Positions 1 to 64,000 of a DNA stretch of 64,000 nt are shown in pieces. How positions within the stretch are numbered: the first letter of the stretch is position 1; the number at the start of each line of letters is the position of its first letter. Origin of the DNA: an uncultured Gammaproteobacteria bacterium (GTDB taxonomy: Bacteria; Pseudomonadota; Gammaproteobacteria; JACCXJ01); contig CAVXTM010000012.1 in assembly GCA_963764725.1 (NCBI GenBank), forward strand, positions 224,001-288,000. The letters run 5' to 3'. A program made the position numbers and the translations under genes. The notes under the pieces were generated by a model. The model was given only the letters and a program-made list of their open reading frames with translations. It did not search any database and was not told where the DNA came from.

Positions 1-207
1 GAAATGATCCTCTATCGCGCGTTTATTGCGGCCGGTAATGAATACGAGCTCCGTCACGCCCGCCGCTACCGCTTCTTCGACGGCATATTGAATGAGCGGT
101 TTGTCCACGATGGGCAGCATCTCTTTCGGGTTGGCTTTCGTCGCCGGGAGGAAACGTGTCCCTAGACCGGCCACGGGGAAGACTGCTTTTTTCACCAGTC
201 TACTCAT
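1..207 (-). CDS. galU: UTP--glucose-1-phosphate uridylyltransferase, N-terminal part (runs off window)
   Basis: Manual translation [46 protein letters not shown] carries the GalU signature; GGAGG RBS upstream. Confidence 0.93.
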
Positions 208-251
208 GGTGTTGCCTCCATAATTTTATAAGAATAGCGCAGCACTGACCG

Positions 252-1736
252 CTACACGCGATGGTATGCGTCCGCGAAGCGCACGATATCGTCTTCTCCC
301 AGGTACGCGCCCGATTGCACCTCAATGATCTCGAGCGGGATCGTCCCAGGGTTTTCCAGTCTGTGTTGGACGCCGAGGGGAATATAGGTCGATTGATTCT
401 CCGTCAGCAGGAATTCCTCCTCCCCGCGCGTCACGCGCGCCGTGCCTTTGACGACGATCCAGTGCTCCGCCCGGTGATGGTGCATCTGCAGCGACAGCTT
501 CGCGCCAGGCTGAACGACGATGCGCTTGACCTGAAACCGCTCTCCCTGGTCAATGCTCTCATAGCTTCCCCAAGGACGGTAGACGCGGCGGTGATTCACG
601 CGCTCTTCCCGGGCGTGTTCCTGCATCCACGCGATCACCTGCTTCACCCCCTGGGCCTTGTCTTTGGGGAGCACGAGCACGGCATCCGCGGTCTCCACGA
701 CGACCAGATCATCACACCCGAGCACGGCGAGGAGACGCGATTCCGACAGCAACAAGTTGTTCCGCGCATCGAGCGCGCAGACATCGCCAAAAACAGCATT
801 ACCGTCGCTATCACGCTCGGCAATGTCCCACAGACTCGACCAGGCCCCGACATCCGACCACCCTGCATCGAGTGGCACCATTGCGGTACGGAAAAAAAAG
901 TCGCTGGAAACCTTCTCCATCACCGCGTAATCGATCGAATCGCTGGGGCAGGCTTCGAACTCTTGGCGTTGCATACGGTAAAACCCGCCGTCGAGTTGCG
1001 CCTCGCCACAGGCGCGCTCGCACGCGGCCAAAATATCCGGCCGGTAATGCCCGATGGCTTGAAGCCACTGCGACGTCTTCATCATGAAGATCCCGCTGTT
1101 CCAGAGATAATTCCCGGCGCTGACGTAAAATTGCGCGCGCTCCGCGTCGGGCTTTTCGGCAAAGGCCTTTACATGAAAGGCTTTGTGCGGAGCGATTGCA
1201 TCGCGACCCCTATCGATCTCCGCACCGCGTTCGATATATCCGTACCCGGCTTCGGGTTTGGTGGGCGCTACCCCGAAGGTAACTAAATAGTCATCCTGGG
1301 CCAAGCTGATGCCTCTGAGTACAGCCCGGCAAAACGCCGCGGGGTTTTGAATGACGTGATCGGCCGGCATCATAAGGACGACACACTCGGGGCTGCGCGC
1401 TTGGCACACCAGTGCGGCGCAGGTGAGCGCGGGCGCCGTGTTGCGGCCCACCGGCTCAAGCATGATGCTGCTTGGCTCTACCTCCACCTGACGGGCCTGT
1501 TCGGTCACGAGAAACCGGTGGTCCTCGTTACATACGACGATCGGCGGCGGCAATGTCAGAGAATAGGAGGCGCTGTCCGGCATCGAAGCCAGACCATCCA
1601 GCCGCCGCAGTGTCTGCTGCAATAAAGTCGCCGCCCTCCCGAGCTTCAAAAACTGCTTCGGGTACTGCTCGCGGGACAGCGGCCAAAGGCGCGTCCCGCC
1701 GCCCCCAGCAAGTATGATCGGAAATAGCGTGGTCAT
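252..1736 (-). CDS. manC: Mannose-1-phosphate guanylyltransferase/mannose-6-phosphate isomerase
   Basis: ILAGGGGTRLWPLSR..PKQF, EKP, WNSG and WSDVG motifs, plus a C-terminal cupin (RPWG, LSLQMHHHRAEHW). Confidence 0.95.
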   Translation of the reverse strand: MTTLFPIILAGGGGTRLWPLSREQYPKQFLKLGRAATLLQQTLRRLDGLASMPDSASYSLTLPPPIVVCNEDHRFLVTEQARQVEVEPSSIMLEPVGRNTAPALTCAALVCQARSPECVVLMMPADHVIQNPAAFCRAVLRGISLAQDDYLVTFGVAPTKPEAGYGYIERGAEIDRGRDAIAPHKAFHVKAFAEKPDAERAQFYVSAGNYLWNSGIFMMKTSQWLQAIGHYRPDILAACERACGEAQLDGGFYRMQRQEFEACPSDSIDYAVMEKVSSDFFFRTAMVPLDAGWSDVGAWSSLWDIAERDSDGNAVFGDVCALDARNNLLLSESRLLAVLGCDDLVVVETADAVLVLPKDKAQGVKQVIAWMQEHAREERVNHRRVYRPWGSYESIDQGERFQVKRIVVQPGAKLSLQMHHHRAEHWIVVKGTARVTRGEEEFLLTENQSTYIPLGVQHRLENPGTIPLEIIEVQSGAYLGEDDIVRFADAYHRV

Positions 1737-1861
1737 GAGATTTTATGCACAGCAATCGGTATGCCGGTGAACCCCTCTTCCCGTACGTTAATCTCGATCG
1801 GGCGCGAAAATATAAATATATTAACCCGCGCGCGCCCTCGGATGCGCCTGCGCTGGCGCCG

Positions 1862-2479
1862 TCAAAGCGCGTAAACGACGCGGCTTCCGGGCGGATACCG
1901 TTCCTCCATGATGGCGCCAATATCCGCGTAGTGCGAGCGATCGACCCACCACGTCGTGTACGACGCATCCCTCAGAAGCCCAGGCAATGCCGCGTCCACG
2001 ATTCCCTCGCGCACCAACTCCGACACCTCCCTATCTCCTGGCAGCGCCGGTACCGATTTAACCAACAGCAGATGCCGAGCGGCGAGCGTATGGGCCAACC
2101 AAGCGGCAAGACTATCGGAGGTCACGCCCCAGCAGTGCGGAATTCCATCTTGCCCCCGCATCATATCCCGCGGCAGCCACACTGCGACGCGCCCCGAGGC
2201 GAGCGCATTCGTGATTTGCGCCCGATCTCGCACTGGCGCAAGACGGGGTTCGATCCCGGTCATCATCAGACCGAACTGTTCCATCGCAAGCACCGCCATT
2301 GCGTGCCCGGCCTCATCCGAAAACTTCCACTCGGATTGGGCATGGCGCACCTGGTCGGCAAACGGCCCGCCACCCGGCACGATGATCGCCCTCCCCCCGG
2401 CCTCTTCGACTAGCGCGCTGAGCCACCGCGGTAGCTCGCTCGCCCATGCTAGGCTGCCGCCTAACTTAACCACCCACAT
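1862..2479 (-). CDS. Amino-acid-kinase-family protein of the H4MPT/MFR cluster (Orf21/MfnE-like)
   Basis: VVKLGGS, VPGGGPFADQVR and W.VTSDSLAAWLA motifs; C1 cluster context. Confidence 0.8.
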   Translation of the reverse strand: MWVVKLGGSLAWASELPRWLSALVEEAGGRAIIVPGGGPFADQVRHAQSEWKFSDEAGHAMAVLAMEQFGLMMTGIEPRLAPVRDRAQITNALASGRVAVWLPRDMMRGQDGIPHCWGVTSDSLAAWLAHTLAARHLLLVKSVPALPGDREVSELVREGIVDAALPGLLRDASYTTWWVDRSHYADIGAIMEERYPPGSRVVYAL

Positions 2480-3848
2480 GGGTTGCGGGCGCGGCGCTCA
2501 GCAGCTTGAGCATGGCCTCGGCTTTGTCCAAGGATTCCTGGTATTCGGCGCTCGCCTCGGAATCGTTGACGATGCCCCCGCCTGCCCAGCCGTAGATCCA
2601 GTCATCTTTGATCGCCAGTGTTCTGATGGCGATGTTGGTGTCCATGCGGCCGTCAAAGCCGATGTACCCGACGGCGCCGCAGTAAACGTTGCGGCGATGC
2701 GGCTCCAGCTCCTCGATGATCTCCATCGCGCGTAGTTTGGGCGCTCCGGTGATCGATCCGCCTGGAAAGCAGCCGGCGAGTAAATCGAGCGCATGCCGTC
2801 CGGTCTCTAAGCGCCCGGTCACGGTGCTGACGAGATGGTGCACGGTGGCGAAGCTTTCCACCTCGAACAACGCCGGCGCCTTGACAGATCCTAGCACCGA
2901 GTTCTTGCCCAAATCGTTACGCAACAGATCGACGATCATTAGATTCTCGGCGCGATCCTTCGCGCTCATGCGGAGCTCCTCCGCCAGCGCTTGGTCGCGA
3001 AGCTTGCTCGCCGACCGCGGGCGCGTGCCCTTGACGGGCCGCGTCTCGATTACGCCGTCGCGCACGTGCAGAAACCGCTCGGGCGACGAGCTTAGCACCA
3101 CCAGATCGGGCAGGCGCAGGTAGGCCGAAAACGGCGCGGGATTGAGGTACTGGAGCGCACGATAGGCAAGCCAGGGATCGCCCTCTACGCAGGCGGAAAA
3201 GCGCTGAGAAAAATTGACTTGATAACAATCCCCGTCGCGGAGGTAGCGCTTGATACGCTGAAAGCCGCGGCCGTACTCGTGCCGGGTCATATTGAAGTGC
3301 ACCGACGAGACAACCCTAAACGACCGTCTGACGGTATCGCTCGCCGAGCGCCCCAATGCCGCTCGAATCTCGAGCAACACAGCGCGGGAACCGTGATCCG
3401 AGGCGACCAAAAAGCTTCGCCGCTCGACATGATCGACCACCACCGCCCAGTCATAGATACCGACGGCCATATCGGCCACATCCAAATCGGATGTCGCCAT
3501 GACCGGCAGGCGTTCTAGCCGGCGCGCCAGGTCATAGCCGAAATAGCCCATGGCCCCGCCGGCGAACGGGAGACCCATCGGCGCAGGATGCGGATCTCCC
3601 AGCGATCGCTTGACCAACTCGAAGGGACACTCTTCTGAGATCGCCAGCGCGCGCGGAGTCTTGATTTCAGTCTGAAGACCCCGAGTCGTCAGGGTCACCG
3701 AGGGTTCAGCCGAAAAAATATCGTACCGGGCGCGCTCACCGCCGTAAGCGCCGCTATCGAGAAAGATCGACCACGGCCGGTCGGCGAAGGCAGCAAACAC
3801 CGCCCCGGTATCCTGCGTATAATTAAGCTCCTCTATGCTCGCACCCAT
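2466..3848 (-). CDS. pabB: Aminodeoxychorismate synthase component I
   Basis: SSSPERF, PVKGTRPR, KDRAENLMIVDLLRNDLG, FPGGSITGAPK and NIAIRT; start placed at ATG 3848. Confidence 0.9.
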   Translation of the reverse strand: MGASIEELNYTQDTGAVFAAFADRPWSIFLDSGAYGGERARYDIFSAEPSVTLTTRGLQTEIKTPRALAISEECPFELVKRSLGDPHPAPMGLPFAGGAMGYFGYDLARRLERLPVMATSDLDVADMAVGIYDWAVVVDHVERRSFLVASDHGSRAVLLEIRAALGRSASDTVRRSFRVVSSVHFNMTRHEYGRGFQRIKRYLRDGDCYQVNFSQRFSACVEGDPWLAYRALQYLNPAPFSAYLRLPDLVVLSSSPERFLHVRDGVIETRPVKGTRPRSASKLRDQALAEELRMSAKDRAENLMIVDLLRNDLGKNSVLGSVKAPALFEVESFATVHHLVSTVTGRLETGRHALDLLAGCFPGGSITGAPKLRAMEIIEELEPHRRNVYCGAVGYIGFDGRMDTNIAIRTLAIKDDWIYGWAGGGIVNDSEASAEYQESLDKAEAMLKLLSAAPATHVGG

Positions 3849-4894
3849 GGGTGATCCTGGATGAGATACGCGACGGCAACGGCCGGTGCGCATAGGGCCG
3901 CTCCCTCTGCGTAGGCGCCGGCCTCGGGCAGCAAGTCGGAGAAATCGATGTATGGATGGTTCAATTGGCGCGCGAGATCACGGACAATAAATCGACCGAC
4001 CCCGGCGCCGACCAAGGGCAGGGCCTGCGCCGCGGGCCGTCTGGAAAACATGCGCTCCAGGGCCTGCTGGATCCGATCCCGCTGCACCCCGGCAATATAA
4101 CGTGCCAGCCCACGCCATTTGTCCGGTTCACCTGCATCGGCATCGCGCCCTAGCATCCGCGCCAGGCGCCGCGCACACGCCTCGATGTCGCTACCCCCGC
4201 CGTCGGCGGTCTCACGCGGTACTAGAACCCCCAGTGCGGCTGCGTGCAGATCTCCGGTAAGCGTGTAGACATCGGCCATGGTCGCGAAACGCTCCGCGGT
4301 GACGGACTGCCATTCGCCCCGGAACGGCGCCCGCGACACCACAGCAAAAACCGGAGTTCGAATGACCCCGGTGTACACAAGCTCCTCGCTGCCGAGCCTT
4401 TCAGCATCTGTGTAACCGCGAAAACAAACGTTGCCCCGGCTGAACTCGACGATATCGGTGGTCGTGCTGCCGATATCCACCAAGATCCCACAATCACAAT
4501 GCCTTGCCGCGAGGTGCCCGCTTGCATGCCAATTGGCCGATGCGATCTCGTAACAATAGCGCGCAGAGTCCGCCGCGGCGACGAAACCGGCCTTCCCCGC
4601 GTACACGCTCAATGGGACATCGCCGAGGACCGCCATCGACCTTTCCAACAAGCACCGCACACCCTCGCAGCGATCAGGGAAGATGTCTGCGAGCTCGCCG
4701 GTCATGGTCACCGCATGTGCGTCCCCGTGGATCTCGTTGACCACCGACGCTAGCGCCTGATCGAACACATCCAAGCCCTGCCATAGGGGGCATGGAATTT
4801 GTCTGACCCCGAGGAGGCGTCCACTGTTTCCCACCTTAGCCACCTTGAGGTGAGCTCCGCCAAAGTCCCACCCCATGTACGCGTTTACTGCCAT
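3833..4894 (-). CDS. H4MPT-linked C1 pathway protein, hydantoinase/ASKHA family (Orf9/MfnF-like)
   Basis: GWDFGGAHLK, AVTMTGELAD, ASANW, DIGSTTTD and ELVYTG; ATG 4894 chosen because the longer ORF start lies inside a repeat. Confidence 0.85.
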   Translation of the reverse strand: MAVNAYMGWDFGGAHLKVAKVGNSGRLLGVRQIPCPLWQGLDVFDQALASVVNEIHGDAHAVTMTGELADIFPDRCEGVRCLLERSMAVLGDVPLSVYAGKAGFVAAADSARYCYEIASANWHASGHLAARHCDCGILVDIGSTTTDIVEFSRGNVCFRGYTDAERLGSEELVYTGVIRTPVFAVVSRAPFRGEWQSVTAERFATMADVYTLTGDLHAAALGVLVPRETADGGGSDIEACARRLARMLGRDADAGEPDKWRGLARYIAGVQRDRIQQALERMFSRRPAAQALPLVGAGVGRFIVRDLARQLNHPYIDFSDLLPEAGAYAEGAALCAPAVAVAYLIQDHPWVRA

Positions 4895-4909
4895 CGTGTC
4901 CTGCACGTG

Positions 4910-5029
4910 ATTCTGAATACCCCGCCGTTTACGGCGCGACACTTTAGCATTGGGGTTTCCAAAGGGAAGTAGTGCAACTCTCCTCTTTGATCAAGGGCGG
5001 GCTTCATACTCCGCCCGCGAAGTAAAATT
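4910..5029. repeat. Three-hairpin dispersed element, copy 1
   Basis: attctgaataccccgccgtttacggcg...ggggtttccaaaggg...gggcgggcttcatactccgcccgcgaagtaaaatt, nearly identical to 9494-9611. Confidence 0.9.
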
Positions 5030-5997
5030 TATATTGCGCCACGGGACGAATACGCGCTTACAGCACCGGGGATCCGCATACAGGCATCCACTACCGGTGC
5101 GGCGGGATTAAACCCCAGAGACTGCCGCAAACCCACGTACGCCTCTGTAAGGCGCGGATTGATCTCCATCACCATGGGACCCGACTCCGTGATCACTAGA
5201 TCGATCCCTATATAGCCCCGCAGCCCCGGCATCGCTTCCAGAATTCGGCTTACTAATTCCTCGAACTCATGCCGGCGATGCGCTAGCGCATTCACCGCCA
5301 CGCCAGAATATACGAGCCGGTGGTCGGTTATCTGTATTCGCTGCGCGTTGCATGCGAGTAAGCTATGCGATCCATCATAGCACAGCACGCTCAGACTGGC
5401 CGGGATCCCGGGTATATACGGCTGAACAACTAAGCCATGGGCCCACTTTCCGGAACTGATGACGTCCTCCGCGCGCCGGAAATAATAGGTTTCTTCACAC
5501 CCAGCGCCATCGTCCGGTTTGATTACCCAACCGCCATCGCTTGAGGGTAATTCCGTGTTCAGGTACATGGTGTCCGCCACCGGGACATGATGCCTCTTAA
5601 GCGCGCGCGCCGTGCGAAACTTGCTAGCCGTAACCTGGACCGCTCGGGGATGGCACCCGATCAAGATCCGGTTTTTATCGAGCACGCAGCGGTTCAAACG
5701 TTCTAAAACACCCCCCGTCTCGGGTGCGATCGGCCATACGGCATCGGCAGCCTCGATACATTGCTCCCAGCGCTCCCAAACCGATCGCTGAGGCAAAATG
5801 ACCCGCGTCTCGATGCCGGGATCCAAAGATGCGAGACGTGCGTCACGTGTGGTCGCTGTCTTGACCGTGGGGATCGCGCGGAGATCGTCGAGGAGTGCCC
5901 GTAACATTGCATCGCCCGCCGCGGCGAGCGCGACCGGAAGCGCCTCGCCCGCGAGCCCGCCGCCGGTAATATACTCGCACACGAAGATGCGCGGCAT
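5029..5997 (-). CDS. ATP-grasp protein (Orf1/MfnD-like tyramine--glutamate ligase family)
   Basis: EYITGGG, IAPETGG, KPDDGAG, GYIGID and EINPRLT motifs. Confidence 0.8.
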   Translation of the reverse strand: MPRIFVCEYITGGGLAGEALPVALAAAGDAMLRALLDDLRAIPTVKTATTRDARLASLDPGIETRVILPQRSVWERWEQCIEAADAVWPIAPETGGVLERLNRCVLDKNRILIGCHPRAVQVTASKFRTARALKRHHVPVADTMYLNTELPSSDGGWVIKPDDGAGCEETYYFRRAEDVISSGKWAHGLVVQPYIPGIPASLSVLCYDGSHSLLACNAQRIQITDHRLVYSGVAVNALAHRRHEFEELVSRILEAMPGLRGYIGIDLVITESGPMVMEINPRLTEAYVGLRQSLGFNPAAPVVDACMRIPGAVSAYSSRGAI

Positions 5998-6078
5998 CTC
6001 GGAAAAAACATGCCCCGGTATTGACTACCGGGGCATGTCACACAATCAACGTCGTGTCGGGGAGACCACGACTACCCG

Positions 6079-6588
6079 TTACACGTGGTCAGCAAAGGGA
6101 TGTGCCGTATTCTTCTTGGCGACGACGTCCATCGCCTTCGGCAAACGCTTGACCGCACGTTCGATGGATTCCTTGGTCGCCTGGTAGTTGAAATCCTGGA
6201 TTTTCTTGTTGTCCTCGGCTTCCCAGTGAATGAACACGCCCACGCAGATAAAAATATCCTCCGCCTCGCTGGCGGGGATAATGCCGCTTTGGACCGAATC
6301 AACGACGGCCATGGCGACCGCGCGTTGCGCCGGACCGAACATCTGCACGGCCTGCTTAGCGCCCTTGATGGTGACCTTGTTAAAAAGGATGGTGTTGGGT
6401 TTACACGGCAAGTTTGGCGATACGACCGCCAGCAAGGTGCTGCACCCGTCCTTCTGGTTGGTCAAGGCATTGCAGAACGCGGCCTCGGCGGCGCTTCCCC
6501 GCGGTCCCATGATAAGATCGACGTGCGCGATCTCGTTGCCATCCCCGACTAAGGATTCCCCGACTAATACTCTGTCAACGACTGCCAT
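6079..6588 (-). CDS. fae: Formaldehyde-activating enzyme
   Basis: [36 protein letters not shown] and VGVFIHW; 169 aa from ATG 6588. Confidence 0.95.
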
Positions 6589-6692
6589 AGTTTTAGCTCC
6601 TATTACTTCTCCAGTTGAAGTTTGTCCGACAAGTGTTCTGAAGATAGACATCGCTTGCCACCTTATTTATTACGGAAAAGGATCTCACCCCA

Positions 6693-7601
6693 TTACCGAG
6701 CTACTGCAGCCGCAACAGCCTGATCGCGATTGAGCCCCGCCAGGAGGTATTCTAAATGGAACGCCAGCAGGCTCGCCACGGTCAGATCGGCGCTGGTCCC
6801 GGGATTGAGCCCCTCCCGTTTTAAATTATTATCGAATTCCTGCAACAAAGGCATTGCATTGATTAAATTTTCGCACGCCTTGAACTGGGATTCCACTTCT
6901 TTTGCAATTCGACGCACTCCTTCGGCCCGTTCTGGTCCGTATTTGCGCTCGATATGGCTGTCCCGAAACGCCGCCAGAAAGTGTAAGTAACAGGCCACGG
7001 TCGCCCACCGCAGCGCCATCGCATCGTTGCACCCCGGCTTGATGTAGCGCTCGATACAGGGCACGCCGATGTTAAAAATCTCAATAAAATCGTTAGCGTA
7101 TTGGAAGGCGATCCTATCCCAGGCCTGAGCTTCGGCCATCGCTGCGCGCAAGCTAACAGTGGGATCGCTGCGCACATCGAAATGCTCACGCCGGCCAAGC
7201 CCCGCGGGCGCGGCCAGCGCGATTGCAGCAAAGACCCGACTTGTGTCACCGTGTGTCAGCGAGCGCAGTACTGCTTTGAGCCGCGGCCGCAGCCGCCCTT
7301 GCGGCGATTCCATGAGGACAGAATGCACCAGCGGCGCGCATAGCAGCACTATGCCGAGATTGGTGTTACATCCGACGGCCCGCTGCGTTGCTTCAATGCT
7401 ACGCAGGATGCGTTCGCCAACGCTAAAATCCTGCGCGCAGAGCAGCGGCGCCGCCGCTTCGGCGCTACGAATAAAATCGGCGGCGCTCATTCCGTGCCCG
7501 GGCGCCTGCACGCTGACGTTTCCCGGCTTCAACGCCTCGAGATCCAGCCGGCAGCTCCAGAGCCAAGCCTCGGCGACCGCGGGCGCGGCGATCCGGATCA
7601 T
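6693..7601 (-). CDS. CitG-like triphosphoribosyl-dephospho-CoA synthase family protein (Orf7)
   Basis: KPGNV, NTNLGIVLL, DSHIERKYG and NPGTSAD; has its own ATG at 7601 within an ATGA overlap. Confidence 0.85.
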   Translation of the reverse strand: MIRIAAPAVAEAWLWSCRLDLEALKPGNVSVQAPGHGMSAADFIRSAEAAAPLLCAQDFSVGERILRSIEATQRAVGCNTNLGIVLLCAPLVHSVLMESPQGRLRPRLKAVLRSLTHGDTSRVFAAIALAAPAGLGRREHFDVRSDPTVSLRAAMAEAQAWDRIAFQYANDFIEIFNIGVPCIERYIKPGCNDAMALRWATVACYLHFLAAFRDSHIERKYGPERAEGVRRIAKEVESQFKACENLINAMPLLQEFDNNLKREGLNPGTSADLTVASLLAFHLEYLLAGLNRDQAVAAAVAR

Positions 7602-8513
7602 GATGAACGCACCCCATGGCGGGGCCGGACCGCGTCCATGCAGCGCCAGAAAATGGTCCACGAGCCGCTCGGCGATATCGAAGCTCGTGACGCCTTGCAG
7701 GCCCTGCCAGGCCGGAACGCTATTGACCTCGGTGACCAAGAAACGCCCGTCTCGGTCCTGCATCAAATCGACGCCGGCGTAATCGATGACCACCGCCCGC
7801 GCAGCCTCCTCGGCCAGCATGGCCAGCGGCGCATCGAGAGGGACGGCAAAGCAACGGCCCCCGCGCGCCCGATTGGTGATCCAGTGCGCGCTGCGGCGCT
7901 GCATCACCGCCACGGCGTGGCCATCGATCACCAACACCCGCCAATCGCGCCACGCGCCGTCGCGGCTGTCGATATATCGCTGGAGGTAATACACCTGGCC
8001 GAAGGCTTCCGGATCCGGTAAGGCCTCGGCGCGATCGACCAAGGTGACACCGACCCCTTGGGAGCCGAACAAGGGTTTCATCACCAGCGGCGTATTTCTC
8101 GCCAGCTCGCGTTCGACCAACGCGCGCGCTTCCGACTCGGCTTCGAGCACCCAGGTGTCCGGCGTCGGGATCCCGGCTCGGTTGAGCAAAAAACTGGTCA
8201 TCGCTTTGTCGACCGTACGCTCAATTGCGCGTCCATCGTTGTAAACCACGACTCCGAGCTCCCGCAAGGCATGGAGCAAATCAAGCCGCAGGATGACCTG
8301 TTCCAAGGTGCCTCCGGGGACACCGCGTATGAACACCCCCGCGGGCGGCTCACGTTCGAATCCGGGGATGACGACCGGCTTCGGACGGTTGAGATCGAAT
8401 CGGCATGCCGTCAAGGACACGGTGAGGCACTCGAAACCCCGCGCTTTGAGGGCGCGTTTCAATACCGCGCCGTGCCAACCGGGATCATCCGTGACAATAG
8501 CCACGCAGGGCAT
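7598..8513 (-). CDS. RimK-family ATP-grasp glutamate ligase (Orf5); reads through into Orf7 as assembled
   Basis: GGTLEQVILRLD, KPLFGSQG, YAGVDL and EVNSVPAW; the natural TGA at 7598-7600 is out of frame by +1. Confidence 0.85.
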
Positions 8514-8523
8514 AGGCTGGGAA

Positions 8524-9489
8524 CTAGGAAAATGACTGATCGAGCAAGGCTTCGTTGAATTTGCCGCCGTGGTAGGTCTTTCCGGTCCGGACCGAGCTTA
8601 TCGTGATCCGCGCCGGGCTGAACAGCCCCGGATCGATCGCGTAGAAATTATAATTGTAATCCTTAAATATCGCGGCAAAAGGTTTCCCGTAGTCACGCGA
8701 GGAACTGCTCGGCAGCTTGTGCGCCAGATCCTGCGCGTCGCCATCGCTACAGTCGACATAAAGCGTTACGTAACCTCCATACAGGATGGCATCGTTGGTG
8801 CGGCCCATCGCAGTGATTAGGTCTTTAGAGGGTGGACAGACCGGCGCCGTCGCCATGCCATCGACGATCGTGGACAGCGGGAAGCCAAGCGTGTGCACCC
8901 GATGCAACGACACCTCGAGGGAGCGCGCCACAACTTGCACCGCCCCGCATAGGCTCGTGGTCGGCGTGAGGATAAGGGTCAGGTCCTGAGGTTTGATGGC
9001 GCAGAAGTTCGCGACTTTCTCTGCGATTTCGACCGGAGGCCGTTCCTTGACCTCCAAGACCAAACAGGCCTGGTCGAAAGCGTCTCGATACCCGAGCTCT
9101 TGAAACAGGGGCTCGTGGCTGCCGATGGCCCGGGCCGGACCGGATCCCAACGCTTTAAAGGCACCCTTGCCCTCCCCGTATTCGAGGCTCCACCCCGCGT
9201 ATTGGCTCGCCAAGCAGGCCAGCACCGCGTTCGAGGTATACACATCAAGCTGCCACGGCGAATGCGGAAAGTCCCCCCCGGCGCGAATACTAACCCGCCC
9301 GAGGCCGCCCAGACAGATCTCGGCGATGCGCCGCCCGGCCTCGATCCCGCCCAAAACCGCGATTCCGGCGTCCACAACGACAGTCCCGTTCGTTAAGGAA
9401 TCCACCGCCAATCTCAGCGCCACGGCATCGGCGATCAGAGCTTGCACCAAAGGCTGCGCTAAAGCATTCACACTGGGTTGGTTATTCAT
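8524..9489 (-). CDS. mch: Methenyl-H4MPT cyclohydrolase
   Basis: EICLGGLG, ACLASQYAGW, GSGPARA, MGRTNDAILYGG and IDPGLFSPA; start trimmed to ATG 9489 because the upstream extension is repeat DNA. Confidence 0.95.
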   Translation of the reverse strand: MNNQPSVNALAQPLVQALIADAVALRLAVDSLTNGTVVVDAGIAVLGGIEAGRRIAEICLGGLGRVSIRAGGDFPHSPWQLDVYTSNAVLACLASQYAGWSLEYGEGKGAFKALGSGPARAIGSHEPLFQELGYRDAFDQACLVLEVKERPPVEIAEKVANFCAIKPQDLTLILTPTTSLCGAVQVVARSLEVSLHRVHTLGFPLSTIVDGMATAPVCPPSKDLITAMGRTNDAILYGGYVTLYVDCSDGDAQDLAHKLPSSSSRDYGKPFAAIFKDYNYNFYAIDPGLFSPARITISSVRTGKTYHGGKFNEALLDQSFS

Positions 9490-9493
9490 CTTT

Positions 9494-9611
9494 ATTCTGA
9501 ATACCCCGCCGTTTACGGCGGGCACTTTACCATTGGGGTTTCCAAAGGGGAGTAGTGCAACTCCCCCTTTGGTCAAGGGCGGGGATCATACTCCGCCCGC
9601 GAAGTAAAATT
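9494..9611. repeat. Three-hairpin dispersed element, copy 2
   Basis: Stems cccgccg/cggcggg, ccaaaggggagt/actccccctttgg and gggcgggg/ctccgccc. Confidence 0.9.
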
Positions 9612-9638
9612 GATTAATTTCACGCCATCGCCCGGTTT

Positions 9639-10736
9639 CTAGCCCGCTGTAAGCACCGCCAGCAACTTTTGACATCGGGTATCCAGGAACCGAGTCACAG
9701 CACCCGGTTCACACCCCGCTGCGTGCACCGTACAGATTGGCTCGCCCGCGCGCACGCGCGAACCCGCTGCCGGCCGATCACGGCTCCAGCGGGGCCATGG
9801 ATGCCGGATCTGCAGCGCATGCGGCGCGTAGAGAACCCGCACCGCGGCGATCTTGTTTTCTTGCGGGCCGGCCCGGGCCGGCAATCGCCCGCGGCAGGCG
9901 TCGACGTGGACTGTGAATAATCCGCCATCCCTCTCGTGCAATTCAAAGCTCGCGGTCGGACGCGGGTTGATCTCGAGGAGAGTCCAGCGCTCGTCATCAT
10001 CGACAATGAAATCCGCGCCGCAAAGACCGCGCAAACCAAACGCCGAGGTAAGCTCCGGGACGACCTGCGCCAGATCCTTACGCACTCGCGCGGGTAAACT
10101 TCGATCCGCGATTGCGCCGCGATGCGTGAACGTGCCAGGCTCCTGCCAGATCGCGTTATAGCCGACGATCGTCGCTCCGCGCCCGTTCGCCGCGAAGACC
10201 ACCGACTGTACCCGCCCGGCGACGGCGCGCTGTAAAAAATACCCCGGCGGACATTGGCGGTCCGCTCCTAAAGGCCGGACGTGCATGCCGCCTGAGCCGC
10301 CGATGCGCTTCCGTAACCACCCGCGCGAGTCGCCGGGGAGGCTCGAGCGTGTGTCTGGATGCGGGATCCCCAACCGCGACAAAGCGGCAAAAAAACTTGC
10401 AGGTTCTTTGACAGAACGGACAATCTCCGCCGCGTTACCGAGTAACTCCGCGCTCGCTGGCAGAGCGTCCAACAACGCTGGGTCCTGTTCGAAACCGCTG
10501 CCGGCGACCACGCCTGCGATGCGATCGCGTGCGCCCACCTTTTCGACCGCGGTGCATAAGGTCTCGCGATCGAAACCTTGGGGTCCCGGACGAACGCGCG
10601 CTGCGCTCCGCGCGAACGCATGCGTATCGCGATCGGCGAAGAGATCGACCACGTGCACCGCAGCACGGCTCCGCTGCGCGGACTGAGCGAGAGCGCGGCC
10701 CGATTGGCCGATGATGAGGTAGGCGGACTCAGCCAG
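9639..10736 (-). CDS. ATP-grasp protein of the H4MPT cluster (OrfY-like)
   Basis: D.FAD.DT, GSGFE, GGSGG and LEINPRP; the frame extends upstream (YLIIGQSGRALAQSA) to a CTG at 10736 preceded by GGAG, so the start is tentative. Confidence 0.75.
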   Translation of the reverse strand: MAESAYLIIGQSGRALAQSAQRSRAAVHVVDLFADRDTHAFARSAARVRPGPQGFDRETLCTAVEKVGARDRIAGVVAGSGFEQDPALLDALPASAELLGNAAEIVRSVKEPASFFAALSRLGIPHPDTRSSLPGDSRGWLRKRIGGSGGMHVRPLGADRQCPPGYFLQRAVAGRVQSVVFAANGRGATIVGYNAIWQEPGTFTHRGAIADRSLPARVRKDLAQVVPELTSAFGLRGLCGADFIVDDDERWTLLEINPRPTASFELHERDGGLFTVHVDACRGRLPARAGPQENKIAAVRVLYAPHALQIRHPWPRWSRDRPAAGSRVRAGEPICTVHAAGCEPGAVTRFLDTRCQKLLAVLTAG

Positions 10737-11637
10737 CGGCGATCTCCCGGGCTATTTCAAAGGCCTTGATGTGATCCAGATACACGGGTTTCTCCGCCTG
10801 AATCATGAGTTGAAACAGGCGATAATGAACCTGGTATTTGACATTGCCGATCGCCAAGGCGCCGATGCCGAGGGCCTTGGCCGGAGTCGATTCAAGCACC
10901 TTACCCTTGTCATTAACGCCGACGCCCTCGATCCCGGCCGGGGGCACCGCGTTCACGTCGGCTGCCACCAGAAGCTCAGACGCGGTCCCGAGTTGATCGC
11001 GCGACAGCACTTGAAATCCGGCCTTGGCGGCGCCGACGACCACATGGGCCCGCGGTAGGAACGCGCGTATGGACGCGTCATTGCTGCTGTCGGCGCCCTG
11101 AAGTTTGACACCGTAACGTTCGTTGTAGGGCGCCGCCGCCTTCACGGCGGCGTCGGCACCCCGCTGGCTCGCGAGAAACATATTGGCGCCGCTGTTCGAT
11201 CCCAATATTCCCGCGCATACACCGACGGGTCCCGTCCCGCCGAAGACATAGACGTTGGCGCCGGACAATCCCTGCGCGCGGCCTTTCTTCTTAAGCGCCG
11301 TTTCCACGCAGGCCATGAGCGCCGCGGCCGTAGTGATCGCCCCGCTCGGATCGGCGAATACAGAAACCTCGAAAGGAGGCACCATGGCCTTTTTCGCCTC
11401 CTCCAACATATCGATCGCGAGCCCGAAGTCGCGGCCCCCGAGAAAGATACCGGTCCGCTTCACGCCGGTGGGGCTGCGAGAAAATATCGTGTCTTGGGTC
11501 AACGCGTAGATATCCTCCAGGGCAACGTTGGTATAGGGGATCACACCGTTGAACTCTGCCTCATAGGCCATATTGACGTCGAACGGGCTCACGTTCTTCG
11601 TCGGGTTGAACATGTGTAATAAATAGGGGTCTTTCAT
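10729..11637 (-). CDS. mtdB: NAD(P)-dependent methylene-H4MPT dehydrogenase
   Basis: SPFDVNMAYE, QDTIFSR, VPPFEVSVFADPSGA.TTAAA, GGTGPVG and DVNAVPP. Confidence 0.92.
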   Translation of the reverse strand: MKDPYLLHMFNPTKNVSPFDVNMAYEAEFNGVIPYTNVALEDIYALTQDTIFSRSPTGVKRTGIFLGGRDFGLAIDMLEEAKKAMVPPFEVSVFADPSGAITTAAALMACVETALKKKGRAQGLSGANVYVFGGTGPVGVCAGILGSNSGANMFLASQRGADAAVKAAAPYNERYGVKLQGADSSNDASIRAFLPRAHVVVGAAKAGFQVLSRDQLGTASELLVAADVNAVPPAGIEGVGVNDKGKVLESTPAKALGIGALAIGNVKYQVHYRLFQLMIQAEKPVYLDHIKAFEIAREIAAG

Positions 11638-11711
11638 TTTACCGTCCGTTTATTTTTAATGAATTCCGCTGCGGGCTTATGGTCGCGGCCTGCGCTACTT
11701 CGGTCTTGAAA

Positions 11712-12725
11712 TTACGCGGCCTTTCTACGCACGCCGATCTCGGCGCCGCTATTGCGCCCGCCGCAGACCGAGAAGCCTAAGGGTGCTCCCCACTGCTGGG
11801 TCGCCCGTTGCCATAGGCCGTGCGCGCGAGAAGCGCTGTCGACGAGCGCAAATCCGGTCGGGCCCCAGGAACTTTGTCCCACCCCTCGCAGGCCCTCGTC
11901 CTGCAACCAGCGCAACACCTCCGCAACTCGCGGACTGCTATAACGGCCGCCCTGGTAGGGGGCGAAATAGTCACCGACTGCCTCTTGAATCGCGGTGATT
12001 CCGGCGCCGAAGGCCTCGAAGTCATGCTCGGCCAAGGCCGGTAGGACCTGCATCAAAAGCACTCGGCAAAGATGCGCCGATACCTGCGTGGCCATTGGCG
12101 GCATCTGTTTAAACGCCGCGGCCTCCTCGCTGCCGTTCAACCCTGTCCGGGCTTGGTCGGAAATGAGCAGGATTCGCCATGGCGGCGGAAACGCGACCTG
12201 ACACAGCACCGGCGGCACCACCGTCGCACGTCCGCGACCGCCGTCGACCAAAAATCCGCCGCTCTCGAACGCAGCCAGGCCGATCCCCGAGCGCACTCCC
12301 CGCTCCGCGAGCTTCGCAAGCTGACAAAGATCGCTATCGAGATCGAACAGGCGTACGAACGCAGCGCAGATCGCCAACGCCAATTGGGTTCCCGAACCGA
12401 GACCCACGTGCTCCGGGATCGCCTCCTCGATAGCAATCGACACCCCGCTCTTCAAGCCCAAGGTCCGCAGCAGCATCCGCGCGCACTGCTCCGCGCGCCC
12501 GCTCGATGGACCGTTAGCATGGACGCCCGGCGAGCGCGTGACGCTCAGGCGTGTCTGGATACCGCTCAAGGTCAACCCGAGCCCCCCGAACCGCCGTCCG
12601 AGATCGCCGCTCATGTCGATAAAGCCCAAGTGTAAGCGCGCCGGCGCGGTGACGGTGACGGTCAGGCCATCGTACTGAGCGCCGAGCGCTTGCTCCGGTA
12701 GCGGCGTTGCGGAAGGGTCAGGCAT
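11712..12725 (-). CDS. mptG: Beta-ribofuranosylaminobenzene 5'-phosphate synthase
   Basis: APARLHLGF, H.GLGSGTQ, RSGIG..F..GGF.VDGG and GQSSWGPT. Confidence 0.92.
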   Translation of the reverse strand: MPDPSATPLPEQALGAQYDGLTVTVTAPARLHLGFIDMSGDLGRRFGGLGLTLSGIQTRLSVTRSPGVHANGPSSGRAEQCARMLLRTLGLKSGVSIAIEEAIPEHVGLGSGTQLALAICAAFVRLFDLDSDLCQLAKLAERGVRSGIGLAAFESGGFLVDGGRGRATVVPPVLCQVAFPPPWRILLISDQARTGLNGSEEAAAFKQMPPMATQVSAHLCRVLLMQVLPALAEHDFEAFGAGITAIQEAVGDYFAPYQGGRYSSPRVAEVLRWLQDEGLRGVGQSSWGPTGFALVDSASRAHGLWQRATQQWGAPLGFSVCGGRNSGAEIGVRRKAA

Positions 12726-12927
12726 AGCGCGGGAAATTCATTCGATGGGTTAATGATATAATACCCAAGACTCCGATACCTAACACAGACTCGCCTTATC
12801 GGCGCGGCAGAACGTTGACGGGTTAGCAGGGAAATGTTAGAAGTGCCATCACGAAATGTAGTCCTTGCGAAGGCCATCCCAGCGCCCGAGAGACGACCCT
12901 TCGAGGCGCAGTAATTAACTATTGACC

Positions 12928-13284
12928 ATGGCCGAAATGATGATCCTGGTCCCGGGGCGGACCAACAAACAGGGCACGTCATTAAACGCGGGCAAGCTCA
13001 AGAAAGAGTACCGGGACGTGACCTCCACGGTGGAAATGAACACCGATGACATGGCGCGGCTCGGCATAAAAGAGGGTGACGCCGTGCGCTTAGCCACGGA
13101 CATCGGCGAGACCGTCGTGCGCTGCAAGGGACGCAAACCCACCGACCTTCCCGCGGGCATGTTGTTTATCCCCTATGGCCCGCCGAGCTCTCAGCTCATG
13201 GGCGGCGATACCGCGGGGAGCGGTATGCCTTTGTCCAAGAATTTCGAGGTCAGTGTGGAACTTGTCGAAGGCCCCGTCGCTTGA
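12928..13284 (+). CDS. fwdD: Formylmethanofuran dehydrogenase subunit D (molybdopterin-dinucleotide-binding domain)
   Basis: GRT..QG, MN..DM..LGI..GD.V, G..FIPYGP and T.GSGMP..K. Confidence 0.85.
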   Translation: MAEMMILVPGRTNKQGTSLNAGKLKKEYRDVTSTVEMNTDDMARLGIKEGDAVRLATDIGETVVRCKGRKPTDLPAGMLFIPYGPPSSQLMGGDTAGSGMPLSKNFEVSVELVEGPVA

Positions 13285-13362
13285 TCGAGCCGGCCATTTT
13301 ATTCCGGCGAATTCCGGCGCCGATTAAACGATCACACAGCATAGGATTTCCGAGGTAAAAAT

Positions 13363-14700
13363 ATGAGTGACAATATTCGGACAGTGGAGCATGCCACCTG
13401 CACCTTTTGCGGTTGCGTGTGCGACGACATGGACCTGACAGTCGATGTGGATGCGAAGCGCATCACCAAGGCTAAGAACGCGTGCACGCTTGGACGCGCC
13501 TGGTTCGCGGAGCATACTATCGAAGACCGTCCGTTCGCCTTAATCGACGGCAAAGCCACCACCACCGAGGAGGCGGTCGAGGCCGCCGCGCACATCCTCG
13601 TCGCGGCGCGGCTGCCGATCATCTACGGCTTGAGCGACACCACCTGCGAGGCCCAGCGCCAAGCGGTGGCGATCTGCGATCTCATGCACGGCAATATCGA
13701 CACCACCACCTCGGTCTGCCACGGTCCCTCCGGCATCGCGTTCCAAGGCGTCGGCGAAAGCACGGCGACACTGGGTGAAATCAAGAACCGCGCGGATTTG
13801 GTCGTCTACTGGGGCGGTAACCCCGCGGAATCGCATCCGCGCCACTTCACCCGCTACGCGGTCACCCCCAAGGGACGGTATATCCCCAATGGCAGGAAAG
13901 ACCGCTACGTGGTCTTGGTCGATGTGCGGCGCACACCGAGTGCGCCGGTGGCGGACCTCTTCATCCAAATCAAGCCAGGACATGACTTCGAGCTTTTGTG
14001 GGCCCTGCGTGCGTTTGTCAAAGGCCGCAAGGTCGATCCGAACCTGGCCGAGCGCACGGGCGTGCCCCTGGCGACCATGGAGAATCTAGTACAGCGGATG
14101 AAGAGTTGCCGCTACGGGGTCTTGTTCTTCGGCATGGGGCTGACGATGACCCGCGGGCGCCATTTCAACTCCGGCGCCGTGCTGGCGCTCGCTACGGACC
14201 TGAATGAATTTACCCATTTCGTGGCCAAGCCCGTACGCGGCCACGGCAATGTCACCGGGGCCGACAACGTCGTCTCCTGGCAAACCGGCTATCCGTTCGG
14301 GGTCAACTTCAGCCGCGGTTACCCGCGCTTCAATCCCGGCGAGTACACGACCGTCGATCTGCTCACCCGCGGCGACGCGGATGCGGCCATGATCATCGCG
14401 AGCGATCCGGCGTCCAATTTTCCGCGCCCGGCCATCGAGCACATGAAGCGCATCCCGGTGATCGCCTTGGACACCAAACCGACCGATACCACCCAGTTGG
14501 CCAAGGTCGCCTTCACCACTTCGACCTATGGCATCAATACCTCGGGGACGGTATATCGCATGGACGATGTGCCGCTTACCTTGCGCCCGGCCTTTGAGTC
14601 GCCTTATCCGAGCGACGAAGAGGTGCTCACCGCGATCAAGAACCGGGTGCGCGAGTTGCTGACTGAGAAACGCGCGCGGTTCTACGCAAAGGTGGCTTAG
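13363..14700 (+). CDS. fwdB: Formylmethanofuran dehydrogenase subunit B with intact Fe-S and Mo/W-ligand motifs
   Basis: CTFCGCVCDD...C, SVCHGPS, TLGEIKNRAD, NPAESHPRH, RGHGNVTG and GTVYRMD. Confidence 0.92.
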   Translation: MSDNIRTVEHATCTFCGCVCDDMDLTVDVDAKRITKAKNACTLGRAWFAEHTIEDRPFALIDGKATTTEEAVEAAAHILVAARLPIIYGLSDTTCEAQRQAVAICDLMHGNIDTTTSVCHGPSGIAFQGVGESTATLGEIKNRADLVVYWGGNPAESHPRHFTRYAVTPKGRYIPNGRKDRYVVLVDVRRTPSAPVADLFIQIKPGHDFELLWALRAFVKGRKVDPNLAERTGVPLATMENLVQRMKSCRYGVLFFGMGLTMTRGRHFNSGAVLALATDLNEFTHFVAKPVRGHGNVTGADNVVSWQTGYPFGVNFSRGYPRFNPGEYTTVDLLTRGDADAAMIIASDPASNFPRPAIEHMKRIPVIALDTKPTDTTQLAKVAFTTSTYGINTSGTVYRMDDVPLTLRPAFESPYPSDEEVLTAIKNRVRELLTEKRARFYAKVA

Positions 14701-14714
14701 GCAACCAAGCACCG

Positions 14715-16355
14715 ATGCTACGCATATCGAATGGCCGGATCTACGATCCGGCCAACGGAGTGAACGGCGCGATCCGGGATATCTGCATCAACGCGGGAAA
14801 GATCGTCGCAGACGTCCCCGCGGCCGCGAAACGCATGGACGCGCAAGGCATGGTGATCATGCCGGGGGGCATCGACATCCATTGTCATATCGCCGGACCC
14901 AAGGTCAATCTCGCGCGCAAGCTTCAGCCCGAGGACCACCGACTCGACGTGCATCCCGGCACGGCGTTCACCCGCTCGGGCACCGGGGGCGTGGTGCCTT
15001 CTACTTTTGCCACCGGCTACCGTTACGCGGCGCTCGGGTACACCACGGCGATGGAGGCCGCGGTCACCCCCATCGGCGCCCGTCACGTACTGGAGGAATT
15101 TCACGACATCCCCGTCATCGACAAGGGGTTCTATGTGCTCCTCGGGAACAACGTTTTCTTGTACGATTTGCTTAAAGCCGGGCGGCGCGAGGACTTTCGC
15201 CAAGCGGTGGCCTGGTGGGTCAATGCGACCAAGGCGTATGCGGTTAAGTTGGTCAACCCGGGGAGCGATGAGCTTTGGAAGGGACACCGCAACGCGAACA
15301 TTACCAGCGTAAACGAGAAAATCGACAACTTCGATCTCACGCCGCTCGGCGTGATCAAGGCGTTTATCGAGACCGTCGACGATCTCGGTCTTCCCCACCC
15401 TCCGCATATTCATTGCAACAACCTGGGCCGCAGCGGCAACTATACGACTACCCTCGAGACCATGCGGGCCGCCGAGGGACGGCGGGTGCACATCGCGCAC
15501 GTACAGTTCCATAGCTACGGCGGGGAACCCGGGAAAAACCCGACCTCGAAAGGTCCCGAGATTGCCGATTACATCAACAAACATCCGAATATTACCGCCG
15601 ATGTCGGCCAGGTCATGTTCGGGAAGGCCACGGCGATGACCGCCGACGCGCCCCTCGGCTACTTGTTGCGCGGAATCAGCGGCAACAAATGGATAAACGC
15701 CGATACCGAGTGTGAGAGCGGGTGCGGGATCGTACCCTTCACCTATCACGAAAAAGCCTACATGCACGCGCTGCAGTGGGCGATCGGACTGGAGCTGTTC
15801 CTGTTATCCGAGGATCCGTGGCGGATTGTTTTATCGACCGACCATCCCAATGGCGGCTCCTTCATGATGTACCCGCGTTTGATCCGGCTGCTCATGGATC
15901 GCGATTTTCGCAACCAAGAGATCCGGAAAGTGAATCAAAAGGCGATTCGCAATACCGTGCTGGCCGACAAGCTCGACCGGGAGTATACCCTGGAGGAGAT
16001 CGCGATCATCACCCGAGCCGGTCCCGCGCGCGCGCTTGGGCTGAAAGACAAGGGGCACCTCGGCGTCGGGGCAGACGCCGACATCACCATTTACGACGAG
16101 CACGACGACAAGGAGCGCATGTTCAGCACGCCGCGCTACGTGATCAAGGACGGCGTCGCGGTCATCGAAGACCACGAATTCCGCTGCGACCACGAGGGGC
16201 GTGTCCTGCATACGGCGCCCGCGTACGATGCCGCGATCGAAAACAGCATTAAACCATTCTTCGAGGATAACTATAGTATTGTTTTTGAGAACTACGCGGT
16301 CACGGACCGGTATCTGCACCACCATCAGGTGATACCGACGGTCCTCGAACGATAA
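14715..16355 (+). CDS. fwdA: Formylmethanofuran dehydrogenase subunit A (amidohydrolase)
   Basis: DIHCH, K.VNPG, HIHCNNLG, HVQFHSYG and STDHPNG metal-ligand motifs. Confidence 0.93.
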   Translation: MLRISNGRIYDPANGVNGAIRDICINAGKIVADVPAAAKRMDAQGMVIMPGGIDIHCHIAGPKVNLARKLQPEDHRLDVHPGTAFTRSGTGGVVPSTFATGYRYAALGYTTAMEAAVTPIGARHVLEEFHDIPVIDKGFYVLLGNNVFLYDLLKAGRREDFRQAVAWWVNATKAYAVKLVNPGSDELWKGHRNANITSVNEKIDNFDLTPLGVIKAFIETVDDLGLPHPPHIHCNNLGRSGNYTTTLETMRAAEGRRVHIAHVQFHSYGGEPGKNPTSKGPEIADYINKHPNITADVGQVMFGKATAMTADAPLGYLLRGISGNKWINADTECESGCGIVPFTYHEKAYMHALQWAIGLELFLLSEDPWRIVLSTDHPNGGSFMMYPRLIRLLMDRDFRNQEIRKVNQKAIRNTVLADKLDREYTLEEIAIITRAGPARALGLKDKGHLGVGADADITIYDEHDDKERMFSTPRYVIKDGVAVIEDHEFRCDHEGRVLHTAPAYDAAIENSIKPFFEDNYSIVFENYAVTDRYLHHHQVIPTVLER

Positions 16356-16378
16356 GAATTAGAATTAAATCCTTCTGC

Positions 16379-17272
16379 ATGCATATTCAATCCACCGAGG
16401 TCATCGATACCTTCGCGGAGGCTTTTGCCATGTGGGGCGCACGGGTGATCATCACCGCGGCCAGCCCCGCGTGGGCCCTCGCCGCCGCACGCTCGATGAC
16501 CGGATTCGCGACATCGGTGATCGGCTGTAAATGCGAGGCCGGGATCGAGCGGGAGCTGGCCGCCGAGGAAACGCCCGACGCACGCCCCGGGATCAGCGTG
16601 TTGCTGTTTTCGACCAGTTTGGAGGGGGCCGGCAAACGGCTCCTCGAGCGGATCGGCCAGTGCGTGATGACCTGCCCGAGCACTTCGTGTTTCAACGGTC
16701 TCGCCTCGGGCGAGAGCGTGAGCGTCGGCGGCAAGCTCCGCTACTTCGGCGACGGCTATCAGATCGGCAAGTCCCTGGACGGGCGTCGCTATTGGCGCAT
16801 TCCGGTGATGGATGGCGAATTCGTGGTCGAAGACCGCTTCAATATCCAGCCGGCGGTGGGCGGCGGGAATCTTCTAATCCACGGCCTGGATCAAACCCGG
16901 ACTTTGGAAACCGCCGAGGCCGCGGCCAGCGCGATGCGTGCCGTTCCCGGCGTGATTCTGCCGTTTCCGAATGGTGTCGTGCGCAGTGGCAGCAAGGTCG
17001 GATCGCGGTACAAGGGCTTGCCGGCCTCCACCAACGATGCTTACTGTCCAACCTTGCGGGCGTTTTCCGCGGCAACCGAAGTCCCGGCCGAGGCCGCTTG
17101 CGTGTTGGAAATCGTGATCGATGGGCTCGAACTGCGGGGGGTCCAAGACGCTATGCGCGTTGGCATCAACGCGGCTTCCGGGAACGGCGCCTTGCGGATC
17201 TCTGCCGGAAACTACGGCGGGGACCTCGGCCAGTACCGGATCGGTCTGTACGACCTTCTTCAAGCGACCTGA
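16379..17272 (+). CDS. ftr: Formylmethanofuran--H4MPT N-formyltransferase
   Basis: DTFAEAF, TGFATSVIGC..EAG, RIGQCVMTCP, GVVRSGSKVGS and ISAGNYGG.LG. Confidence 0.95.
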   Translation: MHIQSTEVIDTFAEAFAMWGARVIITAASPAWALAAARSMTGFATSVIGCKCEAGIERELAAEETPDARPGISVLLFSTSLEGAGKRLLERIGQCVMTCPSTSCFNGLASGESVSVGGKLRYFGDGYQIGKSLDGRRYWRIPVMDGEFVVEDRFNIQPAVGGGNLLIHGLDQTRTLETAEAAASAMRAVPGVILPFPNGVVRSGSKVGSRYKGLPASTNDAYCPTLRAFSAATEVPAEAACVLEIVIDGLELRGVQDAMRVGINAASGNGALRISAGNYGGDLGQYRIGLYDLLQAT

Positions 17273-17285
17273 ACGACTCGCTACG

Positions 17286-18104
17286 ATGAGCCTCAAGCTC
17301 GTGCTCAAGCACGAACCGGAAGTCCCACTAGAAGCCGAGGTCATCACGCCAGCGAAGCTCAACGGTTTGAGTATCGGTGAGATCACGAAGCTTCCGCTGC
17401 AATACGGGAACGAACGCATCGAGCTGGGCGAGTTTTTTCGCGTCGAGGGTAGCTATAGCGGTGAAATCCGCGTGGAAGGTGATCTTGCGCGCGTCAAGCT
17501 GGTCGGCGCGGGGATGAGCGAAGGCCGGATCGTGATACATGGTCGCATCGGGATGCATCTCGGCGCCGGGATTTCGGGCGGGGAGATCCTTGTCGAAGGC
17601 GACGCCGGCGATTGGGTCGCGCCCGAGATGTCCGGAGGCCGGATCGTCATCAAGGGCAATGCCGGGCACATGATCGGCAGCGCCTATCGGGGAAGTCCGG
17701 CCGGCATTCGCGGCGGGGAAATCATCATCCACGGCAATGCCGGCAACGAGATCGGTCACGCCATGCGCAAAGGTCTGATCGCGATCGGCGGAGACTCCGG
17801 CGACTTTACCGGGGTCGACATGCTCGCGGGAACCATCATCGTGATCGGCGATCTCGGCAACCGCACGGGGGCGGGGATGAAACGCGGTTCCATCGTCTCG
17901 ATGCGGCCCGCGCAGATGCTGCCGACCTTCAGCTATGCGTGCAGCTATCAGCCGCAGTTCCTGCGCCTGTACCTATTGCATTTGTCACGGCTGGGCTTGC
18001 CGGTCACGCCGGCTTATCTCAATGGCCATTACCAACGCTGGAGCGGGGATGCCCTCGAGATGAACCGCGGCGAGGTGTTGCTGCTCAGCGGCGAGGCCGC
18101 GTAG
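17286..18104 (+). CDS. fwdC: Formylmethanofuran dehydrogenase subunit C (GXGXG beta-helix)
   Basis: Repeated G..M.GG.I.I.G.AG units; ATG 17286. Confidence 0.92.
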   Translation: MSLKLVLKHEPEVPLEAEVITPAKLNGLSIGEITKLPLQYGNERIELGEFFRVEGSYSGEIRVEGDLARVKLVGAGMSEGRIVIHGRIGMHLGAGISGGEILVEGDAGDWVAPEMSGGRIVIKGNAGHMIGSAYRGSPAGIRGGEIIIHGNAGNEIGHAMRKGLIAIGGDSGDFTGVDMLAGTIIVIGDLGNRTGAGMKRGSIVSMRPAQMLPTFSYACSYQPQFLRLYLLHLSRLGLPVTPAYLNGHYQRWSGDALEMNRGEVLLLSGEAA

Positions 18105-18180
18105 ATCGGCGATGCGCGCCTGAGCAAGTACTCCAAGCCGAAACAATAAACCACTTTCACTGCGTCGCGAGGAGATCCAC

Positions 18181-18486
18181 ATGACCACGATCGTAACCGA
18201 AAATTGCCTCCGGTGCCGCTTCACCGATTGCGTCACGGTCTGCCCGGTGAACTGCTTCCATGGGGACGATGACATGCTGTATATCGACCCCGAGGTCTGC
18301 ATCGACTGTAGCGCCTGCGTACCCGAGTGTCCGGTACATGCCATCCATGAGGGAGAAGACATTCCCGACAACCTGAAACACTGGACAGAGATCAACGCCG
18401 AACGCGCCCCGAACTTACCCGTGATCGAAAGCAAACAAGATCCGCTGCCCACGGCCGAGGCGCGCCGAGCGGAGTTAGGATATTGA
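18181..18486 (+). CDS. fdxA: Ferredoxin, FdxA-like (7Fe-type cysteine spacing)
   Basis: CLRCRFTDCVTVCPVNC and CIDCSACVPECP; GAGGAG RBS. Confidence 0.9.
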   Translation: MTTIVTENCLRCRFTDCVTVCPVNCFHGDDDMLYIDPEVCIDCSACVPECPVHAIHEGEDIPDNLKHWTEINAERAPNLPVIESKQDPLPTAEARRAELGY

Positions 18487-18519
18487 TAGAAGTATATTGC
18501 GCGTGCGCAGAGACTGTAG

Positions 18520-19896
18520 ATGAATACCGTAGGAACTCCTGAAAACCCATTGCAGGTTGCCGTCGTCGGCAGCGGCCCGAGCGGCTTCTACGCCGCCGAA
18601 GCCCTGATCAAGTCCGGGCGCGCCGTGCGCGTGGACATGTTCGAGCGGCTCGCCTCGCCCTTCGGGCTCGTACGCAGCGGCGTCGCGCCCGATCACCCCA
18701 AGCTCAAACAAGCCATCCTCGTCTACGACAAGATCGCGCGCTCGCCCGAGTTTTCATTTTTCGGCAATATCAACGTGGGCAAGGACATCACGCTCGGCGA
18801 GCTGCGCCAGAACTATCACGCGATCCTATTCACCTGCGGGGCGGAAACGGACCGGCGGCTGGGGATCCCGGGCGAGGATCTCGGCGGCAGCCATACTGCC
18901 ACCGAATTCGTCGGCTGGTACAACGGTCATCCCGATTATCGCGACCGGGTGTTTGATCTATCGCACGAGGTCGCGGTCATCATCGGCCAGGGTAACGTGG
19001 CCGCGGATGTTTGCCGCATCCTGGCCAAAACGGCGGACGAGTTAAAACATACCGATATCTCGGAGCACGCGCTTGATACGCTGGCCGAGAGCAAAGTGCG
19101 GGAAATCCATGCAATCGGACGCCGCGGACCGGCGCAAGCGAAATTCACCAGTCGCGAATTGCGCGAGTTCGGTGAGCTTGGCGATTGCGATCCCTTCGTC
19201 GACGCGCTGGAGTTAACGCTGAATCCGGAAAGCGAGGCCGAGCTCGTCGACAAGAACAACATGGTCAGCGCTAAGAATGTCGAGATCTTCCGTGATTTCG
19301 CCCGGCGCACGCCGGGTAAGCACCGCCGCTGTATTTTCCAGTTCCTGCGCAGTCCCGTGCGGCTCGAAGGCGCGGGGCGGCTTGAACGCGTGGTGCTGGA
19401 ACGCAATCGGCTACAAGGGGCGCCGTTTCAGCAGTCGGCACGGAGCACGGGGGAGATCAGCACGCTCGAGTGCGGGATCTTGTTCCGCAGCATCGGCTAT
19501 AAAGGGGTGGCCGTTTCCGAGGTGCCCTTCGACGAGCGCAACGGCGTGATCACCAACCGCGCCGGGCGCGTGCTCGATAGTGACGGCAGTGTCGTTTCCG
19601 GTCTTTATTGCGCGGGATGGATTAAGCGCGGTCCGACCGGGATCATCGGGACCAATCGCGCTTGCAGCGTGGAGACCGTCGGTTCGCTGCTTGCGGATCT
19701 AGACGCACTCGCGACACCGGGCGCAAAAAGCGGGACGCATGGTATCCGAGCGCTCATCGAGGAGCGCGGTTTGCGCGCGGTCAACTACGACGGTTGGCTG
19801 AAGCTAGACGCCGCCGAAGTGGAGCGCGGTAAACCCAAGGGAAAACCGCGCGAAAAATTCACCCGGCTGCATGAAATGCTGGCGCTGCTCGGATGA
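18520..19896 (+). CDS. Ferredoxin--NADP+ reductase, FprA/adrenodoxin-reductase type
   Basis: VVGSGPSGFY, GLVRSGVAPDH, FVGWYNGHP, GQGNVAADV and GWIKRGPTG. Confidence 0.9.
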   Translation: MNTVGTPENPLQVAVVGSGPSGFYAAEALIKSGRAVRVDMFERLASPFGLVRSGVAPDHPKLKQAILVYDKIARSPEFSFFGNINVGKDITLGELRQNYHAILFTCGAETDRRLGIPGEDLGGSHTATEFVGWYNGHPDYRDRVFDLSHEVAVIIGQGNVAADVCRILAKTADELKHTDISEHALDTLAESKVREIHAIGRRGPAQAKFTSRELREFGELGDCDPFVDALELTLNPESEAELVDKNNMVSAKNVEIFRDFARRTPGKHRRCIFQFLRSPVRLEGAGRLERVVLERNRLQGAPFQQSARSTGEISTLECGILFRSIGYKGVAVSEVPFDERNGVITNRAGRVLDSDGSVVSGLYCAGWIKRGPTGIIGTNRACSVETVGSLLADLDALATPGAKSGTHGIRALIEERGLRAVNYDGWLKLDAAEVERGKPKGKPREKFTRLHEMLALLG

Positions 19897-20141
19897 AGCT
19901 CGCGCAGAGCGGAGTTCGCGATCGCCTTCTGCGCCGCCAGCGCATGCCCCAGCTAGCTTAGGGTACGCTGTGCGCACGCGGATTATTCGTCCGGTTCGCC
20001 GTAACCGCCTTCGGTTCGTGGCAGCCCGGCACCTGCCCAATCCTGTAGATACAGACCGGTCCGAACATAACGATGAAACGTTGACTACCGCCAATCACGG
20101 ACCTCGGCCGGAGGCGCGCCAAGTTAGCCGCCCCCACCCTA

Positions 20142-20157
20142 TGTGCTGAAGCGCACA
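20142..20157. promoter_or_regulatory. Putative Crp/Fnr-family binding box
   Basis: Perfect TGTGC-TGAAGC-GCACA, about 260 bp upstream of the desaturase gene. Confidence 0.55.
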
Positions 20158-20414
20158 GACGTGGAATTCAGCAAGCACTATTCTGCGTTGAGAAAGCGTC
20201 AACCTTATGGAAGCTAAAAGCCCTTCCCCGCGTACCGGCTCGGCTATGCCCAGAGGCGCCCGGTGACGGGTATAACCTGTTTCTGCAAACGGAGCGGTTT
20301 TGTGTTGGAATTTTATTGGGCCAGGCTCGTGTTGTCCGGTTCCGGCGTTATGCATGGGCCTTGTGCAGGCGGGAAAGTCATTGCTCAACTGCAGACCACG
20401 CAAAGAGTACTACT

Positions 20415-21687
20415 ATGTTTAGCGGAACACTGAATTTCTCTATGTGGGGGATTGTTGGCGTGGGATTGATCCTGACCCACATTACCATTGCAAGCGTTAC
20501 CATCTATCTGCATCGTCACCAGGCCCACAAAGCCCTGGACCTGCATCCCCTCGCCAGCCACTTTTTTCGCTTTTGGCTCTGGCTCACCACCGGCATGATC
20601 ACGAAGGAATGGGTGGCGGTGCATCGCAAGCATCACGCGAAATGCGACATCGAGGGCGATCCTCATAGTCCCCAGGTATTTGGCCTTCGCAAAGTGTTGC
20701 TGGAAGGCGCGGAGCTTTACGGCAAAGAAAAGGACGATAGACAAACGATCGAGAAGTATGGCAAGGGCACCCCGGAGGACTGGGTTGAGCGCCATCTCTA
20801 CAGCCGGTTTCATCATCTCGGTCTTGGCCTTCTGCTTCCGATAGAGATCATACTGTTCGGCCCACTCGGCCTCTCGCTGTGGGCGATACAAATGCTTTGG
20901 ATACCCTTCTGGGCAGCCGGCGTGATCAACGGCCTAGGCCACACTTGGGGCTACCGTAGCTATGAAACACCGGATGCCTCTACCAATATCGCCCCTATCG
21001 GCCTATTGATTGGCGGAGAGGAATTCCATAATAATCACCACGCCTATCCTTGGTCCGCCCGGCTGTCGACCCAGTGGTGGGAATTAGATATCGGTTGGCT
21101 TTATATACGTCTCCTCGCGATGTGCAAGCTGGCGCGGGTCAAGAGGCAGGCGCCCAAGCCAGCAATCGAGTGGGGCAAACTTGTGGCTAATCGGGAAACC
21201 CTGCGAGCCGTGGTCCAAAACCGCTTTCATGTGATGGCACTCTATGGCCGCAGAGTCGTGCTGCCGGCCCTGCGCCTGGAGTCGAAACGTGCGGATGCAG
21301 CCACACGCAAATTGCTCAGGGAAGTTAAGCCACAGATTATGCGAGCCTATGTGCGTGCCGACGAGGGTGCGCGTCTGGCCTTAAGCAGTGCGTTAGCCGC
21401 GAATTCAACTCCGGCCACGGTTTCTCATTTTGGCTCTTCAGCAGAATCTGTGGGTCATTTTCAGACCTCGCGATGGCAAATACCCCGTGGACTTGTGGAT
21501 AACGTCCCTGTTAACCACACGGTCTCAGAGTGAAGCTGTCGGTATGTGGTCCAACGCACGACTCAGCCGAGAGACACAACTGGACACTCTGCACGAATGG
21601 TGTCGAAGAGCCGAAGCCACCGGCATAGAGGGCTTAAAGATATTCGCAGGCGGGTTGCGCGGTTATTCGATGGTCCAAAGAGGATAA
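20415..21687 (+). pseudogene. desA: DesA-family fatty acid desaturase, C-terminus disrupted
   Basis: His boxes HRHQAH, HRKHH and HNNHH; the conserved tail LHEWCRRAEATGI lies in another frame after foreign sequence near 21432-21525. Confidence 0.8.
21432..21525. mobile_element. Short inserted IS-end-like fragment
   Basis: gtgggtcattttcagacc and the imperfect palindrome ccgtggacttgtggataacg...gttaaccacacgg resemble IS21/ISNCY-type end sequences; boundaries approximate. Confidence 0.4.
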
Positions 21688-21774
21688 GGACGAGCGCCGA
21701 ATATTTAGACCACCAGAGAGCGCGTGTGTGCGCACGATGGTGCCCATAAAGCACCGGCGAAGCGAGAACGACCG

Positions 21775-22467
21775 TTACCCTAACAGTCGCTCAAACTCAT
21801 TTCTGACCACTTGATAGCACTCGCAGGCGCGTGCCTCGAGGCCTGCCCGATCACTTATCGTGATCTTACCGCGATTGTAGTGAATTAGGCCGGCCGCTTG
21901 GAGATGTCCAGCCGCCACCGTGACACCCTCGCGGCGCACCCCCAGCATGTTGGCGATGAGTTCTTGCGTCATCGTTAGTTCGTTCGAATCGAGCCGGTCG
22001 TGACTCAAGAGCAGCCAGCGGCACAGTTGCTGATCGACGGTGTGCAACCGGTTACAGACCGCCGTCTGCGACATCTGGGTAATGAGCGCTTGAGTGTAGC
22101 GCAGTAGCACCAACTGCAACGGCCCGCCGCGCCTGAATTCTTCCTGAAGCACTTTTGGCTTCATTCGGAGGCTGTATCCTGCACTTTGGACCACGGCCCG
22201 GTTGGGCGTGGTCTCGCCCCCCATGAACAAGGCAATACCCACGACACCGTCGTTGCCGACGACACCGATCTCGGCAGACGTCCCGTCCTCCATGGTGTAG
22301 AGCAAGGAAACGATGGAAGTCGTCGGAAAATAGATATGGTCGAGCCGCTCTCCAGATTCGTATATCACCTGACCGAGCAATAGGGAGACCTCTTCCAAAT
22401 GAGGATAGAGGCGTTCATGTACTTCCTCGGGGAGGGTTGCGAGCAGACGGTTCTGCGGTTTCGACAT
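21775..22467 (-). CDS. Crp/Fnr-family transcriptional regulator
   Basis: N-terminal cNMP-like domain (YFPTTSIVSL, VGNDG.VG) and HTH TQELIANMLGVRREGVT. Confidence 0.93.
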   Translation of the reverse strand: MSKPQNRLLATLPEEVHERLYPHLEEVSLLLGQVIYESGERLDHIYFPTTSIVSLLYTMEDGTSAEIGVVGNDGVVGIALFMGGETTPNRAVVQSAGYSLRMKPKVLQEEFRRGGPLQLVLLRYTQALITQMSQTAVCNRLHTVDQQLCRWLLLSHDRLDSNELTMTQELIANMLGVRREGVTVAAGHLQAAGLIHYNRGKITISDRAGLEARACECYQVVRNEFERLLG

Positions 22468-22813
22468 GCCAAGTACCCAGTCGATTGAAGATCTCGCCAG
22501 ACGCGCTTCAGGAGCGGAGGATCTGGTTTACTCCTCGAGTGCAATCCTCAGGCCACCGCTCGCGTACGCCGGACCAAACTTCTGGCACCAGAGTCTGCGA
22601 TCATGGTACACGAATGCCTGCCAATTTGACAGAGCCGCCGCGATTCGTCCTGCGTCCGCAGCGTCGCACCACTGCGCGGTGCGACACAGCTCCCACAATG
22701 ACTTTACGGCGCGATGCGTCTCATGCTTCGTCCGTCGACGCGCGCCTATCGCGGGCTCCCCAACTTCGCCTTCAGCCTTCCATGTCTCGTCGCAGGAACG
22801 GATAGCGTCATGT

Positions 22814-23128
22814 TTACGGAAGCTCCCTGGCATACATCAAGCGCCCGTCGATGAACTTCACTGTAACCATCTGCCGCATGTATGCCGGCTTAAAGGGGAA
22901 TTCTTTCAACGGCGTATCCAGCACCATGCGCTGGCCCTTGGCGTCATACTTGGAGCACATTAGAGTGAGCTCGGGGGCTTCCACACGTATACCTGAGACC
23001 ACACACGCGATTTCCTCCGCGATTGGGATAACAACCGGCACCTTGAAAAGCTCCGCCACACCCACGATGGGATAGGCAAACAGTAACAGTAGCGTGATAC
23101 CGGGTCCTACAATGGGTCCTTTCTTCAT
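22814..23128 (-). CDS. Hypothetical exported/membrane protein
   Basis: GGGAG RBS and a hydrophobic N-terminus; no recognised family. Confidence 0.5.
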   Translation of the reverse strand: MKKGPIVGPGITLLLLFAYPIVGVAELFKVPVVIPIAEEIACVVSGIRVEAPELTLMCSKYDAKGQRMVLDTPLKEFPFKPAYMRQMVTVKFIDGRLMYARELP

Positions 23129-23274
23129 TTTATTTCTCCCTGGCGACGCAGGTAAACTCCACCACGCTGGAAATCTCCGTTGCCACGGGGGTTATCACTC
23201 CCGCTGCCGCAGTGATGGTCGTAGCGTTGGCCGCGCCAGGGTGGGGCAAGGCGTTCCCGCGTGTTACTGCCAGG

Positions 23275-23499
23275 CTATTTTTTATCTTTGCCGATCTGGT
23301 TGCCTATCAGGCCGCCGACCGCCGCGCCGCCGACGGTTCCGAGCGCGCTGCCGCCCGTAAGGACGGCACCCGCGACGCCACCAGCTCCGGCGCCCATCGC
23401 GGTGTCCTTGTCCCGCGTTGACATCCCGCTACAACCACCCAAGCCGAGCAGCACTGCCACGGCAACCGCACTGACTGCAAATCCATGCATCATTTTCAT
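23275..23499 (-). CDS. Glycine-zipper 2TM lipoprotein (OsmB-like)
   Basis: Lipobox LGGC and GAGAGGVAGAVLTGG...GGAAVGGLIG. Confidence 0.88.
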   Translation of the reverse strand: MKMMHGFAVSAVAVAVLLGLGGCSGMSTRDKDTAMGAGAGGVAGAVLTGGSALGTVGGAAVGGLIGNQIGKDKK

Positions 23500-24235
23500 T
23501 GGAATTCCTCTTTCTCAAACTTCAGTTATGAAACAGTTGATTGATGATCGGAACCGGTCGCAACTCCGGCAGCCTGATAGAGATGCCCGCAATCAAGAAC
23601 ACCAAGCAGGGGGATTCTGCTTAGAGAGTGCGGCTACGCAACAAGCGCCCGCGAGGACACTCCATCATTACGGCAATTGTCACCTTCTCCCAGGATCTTC
23701 TCAGTGCGCTGGCGCGCATAGGGCAAATTTGCCGACATTGCCTCGGTTGTCAGCGTTCAAGCCGCGCCGACCGGTTTGAGCGATTCGACGCGATAGCAGA
23801 TCACTTTGGCGATGGCGACCAGCGGCGCACCGAGCAGCAGACTCCACACTCCCCACTAACACCCAAAAAACAGTAAAGCAATGAACAACACTGCGGCGTT
23901 CACGCGTGCGAACCGGCTTTGCAGCCAGGTCCATGAACACAAACCCAATGGCGCATGCCGCCAGCAGCGACACGCCTGCGACCGCGAGCGCATTGAGCAG
24001 CGAGCCGAATTGCAGGAAGGCACGTCGCTCGCCCCGCCGTTTCCACCGAGCGGCTGTCACCGACGCCGCAAGGTCTTATCCACTGCCTGTCCTTACGGTT
24101 GGTAGCCCGAGGTAGGCAACTACCCGGGCTACCAACCGGTACCACACCTTCGAATGCCTTTTTTATTGCCCCTTGTCCAATTGCGTTAGGCCGATCGCTT
24201 ACTTCGGGCTGGATTGTGAAATTTCTTTGACCATT

Positions 24236-24802
24236 CAGCGATGGCGCCTTGGGTTTTTGGAAGCGCTGCCCCAGGTCTTCGGCACCACGGTAGGCCAACG
24301 TTGCTGGTGCATAAGACGGCCAACGTGCTGAACAAGCTGCCGAAGCACCAACAGCCCAAGGCGAAATCAGCGCTGCATGAGATCTGGATGGCGGCGACGC
24401 GGCAGGATGCCGAACATGCGTTCGATCACTTCCTGACGGTCTATCGTCCCAAGTACCCAAAGGTCTCGGAATGCCTGGAGAAGGACCGTGAGTCGCTGTT
24501 GGCGTTCTATGATTTCCCAGCGGAGCACTGGATTCATATCCGGACCACCAACCCGATCGAATCCACCTTCGCCACGGTGCGGCTGCGCACCGATAAAACT
24601 CAGGGCTGTGTGTCCCGTGACAGCATCCTGGCCATGGTATCCAAGCTGGTGAAAACTGCCGAACAGCGGTGGCTCAAGCTCCGTGGCACGGAGCGCCTGG
24701 CCGATGTGATTCAAGGAGTATCTTTCAAGGATGGAGTACGGGAAGACCAAGAGAAATTAGCCGCCTGAGCCCAAGCCCGTACACAACATTTGACTATTTC
24801 TC
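24236..24802 (+). mobile_element. IS256-family transposase 3' remnant with right end
   Basis: Frameshifted DGALGFW/QRCW, then HKTANVLNKLPK and FYDFPAEHWIHIRTTNPIESTF; end sequence tacacaacatttgactatttctc. Confidence 0.88.
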
Positions 24803-24989
24803 TTTGGGATCACGCCCATCGGCAACCACTTTTAAAGCCAGATCGCGATCGGTCACGATGCCGACTAATTTTTTAGTCTGTTCGTTTTCGAATGACAAGA
24901 ATCGGACCGATATTTTCGTTCTTCATCGATTGCGCCGCCCCTGCCACCGCCTCGTTTGGCAGGCACGCTGATTCAATCTCCTTTCGCGA

Positions 24990-25148
24990 CTAGATTTTGC
25001 CCATTAACACCAGGATCAGTAAGATGAGGAGCACCAGCCCGAGTCCGCCGCTGGGTCCATAACCCCATGCCCGGCTATGTGGCCAGGTTGGCAATACTCC
25101 CACAAGCATCAGAATCAGGATAACGAGTAAAATTGTACCAAGTGACAT
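24990..25148 (-). CDS. DUF3309-family small membrane protein, copy 1
   Basis: Manual translation MSLGTILLVILILMLVGVLPTWPHSRAWGYGPSGGLGLV... (52 aa, below the ORF-track cutoff). Confidence 0.88.
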   Translation of the reverse strand: MSLGTILLVILILMLVGVLPTWPHSRAWGYGPSGGLGLVLLILLILVLMGKI

Positions 25149-25222
25149 GTTCGTGCTCCCGTTAAATAAGGTTAAAAAAAGGGGCTAAAGTACATTACAA
25201 CGTACATTGGCTTTTAGCCAGT

Positions 25223-25540
25223 TCATTTCACGACTAGGCTGTCCTTAACAGATTTGACTCCCTTGGCAGATCTGGCTAATTCCACGGCCCTGGTGGCAGC
25301 CTGCCTGGAATCGACGAAGCCGCTCAACTGCACGACTCCTTTGTGGGTTTCAACACTGATCTGACCGACCTTGAGCATTGGATCATTGTATATCGCCCCT
25401 TTCACCGAGGCAGTGATGCCACTGTCGTCAATGTACTCACCCGTGCTTTCTTGGGTTGCACTGCCCGCACAACCTGCCATCAAGGCAACCAATAACAGTC
25501 CCATGACAAAGCGTGTTATCGAAGGGCTTCTATTGATCAT
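25223..25540 (-). CDS. BON-domain (OsmY-like) lipoprotein, copy 1
   Basis: MAGC lipobox, GEYIDDSGIT..VK and GVVQLSGFV. Confidence 0.9.
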   Translation of the reverse strand: MINRSPSITRFVMGLLLVALMAGCAGSATQESTGEYIDDSGITASVKGAIYNDPMLKVGQISVETHKGVVQLSGFVDSRQAATRAVELARSAKGVKSVKDSLVVK

Positions 25541-25651
25541 TGCTTAGCTCCTAAGATAAGGTTGTATTGCATCAACTTGACTCGCCTTCCTCGGCTTCGT
25601 AGCCGTTCCCAAGGTGGCCGTAGACGTTACTCTCGACCTCTTCACGTTAGG

Positions 25652-25798
25652 CTATCGATGCATTAGCCCCAGAATACCGACGGCAATCAAATACACGGCC
25701 ACGAGATAATTTAATAGCCTTGGCACAAGCAAGATTAATATGCCTATCACCAACGCAAGGACGGGCTCGATAGGTACATTGATGATAGGTACATTCAT
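25652..25798 (-). CDS. DUF3096-like small membrane protein
   Basis: MNVPIINVPIEPVLALVIGILILLVPRLLNYLVAVYLIAVGILGLMHR; AGGAGG RBS. Confidence 0.8.
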   Translation of the reverse strand: MNVPIINVPIEPVLALVIGILILLVPRLLNYLVAVYLIAVGILGLMHR

Positions 25799-26032
25799 GG
25801 GGAAGGCCTCCTTAATGGTCACGTGCATGCGCGTGCGTTACCGTAGTGTTGAAATGAAGGTGCCGCTAGTTCTGGCGAGCGGCACGGCTTCAGAATCGCC
25901 ATTAAATATAGCCTCTCGCCATTGAACCAACAAGCCCTCGCGGGCGGATATTAAACGTGCCACGAATTGTTCCGATTTTTTTCACGGTTTTCTCCATAGC
26001 GCCGTCCCCAAAGGACCTGTTAGTCCAAGTTA

Positions 26033-26482
26033 TTATTCGGAAGGCTGAATAGGTGATTTCTTCGCTCGTTCGGCTGCTTTCAGATGGAGGAGGCCCAATT
26101 GTTCCAACGGAAGCTCGTGCATAGAAGGCTCAGTGGCCACCTCTTCACATCGCTTGAGCCACGCCAAAAGTTCTTCAAGGGACAATAAGCCATTTTTATA
26201 TTGCGTTGCAGCGAAGTCTAGGGTACGCCACGCACGAATCAAACCCAGATAGCGCCGTTCGGGAGATACGAAACCGATCACCGCAAAACAGCAGGCGGAT
26301 ACCACAGCGAACAGAGTCACCAACCAAGAAACAGGTAAGGCCGCAGCGAGCGCACTCGATAAGACGCCCACTACGCCAAGAGCATAATGCAGCCAAAGAA
26401 ATACCCGCCACAGAGGCCTCCACGTATCGAGTCGTCGCCGCACCTCCGGCGGGATCGGCAATTCTGGGTGTTGATCTTCCAT
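26033..26482 (-). CDS. Two-TM protein, SLATT/DUF4231-like
   Basis: Two hydrophobic helices followed by P..RY...IRAWR.LD; AAGGAG RBS. Confidence 0.55.
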   Translation of the reverse strand: MEDQHPELPIPPEVRRRLDTWRPLWRVFLWLHYALGVVGVLSSALAAALPVSWLVTLFAVVSACCFAVIGFVSPERRYLGLIRAWRTLDFAATQYKNGLLSLEELLAWLKRCEEVATEPSMHELPLEQLGLLHLKAAERAKKSPIQPSE

Positions 26483-26555
26483 ACAGCTTCTCCTTTCGAG
26501 CCCGTCCGTAAGTCACTACGCATACCGAAGAGGAGCGCCACGCCTGCCCCGTCGG

Positions 26556-26636
26556 TCAGTCGCAGCCGCGCAGGAGGAAGATGACGAGCAGGATCGGGAT
26601 GGGCACACCCAGGAGCCACAACAGGATGTAACCCAT
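26556..26636 (-). CDS. 26-aa single-TM microprotein
   Basis: MGYILLWLLGVPIPILLVIFLLRGCD with a purine-rich RBS. Confidence 0.6.
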   Translation of the reverse strand: MGYILLWLLGVPIPILLVIFLLRGCD

Positions 26637-26740
26637 CTTCCCTTCCTGTAACTTCATCGGCGTGGCATGCTTCATCGAGCGGAGCCCTTGCCCGAGGCGT
26701 CTCAAGTATCCAATGCCTGTCATCATGATCTCCTCCTCTA

Positions 26741-26869
26741 CTATGAGGCCTTTTTCATCTCTGTGCCGCAACAACAGCGAGGAGGCCCCTCACCACCTCC
26801 GCCGGACTTCGAGCCCTGCGTGACCTTCGTTTCGCACCCGCATTTCGGGTTCGTTGTCATCGCCATCAT
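26741..26869 (-). CDS. Small Cys-rich putative metal-binding protein, N-terminus possibly disrupted
   Basis: MMAMTTNPKCGCETKVTQGSKSGGGGEGPPRCCCGTEMKKAS; not in the ORF track. Confidence 0.5.
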   Translation of the reverse strand: MMAMTTNPKCGCETKVTQGSKSGGGGEGPPRCCCGTEMKKAS

Positions 26870-27038
26870 CCACGTCCTGATTGAACGCCGCTTCGCGACT
26901 CGCGCCTACTCGAGAACTTTAGGACCTTGCTTAAGGGCGATATCGTTTCGGACCTCCTCGACGCCAGTAACTTCCTTGCTGCCTGTGCAGCAGGCTAGCC
27001 TGTCTGGATTCGGTTGCACAGCTCAGCAGTGCTCGTTT

Positions 27039-27215
27039 TTAGCTGCCTTTCTTAATATCCTCCTTGATATCACCAAAGCCCGCTTGGACCTTGCCGAGGT
27101 TCTTTTGGACATTTCCTTCTACCTCCATACCCTTGTCGTCCAGTATCTTGCCGGCGACTTCCTTGACTGTACCTTTCGCTTCTTCGATTCGGCCTTTCGT
27201 TTGATCTTTGTTCAT
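27039..27215 (-). CDS. csbD: CsbD-family stress protein
   Basis: MNKDQTKGRIEEAKGTVKEVAGKILDDKGMEVEG... (58 aa); AGGAG RBS. Confidence 0.9.
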   Translation of the reverse strand: MNKDQTKGRIEEAKGTVKEVAGKILDDKGMEVEGNVQKNLGKVQAGFGDIKEDIKKGS

Positions 27216-27311
27216 GAGGGTCTCCTGATAACTAATTTAGCCATGACCAAAGCGTGGAATAATGTTTCCCATCGCTCAAGCAAAACAATACACGCAAAAC
27301 TGAACGCGGTC

Positions 27312-27327
27312 CGTGTGGTAACGCACA
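27312..27327. promoter_or_regulatory. Putative Crp/Fnr-family binding box
   Basis: CGTGT-GGTAAC-GCACA, about 100 bp upstream of csbD. Confidence 0.5.
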
Positions 27328-27488
27328 GATACGGATTAAGCCTACACGACTGCCTACTCGCTTTTGATCCAAAAAATCCTTAAGCCGGCGGGACGACAAA
27401 ATCGGGGACGGCCTCATGAACCGCAGAATACGCCTCCAACGTTTGGCGCCACTAGAATCCTTGAGCCAAGGGCATGTTTACAAACAGG

Positions 27489-27710
27489 TCAAATTTCGGC
27501 AGGAGTCAACTTTACCCGCTGAATGTGTTGTTTGATGGCCTCCTCTAGGCGGTTGAGCGCCGGCGCAATGAGCTCCCGCAGCGTGGCATTGCGGAAGCCC
27601 TGGGGGAGCCAGCAGAAGAGACGCAGCGCTTGGAATAACGCCATGGCCCGTGGATCGCCGAATTTCAAGGCCGCCGCGTGTTGGCCTTCGACCCTCTGCC
27701 CGTTCAGACT
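27489..27710 (-). pseudogene. C-terminal remnant of a probable mobile-element protein
   Basis: LKFGDPRAMALFQAL..F..LPQGFRNATLR fragment without an N-terminus. Confidence 0.4.
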
Positions 27711-27746
27711 CATTGACTGAAATCTATGCCAGTTTGTCGGCGCGTG

Positions 27747-27762
27747 TGTGCGATAGCGCACC
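27747..27762. promoter_or_regulatory. Putative Crp/Fnr-family binding box
   Basis: TGTGC-GATAGC-GCACC, about 100 bp upstream of the diguanylate cyclase gene. Confidence 0.55.
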
Positions 27763-27864
27763 GATCTGGATTCGCAAAACGACTAAATTCGTCCAATGCT
27801 GGCTTGACGTGTCTGCCCGCCAGACAACCACCGAGGTATTGGCCAGGCGGATACGAATAGGGGT

Positions 27865-28899
27865 ATGCAGATGGCGGGCTATAAGAGGGTCCGGGGTCGT
27901 GATGTCCAGGTCCTTGGACTGTATCCGCCGGTGCAGGCCGCGCAGCGTGAGCAGATGGACCGGCTGAAGCGCGCGGTCGAGCAAAACGCTGATGCAGTCT
28001 ATATCACCGACCCGACAGGCCGCATCGAGTACGTGAATCCGGCCTTCGAGGCGCTCACAGGCTTCAGCCGCGCGGAGGCCGTAGGCCGGCACGCCGCCTT
28101 CCTCAATGCCGATGACCCCGGCTTACAGGCGTGGCGTGGTGTGCAGCTCCAGGCCGCTAAGACGTTTTCCGCCGTGGTCGTCCAGCGCCGAAAACAGGGC
28201 GAGACCTTCCACGCGGAAATCAACATCCGGCCGTTCGTCGACATGCTCGGGAGCATCACCCATTTCGTCGCCACCGGCCACGATGTCAGCACGCGCATAA
28301 TGGCCATGCGACGCCTCGAACATCTGGCCCATCACGATTACCTGACTGACCTGCCCAACCGCACCCTGTTCGAGGATCGCGTGCAGCGGGCGCTCGTCCA
28401 TGCCGTCCGCCACGCCGAAGGATTCGCGCTGATGTATCTCGATGTCGACCAATTTAAGCCGGTCAATGATCGGCAGGGCCACGCCGCGGGCGATCGGCTG
28501 CTCCAAGAGGTCGCGACCTGCCTGCGCAACAGTGTACGGGAGGAGGACACCGTCGCACGGCTGGGTGGTGACGAGTTTGTGGTGATTGCCACCCAGGTTG
28601 GGTGCCGGGGCTCTGCCCGCAAGGTGCTGGATAAAATCCTCGCTGCCTTCCGCGGCGGGACGGTTCTTCCCGGTGGCCGGCTGCCCTTGTCGGTCAGCAT
28701 CGGCGTTGCGATATACCCTAGAGACGGCGACGACGATTCCGCCCTGTTGCGGCACGCGGATCAAGCAATGTACCGTGCGAAGGCGGCGGGCGGCAACGGC
28801 TATTGCTTCTTCGAGGCGGGCCGAACCCCAATCCAGGTCCCACGAGTCGCCAGTATCGGGTGTTTGTCGCGCATTCCTAAGGAACCTCTGAATAGGTAG
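27865..28899 (+). CDS. PAS-GGDEF diguanylate cyclase
   Basis: PAS (ITD..GRIEYVNPAF), DYLTDLPNR, RxxD I-site (REED) and intact GGDEF. Confidence 0.92.
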   Translation: MQMAGYKRVRGRDVQVLGLYPPVQAAQREQMDRLKRAVEQNADAVYITDPTGRIEYVNPAFEALTGFSRAEAVGRHAAFLNADDPGLQAWRGVQLQAAKTFSAVVVQRRKQGETFHAEINIRPFVDMLGSITHFVATGHDVSTRIMAMRRLEHLAHHDYLTDLPNRTLFEDRVQRALVHAVRHAEGFALMYLDVDQFKPVNDRQGHAAGDRLLQEVATCLRNSVREEDTVARLGGDEFVVIATQVGCRGSARKVLDKILAAFRGGTVLPGGRLPLSVSIGVAIYPRDGDDDSALLRHADQAMYRAKAAGGNGYCFFEAGRTPIQVPRVASIGCLSRIPKEPLNR

Positions 28900-29031
28900 C
28901 GAAATTCACTGGCGATATCTGCATACGTAATGATGGCAGCTGAAAAAGTGGTGGCGATGCCTGTTTTTCGTTGTCCTCGGGGCCTTCCTCCTCTACCTCT
29001 TCTGGCGTCCTACGGACACACTACGCCCCTA

Positions 29032-29508
29032 TTAATCGCTGGGCTTGTGGTCGGGAGCCTTCTGCTTGGTGGGTTTACTCTCAATCTTGACCTCGGTGGT
29101 ACCTTCCTCTTCCATGCCTAGCCTTTTAGCCGCTGCGCGGGAGACATCGATGACACGATCCTCCGCATACGGCCCACGATCATTGATCCTTACTTCTACT
29201 TTCTTGCCATTCTCAAGGTTTGTTACTTCGGCTTTGGTCCCCAACGGCAAATTCGGATGGGCGGCCGTCATCTTATTTTGATTGAAGGTCTCGCCATTGG
29301 CGGTCTCTTTGCCGTGAAATCCCGGCCCGTACCAAGACGCCTCGCCGATCTCTTTGCGGTTCGGTTTGGCGGCGGGAGTCCCCTTTTCTTGCGATGTTTG
29401 TTTGCCTTGCTCACCTAAGCGGTCCGAGGCACAGCCTCCAAATGCTAGCGTGCCAATCAAGGCTCCTCGCCAAAAACGAGAACGACACTTGCGATAGTCT
29501 ATAGACAT
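29032..29508 (-). CDS. rlpA: RlpA-family (DPBB) lipoprotein
   Basis: GEASWYG..FHG..TANGE, TAAH..LP.GT and VRINDRGPY...RVIDVS. Confidence 0.88.
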   Translation of the reverse strand: MSIDYRKCRSRFWRGALIGTLAFGGCASDRLGEQGKQTSQEKGTPAAKPNRKEIGEASWYGPGFHGKETANGETFNQNKMTAAHPNLPLGTKAEVTNLENGKKVEVRINDRGPYAEDRVIDVSRAAAKRLGMEEEGTTEVKIESKPTKQKAPDHKPSD

Positions 29509-29739
29509 CCTAAATGCTCCGAAGAATTGATGCAGAAATTCCCCGCAGGTCACAAATACACGCTGCCCTAGCTACGCCTGCTAAGGGAAGCGGTGGCCTT
29601 CTGACGGCCCATGAATACAAGTCCCTCAAAGAGGCTGTCCTGTCCATCGCCTTTTCCCTCAGGCGGTCTAATCAATACGGGAGGCGAAACTGATAAAGCC
29701 GCCCTCCTTCCCAAGTGCCTACGCCATCATGCGTTAGCA

Positions 29740-30174
29740 CTAACCGGCACCCTTAACCATGAGGTTGTTTTGTACTGATTTCACACCTTTGACGAGACCG
29801 GCGATTTCCCCAGCCCGGTCGATACTTGGCTTGGCATCAACGGTGCCCTCCAGTATCACGACGCCGTTTACCGTCCTTACGCTTATCTCCGATACCTTGG
29901 CGTCTTAGCTTATCTCCGATACCAACATCGGATCACTCATGATGTCGCCTTTTATCTTTGCGGTAATAGCCACGTCATCTAAGTAGTCGCCGGCTTTCTC
30001 GATCTTATCGCCGACCGCGGTTCCTACTTCTTTGGCTTTGTCGCCCGCCTGTTCAGTTGCTTGATCGATTTGTCGCCCGGCTTGTTCCGCAGGCCCTTGT
30101 TGTTCGCACCCAGCGAAGGTCAGAACGACTCCTAAGGAGATACTAGCCACAACGATTCTCAGTAATACGTTCAT
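29740..30174 (-). pseudogene. BON-domain lipoprotein with an in-frame 24-nt insertion containing a stop codon
   Basis: FAGC lipobox, DDVAITAKIK, then VSEIS*DAKVSEISVRTVNGVVILEG; 16-bp direct repeat at 29881-29896 and 29908-29923. Confidence 0.8.
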
Positions 30175-30193
30175 TTTGAATATCCTCTTACGA

Positions 30194-30352
30194 CTAAAGT
30201 TTGCCCAATAGCACCAGGACCAGTAAGACAACCACCACGGTCCCTAGCGCGCCGCTAGGTCCGTAACCCCATGCCTGACTGTGCGGCCAGGTTGGCAGGA
30301 CACCCACAAGCATCAGGATCAGGATGACAAGTAAGATTGTGTAAAGTGACAT
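30194..30352 (-). CDS. DUF3309-family small membrane protein, copy 2
   Basis: MSLYTILLVILILMLVGVLPTWPHSQAWGYGPSG... Confidence 0.88.
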   Translation of the reverse strand: MSLYTILLVILILMLVGVLPTWPHSQAWGYGPSGALGTVVVVLLVLVLLGKL

Positions 30353-30434
30353 GTTCGCGCTCCTGTTAAATAAGACTTCGAAAACGGAAGAACACCCTTA
30401 AATGCAGCCCAAGCTACCTGAGCGGTTCGCGACG

Positions 30435-30750
30435 TCATTTCACGATCAGGCTGTTCTCTACCGCCTTGACCCCTTTGACTGAACTCGCTATCTGCGTGGC
30501 CTTGGCAACCGCCTGCTGGGAATCGACAAAACCGCTCAGCTGCACGACTCTTTTGTAACTTTCAACACTGATCTGACCGACCTTGAGCGTGGGATCGTTA
30601 TATATCGCCGTTTTCACCTTTGCCGTGATGGCACTATCATCAATGTACTCGCCCCGTGCTTGATTGAGTTGGGCTCGACGCGCAGCCTGCCATCAAGGCA
30701 GCTACTAACATTCCGGTGCCAATGCGTTTTGTCAACGTGGTTTTGTTCAT
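30435..30750 (-). pseudogene. BON-domain lipoprotein, copy 2 (+1 frameshift near 30652, possibly a sequencing error)
   Basis: Paralog of 25223-25540; length is 3n+1 with an extra C in a homopolymer. Confidence 0.8.
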
Positions 30751-31021
30751 CCTTGCTTTGCTCCTAGCTAAACATTTCAATATTGTTGTGCAGCGGTCTT
30801 ATGTCGCTGCTGACATTAGTCTCGACCACCTTCATGTTAGGCTATCGACCCATAAGTCCCAGGCCGCGCAAGTATCGCTTGAATCGCGATAGTCGTCATG
30901 AGAGAACTCCTTGCCGCGGTCACGCCCGCGCGTAGTGATTGACTGTTTAAGGCGCCGCCCGTTGGGCGAGCGGCACGGATTTACTCGGTGCTACGTCAGT
31001 TTAATTAACGCAAACCGATGA

Positions 31022-31242
31022 CTAACAGTGGGTCTTATCGAACTTGTGGGTGGTCTCGAAATCCTTGACCTGCTGTTCAGCGGCCTCTTGCGCGATCCCA
31101 TATTTCGTCTGGATCTGACCCACGAAGCACGTCGCGTTTACCGGCAATTTGGTCAAGTTCATCATCCGTGAGCTTACGCCCACGTTTGTTTGACCTTGCC
31201 GGTGAATTCCTTCCAGTTACCTTGTACTTGATTCCAGTTCAT
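31022..31242 (-). pseudogene. csbD: CsbD/YjbJ-family protein with two +1 frameshifts
   Basis: MNWNQVQGNWKEFTGKVKQTW / KLTDDELDQIAGKRD / GQIQTKYGIAQEAAEQQV in three frames. Confidence 0.8.
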
Positions 31243-31306
31243 AACATTCTCCTCTTACAGTGTTTGGTGAGATTAGATTCCTCGAATCGCAGGGCCGTCC
31301 TACGCG

Positions 31307-31477
31307 TTACCACAACGGACGCCGACCCCAGCCCATCACGAGGCTGACAATAAGCATTGCGAGGAAGACCCAAAAAAGGATCTGCGCCATCCCGGCCAGG
31401 CTCGCAGCGATACCACCAAAGCCAAGCAGCGCGGCTATCAGTGCGAAAACCATAAAAATAACAGCATAATTCAACAT
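31307..31477 (-). CDS. DUF1328 (UPF0391/YtjA) small membrane protein
   Basis: [24 protein letters not shown]...AQILFWVF; GAGGAG RBS. Confidence 0.9.
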
Positions 31478-31521
31478 AACGACACTCCTCATTACCCGAA
31501 TACGGGTGGTTTCCATGGAGA

Positions 31522-31647
31522 CTAGGTATCTCTGCCATAGTCAGAGCGTTGAAGATCCGAGCGACTTGCCACCGCCCGAACTCTGCGCGTACTTACATGC
31601 ATGGCGATCACGGCGGTCAACACGACAATGAGCATCTGTATAATCAT
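31522..31647 (-). CDS. Hypothetical 41-aa membrane-anchored peptide
   Basis: AGGAG RBS and [17 protein letters not shown] followed by a basic tail; first gene of the small-protein run. Confidence 0.4.
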
Positions 31648-31706
31648 GACAGCTACTCCTGATTGCGTATGCAGGGTGTAGATTACGTTAGCCGACGAGG
31701 ACTGTC

Positions 31707-31722
31707 GGTACGCTACCCCACA
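31707..31722. promoter_or_regulatory. Putative degenerate Crp/Fnr-family binding box
   Basis: GGTAC-GCTACC-CCACA upstream of the DUF1328-csbD-BON run. Confidence 0.35.
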
Positions 31723-31727
31723 TAGCA

Positions 31728-32223
31728 ATGAAGCAGCTGGAAGCGGGTCAAAAGCCCGTCACGCAGATTGCGTTGGAATTGGGCATTCGCCGCCATCAGC
31801 TGCACAAGTGGCAGGCGCAGCTACGGTCCAAGGGAGAGGCTGGGGCGTTTCGAGGCCGCCAAGCCGTTGGCTGAATATTCCGAAGTTGAGCGTCTTTGCC
31901 GCGAATTGAAGCGCGTCAGCGAGGAGCGCGACATTTTAAAAAAAGCCGCGGCACACCGTATCGTACCCAGCATGAACGGCAGGAAGGCGCCGCAGGACGA
32001 TGCGGTGGCGGAAAGCTTCTTCTCGAACCTAAAGAATGAATTGATCCACCACTGCGACTTCAAGACACGGGATGAACCGAGAGCGGCAATCTTCGATTAC
32101 ATCGAATTGTTCTACAACCGCAAACGCATTCACCAGTCGCTCGGCTATCGCACCCCGAGCAAGTTGAGAGAGAATGGATGCGGGGTGCTTAACTAAACTG
32201 TGCGCGAATCCCGGGATAGGTCA
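31728..32223 (+). mobile_element. IS3-family remnant, internally deleted
   Basis: OrfA pieces (ELKRVSEERDILKKAA) joined to the integrase end AVAESFFSNLKNEL...IFDYIELFYNRKR.HQSLGY.TP; right end terminates in ...ggtca. Confidence 0.88.
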
Positions 32224-32574
32224 GCGCTCATAATGCAACGCGAGTCAAACGGTTTTTTCATTCCTTTTCCACAGGCGCAACGCCCAACTTCGGCCTCCGC
32301 AGCACTTGCCGCCGCGCGTCTCGAAAAACTCGATGCGGTCGACGCGGCGCTGGAGCCGGAGCTCTTCGGCGAACGTGCCCTGGTGCTCACCGATGCAGAG
32401 GTGAAAGTGCCGTGACCCAGGTCTACCGTGAGGTAACCGTCGAGCAGGGAGACCTTCCGGTCAAGACCAAAAGCAGGCCCTTATCCATGGTGGCCTCGGC
32501 GATACGAGCGTCGATGACCCCCTCTTGCGCCGCATGCGTTCCCGGTGGCGGTTCTCGCGTGTGGCGTCCACCGC

Positions 32575-33165
32575 TCAGCCCGCCCTCTGGTGGCGTGTAC
32601 GAATGAAGTTGCTGCCGGCCAATGTAAATACGAAATGCGCTACGATGGCGATCCCCATCCACAAGGCCAGGCTCTCCAGAGAGGGCGGAAAATACTTCGC
32701 CAGCCGCAAGCCGAGCTCGGCGAGGCTCGTTTCCGCAAACCGTCCGGAGAAGAAATAGAAACCGCCGCTCGAGATGATCTCGCACACCGCCGCGCCAATG
32801 ACCACGCTGCCCGCCAACGGGATCAACGTGGAAAGTGCGAAACGGTGGCGGCCCGCGTACCAACGGCCGGCGAGCCAGAGCGCGCCGTAGGCAGGCAGCA
32901 AAAGGCCGTAGGCGGGACTCACGCAGAAATCGCTGACGCCGAACCCGGCGATGGCGACATAATCAGTCACACCGGCTAAGGTGATCAGCACCGGAAACAT
33001 CCATACCGGACGCAGATAAAATCCGACGAGGAAGAACACCGCCCACGAGGCGTCGGGCAGGTGGAGCGCCGTGGCGAAATGATGACTACGGGTGGCGACC
33101 ATGCAGAGAGCCAGGGCGAGGGCGATGAAAGCGGTGTGGAGGTCGGTCTTTTCGCTCATGAGCAT
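32575..33165 (-). CDS. btuM: BtuM-type solitary cobalamin transporter
   Basis: ATRSHHF...LPDASWAVFF..GFY and D-x12-C (DY...DFCVSPAY); downstream of btuB and a B12 riboswitch. Confidence 0.8.
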   Translation of the reverse strand: MLMSEKTDLHTAFIALALALCMVATRSHHFATALHLPDASWAVFFLVGFYLRPVWMFPVLITLAGVTDYVAIAGFGVSDFCVSPAYGLLLPAYGALWLAGRWYAGRHRFALSTLIPLAGSVVIGAAVCEIISSGGFYFFSGRFAETSLAELGLRLAKYFPPSLESLALWMGIAIVAHFVFTLAGSNFIRTRHQRAG

Positions 33166-33335
33166 TTCCTCATGCGATGGAGTTTATCATCCCCGTTGTT
33201 GGCATCATAGTGTATCCAGAAAGCGGTCAAGTCTCCCATCTCCCACTTTCTCTTCCATCATCGCTTTTATGACAGATCCCGAAGCGGAAGCGTCATCACG
33301 GCGCCACTCGCAGGCGTCGAACCCGATTCTCATGC

Positions 33336-35304
33336 TCAGAGCTCGGCACGAAAGCCGATTAGAAAGTTCGCCCCCGCGGTTGAGAAGCCGAACACCTCCT
33401 CGTAGTCGTCGTCGAAGACGTTCTGCCCCTTGGCCGTAATCGAAAGCGATTCCATGCCGAACTGCTTCTCGATCAAACGGTAGGCGACCGCGATGTCGGC
33501 CTTGGCGAAACCGTCCAGATTGACGCGGCGACCGCCTGGATCGGCGTTGAAATCGAGGTCGATCGAGTCCCCCTTGACGGTGAGGTTGAAGCTGGCGGTC
33601 CAGCGCTCCGCGGTGTAGTCCACGGTGAAGGCCCCGGAATGCCGGGGGCGGCGCAGGAGCGGCTCGCCCTCGACGAAAAGGGTACCCCCCAATGGACCGG
33701 CATCGAGCACCTCGGTATCGAGGTAGGTATAGCTGCCGCCGAAGCCGATGCCGATCGGTGTCTCGATCCGCAATCCGACCTCGACGCCCTGGCTCTCCGC
33801 CTCTTGGATGTTGAAAAAGGCGATCGCGTTGGGATCGATCTGCGGGATGAAGCTGATGAGGTCCTCGAAATCCGAGGAGAAGTACGTCGCGGACACCTCG
33901 GCCCGGTAATCGCCGAAGGCCAGCGGCTGGTCGAAGCCGACCTCCCAGCTCTCCGATTGCTCGGGCCCGAGATCTTCGTCACCCCTCCCGATCTCCGTTC
34001 TACCGAAGTTCTCAAAGAAGGTCGGGTTCTTTATGCCGGTCCCGTAGCTCGTGCGGAGCTTAGTCTCGGTCCCCGGGAGGCGGTACGAAAGCCCGACGCG
34101 CGGGTTCACCTCGGTACCGTAGGTCGAGGCCTGGTCGAGCCGGAAGCCGGCGATCAAGGTCACCCGCTCTTGCCAATCGAGGATCACCTGCGAATAGAAG
34201 GCCCCGGCGTCGCGGGTCTCGTCAGCGCGGTCCGAGGACGTGAAACCCGGAAACTCGAAGCGGGAGTCCTGCTCGAACGACTCCGACTCGCCATAGCCCC
34301 CGAGCGTCACGGTGGGCGTGATGCCGGCCAGGGACGGCAGGAAGAAGCTCGAGTTGTAGTCGGCCGACAGGCGCTCCTGGGTCGTGTCGGTTTGGGAGGA
34401 TCCGAAATCGACGCCGGCATCCAAGGGGTCGTCGAAAGCGAAATCCTCATGGTAGTACCCGAGCTGGAGCGCGTGGCGCCACCAGGGAAAGGGATCCCAC
34501 ACCGCGCGCGGCCCGACGACCAGCCGCTCCCGTTCCGAGAACTGGTTCGGGTCGAGCGGCGGAAAGCGATCGCCCGCGAACTCGCTCGGTGTCTCGAAGC
34601 GCGAGTCGATGTAGCGAACCGTGGTCGTGAGGTCCAGCGTCTCGATCGGGCTCACGTCGAATCGCGAGGCGACGGTCGTGTTCCCGTAGCGGTTGTTGAT
34701 ATCGAGGATACCGTCGGTATCGATGCGACCGACATCGATAGCGTAACCGTAGCGCTCGGTGCCGCCCGAGATCCCGCCATGCTCCTCGAAGGTCTCGAAG
34801 CTGCCGCCGGCGAACCCCAGGCGCGCGGCGAGCGGCCCGTCCCCGCGGCGGGTGAAGAGCTGCACCACGGAGGTGACCGCGTCCGATCCGTAGAGCGCGC
34901 TCTGCGGTCCGCGCACCATCTCGATGCGGTCCAGCCCATCGGTCGTGAGGTCCGAGAAGTCGAAGGCGCCGCCGGCGCTCGTTCACTTTGACGCCGTCGA
35001 TCAAGACTTGATTGAAGTCCGACTCGCCGCCTCGAACGAAGAGCGAGGTCGCGCTCCCGCGGCTCCCGGTCTGTACGATGGTGACGCCCGGGATGTCGCG
35101 CAGGGCCTCGAGCGTGTCCGTGATCTGCCCGCGCTCGATGTCCTCGCTTTCCACCACGGACACCGAAGCGGGGATCTGATCGAACGGCGTCTCGAGCCGC
35201 GTGGCGGTGACGATGATCGGGTCTAGCTCCGTGGGTTGGTCCGACGCGTAAAGGGGACCACAACAAAGCGGCAGAATGACTGCCGCAACTCGGTGTAATA
35301 CCAT
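33336..35304 (-). CDS. btuB: TonB-dependent receptor, BtuB-like (+1 frameshift near 34978)
   Basis: Signal peptide, TonB box IIVTATR, plug (FVRGGESD, VLIDG, VRGPQSALYGSDA) and barrel; the two ORFs join if one base is removed. Confidence 0.8.
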
Positions 35305-35436
35305 CGTTTTCTCCTCCGCGCACACCCGCGCAATAACGCTACATAGCGCAAGGCCCGCGGAGAAAGGCGGCAGGGCGGGAAAAGCGATAACGGCCCGGGC
35401 GCCGCGGCATCACCCTCCGCAATGCCATTGCAACAC

Positions 35437-35644
35437 CTTCAGGCCGGTCTCCGGGCTCGCAAGCGGGTTCAAAAACCCCGGGAGCAGCGCCTTCCCATGC
35501 TTGATGCACAGTGACGTGATGCTGATTCCCTTACTTGCTTACCGTTGCGGGGGCAGCGCCGGGATTGCGCTCGGGCCGAAACTCGAGCGCGCACCGGCTT
35601 CCCGTTTCATCCCCTCGATCGAACGTTCTCAGGGACACCTGAAG
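35437..35644 (-). ncRNA. Cobalamin riboswitch upstream of btuB
   Basis: Minus strand: cttcaggtg...aaacgggaagccggtgcg...cccggcgctgcccccgcaacggt...cactg...tgggaagg...agcccggagaccggcctgaag. Confidence 0.92.
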
Positions 35645-35859
35645 CGTGCACAATATCGTCTAGGGATTGAGCTATTGTCAATAGTGCATCTCCTCTGGTA
35701 AAGGCCCTTGTGGCCCTTTCCACAGTGTGAACGATGCCACTACGAAGCGAGAACCAGAAGAGGCTCCGTGATGCGGTTTAGTTCAACAGGCGTTTATACG
35801 ATACTGAATCCGTCGTAGCCGTTTGCTGCGTTAAGCGGTAGAGAGGAGTCCGCGTGACT

Positions 35860-35952
35860 TGAGCTGCTCCAGCGAGCAAAGTCGCGTTTCGTTCATGTCG
35901 ATCACAATGGCTGCCATGCCCACGTTCGGACTCATACCCATATTGGAAGACA
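35860..35952 (-). mobile_element. Left-end remnant of an IS (integrase-type transposase N-terminus)
   Basis: tgtcttccaatatgggtatgag end followed by VIDMNETRLCSLEQL, which resembles transposase N-termini. Confidence 0.45.
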
Positions 35953-36014
35953 CTAAGGTTTTACACAAGCGCAGTAAAACGGTTACACTTTTTAATCTTG
36001 GATTTTCATCCATG

Positions 36015-36180
36015 GGATAAGGTTTTCGCGTAACGCGAAGTAACAGGGAATCGTGTGCAAATCACGAGCTGTCGCGCAACTGTAAGTAACGCATAAGCTT
36101 TTGCCGGAGATGCCCACTGTTCCAACAACGGAATGGGAAGGGCGGCAAAAGAGTTACAAGCCAGGAGACCTACCTTATCC
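36015..36180 (+). ncRNA. Cobalamin riboswitch upstream of metE
   Basis: P1 ggataaggt/accttatcc, agggaatcgtgtgcaaatcacga, ctgtcgcgcaactgt, ccactg..tgggaagg and B12 box agccaggagacc. Confidence 0.92.
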
Positions 36181-36323
36181 GCAACGGCGATGCTTCCGCG
36201 GTCCGAGGCTCAGTCAGGTGGAACCCCATTGTGCCCGTACGGGCGAGGTGTGTCTGCCTTCCTCTTTCCGCGGTGACATCGCGAAGTTATCGGTAGCGTT
36301 AACCTAGGAAAGGAAAGGTGCAC

Positions 36324-38630
36324 ATGCTCACACATAACCTCGGCTATCCGCGTATTGGCAGCCATAGAGAACTCAAGAAAGCCTGCGAGAGTTACTGGTC
36401 TTCCCAGATCGGCCTCAAAGAGCTCCTAGACGCTGGCCGGGCCATCCGCCGGCACAACTGGCAGCGCCAGCATGAGGCTGGCATCGATCTGATCCCCTGC
36501 AACGATTTCTCGTTTTACGACCATGTGCTGGATCTCTCGCTCATGGTCGGCGCGATCCCCGCGCGCTACCGGCCGCTGCTCGATAAGCCTGATAGTTCTG
36601 AGTTGGATTTGTACTTTGCCATGGCGCGGGGCTATCAGAAAGGCGGTCTCGATCTCATTGCCATGGAGATGACCAAGTGGTTCGACACCAATTACCATTA
36701 CCTGGTCCCCGAGTTCACGAAGGATCAGACCTTTAGCTTGACCTCACGGAAGGTTCTGGATGAGTTTCAGGAGGCAAGAGCGCTCGGCATCAACGCCAAG
36801 CCCGTCATGGTCGGGCCGGTGAGTTACTTGCTCCTGGGTAAGGAGAAAGTACCGGGCTTTAATCGGCTCGACCTGCTCGACCGGCTTATGCCGGTTTACT
36901 TGCAGGTCCTGGGCGAACTTCAAGGTCTCGGCGCACAATATGTCCAAATCGACGAACCCTTCCTCGCGCTGGACTTGCAGGACGAAACGAAGCGCGCCTA
37001 TGAATCGGCCTATGCCGCAATCACCCGGGCCTGTCCCGAACTCAAGTTCATCCTCGCGACTTACTTTGCCGGACTAGAGGACAACGCGGAGTTAGCTGCG
37101 AGTCTTCCCGTAACTTATTTGCACTTGGATCTCGTCCGCGCGCCCGCGCAACTGGGCCAGGTGCTGTCCCTGATCCCGCCTCAGCTTGGCCTCTCGCTGG
37201 GGGTCGTGGACGGCCGCAACGTGTGGAAGAATGATCTCGAGCGCTCCTTGGAGTTGGTCAGCAAGGCCGTAGAGAAACTGGGGAGTGAGCGCGTGGCGTT
37301 GGCGCCTTCCTGCTCACTGCTGCACGCGCCTTGTGACCTGGTGCTTGAACACGACGAGGCAGCGTTGCCTAGCGAGATCAAGGGCTGGCTGGCTTTTGCC
37401 CGGCAAAAGCTTGATGAGATCGTCACGCTGAGGGGACTGGCGCAGCCCGAAACTCACCGACAATATGCCGACAAGCTCAAGGAAAATATGCTCGACATGG
37501 AGAGCCGTCGCCAGTCGGCTTTGATCCACCGACCGGCGGTGCAACAGCGCTTTGCCGCCGTCTGTCCCGACGACCTCAAACGCCAAAGCCCCTTTGGCGT
37601 GCGTCAGGAAAAGCAATGCGCGGACCTCAATCTGCCTTTATTTCCCACGACCACCATCGGGTCTTTCCCGCAAACCGATGAAGTGAGAAGGCTCCGGCTT
37701 CGTCTCAAAAAAACCGAACTCACGCCGGAACAGTACGAGGCGGTGATCCGTACGGAAACCGAAAAGGCCATCCGCTGGCAGGAAGACGTGGGTCTGGATG
37801 TGCTGGTGCACGGTGAGTTCGAACGCAACGACATGGTGGAATACTTCGGTGAACTCTTGGATGGCTTCGCGTTCACCAGTAACGGATGGGTGCAGAGCTA
37901 CGGCTCGCGCTGCGTCAAACCGCCCATCATCTACGGTGATGTGGAACGCCAAGCGCCGATGACGGTGAAATGGTCGAAATACGCGCAGTCGTTGACCGCG
38001 AAACCCATCAAAGGAATGCTCACGGGGCCGGTCACGATCCTGCAGTGGTCATTTGTGCGCGATGATCAGCCGCGTTCCAGCACGGCGAAACAAATCGCCT
38101 TGGCGATCCGCGATGAAGTGTGCGATCTCGAAAAAGCCGGGATCCGTATCATCCAGATCGATGAACCGGCCATCCGTGAGGGACTGCCTCTGCGTCAGGC
38201 CGATTGGAAAGACTATCTCAATTGGGCGGTCGAAGCGTTTCGACTGGCCTCCTCCCGAGTGGTCGACGAGACTCAAATCCATACCCATATGTGCTACTCG
38301 GAGTTCAACGACATCATTGAGTCCGTCGCCGAGATGGATGCCGACGTCATCACCATCGAAACGTCCAGGTCGCAGATGGAGTTGCTCGACGCCTTCGTAA
38401 GCTTCCGTTATCCCAATGAGATCGGCCCAGGCGTATACGACATCCACTCGCCCCGCGTTCCGACCGAGCAGGAGATGACTGCCCTCCTGCATAAAGCGCT
38501 GGCTGTACTGCCAGCCCGCAACCTCTGGGTCAACCCCGACTGCGGCTTGAAAACCCGCAAGTGGCCCGAGACCAGGGCAGCGCTCATCAATATGGTTGCC
38601 GCTGCAAAAGCGTTGCGACAGCAAGTATAG
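36324..38630 (+). CDS. metE: Cobalamin-independent methionine synthase
   Basis: LGYPRIG..RELK, EMTKWFDTNYHY, TTTIGSFPQT, HGEFERNDMV, HTHMCY and NPDCGLKTR. Confidence 0.97.
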   Translation: MLTHNLGYPRIGSHRELKKACESYWSSQIGLKELLDAGRAIRRHNWQRQHEAGIDLIPCNDFSFYDHVLDLSLMVGAIPARYRPLLDKPDSSELDLYFAMARGYQKGGLDLIAMEMTKWFDTNYHYLVPEFTKDQTFSLTSRKVLDEFQEARALGINAKPVMVGPVSYLLLGKEKVPGFNRLDLLDRLMPVYLQVLGELQGLGAQYVQIDEPFLALDLQDETKRAYESAYAAITRACPELKFILATYFAGLEDNAELAASLPVTYLHLDLVRAPAQLGQVLSLIPPQLGLSLGVVDGRNVWKNDLERSLELVSKAVEKLGSERVALAPSCSLLHAPCDLVLEHDEAALPSEIKGWLAFARQKLDEIVTLRGLAQPETHRQYADKLKENMLDMESRRQSALIHRPAVQQRFAAVCPDDLKRQSPFGVRQEKQCADLNLPLFPTTTIGSFPQTDEVRRLRLRLKKTELTPEQYEAVIRTETEKAIRWQEDVGLDVLVHGEFERNDMVEYFGELLDGFAFTSNGWVQSYGSRCVKPPIIYGDVERQAPMTVKWSKYAQSLTAKPIKGMLTGPVTILQWSFVRDDQPRSSTAKQIALAIRDEVCDLEKAGIRIIQIDEPAIREGLPLRQADWKDYLNWAVEAFRLASSRVVDETQIHTHMCYSEFNDIIESVAEMDADVITIETSRSQMELLDAFVSFRYPNEIGPGVYDIHSPRVPTEQEMTALLHKALAVLPARNLWVNPDCGLKTRKWPETRAALINMVAAAKALRQQV

Positions 38631-38639
38631 AGGGGACCA

Positions 38640-39641
38640 TCATCGTGCAGCGAGCGCCGAGCGCGCCATCTCAAAGGCGGCATCAAGGGCCGCCAGCAGG
38701 CTGCTCGGGTCGGCCTGGCCGGTCCCGGCGAGCATGAGCGCCGTGCCGTGATCGACCGATGTTCGAATGATGGGCAAGCCGAGCGTTACGTTCACGGCGC
38801 GGCCGAAGCCTTGGTGCTTCAGGACCGGGAGCCCTTGGTCATGGTACATCGCAAGCACCGCGTCGGCGCGATTCACCGGTTCGGCGACGAAAGCGGTATC
38901 TGCGGGCAAGGGGCCCTCGACGCGGAGGCCCTCCGCACGCACGGTCTCGATCGCCGGAATGATATGATCGATCTCCTCCGTGCCGAGGTATCCGCCCTCC
39001 CCCGCATGGGGGTTTAGGCCGCAAACGGCGATCCGGGGCTGGCTCACGCCGAAACGGGCGCGGAGATCGCGAGCCAGGATCCGTAAGACGCGTACGATGC
39101 GATCCTCGGTGATGAGATCGCTGACAGCGCGAAGCGGCACGTGGGTGGTGGCGAGGGCGACGCGCAGCTCCGGCGTACACAACATCATCACCGGAAAATG
39201 GCCGCCGGTCACCGCGGCCAAATACTCCGTATGACCGGTGAAGGGGATCCCGGCATCGTTGAGGATCCCCTTGTGCACGGGCGCCGTCACCATGGCGTCG
39301 AAAGTCCCGTCCATGCACCCGCGGCAAGCCTGCGCGAGGGTCTCGACCACAGAGGGGGCGTTGCACTTATCCAATTGGCCGCTGACCGCCGGGCGGGCGA
39401 GCCGTACCGGGATAAGCTTGATCACGCCGCGCCGTGCGAGCGTGCGATCTTCGGGCGAGAACGGCTCGATATGCAACCGGAGGTTGAGCTGCGCGGCGCG
39501 TGCAGTCAGCAATTCCGGATCGGCGATGACGGTGATCGCCCCCGGATGCTCGCGTTGGGCGATGCGGACAATTAAATCCGGTCCGATCCCAGCGGGCTCG
39601 CCGGCGGTGATGACAATCCGGGGGCAAGGACGCGCGATCAT
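38640..39641 (-). CDS. pdxA: 4-hydroxythreonine-4-phosphate dehydrogenase
   Basis: [30 protein letters not shown] and RTSVDHGTA. Confidence 0.96.
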
Positions 39642-39736
39642 TACAGCTAAATCGCCGTACTATCGATCGCTCAAGGCTTGTGAAGAAATCGTCGCGAGCA
39701 AGCCCTGGTCGCGAGACGCGCAGTAGATTTCAGCTC

Positions 39737-41065
39737 TCACTCGCGGAAACGATACTCGACATACGCCTCGTCACGCAGGCGGCGTAACCAGGCTTGGCCG
39801 GTTTCTTCGATCTTCCGCCGCCGGATCGCATCGCGGGCCTTACCTCGCAGCGCCTCGCGCGTATTGTCGTGGTCGCGGCGTTTCAAGACCTGAACGATGT
39901 GCCACCCGAGCTCGGTCTCGAAGGGATCGCTGATCTCGTTCAAACTTAGCAGGCCCATGACTTCGTCGAACTTCGGCGCCAGATCGCCCGGACTGACCCA
40001 CCCCAAGTCGCCGCCCTTGGCCGCCGTCGCTTTGTCTTCCGAATGCGATCGGGCTAGATCATCGAAATCGTCTCCGGCTTCGATCCGTTTCTTTAGCATA
40101 TGGAGGCGTTCCCGCACATCGTCGCTCGACATCAGCTCGCTAGGTTTGATCAGTATGTGCCGGGCGCGCGTTTGTTTGACGGTGAGATCTTCCCCGGCGC
40201 TCCGGACCCCCAGGAGCTTGATGATATGGTAGCCGCTGGGGCTGCCGATCACGTCGCTGACTTCGCCCTCGCGCAGCGAGGTGACGGCTTCCGAAAACGC
40301 CGTAGGCACTTCCCTGGCTTTGCGCCAACCGAGGTCGCCGCTATCGAAGGCCTGCGGGTCGCCGGAATTCTCCGCTGCCATGCGCAGGAAATCTTCGCCC
40401 GCGCGCACGCGCCGCAGGAGCTTCTCCGCCTGTTTGCGTGCCTTCTCCGCGTCCTCCGCGGACGCAGCCTTCGGTGTGGCAACCAAAATATGCGCGAGAC
40501 GATATTCCATCTCGATCGTATCTTGTTGCACTTGTGTAGCGAGATAGTTGTCTATTTCGCGGTCCGAGACATTTACCAGGTTCGACACCTCGCGCTGGCG
40601 CAAGCGGCTGATGATGATCTCATCTCGGACGTCCTCCCGAAATTGCGCAAAGTCATAACCGCCGTGCTCCACCGCTTCGCGAAAGCGCGCCAGCGGCATG
40701 CCGTTTTCCGAAGCGATATTGCTCACGGCACGGTTCAGGGTATCGTCGTCCACCTTTAAGCCGGTTTGCGCGGCAAGCTGCAACTGAATCTTCATGACGA
40801 TGAGACGCTCCAGCACCTGACGGCGCAGGGCGGCGTCGGGCGGCGGATCGCCGCGTTGTTGTTGCAATTCTGCTTTCACGCGTTCGAACATACGGTTGAT
40901 CTCGCTCGCCATGACAACGTCGTCATTGACCACGGCGATGATCGCATCGAGCGGTTCGGCGGTGGCTGCCGCGCAACTGCTGCAAGCCAGGAGAAGGGCG
41001 GCGAAGCAGCCCTGTCTTAAGCGTTGCAGGAGCGGGTTTAAGTTTTCGCTCGTGGTATTGTACAT
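39737..41065 (-). CDS. surA: Periplasmic chaperone/PPIase SurA
   Basis: IIAVVNDDVV N-domain, two parvulin domains (HIL, GDLGW) and lptD-surA-pdxA synteny. Confidence 0.95.
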   Translation of the reverse strand: MYNTTSENLNPLLQRLRQGCFAALLLACSSCAAATAEPLDAIIAVVNDDVVMASEINRMFERVKAELQQQRGDPPPDAALRRQVLERLIVMKIQLQLAAQTGLKVDDDTLNRAVSNIASENGMPLARFREAVEHGGYDFAQFREDVRDEIIISRLRQREVSNLVNVSDREIDNYLATQVQQDTIEMEYRLAHILVATPKAASAEDAEKARKQAEKLLRRVRAGEDFLRMAAENSGDPQAFDSGDLGWRKAREVPTAFSEAVTSLREGEVSDVIGSPSGYHIIKLLGVRSAGEDLTVKQTRARHILIKPSELMSSDDVRERLHMLKKRIEAGDDFDDLARSHSEDKATAAKGGDLGWVSPGDLAPKFDEVMGLLSLNEISDPFETELGWHIVQVLKRRDHDNTREALRGKARDAIRRRKIEETGQAWLRRLRDEAYVEYRFRE

Positions 41066-41105
41066 GGGTGTCTATAATACTATTCAATAACCCCGGCGCG
41101 CGGCG

Positions 41106-43385
41106 CTAAAATTCGTTCTCGTACCCGGGAATGCTCCGTTTTAGATAACTGGTGGTGCTGCGCCCAAAGCCGGCCAGCCCCTTGAGCTCGATCTGAACGA
41201 AAAACGCGTTGTCGAACTCCCCCGTGTCGCTGCTCAGGAACCGCCGCGCCACCGTACGGACACCCCAGCAGCAACTGTTGTACTCAAACCCTGCGGCGAC
41301 CTCGAGGGTCTCCTCGGTATCCAAGGAATAGGTCCACTTACCGATGACGCTCCAATTCGGGTCCAACGGCCAACGAAACGCCAGATCGGTCTGCTCGATG
41401 AGGGTATCGCCGAGACCGCGTATATCGCGGTTGATGCGATAATCGGCGTTCACGATGGTGTCCGGATCGGGGTCATAGCGCAACCCGATGGAACCTGTTT
41501 CGACAGTCGCGTCGCTGGGGTTGAAGAACAGATCCCCCCGCGCACTGAGACCATTGGGCAGCCGGGTCGTGAGCTCCGCGAGGAAATTCGAAAACGCAAC
41601 GGTGTCCGCCCCCTCGGTGGGCAAGGTGACACGGCGATCCTCGAAATAAAAGATCTGACCCATGCTCGCGCGCAGATGTTCCCAGCCGGTATCGCGATTT
41701 ATGATCCTGGAAGTGACCGCGACCGCCGTCTGGTTTGCGTCGCCGAGACGGTCGGGGCCGCTGAACCGGTTCTCGCGAAACAGTTGCCCAAAGGAAATGT
41801 CGTATTGTCCGGTATCAAAAACAGGCAGATCATCCTGATCCTGCTCGGGGACGTAAAGATAGAAGATCCGCGGTTCAAAGGTTTGCACGGCCGGCAGCCC
41901 CGCGAAATCGAGGTCGCGTTCGAATACGAGCCCGCCGTCCAGGCTCACGATCGGCAGGGTCCGGCTCGGGCGATTATCCGCCTCGGCGCTGTTTCCGAGG
42001 TAATACTGGGTATGCTCGAGGCTCACTCGAGGCACGAAAAATCCCCCCGCGCCGTGCACCGGGTAGCTGATGACCGGTTTGAGGTCGATACGGCCGCCGA
42101 TGATCCCTTCGTCTTTGTCAAAATAGGTGGCTTCCCCGAAAAATTCGAGGTTGATTTCCCGGTCGCCCGCGGGCAGGCGGGTGAAAAAGCGAATCTGCGG
42201 CAGCCGGTCGTAAGGCCGGTTCTCGACCGGAATGGTAGTATCGACGGTTTGAAACCCCTGCAAACGGCCGAGTATATGGAAGTAATCGCCGTGGTAACTG
42301 ATGTCGGCGCGCTGTGGAAGATAGCGCGTGCTGCTGAGCGCAAGATTGCTTCCGAAGTCTTCGAAGTATTCCGAATCGGACACCCGGTTGTAGGTCAGAA
42401 AGGCGTGACCGCGCCGGCGCGCAAAATCTTGCTCATGGGTTAATGCAACCAGCGACCGGCTCTCGTCCTCGAACTCCGCGTCCGAGGGTAAATATTCGGC
42501 ATCAAGCTCTCCCCCGCCGCTTTGCAGGAGGTAACGGTATTGGCCCCCGAGCATCACGCCGCGGTTGGAAAGTATCCGCGGTTGGAAGGTTGCATCGCGT
42601 TGGGGCGCGATGTTCCAATAGTAGGGAGTGGTTAGGTCGAACCCGCTTTCCGAAGTGCTTCCCACCGTCGGCGGTAAGAAACCCGTTTTGCGCTTGTCGC
42701 TGATCGGGAAGGTGATATACGGCAGATAGAATACCGGTGTCTCCCGCACCCGCAGCACCACGTGCTCAGCCTCGCCCCATTCCTCGTTATGATCCAGTTT
42801 CATGCGCTTAGCCGCGAGCTGCCAGTCCGGTGTCTTGCCGCCACAGGTGGTGTAATCGACGTCCTTAAGCTCTGTGACATTCTCCCGCGTGTCGAGGTCG
42901 GCGACGCGCGCGCCTCCGCGCCCGCGCCGTTGCAGCAATCGATACTGGCCATATTCAAGATGGGCGCGGTCGTTGGCGAGATCGAGGCGGCCGTATTTCC
43001 CCGACCAAAACAAAGCCGGATCCCACAGGAGCAGACGACCTTCGGCCTCAATGACGGCCTGACCGCGCTCGTAAGTGAGGAGATCCGCAACCACCGCTTG
43101 TTGCTCGCGGACCAAGGAGACACCGCCCACGAATGTCAACACATTCTCCTCCAGAACCTCCACCCGGTCAGCCATCACCTCAATCGACCCCAATTTATAT
43201 GCCGCCGGATTATGGGGAGGACGGTCCGGAATCTTCGGATCGGCCTTGCAAAGCGCATAGCGTGGATCTTCAAGCTCCGCCGCGCCGACCGCCACCGGCG
43301 ATGCAGCAGCGCATACTACGATCAAGACAGCCAGTAGCGCTGACCTTTTGAGCGCAGGTATTCGAGCGAGCGCGTGCAAACCCAT
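41106..43385 (-). CDS. lptD: LPS-assembly protein LptD (start uncertain)
   Basis: YTTC, PVFYLPY..FP, RKTGFL.P, PYYWNIAP, EPR.FYLYVP and EYNSCCW. Confidence 0.95.
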   Translation of the reverse strand: MGLHALARIPALKRSALLAVLIVVCAAASPVAVGAAELEDPRYALCKADPKIPDRPPHNPAAYKLGSIEVMADRVEVLEENVLTFVGGVSLVREQQAVVADLLTYERGQAVIEAEGRLLLWDPALFWSGKYGRLDLANDRAHLEYGQYRLLQRRGRGGARVADLDTRENVTELKDVDYTTCGGKTPDWQLAAKRMKLDHNEEWGEAEHVVLRVRETPVFYLPYITFPISDKRKTGFLPPTVGSTSESGFDLTTPYYWNIAPQRDATFQPRILSNRGVMLGGQYRYLLQSGGGELDAEYLPSDAEFEDESRSLVALTHEQDFARRRGHAFLTYNRVSDSEYFEDFGSNLALSSTRYLPQRADISYHGDYFHILGRLQGFQTVDTTIPVENRPYDRLPQIRFFTRLPAGDREINLEFFGEATYFDKDEGIIGGRIDLKPVISYPVHGAGGFFVPRVSLEHTQYYLGNSAEADNRPSRTLPIVSLDGGLVFERDLDFAGLPAVQTFEPRIFYLYVPEQDQDDLPVFDTGQYDISFGQLFRENRFSGPDRLGDANQTAVAVTSRIINRDTGWEHLRASMGQIFYFEDRRVTLPTEGADTVAFSNFLAELTTRLPNGLSARGDLFFNPSDATVETGSIGLRYDPDPDTIVNADYRINRDIRGLGDTLIEQTDLAFRWPLDPNWSVIGKWTYSLDTEETLEVAAGFEYNSCCWGVRTVARRFLSSDTGEFDNAFFVQIELKGLAGFGRSTTSYLKRSIPGYENEF

Positions 43386-43614
43386 CTTAGGACAACCGAC
43401 GGCGTGTGGTGGTACGATAACTACAAAAGCGGGGCGGATCGCGGTGCCAGCCCGCGAATATTCGGCGTTATACGGGTGGGCGCGGAAGGCCACACAGGGG
43501 TCGCGGGCGGTAGACATCGGGAGTTCATGGTAAAGAGCGAGGAGGTGTTATGGCAAGTGATCCCACGGCGAAGTGGATCCTCGATCACGCGCTGGATGCG
43601 CTCTTGGTGCGCCT

Positions 43615-44481
43615 ATGAAGTTGGTGACCTTTACCCACATGGGGGAGACGCGCATCGGCGTCGCCTCCGGCAACTACGTCTATGCAATCGGGTCGATCCC
43701 CGGCTATCCGCGCGAGATGACGGAGTTGCTCGCGGCTGGGCAAGCGTTATTGGGCGATCTCGCCAGCCGCATCGAGCGTCATTGCGAACGCATCGCGCTC
43801 GCGGACATCCATCTCGAAGCGCCACTGCTCCGGCCCCCCAAGTTTCTGGCGATCGGCTTGAATTATGCTGACCACATCGCCGAAAAGGGCGGGTCGCGGC
43901 CAGCGTTTCCGACCATTTTCAATAAACAGTCGACCTGCGCGAACGGCCCCTACGACCCAATCCATAAACCCGGGGTCTCGGAGCAAGTGGACTACGAAGG
44001 CGAGCTAGGATTCGTGATCAAGTGCCGTTGCCGGCACGTGCCCGCGGCCCGGGCGCCGGAAGTGATTGCCGGTTATCTGATCGTGAACGATGTGTCGGTG
44101 CGCGATTGGCAAGCGCGCTCGCCGACGCTGACGCTCGGGAAGTCGTTCGACACGCATGGGCCCATCGGTCCGTGGATCGTGACCCCCGATGAGATCGGCG
44201 ATCCTCACGCGCTTGATGTCCGCACTTATGTCAACGGGGAACCGCGGCAAGCGTTCAACACGCGCGACATGATCTGGAACTGCTACCGCTTGGTCGAGCT
44301 GCTATCGACGGTTTTCACCTTGGAGCCCGGCGATGTCATATCCACGGGCACCGGGCGCGGCGTGGGGATGCGTCGCGACCCGCCCTCGTTCCTGCGGCCG
44401 GGCGATGTCGTACGCATCGAGATCGACGCCATCGGCGCTATCGAGAACCGCGTGATCGAAGAGCCCGCGGCGCCGCCTTGA
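43615..44481 (+). CDS. Fumarylacetoacetate hydrolase family protein
   Basis: IGLNYADH, DYEGEL, NDVSVRDWQ, GKSFDT and LEPGDVISTGT. Confidence 0.92.
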   Translation: MKLVTFTHMGETRIGVASGNYVYAIGSIPGYPREMTELLAAGQALLGDLASRIERHCERIALADIHLEAPLLRPPKFLAIGLNYADHIAEKGGSRPAFPTIFNKQSTCANGPYDPIHKPGVSEQVDYEGELGFVIKCRCRHVPAARAPEVIAGYLIVNDVSVRDWQARSPTLTLGKSFDTHGPIGPWIVTPDEIGDPHALDVRTYVNGEPRQAFNTRDMIWNCYRLVELLSTVFTLEPGDVISTGTGRGVGMRRDPPSFLRPGDVVRIEIDAIGAIENRVIEEPAAPP

Positions 44482-44523
44482 ACGGCGTGCGAGGGATCCA
44501 TGCCCGCGGACGAAACTATGTGA

Positions 44524-45894
44524 CTATGGGTGGTTGCCGCCCGCCAAGGCTTGCAAAAGCTTTTGGTGAAGCCCGCCGAAGCCGCCATTGCTCATTATAA
44601 GCACCTGATCGGTCGGTTGGGCAAGCGCAAGGATCCTGGCCACGATGGCGTCGAGATCCTGGAGAAGAATGCGTTTACTCCCGAGGCTACGCGTCTGCCC
44701 GGCTAGATCCCAGCCGAGGTTGGGTGGACAATAAAAAAGCGCGAAATCCGCCTCGCTGAACGCATCTGCGAGGGACGCAGCATGGGCACCCAGACGCATG
44801 GAATTGGAACGCGGCTCAAACACCGCAATGATCCGCGACGATCCGACGCGCTGGCGCAAGGCCGAAACAGTGGCGCGGATCTCCGTGGGATGATGCGCGA
44901 AATCGTCGTACACCGACACACCGTGGAGGACCGCAAGCTGTTCCAGCCGGCGTTTGACACCGGCAAAGCTCGACAAGGCGCGGATAGCCACATCGGGCGC
45001 CACGCCCGCATGCCGCGCGGCGGCCAAAGCGGCGAGCGCGTTGAGCGCATTATGCTGTCCGAGCAGCCCCCAGATGACCCGCCCGAACGGATGGCCTTCG
45101 ATCATGACATCGAATGCGCTGAAATCCGCGGCCACGTCTCGAAAACCCCATTGCGGTACCCCATCCCCTCCGAAGGTCTCTACGGGCGTCCAGCACCCCA
45201 TTGTCAGCACCTCGTCGACCACCGTGTCCGGGGCCGGCCGGATGAGCAACCCTTGACCGGGTATGATGCGGATCAGGTGGTGAAACTGGCGCTTGATTGC
45301 GTCCAGATCGGGGAAGATATCTGCATGGTCAAATTCGATATTGGTGATCACCAAGGTGCGCGGACGGTAGTGGATGAACTTGGACCGCTTATCAAAAAAC
45401 GCCGTGTCGTATTCATCCGCCTCCACCACGAAGCAGCGGCCGCTGCCGAGCCGGGCGGTCACATTGAAATTCAAGGGGACCCCACCGATGAGAAACCCCG
45501 GCGCATGACCCGCGTCCTCCAAGATCCAGGTCAGCATGCTGGCGGTCGTGGTTTTGCCGTGGGTGCCGGACACAGCGAGCACCCAGCGATCCTGCAGCAC
45601 CTGCTCGGCTAGCCATTGCGGCCCCGATCGATAAGCCAAGCCTTCATTAAGCAGGTATTCGATGCAAGCATTACCGCGGGAGAGTGCGTTGCCGACGACC
45701 ACCAGATCGGGCGCGGGATCCAGGCTCGAGGCACGATATCCGTCCGTTAGCTTGACACCGCTTTGCTCAAGCTGAGTGCTCATTGGCGGGTAAACGCCCT
45801 GATCCGAGCCTGCGACTTCGTGCCCGAGCTCGCGCGCAATGCGGGCGATCCCGCCCATGAAGGTGCCGCACGCGCCGAGAATATGAATTTTCAC
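44524..45894 (-). CDS. mpl: Murein peptide ligase
   Basis: IHILGACGTFMGG, VYPPMSTQL, GTHGKTTT, EADEYDTAFFDKRSKF and DDFAHHPT. Confidence 0.96.
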   Translation of the reverse strand: MKIHILGACGTFMGGIARIARELGHEVAGSDQGVYPPMSTQLEQSGVKLTDGYRASSLDPAPDLVVVGNALSRGNACIEYLLNEGLAYRSGPQWLAEQVLQDRWVLAVSGTHGKTTTASMLTWILEDAGHAPGFLIGGVPLNFNVTARLGSGRCFVVEADEYDTAFFDKRSKFIHYRPRTLVITNIEFDHADIFPDLDAIKRQFHHLIRIIPGQGLLIRPAPDTVVDEVLTMGCWTPVETFGGDGVPQWGFRDVAADFSAFDVMIEGHPFGRVIWGLLGQHNALNALAALAAARHAGVAPDVAIRALSSFAGVKRRLEQLAVLHGVSVYDDFAHHPTEIRATVSALRQRVGSSRIIAVFEPRSNSMRLGAHAASLADAFSEADFALFYCPPNLGWDLAGQTRSLGSKRILLQDLDAIVARILALAQPTDQVLIMSNGGFGGLHQKLLQALAGGNHP

Positions 45895-46174
45895 GCAGTG
45901 GACGCCCGAAAGTATCGCCGGCCGCTCCGGGATGAGTACCTGGACATCCTAAAAAGCGTGATAACGACGCGAGACATCGGCACGTGTGGGCCTGAGGGGT
46001 ATTTTAGTTGCAGCGTCTATCATAAACTGCACGGTGCGCGCAGGCTATGTCAGCACCGGGTGTGACAGAGGGTGGATAAAGCCGCGTCGAAGAGAACTAT
46101 AACTCCGCGGTTTTCGCGGGCGCTTTTCAGGTGGCCTCGCGATTTACGCTACGATATGACGAGGAGGACAACAC

Positions 46175-46687
46175 ATGTATAACACAACTCCGCTAAGAAT
46201 TGCCGTCTTTACCTTCGCGTTGACACTCGCAATTTCAGGCTGCGAGTCAGAGAAACCCGCCGTGACGGAAGCGCCGAAGCCTGCCGTCGCGCCCTCCGCG
46301 CCCGTGCCAGCCGCATCCCGGCCGCTGTTCGAGCGCTTGGGCGGGCAAGAGGGGCTCACGGCCATCGTCAACGGACTCATGTCTAATATAGGCGCGGACC
46401 CGCGGACCAGGCTTTACTTCACGAACATCGATCTTCGCCGCTTCCAGACCAAGATGGTGGAATACCTGTGCGAGCAGACCGGGGGCCCCTGCAAGTATAC
46501 CGGCGGGGAGATGAAGGCCAGGCATGCCCCGCACCAGATCGGCGATGCCGAATTCGACGCCTTCATGGAAGACCTGACAAAGAGTCTCGATAATAAACAG
46601 GTCGCGCCGTCCGATAAGGATGAGCTCTTGGGGATCCTCGGCAAGCTGAGACCGGATGTGGTGGCCACGTACGGCGGCGGGCGCTAA
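46175..46687 (+). CDS. Group I truncated hemoglobin with a lipoprotein signal
   Basis: ISGC lipobox, Pro/Ala linker and LFERLGG...GGPCKYTG..M...H. Confidence 0.88.
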   Translation: MYNTTPLRIAVFTFALTLAISGCESEKPAVTEAPKPAVAPSAPVPAASRPLFERLGGQEGLTAIVNGLMSNIGADPRTRLYFTNIDLRRFQTKMVEYLCEQTGGPCKYTGGEMKARHAPHQIGDAEFDAFMEDLTKSLDNKQVAPSDKDELLGILGKLRPDVVATYGGGR

Positions 46688-46810
46688 GGACGCTCTGCAG
46701 AAGTGTCGCGAGCAAGCCGAGATGCGCGGAGCGAGTCGCGAGACATATCAAGTAGATAGGCGAGCAACGCGCCGAGTACGCGACAAAACAGATGGGCTGC
46801 GCGGTAACAA

Positions 46811-47860
46811 TCACAACGCTTGGCGCTCATCCTCGGTAAAGAGCCGCAGGCGGTAAAGACGCCAGGGGCCGGCATCCGCCCGCCGGCACATCCCGAAACG
46901 GAAGGGAGGGAGCATCCCTGGCAGCGTGTAACGCAGATCGGTGAACCATACGCAGCACGCCGCCCCGCCGCGGTCAACACGGTACACTGCGGGAAAACGC
47001 GCGAACTCGCGAAAACCGGCGAAGCCGTCCTGCAACCAGACCTCGCGCGCGAGCGGCGCCGTGCGGGGATCGGCGCCGAAGCGCGGGTAGCGCGTCCAGC
47101 GCGCGGCATCAGGCGCTACATAGGCGGCCGCCGTGGATGGAAATAGCCACGCGCCGGGGGACGCGAGCCCGTCCGGCCCGGCGAGCCGAAGATGGGTTTC
47201 GTAAACATCGAGCTCTCGTGAGACGATGATTTTCCAGTTGAACGGCGAGAACGGCTGCGCGATGGCGTGAACCCCGGCCTCGCCGAGCGCCCGGCCGCGG
47301 ACATAGGCGTGTCCGATGGCGAGCGCTTGTGTGTGGAGGAAATACTGCAAACCGAGATAACTCCCGAGCACGCCTAACGCCAAGATCGCCGCGCGCCGGG
47401 CGTTCCATTTGAAAGAGACCACTAGCCCGATCAGGAGCATCCCGGAAAAAACGGGATCGATGACATAGGTGATCGGCAGGGTCACTCGGTTTTGCGAAAA
47501 CGGCGCCCAGATCTGCGTGCCGTAGGCCGTAATCAAATCGCCCCCGATATGCGCGCTGATCCCGAGCACGCATAGCGGATAAAAAGCTTGCCATCCGTGC
47601 GCGCCGCCTAGCAGATACGGGCACGCCGCGGCCACCAGACCCGCCCACAGGGGCATCAGCACCAGAGAATGCGTCAGCCCTTGGTGTAGATTGAGATAGA
47701 CCAGCGGAGCGGCCCAAAAAACCAGATAATCGATGTCGGGAAACGCCGCCGCGATAAAACCCGCCGACACCCGTTGGCGCACGGGCACGCTGACAAATCG
47801 TGCCGCGCCGATGGCCTGGACCAGCAGAGCACCGCTCAGGCCATGGGTGAAGGTATCCAA
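46811..47860 (-). CDS. Membrane-bound metal-dependent hydrolase (YdjM-like)
   Basis: MD..TH, PDID, H.GLTHS, H...D..T.YGT and several TM helices. Confidence 0.88.
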   Translation of the reverse strand: MDTFTHGLSGALLVQAIGAARFVSVPVRQRVSAGFIAAAFPDIDYLVFWAAPLVYLNLHQGLTHSLVLMPLWAGLVAAACPYLLGGAHGWQAFYPLCVLGISAHIGGDLITAYGTQIWAPFSQNRVTLPITYVIDPVFSGMLLIGLVVSFKWNARRAAILALGVLGSYLGLQYFLHTQALAIGHAYVRGRALGEAGVHAIAQPFSPFNWKIIVSRELDVYETHLRLAGPDGLASPGAWLFPSTAAAYVAPDAARWTRYPRFGADPRTAPLAREVWLQDGFAGFREFARFPAVYRVDRGGAACCVWFTDLRYTLPGMLPPFRFGMCRRADAGPWRLYRLRLFTEDERQAL

Positions 47861-47869
47861 CCAAGAGAT

Positions 47870-48493
47870 CTAGTTCGGCGGTTCGAGGCCACTACCGGGC
47901 ACTGCCGCGCTTGGCCCCACCGTCGCGTGGGCGAAGCGTTCCGCGATGCCGAGCAAGCGCTCGAGAAACGCCTCCGTCGCGCCCGATCCCGGTGAATCGT
48001 CCCACATCCAGTAGCAGAACGTCGTGAGGTAAATGCCGGTCGTCGCCACCTCCTCGAACGCTCGTTGCACATAGGCGGCGTCACGATGCGCCGCCTCGCG
48101 GAACCACTGCACGGTGCGGCTCACGCGCATGATCCCCGGGATTTGAATATGCAAGTGGCCCGGTTCGAACTTGCCGGAGATCATCTGCCGGGTTATGCGC
48201 CGGTGCGGCGCCAAGGCGTTGAGCCAGGTCATAATGACCTGCCGAAAACGCTGCCGGGTCGTCAGGCTTAAAAAGCCGGGCGCCGTGGCGGCGTGCAGCA
48301 TCGCGGCGTCCGCACGGTCGAACCAGGCCTCGACGATATCCTCCTTTTCGCGGAAATAAACGCGCAGCTCATCGAGCGTGATCCCCGCGGCCTCGGCCAC
48401 CTCATGCAGGCGCACCACTTCCCACGAGCGCGGCTCGGCTAAAGCAAGGGCGGCATCAACGATCCGCTGTCTAAGATCCTGTTCGTGCTCCAA
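47870..48493 (-). CDS. TetR-like/COQ9-like regulator
   Basis: N-terminal HTH (IVDAALALAE..SW..V.L..VAEAAG) and C-terminal W..DDS....T..FL. Confidence 0.75.
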   Translation of the reverse strand: MEHEQDLRQRIVDAALALAEPRSWEVVRLHEVAEAAGITLDELRVYFREKEDIVEAWFDRADAAMLHAATAPGFLSLTTRQRFRQVIMTWLNALAPHRRITRQMISGKFEPGHLHIQIPGIMRVSRTVQWFREAAHRDAAYVQRAFEEVATTGIYLTTFCYWMWDDSPGSGATEAFLERLLGIAERFAHATVGPSAAVPGSGLEPPN

Positions 48494-48543
48494 CTGCGTG
48501 CGTTAAGGGTGACGATGGTACCTATGCTCAAGTATAGCGTTTA

Positions 48544-48574
48544 ATTCTGAATACCCGCCGTTTACGGCGGGCAC
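48544..48574. repeat. Partial copy (left end and first hairpin) of the three-hairpin element
   Basis: attctgaatacccgccgtttacggcgggcac matches the start of 9494-9611. Confidence 0.85.
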
Positions 48575-48738
48575 GCTCTTTAGTCGACTGCCCGTGGCGG
48601 CGGAACGTAAAGCGCTTGCCGGCACTACCGCGAAGGCGGAAACTATGAACAACTGCTGTAGTTCCAACATCGTTCTGCGCTTCAAATGCTTAGTTCGGCC
48701 CTAACAAGAAAACGCGCCTGAGGGCGGAGGGGAAAAAA

Positions 48739-49503
48739 ATGGGCGAACGGAAAATCGTCACCATCCACTCTTATCGCGGCGGGACGGGGAAATCCAACAT
48801 GACCGCTAACATCGCCGTTTGTGCGCAGGCAGCGGGCAAACGGGTCGCGGTGCTCGATACGGATCTGCAATCGCCCGGGATCCACATCCTCTTCAACTTC
48901 GATCAAGAGCGGATCAAACTGACCTTATACGACTTCTTGCGGGGCAAGTGCACCATTGCCCAAGTCGCTTACGACGTCTCCGAGCGTGGCAGTCCCGAAA
49001 CCCCAGGGAAATGCTGGTTGGTACCGGCATCGTTGAATGCTCAGGCCATTACACAGCTCCTCGATGAAGGCTACGATATCAACCGGCTGAGCGACAACTT
49101 TGATGAATTGCTGGACGCATTCGACCTCGATTACTTGTTCATCGACACCCACCCGGGGCTGAATAAGGAAAGCATGCTCGCCGCCACGCTTTCGGACGTC
49201 CTGATCATCCTGATCCGGCCCGATCAGCAAGACTACTACGGCACGGCCGTGTTGACCGAAATCGCGGCCAAGCTCGAGGTCCCAAAGGTTTACCTCATTG
49301 CCAATAAGGTGTACGCACGACTCGATCCGGCCGAGCTACGGGCGCGCCTGCAAGAGGTCTTTGGCTGTGAGGTCCTGGGGTTGATCCCTTTGAGCGAAGA
49401 CTTTGCTGAGCTAGCGAGCGAAGGCCTGTTCGTCCATCGCTATCCCGGGCGCCCAATCAGCCTCAGCATCCAGGACATTACCCAGCGCATACTGAACACA
49501 TGA
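48739..49503 (+). CDS. MinD/ParA-family ATPase
   Basis: HSYRGGTGKSN deviant Walker A, DTDLQSPGIH, IDTHPGLN and RPDQQDYYGT. Confidence 0.9.
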   Translation: MGERKIVTIHSYRGGTGKSNMTANIAVCAQAAGKRVAVLDTDLQSPGIHILFNFDQERIKLTLYDFLRGKCTIAQVAYDVSERGSPETPGKCWLVPASLNAQAITQLLDEGYDINRLSDNFDELLDAFDLDYLFIDTHPGLNKESMLAATLSDVLIILIRPDQQDYYGTAVLTEIAAKLEVPKVYLIANKVYARLDPAELRARLQEVFGCEVLGLIPLSEDFAELASEGLFVHRYPGRPISLSIQDITQRILNT

Positions 49504-49552
49504 ATCCCGGCCGCCCGATGTCAACCGAGGCGTCATTCCCCGGTCGCTGATA

Positions 49553-50548
49553 ATGGCCACCGATCAAGACCATGTCGCGCAGCTCATGGCGCAGCGCGAA
49601 GAGATCGAGGCGCCCTGCAATCCTTCACACTACCGTGTTCTAAAGCGCATTGCATCCAACCCGGACAACCATCTGGCGATCGGCTTTGGTGCCGGAAGTG
49701 CACCTGGTCTGGCCGGCAACCTCGCCCTCGCGGGTCTGCTGACTGAGCTCGGGCTGCGACCGTTTATCAAGGAGATCTGGGGCGTCTCGGTGGGTGCCAT
49801 CGTTGGTGGAGGCTGGAGCACCGGGCTATCCGTCGACCATATGCTGTCGCTCGTCGACGAGCTCGATCGCAAGGGTGCCGTGGATTTTGCTCGTTGGGAA
49901 GTCCTGGGGGCGGGACTGGCGCGTTTGCTTCGTTTCAAGCAATTACCCGACGGTCTGGTGCGCGGGCACCGCTTTCGCCAGGCGATAGAACGCGGGCTTC
50001 CGGTCCAGCGCTTCGAAGAGTGTGAAATACCCTTTCGTGCGATCGCCTGCACCGATGATGGGCACGCTCAAAAGATCATCTTCCGCCAGGGGCTGTTATT
50101 GAATGCCATCACGGCATCGATATGTATCCCGGGCATTGTGTTGCCGATCCTTGACTGGAACGGTCGAGCGTACGGTTATTTCGATGGTGCCGTGGTCGAA
50201 AAGACGCCCCTGGCTTCGATCATCGAAGAGCACCATCGCGAGGGGCGCAAGAGCCAACTGGTGGTGATCTGCACCCATTTCAGCGACTCGGGCCGCATCA
50301 AGAAACCGGTGGGGTTTATTCAGCGCATGTTAAACGCCATGCACCACTTACAAGATGAGGCTTGGGAATACCAGGCGCTGAAGGCGCGCGAGGCGCCCAA
50401 TTGCAAGTTTCTGGTCCTGAACCCGCACATGAAAGAAGGTACGGCCTTCGATTTTTCTGTGGTACGCTTCAATTATCTTTGGGCGAGAAAGATGTTCAAA
50501 GAACAATTATCCAACGCCAAGCTCGCCGTCCGTTTCGAGGCGCGGTAA
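49553..50548 (+). CDS. Patatin-like phospholipase
   Basis: Gly-rich GAGSAPG loop, nucleophile GVSVG and catalytic DGA. Confidence 0.8.
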   Translation: MATDQDHVAQLMAQREEIEAPCNPSHYRVLKRIASNPDNHLAIGFGAGSAPGLAGNLALAGLLTELGLRPFIKEIWGVSVGAIVGGGWSTGLSVDHMLSLVDELDRKGAVDFARWEVLGAGLARLLRFKQLPDGLVRGHRFRQAIERGLPVQRFEECEIPFRAIACTDDGHAQKIIFRQGLLLNAITASICIPGIVLPILDWNGRAYGYFDGAVVEKTPLASIIEEHHREGRKSQLVVICTHFSDSGRIKKPVGFIQRMLNAMHHLQDEAWEYQALKAREAPNCKFLVLNPHMKEGTAFDFSVVRFNYLWARKMFKEQLSNAKLAVRFEAR

Positions 50549-53295
50549 TGCGCTGGTTGCTCGACAGCAGCAGAGATGTCATGGGCGCCCTGCCCAGTGC
50601 GTACGATCCGATTCTCGTCATCGCCTCGGTGGCAATCGCTTGTCTGGCGGGCTATGCCGCTTTGAGCATTGCGGGTCGTATGGTTGCCACCGAACGGACG
50701 AGTGCAAAGATCTGGTGGCTCATCGGTGGAGTATGCACGATGGCCGCCGGGGGTTGGACCATGCATTTCGTCGGCATGCTCGCTTTTAAACTCCCGATCC
50801 CGGTCCAATATGATTCCCTGTTCACTGTCTTGTCCATGGCCCCCGTCATCCTGTTTGGCAGCGGCATCATGTCGTTTGTCAGTCGGCCATTTTTTGCCAA
50901 AGGACCACTGATTTTCAGTGCTATGCTCATGGGTGCCGGGATGGGCGGGACGCACGTCATCGGCATGGCGGCGATGCGGATGAAAGCCATCATGCTTTTC
51001 GATCCGGTCATCCTGACCCTTTCCATCATAGTCGGCGTGGTATTGTCCATCGCCGCGCTCTATGCGAATCTTCTGGCGCGGACCAAAGGCGCCGCGTCCT
51101 TATTTAACTGGCCTAAGCTCAGCGCGGCGTTGCTCATGGGTTTTGCCATTTCCGGTATGCATTATACCGGCATGGCGGCGACGTATTTTTTTCCCGGAAA
51201 TGGGGTTGATGCCGTCGGCACGGTGTTGGATCCGGTATCGTTGGGCTGGTGGGCCGGGATGATTTCGGTCTTTATCACAGGACTGGCAATCCTCATGACC
51301 CTGGTCGACAGCCGCCTAGAGGAGGCCGCCCGTTCGGAACGTCTGAGCCGCTCGCGACTCCTCGAAGCCATCGAGAGCATGTCCGATGGCTTCGCGCTGT
51401 ACGATACCGATGACCGGTTGGTCGTGTGTAACAGCCCGTTTCGTCAACGCATGTTTCCGGCGAGGCGCGAGGTGCGCAGTCTGCAAGGTATGTCGTTCGC
51501 CGACATCACCCGTGGCGCCGCCACGGCGGGTTTGATTCGCGAGGCAACAGGCCGGATAGATGATTGGGTGGCAGAACGATTGGCTCAACATCGTGACCCG
51601 CAGGGGCCACAAGTGCAGCAGTGGACCGACGGCCGCTGGATACAGTTCAATGAACGCCGCAACGAGGGCCTCGGTACCGTAACGGTATATACGGATATCA
51701 GCGAACTAAAGCAGAAAGAGATGGAACTGGAACGTGCCGCGGTAGAAGCCGAGCAAGCGCGTGGCGCGGCCGAGGAGGCCAATCGCACCAAGAGCGCGTT
51801 CTTGGCGAACATGTCCCATGAGCTGCGCACTCCACTCAACGCCATCATCGGCTACAGCGAGATGCTCCAGGAGGAGGCCCAAGACCTCGGCCAGGATAAT
51901 TTCGTGCCCGATCTCAACAAGATCCAGGGTGCCGGCAAGCACCTCTTGACCCTGATCAACGATATTTTGGACCTCTCGAAGATCGAGGCCGGGAAGATGG
52001 AGTTGCACTTCGAGAACGTGGATCTCGCGACCATAGTGCAGGAGGTCGTGAGCATGATCACGCCGCTCATCGAGAAGAACGACAACGTGTTGGCAGTTCG
52101 CTGCGAGGGTGATCTCGGCAGCATGCGGGCGGACCTGACCAAACTGCGCCAGGTCTTGTTCAACCTACTGAGCAACGCCAGTAAGTTCACCACCCACGGC
52201 ACCGTGACGCTCGGAGCCAACCGCGAGCAGGTCGATGGGGCCGATTGGATACGGTTTTTGGTCACGGATACCGGCATCGGGATGACGCCCGAGCAGATGG
52301 GGAGACTCTTCCAGGCCTTCTCGCAAGCCGATGCTTCCACCTCGCAGAAGTATGGTGGGACGGGGCTTGGGCTCCTCATCAGTCGCCGGTTCTGCCAGAT
52401 GATGGGGGGCGATGTGACGGTCGACAGCGCGCGGGGCGTTGGGTCCACCTTCACGGTCCGACTGCCGATCGATGGCGTGGCGCCGAAAATCGCACCGATG
52501 CCTCAGGCGGAACGGGGGTGGGCCGGTGGTTTGGCTCACCCCAAGAGGCGGCCGAGCGTATTGGTCATCGATGACGACGCTGTGGCGCAGGAACTAATGC
52601 GCCGCTTTCTGGACAAGCAGGGGCTTCCTATGGTGGGGGCGCAGAGTGGGGAGGAAGGAATACGGCTCGCCAAGGAGTTGCGGCCGGCGGTGATCATGCT
52701 CGATGTCTTGATGCCGGGAATGGATGGTTGGGCGGTATTGGCGGCATTGAAGGCGGACCCCGAGCTGGCCTCCATCCCGGTGATCATGGCGACAATCCTC
52801 GACGAGCAAAATATGGGTTTTGCCTTGGGGGCGACGGACTTCGTGACCAAGCCGATCGACCGGGCGTATCTCGCCCAGTTACTACAGAAGTACCGCTGCG
52901 CCCGTCTACCCTGTCCGGTGCTGGTGGTCGAGGACCATGCGGATCTGCGGGCGCTGATGCGGCGTATGCTGGAGCAAGAGGGCTGGGTGGTCGCGGAGGC
53001 CAAAAACGGGCGCGTGGCGCTTGATCGGATTGCCGAGAACCGACCCGAGCTCATCGTGCTCGATCTCATGATGCCGGAGATGGATGGCTTCAACTTTCTC
53101 GAGGCTCTGCGCCAGCATGAGGACTGGCGCGCGATCCCGATCGTGGTCGTCACGGCCAAGGATCTCACCGCGGAGGATCATCAGCGGCTCAATGGCTATG
53201 TACAATGCTTCATCCATAAAGGGGCGTATGGGCGCGAAGAGCTGCTGCAAGAACTTGGCGATCGGATCGCGGCGTGCTTGGGCAAGGTCGCATAG
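50548..53295 (+). CDS. Hybrid sensor kinase: MHYT-PAS-HisKA-HATPase-REC-REC
   Basis: MHF/MHYT TM repeats, PAS, FLANMSHELRTPLN, N/G1/F/G2 boxes and two receivers; ATG overlaps the patatin stop (TAATG). Confidence 0.93.
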   Translation: MRWLLDSSRDVMGALPSAYDPILVIASVAIACLAGYAALSIAGRMVATERTSAKIWWLIGGVCTMAAGGWTMHFVGMLAFKLPIPVQYDSLFTVLSMAPVILFGSGIMSFVSRPFFAKGPLIFSAMLMGAGMGGTHVIGMAAMRMKAIMLFDPVILTLSIIVGVVLSIAALYANLLARTKGAASLFNWPKLSAALLMGFAISGMHYTGMAATYFFPGNGVDAVGTVLDPVSLGWWAGMISVFITGLAILMTLVDSRLEEAARSERLSRSRLLEAIESMSDGFALYDTDDRLVVCNSPFRQRMFPARREVRSLQGMSFADITRGAATAGLIREATGRIDDWVAERLAQHRDPQGPQVQQWTDGRWIQFNERRNEGLGTVTVYTDISELKQKEMELERAAVEAEQARGAAEEANRTKSAFLANMSHELRTPLNAIIGYSEMLQEEAQDLGQDNFVPDLNKIQGAGKHLLTLINDILDLSKIEAGKMELHFENVDLATIVQEVVSMITPLIEKNDNVLAVRCEGDLGSMRADLTKLRQVLFNLLSNASKFTTHGTVTLGANREQVDGADWIRFLVTDTGIGMTPEQMGRLFQAFSQADASTSQKYGGTGLGLLISRRFCQMMGGDVTVDSARGVGSTFTVRLPIDGVAPKIAPMPQAERGWAGGLAHPKRRPSVLVIDDDAVAQELMRRFLDKQGLPMVGAQSGEEGIRLAKELRPAVIMLDVLMPGMDGWAVLAALKADPELASIPVIMATILDEQNMGFALGATDFVTKPIDRAYLAQLLQKYRCARLPCPVLVVEDHADLRALMRRMLEQEGWVVAEAKNGRVALDRIAENRPELIVLDLMMPEMDGFNFLEALRQHEDWRAIPIVVVTAKDLTAEDHQRLNGYVQCFIHKGAYGREELLQELGDRIAACLGKVA

Positions 53296-53305
53296 GAGAA
53301 ATGCA

Positions 53306-53698
53306 ATGGCGAAGATCTTATTGGTGGAAGACAGCGAGATGAACCGAGACATGCTCGGGCGCCGCTTGCTGCGCCGGGGTTATGAGGTGCTCATCGCGGT
53401 CGATGGGGCCGAGGGCGTGGCGAAGGCCCAGGCCGATCCCCCTGATCTGATCTTGATGGACATGAGCCTGCCGGTCATGGACGGCTGGGAGGCCACCCGG
53501 CGCCTGAAGGCAGCGCCCGAGACCCAAGCGATCCCCATCATCGCCTTAACTGCCCATGCGATGGCGGGGGACCGCGAGCAGGCGATCGAGGCAGGCTCCG
53601 ATGACTACGACACGAAACCGATCGAGCTCGATAGGCTGCTCGGGAAAATTGAAGCTCTGTTGAACCAGGGCGCAGGGGGGTCCCATGACGGTCAATGA
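53306..53698 (+). CDS. Single-domain response regulator (DivK/CheY-like)
   Basis: ILLVED, ILMDMSLP, ALTAHAM and TKP. Confidence 0.92.
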   Translation: MAKILLVEDSEMNRDMLGRRLLRRGYEVLIAVDGAEGVAKAQADPPDLILMDMSLPVMDGWEATRRLKAAPETQAIPIIALTAHAMAGDREQAIEAGSDDYDTKPIELDRLLGKIEALLNQGAGGSHDGQ

Positions 53699-54755
53699 CA
53701 TGCCCGAGCCGGAGAGCGCGGCAAAGGCGGGTCGAGAGGCTGGCGCTGCGATCCCGGAGCCACAGGCTGCTTCTCATCTGCGCCATGAGTTGCGCACCCC
53801 CATCAACCACATCATCGGCTACAGTGAATTGCTGTTGGAGGAGGCCCGAGACAGTGCGTTACAACCCTTCTCCGGCGACTTTCAAAAGATCCACACAGCG
53901 GCGAAGACCCTACTCGGGATCCTAAACACCCTCGTCGATTCCCCAACGCCAACCACCGGCTCTCCTGTAACGGCCCCACAGCCGGCAGGCGATCCAACCC
54001 AGCTTCGTGAGGAAGACTCCGGCACTACCGTGACAGCCGAGCGTGAAGCAAGCGCGCCCTTATCCGGCCACCTCCTGGTCGTGGACGACAACGAGACCAA
54101 CCGCGACATGCTGTCCAAGCGCTTGCGGCATCAAGGTTATCGGGTAAGCATGGCAGAGGATGGCCGGCGAGCGTTGCTAGCGGTCCGGGACCAGTTGGTC
54201 GATCTGGTGCTGCTCGATGTGCTCATGCCGGAGATGGATGGCTACGAGACCCTGAAACAGATTAAGGCCGACCCGCGCCTGCGCGACATCCCCGTCATCA
54301 TGATCTCGGCGATCAATGAGATCCAGAGCGTCGTGCGCTGCATCGAGCACGGCGCGGAAGATTACCTCCCCAAGCCCTTCAATCCGGTACTGCTGCGTGC
54401 CCGCATCGGGGCCTGTCTCGAGAAGAAACGGCTGCGTGATCAGGAAGTGCTCTATCTCCAGGACGTGTCCCGCGTCACCGCCGCCGCAGCCGCCGTCGAG
54501 TCGGGTCAGTTCATGGCCGACACGATAGCCGAGGTGGGCAAGCGCCCAGACGAGCTCGGGAAACTCGCCCGCGTCTTCCAACGGATGGCGCAGGAAGTCG
54601 CGGCCCGTGAGCAACGCTTCAAGCAACAGATCGAGACCCTCCGCATCGAGATCGATGAGACCAAGAAGGCGCGCCAAGTCGCGGATCTCACCGAGACCGA
54701 TTTCTTCCAGAAGTTGCAGGCGCAGGCCCGAAACCGCCTGCGTTCAAAAAAATAA
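53685..54755 (+). CDS. HisKA-REC-coiled-coil signalling protein
   Basis: HELRTPINHIIGYSE without an ATPase domain, a receiver, a HAMP-like DELGKLARVFQRM and tail LRIEIDE..K.RQV...TETDFFQ.LQ. Confidence 0.85.
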   Translation: MTVNDMPEPESAAKAGREAGAAIPEPQAASHLRHELRTPINHIIGYSELLLEEARDSALQPFSGDFQKIHTAAKTLLGILNTLVDSPTPTTGSPVTAPQPAGDPTQLREEDSGTTVTAEREASAPLSGHLLVVDDNETNRDMLSKRLRHQGYRVSMAEDGRRALLAVRDQLVDLVLLDVLMPEMDGYETLKQIKADPRLRDIPVIMISAINEIQSVVRCIEHGAEDYLPKPFNPVLLRARIGACLEKKRLRDQEVLYLQDVSRVTAAAAAVESGQFMADTIAEVGKRPDELGKLARVFQRMAQEVAAREQRFKQQIETLRIEIDETKKARQVADLTETDFFQKLQAQARNRLRSKK

Positions 54756-54836
54756 CCTTCGTTCGCTAAACGGGAGGTGACGGAAGCTTGCTTACCGGCT
54801 GGCAACCGCGCCGAGGCGCGACTACACTGCTTGCAT

Positions 54837-55793
54837 ATGAGCACGGGATTCATCTACGAACCGGCCTACCTTGAGCACGACACCGGTCACGGACATCCCG
54901 AGTGCCGCCGGCGGCTCGAGGTGAGCCTGGCGCATCTGGCCGCGCAGCCGTGGTTCGAACGCACCAAACGCATCGCGGCGCGGCCGGCCGACATCGCGTG
55001 CATCGAAGCCATCCACGACCACGGCTATATTGAACGCGCACGGGAAGCCTGCGCGGGCGGGGAGCGGTACTTGGATTCCCCCGATGTTGCGATCTCGTCG
55101 CGGTCTTTCGATGCGGCTCTGCTCGCGGCGGGCGCGGGACTTGAAATGGCCGATCGGCTCCTCGGCGGGGAGATTGATAACGGTTTCGCCATGCTCCGGC
55201 CGCCGGGTCACCACGCCGAGCACGCTATGGCGCTCGGGTTCTGTCTCTTCAACAACGTTGCAATCCTGGCGCGTTATCTCCAGAAGCGCTACGGGATCGA
55301 TAAGGTGTTGATTCTCGATTGGGATGTGCACCACGGCAACGGCACCCAGCACAGCTTTTACTCGGATCCTTCTGTGCTCTACGTGAGCCTGCATCAATAC
55401 CCGTTCTATCCGGGCACCGGAGCCTGGGCAGAGACCGGGAGCGGTGCGGGCGCCGGGATGACTTTAAACTGTCCGATGGCGGCCGGCGCCACCGATGGCG
55501 ACTACCACGCGGCGTTCAGGGAACACATTCTGCCCAAGATCAACGCCTTTAAACCGGAATTTATCTTGATCTCGGCCGGCTTCGATGCGCACCGCGACGA
55601 CCCGCTCGCGGAGGTTTGCCTCACCACGGAGTGCTTCCGCTGGATGAGTCAACGCATGCTGGAAGCCGCTGACCAACATGCCGGGGGCCGGCTCATTGCG
55701 CTGCTCGAAGGCGGATACAACCTGCGGGCGCTGCCGCTCTGCATCGCCGAACATCTCAAGGTCCTCGCCGGTGTCCAGCCATCTCCGGCCTAA
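54837..55793 (+). CDS. Histone deacetylase-family amidohydrolase
   Basis: HPE, RPPGHHA, GFCLFNN, DWDVHHGNGTQ, SAGFDAH..DPL and EGGY. Confidence 0.95.
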   Translation: MSTGFIYEPAYLEHDTGHGHPECRRRLEVSLAHLAAQPWFERTKRIAARPADIACIEAIHDHGYIERAREACAGGERYLDSPDVAISSRSFDAALLAAGAGLEMADRLLGGEIDNGFAMLRPPGHHAEHAMALGFCLFNNVAILARYLQKRYGIDKVLILDWDVHHGNGTQHSFYSDPSVLYVSLHQYPFYPGTGAWAETGSGAGAGMTLNCPMAAGATDGDYHAAFREHILPKINAFKPEFILISAGFDAHRDDPLAEVCLTTECFRWMSQRMLEAADQHAGGRLIALLEGGYNLRALPLCIAEHLKVLAGVQPSPA

Positions 55794-55808
55794 GTGCGGA
55801 GGCTATCA

Positions 55809-56156
55809 ATGAACGAGCTTACTCGACGGCGCTGCAAACCCTGCGAAGGCGGTCTGCCAGCCTTGACCGCCTCCGAGGCCCGGGATCTCATAAACTATGT
55901 GCCGGGATGGGATCTTGCTAAAGATGCCAAGTCGATTTCGAAAACCTATCGATTCAAGGATTACCACGAAACGATGGCCTTCGCCAATGCCGTCGCCGCG
56001 ATCGCCCATGAGGAGGATCACCATCCGCTGATGGAGATCGGTTACCGAACCTGCGCGGTTCGCTATACGACGCACGCGATCGATGGCCTTTCGGAGAACG
56101 ATTTTATCTGCGCCGCCAAGGCCGATGCCCTCCTGACGCCGACGGATACCGCTTGA
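55809..56156 (+). CDS. phhB: Pterin-4a-carbinolamine dehydratase
   Basis: C.PCEGG, EDHHP and THAIDGLSENDFICAAK. Confidence 0.93.
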   Translation: MNELTRRRCKPCEGGLPALTASEARDLINYVPGWDLAKDAKSISKTYRFKDYHETMAFANAVAAIAHEEDHHPLMEIGYRTCAVRYTTHAIDGLSENDFICAAKADALLTPTDTA

Positions 56157-56241
56157 CACCGGATCGCCTGTGAGAGCTTGTGAATAAATCGACGGCGCCG
56201 CGTATGCGCGGGGATTTGCCTCGACGACGGCCTGCACCGGC

Positions 56242-56820
56242 TTAAACTTCTTCGCCCTTTCGCCTGAAAAACCAAAAAGCCGCACCGGCAATTAGCACAA
56301 AGACTGCGCTAATAGTCGCCCAAATGCCTAGCCCGGACCAGTCGCTTGCAGCCCCACCCGCCACCTGAAACGGAAACCGCAACACGTGCTTCTTGCCGCC
56401 CGGTGCCTCGATGCTCACGACTTCCACGAAGTATCCCGGTGCTTTAAACGTGTGGTCGATTTCGACGATCCCCGAGGAATAGGCCTTTGAGGGTAAACGT
56501 TGTAGAACCAGCGCCGTGCCGTCGCTGGAACCGTCGAGCGCCGCCGGCCACGACTCGACCTCGAGCAGCCGGGCCTCGGTTGGCATCGCGCGTAACTCTG
56601 CGTCGACATAATCGATCGTCAGAACGGTTGGTGCGGCGAGGGGAATATCCTCGCAGAACCTAATACTACCGGTCGCGGCTTGGTAAGCGTTGAAGTTGAC
56701 ATCGTATTCGCCGATTTTGCGCATGCATTTCTCGCTCGTCTCACTCTGCGCAACCGCAGTATGACTGACCACTAGGAACACCGCCACAACCGCTATCCGC
56801 CCACACATATGCGCCTTCAT
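56242..56820 (-). CDS. PmoD/AmoD-family periplasmic protein with a C-terminal membrane anchor
   Basis: Signal peptide, C-x23-C with F.AYQ and FCEDIP, DY.D.ELR.M, P.K.Y..G, RFPF.V and a C-terminal TM helix. Confidence 0.75.
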   Translation of the reverse strand: MKAHMCGRIAVVAVFLVVSHTAVAQSETSEKCMRKIGEYDVNFNAYQAATGSIRFCEDIPLAAPTVLTIDYVDAELRAMPTEARLLEVESWPAALDGSSDGTALVLQRLPSKAYSSGIVEIDHTFKAPGYFVEVVSIEAPGGKKHVLRFPFQVAGGAASDWSGLGIWATISAVFVLIAGAAFWFFRRKGEEV

Positions 56821-56976
56821 AACTTGCCTCCTGTTATAGTTGTAAAGATTTGCCCTGTCGTCCCGTCACTAAGGCTAGACTACGCGAGGTCAACACTCAA
56901 TCCCGGGGACTCGCGTTGCGCGCATTCTATCCAACGATGATTTGTGATCATGCCGTGACTTGACGTACAAAGCATC

Positions 56977-58215
56977 ATGACCGAGAAATGCTATCAGATT
57001 TTGTTCCTGTGCAGCGGAAATTCCGCCCGCAGCATCCTCGCCGAGGCAATTTTAAACCGGATCGGCCGCGGCCGGTTCCGGGCCTTCAGCGCCGGCAGTC
57101 ATCCCAAGGGCTACGTCCACCCGCTCGCCCTCGATCTGCTGCAGGGTTTGAATTTTCCAACCGCGAGACTGCGCAGCAAGTCCTGGGACGAGTTTAGCGG
57201 TCCTGGCGCGCCGTCCTTCGACCTGGTCCTGACCGTCTGTGATAACGCGGCCGCCGAGACCTGCCCAATCTGGCCCGGCCAGCCCATGAGCGTTCACTGG
57301 AGCCTTCCGGACCCGGCCGCGGTCGACGGCGATCGGATGGCAGCCTTCCGAAGGGCTTTTGACACGCTGGAAAATCGCATCGCCATGCTCGTGAATCTGC
57401 CCATGGCCACCCTGGACCGCTTAGAGATCAACGCGCGGCTCGCAAAGATTGGCCGCGCGCAACACCCCTGGCTCTCCCGTAAACCGATTCCGCCCGCGGA
57501 ACGCCTAATCGCCGCGCTCGACGTTCCGGGCGCATCCGAAGCCAAGGCGTTGGTGGAATCGCTGGGGGACGCCGTGGTGTTTTACAAGCTCGGTCTGGAG
57601 CTATGCATGTCCGGATCTTACTTCGATCTCATCGAATGGCTCTTTAGCCGGCAAAAAAAGGTCTTCGCCGATCTCAAATTCTTCGATGTCCCGGAGACAG
57701 TGGGCCGCGCGGTGAGACGCCTTAAAGATCGCGGTGTGCACTTCGCCTCCGTCCATGGCAATGACCTTATGCTGGAGGCCGCAGTGCGAGAGAAGGGCGA
57801 ACTCAAGATCCTCGCGGTCACGGTGCTCACGAGCCTGGACCAGCGCGATCTTGAGGATCTGGGGTTTCAATGCGACGTCGAACGATTGGTTTTATCGCGA
57901 GCAAAACGCGCCTTGGCCATCGGTTGCGATGGCGTGATCTCATCGGGTCTGGAGGCGCCCAAGCTACGCGCCGAACTCGGCGAGCGGCTGCTTGTCGTCA
58001 CGCCGGGGATCCGGCCGGTGGAAAACCGGCCGAGCGACGACCAAAAGCGCGTGGTGGACGTGAACGAAGCCTTCCTTAACGGCGCGGATCATATCGTGGT
58101 CGGGCGCCCGATCCGCGATGCAAAAGATCCGCGCGCAACGGCCGAGGAGATGCAAGCAACCATCAGAGCGTTGTTCATAAATATATCCCCCGGGGTCTTG
58201 CCGCGGGGACCTTAG
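56977..58215 (+). CDS. pyrF: Fusion of an ArsC/LMW-PTP-type arsenate reductase and OMP decarboxylase
   Basis: CSGNSARS, TVCD...E.CP and HW..PDP, then LIAALDV, YKLGLEL, DLKFFDVPETV, VTPGIRP, DDQKR and VVGRPI in one frame. Confidence 0.88.
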   Translation: MTEKCYQILFLCSGNSARSILAEAILNRIGRGRFRAFSAGSHPKGYVHPLALDLLQGLNFPTARLRSKSWDEFSGPGAPSFDLVLTVCDNAAAETCPIWPGQPMSVHWSLPDPAAVDGDRMAAFRRAFDTLENRIAMLVNLPMATLDRLEINARLAKIGRAQHPWLSRKPIPPAERLIAALDVPGASEAKALVESLGDAVVFYKLGLELCMSGSYFDLIEWLFSRQKKVFADLKFFDVPETVGRAVRRLKDRGVHFASVHGNDLMLEAAVREKGELKILAVTVLTSLDQRDLEDLGFQCDVERLVLSRAKRALAIGCDGVISSGLEAPKLRAELGERLLVVTPGIRPVENRPSDDQKRVVDVNEAFLNGADHIVVGRPIRDAKDPRATAEEMQATIRALFINISPGVLPRGP

Positions 58216-58302
58216 CGATGGGGTTTCCAAAGGGGAGAGGCGCAGCTCTCCCCTTTGGTCGCCCCACGGGGTTGCATACCCCGTGATGGCGAAATCTAAA
58301 TT
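58181..58302. repeat. Three-hairpin element, diverged copy 3
   Basis: Same layout and ggggtttccaaagggg core; stems ccaaaggggagag/ctctcccctttgg and cacggggt/accccgtg. Confidence 0.8.
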
Positions 58303-59858
58303 GACTCACGTCGCACGCCTGATCGGCTCCATTCGTAGTAGTTCTTCAGAAGACGTTTCATCGTCGCGGTCAGCCGGGTTTTCCGCCACAGGTTAGCGGC
58401 TTTTTTTACGGCCTCCGCCTGGGTGGGATACGGGTGGATGCTCGCGAGCAAGGTTTTCAGGCCCCGGCCCGCTCGCATCAGTACCGTGATCTCACTGATG
58501 ATCTCGCCTGCATGCTCGGCGACGACGGTCGCCCCGAGGATGCGATCCGTTCCCTTCTTGATATGCAGCCGCGCAAAGCCCTCCTCTTCACCATCGAGGA
58601 TCGCGCGATCGACCTCGGCCAGATCGTAAGTATAGGTTTCGGTTTCCATGTCCTGCTCGGCGGCAGCCGCATCCATCCCCACATGGGCAATCTCGGGCGT
58701 GGTGTAGGTGCACCAGGGGACGAGGAGTGAGCGCGTGGTGGCGGAGCCCAGCCCAAAGGGATGAGGAAAGAGCGCGTTTTGGATCACGATTTGCGCCAGG
58801 GCATCGGCCATGTGAGTAAATTTGTACGCGGAGCAGACGTCACCGGCGGCGTAAATCGAAGGATTCGTGGTCCGCAAATGATCATCCACCCGCACGCCGG
58901 CCTCGGGATCGAAATCGACCCCGGCCGCTTCCAAGCCCAGGCCTTCGACGTTCGGGGCTCGCCCTACGCCCACGAGGACTTCATCGACACACAGTTCCTG
59001 CCGCCGGCCTTGTGTTTCATAGCCTACAATCTTTCCGCGCTCGGCGCGGCTCACCTGACTTATGCCGGCGTTCAATGCGAATGTTACGCCCTCGCTTTCC
59101 ATCCGCTGCTGCACGACGCGGGCCGCATCCGGGTCGTCCCGCACGAGGATACGCTCGGCGCGTTCTAGCACCCAGACCTCGCTCCCGAAGCGAGCGAAGG
59201 TCTGCGCCAGTTCGCAGCCGATCGGCCCGGCCCCGATGACCGCTAACCGACGCGGTAGCGCGCTCAGATCGAAGACCGTCTCGTTGGTGAGATAGCCGGC
59301 TTCCTTGAGACCGGGGATCGGCGGCGCCATCGCGCGCGTACCCGTGCAAACCGCGGCTTTTCTGAAGATCAGCGTCTGGTCCTCAACCGCGATCCGGTCC
59401 CCTCCGGTGAAACGCCCTTCGCCCAAGTAAACATCGACCCCGAGACGGGTGTAACGTTCAACGGAATCGTTGTTGCTGATGCGTGCGCGCAGCCGCCGCA
59501 TGCGCGCCATGGCGGCAGTGAAGTCGTAGCCGACCTCGCCCGCGATCCGCAATCCGAACTCCTCCGCGTTGCGCAGCCCGGACCATGCGCGTGCGGCGCG
59601 AATCAAGGCCTTGGAAGGCACACAACCCGCATTAAGGCAATCACCGCCCATTAGCGCTTTTTCGACCAGCGCCACCTTCGCACCCAGTCCCGCCGCCACC
59701 ACCGCTGTCACGAGCCCGGCCGTTCCCGCCCCGATGACGGCCAGGTTGTACACCCCGGATGGCCGTGGATTAATCCAGTTGCTCGGCCGAACGTTCGCGG
59801 TCAGCTCGCGGTTGTACGCGTCATCGGGAAGGAGCCCGTCGCGGCGCGCGTTATTCAC
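58296..59858 (-). CDS. FAD-dependent pyridine nucleotide-disulfide oxidoreductase (MerA/LpdA-like)
   Basis: GAGTAG, GGDCLNAGCVPSK, GAGPIG and IHPYPT; lacks the C-terminal Cys-Cys pair of MerA. Confidence 0.85.
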   Translation of the reverse strand: MNNARRDGLLPDDAYNRELTANVRPSNWINPRPSGVYNLAVIGAGTAGLVTAVVAAGLGAKVALVEKALMGGDCLNAGCVPSKALIRAARAWSGLRNAEEFGLRIAGEVGYDFTAAMARMRRLRARISNNDSVERYTRLGVDVYLGEGRFTGGDRIAVEDQTLIFRKAAVCTGTRAMAPPIPGLKEAGYLTNETVFDLSALPRRLAVIGAGPIGCELAQTFARFGSEVWVLERAERILVRDDPDAARVVQQRMESEGVTFALNAGISQVSRAERGKIVGYETQGRRQELCVDEVLVGVGRAPNVEGLGLEAAGVDFDPEAGVRVDDHLRTTNPSIYAAGDVCSAYKFTHMADALAQIVIQNALFPHPFGLGSATTRSLLVPWCTYTTPEIAHVGMDAAAAEQDMETETYTYDLAEVDRAILDGEEEGFARLHIKKGTDRILGATVVAEHAGEIISEITVLMRAGRGLKTLLASIHPYPTQAEAVKKAANLWRKTRLTATMKRLLKNYYEWSRSGVRRESI

Positions 59859-60098
59859 GCTTGATGCTCTCGAATCGCAGCCGGTGGTAGGGCACCGGCA
59901 CCAGCGGCAGCGGGAGCCACCGCTGGATGCACTTGCCCACTAGCAGAGACCGCGATGGGTCCACGGCACGCTCCTCGTTTTACGTCATGCCTATCGACAT
60001 TCTCCGGGACAAAGTCTAACACGGAGCCGAGCACGCGCGCTCGATATTCCCCGGCGGTAAGGCGCCGCTTACGTGTGCCGAAGAGCAACACATCGGAT

Positions 60099-60132
60099 GT
60101 AGGGAGGGTTAGGGCGCAGCCTGTAACCCGCC
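60099..60132 (+). repeat. GTAG-type REP-like palindrome
   Basis: GTAG-ggagggtta-gggcgcagcctg-taacccgcc. Confidence 0.55.
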
Positions 60133-60140
60133 GCCTCCAA

Positions 60141-60232
60141 GTTTCAATGAGCGGGCGATACGAAGTACTCCACGGAGAATAGTAGCCCGTCTTCGGTTTC
60201 AATCCGCGCCCGCTCAAATGAGCGGGCGATAC
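60141..60232 (-). CRISPR. Minimal type I-C CRISPR array: one full repeat, one 34-nt spacer and one internally deleted repeat
   Basis: 37-nt GTATCGCCCGCTCATTTGAGCGGGCGCGGATTGAAAC at 60196-60232; 21-nt remnant at 60141-60161; next to cas2. Confidence 0.85.
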
Positions 60233-60410
60233 TGCCCGCGCGCAACCTCTGATGTATGAACCGTAATTCCGACAGTGCGCGCGAACCTGTCGGCTAGTCT
60301 GAACATCCTTTGCCTCTGACCGATACACAAGTTCTATTTTACCATTCCCAATCACTCGCTTGCGCTCGCCGCGAATCTCCCAGCTAAACAGCCGCCACTT
60401 GAGGTTCGCG
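60233..60410 (-). promoter_or_regulatory. CRISPR leader
   Basis: Lies between the cas2 stop and the first repeat; contains gcgcgaacc/ggttcgcg motifs typical of I-C leaders. Confidence 0.6.
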
Positions 60411-60701
60411 CTAAACCATCAGCGGCCCGTCGAAATCCACGGCTTTGAAGTGCCCGAACTCCTTGACGTGTTCTTGCAAGGGTTCATTGAGACGATAAAA
60501 ACGGAGATTGTCCTCCGTTAAACTAATTTCATCGAGAAGCCGCTGTTCCATAACCGCGTAGTTGGTCGCATCTACCTTGCATTCAAAAACGGATTTCTGA
60601 ACGCGCTGCCCGTAGTCCTGACATACTCTGGCTACACGGCGCAGCCGCCGCCGTCCTTCCGCCGTTTCCGTGGACACATCATAGGCCACTAATATCAGCA
60701 C
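60411..60701 (-). CDS. cas2: CRISPR-associated endonuclease Cas2
   Basis: [10 protein letters not shown]...[22 protein letters not shown]...D.LRFY; 96 aa from a GTG start. Confidence 0.93.
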
Positions 60702-60711
60702 GACGGCACGC

Positions 60712-61170
60712 TCAACGGTGAAGATAAGGCACGTAGGCAGGCGCGTCGCGCCGTAGATAACGCGCGAGCATACGTGCCTGCACGTGCGCCAAGAGACCGA
60801 TCGGCACCTGCTGCCCGAGCACGGGGTGGGCGAGGGTCTCCTGCTTGCGTTTCTGGTAAGCGCCGATGACAAGCTTACGGCCCTCGTCGTTCAGAAGGAC
60901 GGCGCCCCCCGGGCGCTTATCGAAATGCTTGGCCTGGATCTGGGCCCGGTTGATCAATGTCAACGCCAGCCGATCGGCGATCACCGAACGGAACTCCTCC
61001 AAGATATCCAAGGCAAGCGCCATGCGTCCCGGCCGCACGGCATGCAGAAACCCGAGCTGCGGATCAAGTCCTACGCTCTCCACGGCGCTGCGGCAATCGT
61101 TGAGGAGGACCGCGTAGAGGAACGACAGCAGCGCATTCATGGGGTCGAGCGGCGGCCGGCGCGTGCGTAC
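60712..61170 (-). pseudogene. cas1: Type I-C Cas1, C-terminal half only
   Basis: RTRRPPLDPMNALLSFLY, GLDP.LGFLH..RPGR.ALALD..EEFR and ADRL; N-terminal domain absent. Confidence 0.9.
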
Positions 61171-61261
61171 GTCAGGCATCAGGAATTTCCACCGTGAGCT
61201 GGCGACTCGTGGGGGTAATCGTTTGTGACCACATAAGTAAACTCCTTCGTTTACGTCTTGG

Positions 61262-61489
61262 CTAAGGTACTCCGATTGGCATTCCAAACCCAGAGTTCGA
61301 CACCTCTTGGGATCGCTCAGCATAAACCGCTACGGTGTAATCCTCGAACTTGCGGGGCGCAGTAACGCCGGTCTTTTTGTCGATGTCGATCACTTTGCCG
61401 TCATCGGCCTTTTGCTCTATATCCAGCAGTCGGTGCGCCGGCGCACAGCCAAGCATTGCCTGACGCTTGCGCCGTTCGGGGTCGTCCAT
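61262..61489 (-). pseudogene. cas7: Cas7/Csd2 C-terminal fragment
   Basis: LGCAPAHRL and PRKFEDY match the Csd2 C-terminal pattern. Confidence 0.65.
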
Positions 61490-61496
61490 GAAGTCT

Positions 61497-61859
61497 TCAC
61501 TTCAAGGGTTTAGCCGCCATTCGCTTGCGCGTGCGCGATACTCGGTCAACGCCGATGCCGGTATTCTCCAAAGCCACAATGCCAAGAATCGGGTCGCAAT
61601 CCTCGGGACCAAAGATAATCTGCGCTACGGTTTCACTGCCCATGAAGCTGATGCGCACAAAACCGAAGGGATATTCCACGACTTCGCCGTTGGCAAGCTC
61701 GTAAACATCCCGCCCCTCAATCTCGATGCCGGCCGCTTTCAAGGATGAAGCGGGCGCAAGACAATCGATGGCGCCAGTATCCACCAGAAAGTCGGCTTCG
61801 TAAGAAGGTTGATCTTTGCGTAGATTGGCTACGCTGACCGTGACATGCGTGATTCCCAT
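61497..61859 (-). CDS. Clan AA (retropepsin-like) aspartic protease
   Basis: FLVDTGA, LANG and PILG..ALE; AGGAG RBS. Confidence 0.85.
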   Translation of the reverse strand: MGITHVTVSVANLRKDQPSYEADFLVDTGAIDCLAPASSLKAAGIEIEGRDVYELANGEVVEYPFGFVRISFMGSETVAQIIFGPEDCDPILGIVALENTGIGVDRVSRTRKRMAAKPLK

Positions 61860-62003
61860 GGCGTTTTCTCCTGGAGCTTAAATGTCGTGTCTCTCGTGCT
61901 CGTGCGTGCCGCGCAGCGTGTGCCCTGGAACTCGCCCTCAGCGTGGATGAGATAGCAGCGGCGCGGGTGGCGCCGCTTCATGCTTTTTGCGAACAAAGAA
62001 TAC

Positions 62004-64000
62004 TTAGTAGATGCCCCAGTCATGCTCTTCGTCGGCTCGCGATTCCTGTTGGATGTGACGTGTGACAAAAGCCAAGCTTTGAGCCACCCACGCGCGAACA
62101 GCAGGATTCGCGTGGTTCTCAAGTGATAGCAGTGCCTCTTCCTGCCGCCGGTAGTAAGGAACTAAGGACCCCGACCAAGAGAACGTGCCCATATTGGCCG
62201 ACAGTGCTTGAAGTACCTTCTCATTGTCGCCGAACTGGTCAACCAGCGCTCTTGCCAAGGGATGCAAGGCCCAACGACCGTCAACATTAACCGTGACGGG
62301 AATAACTCTAGCCAAGAACGTTGGAGCGAATTCGGAATTGCTCCGACACCATTCGAGGAGAAGCTCATCTGGGAGTTCCTGTAGGATACTAATTTCCTGC
62401 TCAGGCCGGTTAGTTGCTGAAAGCATATGCTCCAGGTGAAAACGCCCAGACGCGTCGGCAGCCGAGATCGCTGCACTAAATAGGGGCCACGCCCGTTTAG
62501 GGTACGACCGCAGCAAAACGCGTAACACCGGCTTAACGTTGTGCTCCAAATTAGCATATGGAAGCTTGTCAGAGACTGTAGCTAGGATCTTCTTAATTAT
62601 TAATTCAGCAAATTCTCCATCTTCGTCTTCCAAAATTTTTGTGACCGCTCTCTCCCAATGGTGAAAGTCCATCATTCCACGCCCAGAATCTCCCGAGAGG
62701 CGAATCTCCGTTAGCACAGATTTGAATGTATCAACACTAGCCTTCCATTTCGCCTCGTCATCATGGCAATACATAGATAGGATATCTAGCGCGACCCAAG
62801 GACCTTCTGGTTGAAAACAAAGCAGATCCGTAACCCAGACGGAAATCTCATCAGGTGATAGATGGGCGATAACACGGTTATAGGTAAATGCGCGACATAC
62901 CTCGACTCCAAGCTTCGCATCTCTGATGAGCCTAAGTAGAACCTTTAAATGCCGTAGCTCAGGGTGGCTCAATCGAATTAAGTTCGCGTAATGCCGGCGT
63001 AAGGTCTTCGAGGTGGCCGCATGGTCAACGAGTTCATCCCAAGCTTTCCTGTCTCGGTCTCTCAATACCTCCAACATTCCTGCCAGCACAATAGGGTTTG
63101 CGTCTTGCACATCCTCCAGCACTCTCATGGCATTTCTTGCTAATTCCGCTGGGTCAGGAACCCTCTCAACAATAGTGCGTCCGAAAATATATCCCTGCCT
63201 CTGTTCCCCAACGAGCAGCACATCTAGGTTCTTGACGAGTTCATCAACAGTGCTAGCACATTCTTGCGCGAGTTGCTTTGCCTTTTCTGCAGCAAGATCT
63301 ACGTAGTGTCCATTTTCATCCTTCTCGCGCTCATAAGGAGGTGTACTGACAAAGAGTCTTAAGCGCTCACGTAACACCTTAGGCTGGAGAAGTCGAATCC
63401 ATTCTTCGAGCTTCTTCCGGCCTTCTGGCGGCACCCGATTGCTGTCGTAGTGAAGTGAGACTTGAACGCTATCCAAAGCCTCCGCCCAGAGTGGGCCATC
63501 GTGTTCCACTATGCGATGCAAGGCTTGGTCGAGTGCATTGACTCTTCCATAGAGCATGAGTCCTCGTATGCTTGAGGCAATCGCCGACTTTGCAATTACT
63601 TTGAGTTCGCCTTCGCGGAGCACGAGCGCAGTTAAGCGCTCCAGCGCGGCCTCCCAATATTCGAACGCTTCCCCCCAAGTCTTTGGCCGCCAGTCCTGCA
63701 GTGGGATACCACTTCCTTGTTGCTCGGCGCCACCCGTACGGCTGAAATGGTGTGTCCGTAATGCTCGGCTTAACGCCTTGACACCGAGTGCCTGCTGATC
63801 TGGATCATTGGATCCAAGCGCTTCGTCCGCAATATCTAAGCGCATTTCAGGAGGCGCTTCTGTTCCGGACAGATAAGTGCTGAAGAGCTGCTCGAACTGG
63901 TCGGTTGCGTTGTTAGACCACCGCTCATTTTCGGCTGCTGCCAGCCGCAATAGCAGTCGGGCGGCAACCGGAAACGTCTCTCGACGAAAGCACAGCTTTT
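62004..64000 (-). CDS. Large helical-repeat protein, C-terminal part (runs off window); possibly defence-associated
   Basis: Frame stays open to the window edge (KLCFRRETF..AARLLLRLAAAENE..SNNAT..F..LF..YLSGTEA); visibly lower GC than the core genes. Confidence 0.7.
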   Translation of the reverse strand, partial: KLCFRRETFPVAARLLLRLAAAENERWSNNATDQFEQLFSTYLSGTEAPPEMRLDIADEALGSNDPDQQALGVKALSRALRTHHFSRTGGAEQQGSGIPLQDWRPKTWGEAFEYWEAALERLTALVLREGELKVIAKSAIASSIRGLMLYGRVNALDQALHRIVEHDGPLWAEALDSVQVSLHYDSNRVPPEGRKKLEEWIRLLQPKVLRERLRLFVSTPPYEREKDENGHYVDLAAEKAKQLAQECASTVDELVKNLDVLLVGEQRQGYIFGRTIVERVPDPAELARNAMRVLEDVQDANPIVLAGMLEVLRDRDRKAWDELVDHAATSKTLRRHYANLIRLSHPELRHLKVLLRLIRDAKLGVEVCRAFTYNRVIAHLSPDEISVWVTDLLCFQPEGPWVALDILSMYCHDDEAKWKASVDTFKSVLTEIRLSGDSGRGMMDFHHWERAVTKILEDEDGEFAELIIKKILATVSDKLPYANLEHNVKPVLRVLLRSYPKRAWPLFSAAISAADASGRFHLEHMLSATNRPEQEISILQELPDELLLEWCRSNSEFAPTFLARVIPVTVNVDGRWALHPLARALVDQFGDNEKVLQALSANMGTFSWSGSLVPYYRRQEEALLSLENHANPAVRAWVAQSLAFVTRHIQQESRADEEHDWGIY

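Follow-up and report, generated by a model that had tools for sequence, protein, structure and literature searches.

In the textbook scheme of aerobic methylotrophy, the H4MPT pathway ends with a redox-dead Fhc complex and formate is released. According to Hemmann et al. (PMC6926001), the Fhc complex of Methylorubrum extorquens (FhcABCD; 6S6Y) releases formate and has lost the N-terminal four-cysteine domain, Cys118, His119 and Arg288 of its B subunit (M. wolfeii numbering), as well as the D subunit. These features are present in the archaeal Fwd/Fmd complexes FwdABCD(FG) (M. wolfeii 5T5I; 8RJA, 9SFI, 9SW6, 7BKB), in which the FwdF/G polyferredoxin is described as accessory and absent from some operons (PMC7325909). 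That an oxidative Fwd can be coupled to something other than free ferredoxin or polyferredoxin has a precedent in the F420-coupled Fwd described in ethane-oxidising archaea (PMC11493965).

Bacterial operons that encode the D subunit (fmdD or fwdD) together with a FwdB of the Cys or Sec type have been described from Rhodopirellula sp. P2, a Lake Washington fosmid and Ca. Methylomirabilis oxyfera (PMC4807772), from Hakuba Actinobacteria in the order fwdDBA-ftr-fwdC (PMC7325909), and from NC10, Firmicutes and Synergistetes (PMC5020050), in addition to 149 bacterial FwdB hits (PMC10100899). The operon described below is of the same kind. The accessible text of these four papers mentions no FdxA-FprA module and reports no biochemistry, the literature search returned no paper on an FdxA-FprA link to Fwd, and a term search of four USC-gamma genome papers found no mention of fwd or fhc. 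The first-pass annotation had anticipated that related fwdD clusters might exist in other bacteria, and such clusters are indeed already in print, so that its hope of novelty stands in part only: bacterial fwdD operons are known at the genomic level, and the link to FdxA and FprA is the part for which no paper was found.

The window, i.e. the whole stretch of 64,000 nucleotides analysed here (contig CAVXTM010000012.1 of an uncultured gammaproteobacterial assembly, GCA_963764725.1), carried seven co-oriented genes, fwdD-fwdB-fwdA-ftr-fwdC-fdxA-fprA, on the plus strand at positions 12928-19896, as first annotated:

2466-12725, minus strand: divergently transcribed H4MPT/methanofuran island, assigned by profile matches of its genes
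12726-12927, no strand: divergent intergenic region between the RFAP-synthase gene (minus) and fwdD (plus), presumed promoter region
12928-13284, plus strand: fwdD, MPT-dinucleotide-binding "domain IV" cap subunit (PF01568, NF042908)
13363-14700, plus strand: fwdB, predicted Mo/W-bisPGD and [4Fe-4S] catalytic subunit (TIGR03129)
14715-16355, plus strand: fwdA, amidohydrolase subunit, formyl-MFR to formate and MFR (TIGR03121)
16379-17272, plus strand: ftr (fhcD-like), formyl-MFR:H4MPT formyltransferase (NF002554, TIGR03119)
17286-18104, plus strand: fwdC, beta-helix scaffold subunit with an FhcC-like C-terminal tail (TIGR03122)
18181-18486, plus strand: fdxA, 7Fe ([3Fe-4S][4Fe-4S]) ferredoxin, operon-specific paralogue (FdxA_Protbact)
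18520-19896, plus strand: fprA, adrenodoxin-reductase-type NADPH:ferredoxin oxidoreductase (1lqt match)

Successive genes were separated by short gaps (13-78 nt; from fwdD to fprA 78, 14, 23, 13, 76 and 33 nt), no terminator-like site was detected in the fwdC-fdxA-fprA gaps by a scan whose totals were not above chance, and the scan reported no consensus sigma-70 match in the intergenic region upstream of fwdD. The island on the other side of this region comprised pabB, an MfnF-like gene (TIGR03123), an MfnD-like ATP-grasp gene, fae, an MptN-CitG fusion, mch, a second ATP-grasp gene, mtdB and the beta-RFAP synthase gene, and it was also found upstream of fwdD in many related loci. The order B-A-ftr-C is shared with the M. 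extorquens Fhc genes (PMC6926001), as is the place of the complex in the H4MPT pathway of a methylotroph. Subunits A to D are common to this operon and archaeal Fwd/Fmd; the differences are that ftr is inserted after fwdA, ahead of fwdC, and that a 7Fe ferredoxin and an FprA-type NADPH reductase take the place of FwdF/G and FwdE. The operon ORFs gave no further family match, and hence no FwdF/G polyferredoxin within the operon, in line with the annotation.

FwdB matched TIGR03129 well above the cut-off (506.8 bits; cut-off 327.8). Its translation contained, as had been read from the sequence, the four [4Fe-4S] cysteines (C13-x2-C16-x3-C20 and C41), the SVCHG motif at 117-121 (Cys119-His120) and RGH at 292-294 (Arg292 and H294, in VRGHG), and these residues lined up with their equivalents in archaeal FwdB structures. 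The alignments suggested at the outset gave a far stronger match to archaeal FwdB (1e-98 to 1e-115; 8rja_B 3.2e-115, 5t5i_B 2.5e-108) than to M. extorquens FhcB (6s6y_B, 2.2e-17), which aligned only from residue 60. The annotated fwdD was also present: its ORF opens at TTG 12922, with the ATG at 12928 as the likely start, and its product exceeded the PF01568 cut-off (49.1 bits, 6.6e-13), fell below the exception-model cut-off of 175 for NF042908 FwdD (85.3 bits, 3.6e-24), and had archaeal FwdD chains as best solved relatives (2ki8, 9sfi_S, 5t5i_D, 8rja_D; 1e-15 to 1e-17). The predicted FwdB and FwdD therefore carry every hallmark listed as lost in FhcB; the absences that define Fhc (a B subunit without Cys-His-Arg, no FeS domain, no D subunit) were not found, all of these features being present in the window.

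Archaeal Fwd chains were the best or near-best solved matches for FwdB, FwdA, FwdC and FwdD. FwdA (TIGR03121, 696.9 bits; cut-off 392.75) was closer to archaeal FwdA (8rja_A, 2e-146) than to FhcA (6s6y_A, 7.5e-110). The closest solved relative of Ftr (NF002554, 415.4 bits, cut-off 297; TIGR03119 "one_C_fhcD", 405.3 bits) was FhcD (6s6y_D, 1.9e-95), ahead of archaeal Ftr (1ftr, 2.5e-87). FwdC (ATG at 17286; TIGR03122, 266.7 bits, cut-off 130.65) combined both affinities: five archaeal FwdC chains aligned only up to approximately residue 203-223, whereas FhcC (6s6y_C) aligned over residues 17-264, so that the C-terminal tail matched FhcC only (up to FhcC residue 262). The tail motif was kept in 61 Fwd-type orthologues and in 8 Fhc-type paralogues. 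These affinities lend support to the hybrid Ftr-Fwd complex that had been proposed, and docking of Ftr on FwdC is predicted.

The two genes after ftr and fwdC were confirmed by structure matches as encoding an FdxA-type ferredoxin and an FprA-type reductase. FdxA, whose ATG is preceded by GAGGAG, scored just under the FdxA_Protbact cut-off of 135 (118.4 bits, 1.5e-34); its best solved relative was the 7Fe ferredoxin I (FdI) of A. vinelandii (about 2e-28), with all cysteines aligned, and nine cysteines were invariant in 52 orthologues. FprA was closest to M. tuberculosis FprA (1lqt, 2.2e-108, residues 10-455), followed by 2c7g "NADPH-ferredoxin reductase FprA" (2.7e-107) and adrenodoxin reductase (1cjc, 1.1e-106). 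The operon thus encodes both parts of such a couple, an FAD/NADPH reductase of the FprA/AdR fold and a ferredoxin with the 7Fe cysteine pattern. In M. tuberculosis, FprA is likewise paired with a 7Fe ferredoxin, and in mycobacteria this couple probably carries electrons from NADPH to the ferredoxin, e.g. to P450s; the flow predicted here is the opposite, from ferredoxin to NADP+.

Close FwdB relatives occurred in at least 538 species-level genomes, an even sample of 201 genomes from the class yielded the fwdD marker in 8, and named carriers included Gamma- and Alphaproteobacteria, Gemmatimonadota, Chloroflexota, Candidatus Oxydemutatoraceae and Candidatus Porisulfidus. The comparison set consisted of 80 orthologues and related loci with 74-97% identity, in which C13, C16, C20, C41, C119, H120, R292 and H294 of FwdB were invariant (80/80) and fwdD lay directly upstream of fwdB in 78 loci. 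Fhc-type paralogues co-resident in the same fetched loci kept the catalytic Cys in 0/32, the His in 0/32 and the Arg in 5/32 cases, and selection therefore acts specifically on the redox site.

The linkage of fdxA and fprA could be scored in 61 of the 80 loci, and one or both flanked the fwd genes in 60 of them, which answers the proposed synteny survey in the affirmative. The pair lay directly 3' of fwdC in 49 loci and directly before fwdD in two; one locus had fdxA followed by the contig end, eight (all Gemmatimonadota) had fprA alone before fwdD without an adjacent fdxA, and one (Chloroflexota) had neither gene. Hence fprA adjoined fwd genes in 59/61 loci, and fdxA and fprA occurred together in 51/61. 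The link spanned Gamma- and Alphaproteobacteria and Gemmatimonadota, with a rearranged gene order in the last, and as judged from these gene neighbourhoods it survives gene-order change and crosses phyla. FprA identity also tracked FwdB identity as closely as that of the core subunits did (rho = 0.65; 0.52 without close kin), the sequences being kin and not independent.

Taken as sequence evidence, these data favour, with a rough probability of 0.58, an Ftr-associated, Mo- or W-bisPGD-dependent formyl-MFR dehydrogenase (FwdABCD and Ftr) that would serve as the oxidative exit of bacterial H4MPT-dependent formaldehyde oxidation and pass electrons via FdxA and FprA to NADP+. Ftr would transfer the formyl group from formyl-H4MPT to methanofuran or methylofuran, and FwdA would hydrolyse formyl-MFR; an internal channel would lead the formate to FwdBD, whose Cys119-ligated metal-pterin site would oxidise it to CO2. 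The electrons would then pass by way of the FwdB [4Fe-4S] cluster to FdxA, the 7Fe ferredoxin encoded in the operon, and FprA would use reduced FdxA to form NADPH. The metal and pterin content, the direction, the internal formate channel, the FwdB-FdxA contact and NADP+ as final acceptor are all predictions. The divergent arrangement with fae-mch-mtdB and cofactor-synthesis genes places the operon in an oxidative C1 context. The CO2/formyl-MFR couple lies at about -530 mV and NADP at -320 mV, and electron flow from formyl-MFR through ferredoxin to NADP+ would thus be downhill. Direct formyl oxidation to CO2 with formation of reduced ferredoxin and NADPH, as originally suggested, is supported by redox-residue conservation and by fdxA/fprA synteny. 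The predicted route differs from archaeal Fwd/Fmd in its oxidative direction in an aerobic bacterium, and from the F420-coupled archaeal Fwd (PMC11493965) in its acceptor chain and host.

A rather unlikely alternative is that Fwd is redox-active and reduces FdxA, but that NADP+ is not the main sink, either because other ferredoxin consumers take the electrons or because FprA runs from NADPH to ferredoxin and keeps the clusters reduced or activated. FprA-type enzymes are reversible, the genome encodes a second FdxA (contig C11, 48% identical to the operon copy), and the eight Gemmatimonadota loci without fdxA and the Chloroflexota locus without both genes indicate that the fdxA-fprA module is not rigid. 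On the other hand, fdxA and fprA travelled together in most scorable loci, always beside fwd, and no other ferredoxin-consuming gene was conserved in the cluster among related loci.

The host genome, a USC-gamma-like methanotroph possessing pmoA, bears on the wider reading. The assembly is 96.9% complete; it holds one copy each of FwdD, FwdB, FwdA, Ftr and FwdC, and searches for an Fhc-type B or A found none, while a second, Fhc-type set was present in 8/8 congeners. The Fwd-type set is consequently the only outlet found for formyl-H4MPT in this genome. Unlike in most of the eight congeners, no FdsA-type formate dehydrogenase was found in it. The proposed look for Mo/W-bisPGD synthesis genes recovered MoaA and MobA, and also ModA, all intact; the only other MopB genes found were a NarG broken up over three ORFs and a remnant of NasC, which leaves the predicted FwdBD as the only intact molybdopterin enzyme found in the genome. 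An FdhD-type sulfur-transfer protein was found in 10/10 other carriers whose chromosomes are complete, but neither in this genome nor in any of the eight congeners, most of which have FdsA-type formate dehydrogenases; its lack is therefore a trait of the lineage and does not point to decay.

An Fhc-like pure hydrolase that releases formate, with the redox motifs as relics, is improbable. The genome retains an intact formate-tetrahydrofolate ligase (FtfL) and a metal-free NAD-dependent formate dehydrogenase with no Fhc found, which implies a free formate pool and suggests that the complex may release some formate, and both Ftr and the FwdC tail are Fhc-like. Against a pure hydrolase stand the redox residues, invariant across phyla and lost in the Fhc-type paralogues of the same loci, the near-universal retention of FwdD, and the upkeep of Moco synthesis genes in a genome that yielded no further intact MopB gene. 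Marginally more improbable again is reverse operation, in which NADPH would drive CO2 to formyl-MFR through FprA and FdxA for CO2 fixation or formate supply, archaeal Fwd being described as reversible, and reductive in methanogens (PMC6926001). The operon encodes no bifurcating or energy-coupling subunit, and it sits in a fae-mtdB-mch context in a pmoA-bearing aerobe. An NADPH-level donor would moreover be about 200 mV too positive for CO2/formyl-MFR, and the initial suggestion that the complex might fix CO2 in reverse is on these potentials unlikely. Least probable of all is that fdxA and fprA are unrelated neighbours, e.g. donors for the DesA-family desaturase encoded on the same strand about 420 nt 3' of fprA (20316-21533), for although desaturases of the DesA type depend on a ferredoxin and a reductase, no DesA match (E <= 1e-8, coverage of 50% or more) was present in any of the 80 related loci, one of which, from the same genus, extends 4.6 kb past fprA, and fdxA and fprA were conserved in related loci without DesA.

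If the preferred reading of an oxidative, FdxA- and FprA-linked Fwd holds, the H4MPT pathway would have a second exit besides Fhc, with different energetics, in an active Mo/W Fwd that hands its electrons on to NADP+. Formyl-MFR yields electrons that exceed those of formate in reducing power by about 100 mV, and these could therefore reduce ferredoxin in an aerobe. More tentatively, and with the odds somewhat against it, this operon type may be a surviving intermediate form between bacterial Fhc and archaeal Fwd, with Ftr already recruited, an FhcC-type tail present and the dehydrogenase still intact, which in USC-gamma atmospheric-methane oxidisers would be the sole H4MPT exit, taking formyl groups directly to CO2, delivering very low-potential electrons to ferredoxin and NADPH and largely bypassing free formate. 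The path from Fwd to Fhc that was proposed from the Fhc structure would then have a concrete intermediate in this operon. With no alternative Fhc or FdsA route found, the genome offers a natural test case, and the uptake of atmospheric methane in soils and caves is attributed to the host lineage; if true, this reading would change the textbook account of aerobic methylotrophy and have consequences for how life on trace methane is sustained.

The seven-gene operon at 12928-19896 of the window is, on sequence grounds, best filed as a bacterial formylmethanofuran dehydrogenase (Fwd), predicted to carry its own formyltransferase (Ftr) and to be linked to an FdxA/FprA electron module. According to the ORF listing and the Pfam and NCBIfam scans, all seven genes ran in one direction on the + strand:

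12922/12928-13284, +, fwdD (PF01568, 49.1 bits; NF042908 FwdD, 85.3 bits, under its exception cut-off of 175)
13363-14700, +, fwdB (TIGR03129, 506.8 bits; cut-off 327.8)
14715-16355, +, fwdA (TIGR03121, 696.9 bits; cut-off 392.75)
16379-17272, +, ftr (NF002554, 415.4 bits; TIGR03119 'one_C_fhcD', 405.3 bits)
17286-18104, +, fwdC, starting with ATG (TIGR03122, 266.7 bits)
18181-18486, +, fdxA (FdxA_Protbact, 118.4 bits; cut-off 135)
18520-19896, +, fprA (structural relatives FprA and adrenodoxin reductase)

Successive genes were separated by 78, 14, 23, 13, 76 and 33 nt, and a consensus scan, whose totals did not exceed those of shuffled sequences, found no terminator-like sites between fwdC, fdxA and fprA. 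As no further ORF with a Pfam or NCBIfam match lay inside the operon, it contained no FwdF/FwdG. The operon is thus confirmed as a real feature as the first-pass annotation had described it, with fwdD present, co-oriented genes, short gaps and no polyferredoxin subunit.

The nearest proteins, 93-98% identical, came from MAGs named Gammaproteobacteria or Chromatiales, including 'Chromatiales bacterium USCg_Taylor', and the genome carrying the window (G000; 19 contigs, 96.9% complete) possessed pmoA at three loci, with a split gene at one. Upstream of the operon, and divergent from it, is a bacterial H4MPT/methanofuran island comprising beta-RFAP synthase, mtdB, ATP-grasp, mch, MptN-CitG fusion, fae, MfnD-like, MfnF-like and pabB genes. 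In the fusion (6693-8513, -; 606 aa), residues 5-287 form a RimK/MptN-like ATP-grasp glutamate ligase and residues 315-583 a CitG-like domain of the triphosphoribosyl-dephospho-CoA synthase type. The 5' end of the 350-aa mch ORF (9475-9576) comprised roughly 34 codons preceding the MCH domain; segments of this ORF 24-34 residues long, probably within the 5' leader, had 76-90% matches at seven further genomic positions (contigs C11, C12 and C18), which resemble copies of a small repeat or MITE. Elsewhere in the window, a 412-aa ORF (56977-58215, +) combined a thioredoxin-type arsenate reductase domain (ArsC-like, 8-138) with orotidine-5'-phosphate decarboxylase (PyrF, 175-397), either as a fusion or through an over-extended start. 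A truncated type I-C cas1 (60712-61323, -; model positions 185-339 only) and an IS3-family transposase fragment (31768-32196, +; model positions 297-368 only) appear to be relics of mobile or defence genes.

The dehydrogenase half of the complex resembled archaeal Fwd. The FwdB translation contained C13-x2-C16-x3-C20 with C41, SVCHG at 117-121 and VRGHG at 291-295, and its top structures among all PDB chains were archaeal FwdB (8rja_B, 3.2e-115; 9sfi_Q, 3.2e-111; 5t5i_B, 2.5e-108; 9sw6_J, 2e-100; 7bkb_H, 7.9e-98), aligned over the full length with cluster and catalytic residues matched. The [4Fe-4S], SVCHG and RGH motifs read in the first pass therefore stand. FhcB of the formate-releasing Methylorubrum extorquens complex (Fhc; 6s6y_B) was far more distant (2.2e-17), and lacks the cluster domain, as its alignment began only at query residue 60. 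Matches of FwdD to its archaeal counterparts ranged from 1e-15 to 1e-17, and FwdA was nearer archaeal FwdA (2e-146) than FhcA (7.5e-110). The available text of Hemmann et al. (PMC6926001) lists as lost in FhcB Cys118 (now Ser), His119, Arg288, the N-terminal [4Fe-4S] domain and FwdD. Every one of these features is kept by the FwdB and FwdD proteins of the window, whose complex, judged by these residues, is not an Fhc.

The same contrast was found among related loci. Of the 80 analysed, 32 carried a second, Fhc-type set within the retrieved sequence, in many cases immediately following fprA, with B subunits 25-37% identical to the window's FwdB.

Conservation of FwdB redox-site residues in Fwd-type orthologues and Fhc-type paralogues
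C13, C16, C20, C41: kept in 80/80 Fwd-type, 32/32 Fhc-type
C119: kept in 80/80 Fwd-type, 0/32 Fhc-type
H120: kept in 80/80 Fwd-type, 0/32 Fhc-type
R292: kept in 80/80 Fwd-type, 5/32 Fhc-type
H294: kept in 80/80 Fwd-type, 0/32 Fhc-type

This residue contrast within one and the same set of retrieved loci is the strongest computational argument for a Fwd-type site being in use. The Fhc-type B subunits beside the Fwd operon (e.g. L028:16756-17988, L034:16747-18006, L039:14985-16187) all retained the four [4Fe-4S] cysteines, unlike M. extorquens FhcB, which is without the N-terminal domain altogether; they may still bind a cluster or represent a halfway stage of decay. In an unrooted FastTree phylogeny of FwdB (106 rows, archaeal and bacterial rows unlabelled, many representative rows seemingly misaligned at the catalytic columns), the clade of the window formed a single branch (support 100), with the representatives P0122 and P0123 (about 580-606 aa, resembling FwdD-FwdB fusions) as nearest neighbours and the co-resident Fhc-type paralogues distant. 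Only one of ten representative clusters had a name, Pirellulales. The nearest representatives outside the clade (P0122, P0123, P0128, P0135, P0143, P0152; about 570-606 aa) matched FwdB only from about residue 140-166 onwards, which suggests natural FwdD-FwdB fusions.

The formyltransferase half leaned towards Fhc. The top solved relative of Ftr was FhcD (6s6y_D, 1.9e-95, versus 2.5e-87 for 1ftr). Alignments of FwdC to five archaeal FwdC chains stopped at about residue 203-223, whereas that to FhcC covered residues 17-264, including the C-terminal region, a helix-loop-helix unlike archaeal FwdC in the excerpted description of FhcC, which also makes FhcC the binding platform for FhcD (Hemmann et al., PMC6926001). 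The tail motif LPtF..C..P...R..GD..ElNRGEiL was conserved in 61 Fwd-type orthologues and common to 8 Fhc-type paralogues, and the gene order D-B-A-ftr-C parallels fhcB-A-D-C. Because of the FhcD-like Ftr, the FhcC-like tail and this gene order, the complex is best described as an intact Fwd already equipped with a predicted, Fhc-style formyltransferase attachment, which agrees with the hybrid Ftr-Fwd complex proposed earlier.

The two genes after fwdC were, as first annotated, of the FdxA and FprA types. FprA aligned over its whole length to M. tuberculosis FprA (1lqt, 2.2e-108; 2c7g is the NADPH-ferredoxin reductase FprA) and to adrenodoxin reductase (1cjc, 1.1e-106). FdxA matched A. vinelandii 7Fe ferredoxin I (about 2e-28) with every cysteine aligned, and its nine cysteines were invariant across 52 operon-linked orthologues (mean column identity 84%). 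As contig C11 carried a further fdxA with 48% identity, the operon copy is a dedicated paralogue. Uncontrolled complex predictions of FwdB with FdxA scored 0.04 and 0.12 with alignments A1 and A2 (mark 0.32), which weighs neither way on their binding. The desaturase DesA, encoded after fprA, was rejected as the client of FdxA/FprA on synteny: it is a local neighbour, as no DesA homologue occurred at the 80 related loci. A literature search found no link of FdxA/FprA to Fwd, its 'FprA' matches concerning a methanogen F420H2 oxidase that is unrelated.

Scanning a single genome for each species gave at least 599 pattern matches and at least 538 confirmed relatives, of which the best 80 (74-97% identity, all MAGs) were analysed. 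Their names placed them in Gammaproteobacteria, Alphaproteobacteria (2), Gemmatimonadota (11), Chloroflexota (3), Ca. Oxydemutatoraceae (2) and Ca. Porisulfidus (2), with one labelled Mycobacterium. The fwdD gene lay 5' of fwdB in 78 of the 80 loci (L024 begins at fwdB; no fwdD was found at L068). Synteny of the electron module was scored by tblastn of the window's proteins, 19 loci not being scorable because the contig ended before, or within 1.9 kb after, fwdC.

Position of fdxA and fprA at scorable loci
fdxA-fprA directly after fwdC: 49 loci
fdxA after fwdC, then contig end: 1 locus
fdxA-fprA directly before fwdD: 2 loci
fprA alone before fwdD: 8 loci, all Gemmatimonadota
neither: 1 locus (Chloroflexota L054)

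The survey thus linked fdxA and/or fprA to the operon in 60 of 61 scorable loci, in varying orders. At L054 (Caldilineaceae MAG; no fdxA/fprA), a 4.2-kb insert (L054:11574-15423) separated fwdB from fwdA; it contained DUF11/DUF7507 and VIT1-family genes, with nothing recognisable as an electron carrier. In the Chloroflexota operon, fwdD and fwdB were separated by ~470-540 nt containing a 70-aa ORF that belongs to no known family (L054:9693-9905). The distribution was patchy, as only 8 of 201 genomes sampled evenly from the class possessed fwdD, and since FwdB was 76-80% identical between phyla, we infer that the module moves horizontally.

Whole-assembly searches recovered one FwdB and one FwdA in G000; tblastn found no paralogue of any Fwd/Ftr subunit of the operon, and the fhcBADC regions of three congeners had no matching DNA. 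All eight congeners (same-genus genomes) possessed a second copy, about 30% identical. The G000 assembly yielded no FdsA-type formate dehydrogenase; this enzyme was above the cut-off in 5/8 congeners, with a split copy in a sixth, and adjoined the Fhc set in G008. Genomes marked unpublished underlie the statements on congeners G001, G002, G005, G007 and G008, and the tallies including G009, G010, G012, G014 and G130. One flank of the G008 Fhc/FdsA island mapped mid-contig in G000 (C5, ending at 63482), beside unrelated housekeeping genes, which rules out an assembly gap at this junction as the reason for the missing island; the other flank had no match in G000.

The only other molybdopterin-family (MopB) genes found in G000 were a narG split into three ORFs and a NasC scrap. 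The narG (G000:C11:154010-157647; L099 4010-7647) was without its first roughly 72 model positions, beside narH and narI that look intact, and the NasC C-terminal scrap lay around C13:81787-82269. A search for Mo/W-bisPGD synthesis genes recovered intact MoaA and MobA, together with an intact ModA. FdhD was not found in G000, the 8 congeners or one family relative; it was present in all 10 other operon carriers with complete chromosomes. Its absence is read as a lineage trait, because the congeners keep FdsA without it. Whether carriers devoid of other MopB genes keep FdhD/MobA was a non-discriminating test, as all 10 had FdhD, MobA and several other MopB genes. In four of them fdhD adjoined mobA (G220:C1:524280-525684, about 13 kb upstream of the retrieved sequence containing the fwd operon; G224:C1:756292-757664; G225:C1:155124-156480; G223:C1:778908-780505). 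Also encoded in G000 were an intact formate-tetrahydrofolate ligase and, 12 kb upstream of the window, an NAD-dependent formate dehydrogenase of the metal-free type; as both are kept, free formate probably continues to be produced, perhaps leaking from FwdA.

In the proposed mechanism, Ftr would transfer the formyl group of formyl-H4MPT to give formyl-MFR, FwdA would release formate from it, and FwdBD would oxidise this formate to CO2, with electrons passing from the FwdB [4Fe-4S] cluster through FdxA and FprA to NADP+. The potentials are about -530 mV for CO2/formyl-MFR, -420 mV for the [3Fe-4S] of 7Fe ferredoxin and -320 mV for NADP, and with the oxidative gene context these favour the oxidative direction. 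The suggestion that the system might run in reverse to fix CO2 is unlikely to hold, as such a reaction would be strongly uphill from NADPH with no coupling subunit in the operon.

That fwdD-containing clusters may exist in other bacteria had been anticipated, and such clusters are published. The accessible sections of Chistoserdova (2016; PMC5020050) place fwdD in Archaea, Synergistetes, Firmicutes and NC10, and describe it as absent in Planctomycetes and Proteobacteria. In the excerpts of the other reports, an fmdD-B-A-C cluster whose FmdB has Sec occurs in Rhodopirellula P2 and M. oxyfera and on a Lake Washington fosmid (Kim et al. 2016, PMC4807772); Hakuba Actinobacteria carry fwdDBA-ftr-fwdC, with both Cys118 and the cluster domain present (Merino et al. 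2020, PMC7325909); and 149 bacterial FwdB hits are counted, with transfer from Archaea inferred (Wells et al. 2023, PMC10100899). Wiring of Fwd to another acceptor has a precedent with F420, in the part available (PMC11493965). USC-gamma papers searched by term made no mention of fwd or fhc. The operon type is widespread; its special interest here is that it encodes the only formyl-MFR-converting enzyme found in the genome of this USC-gamma-type methanotroph.
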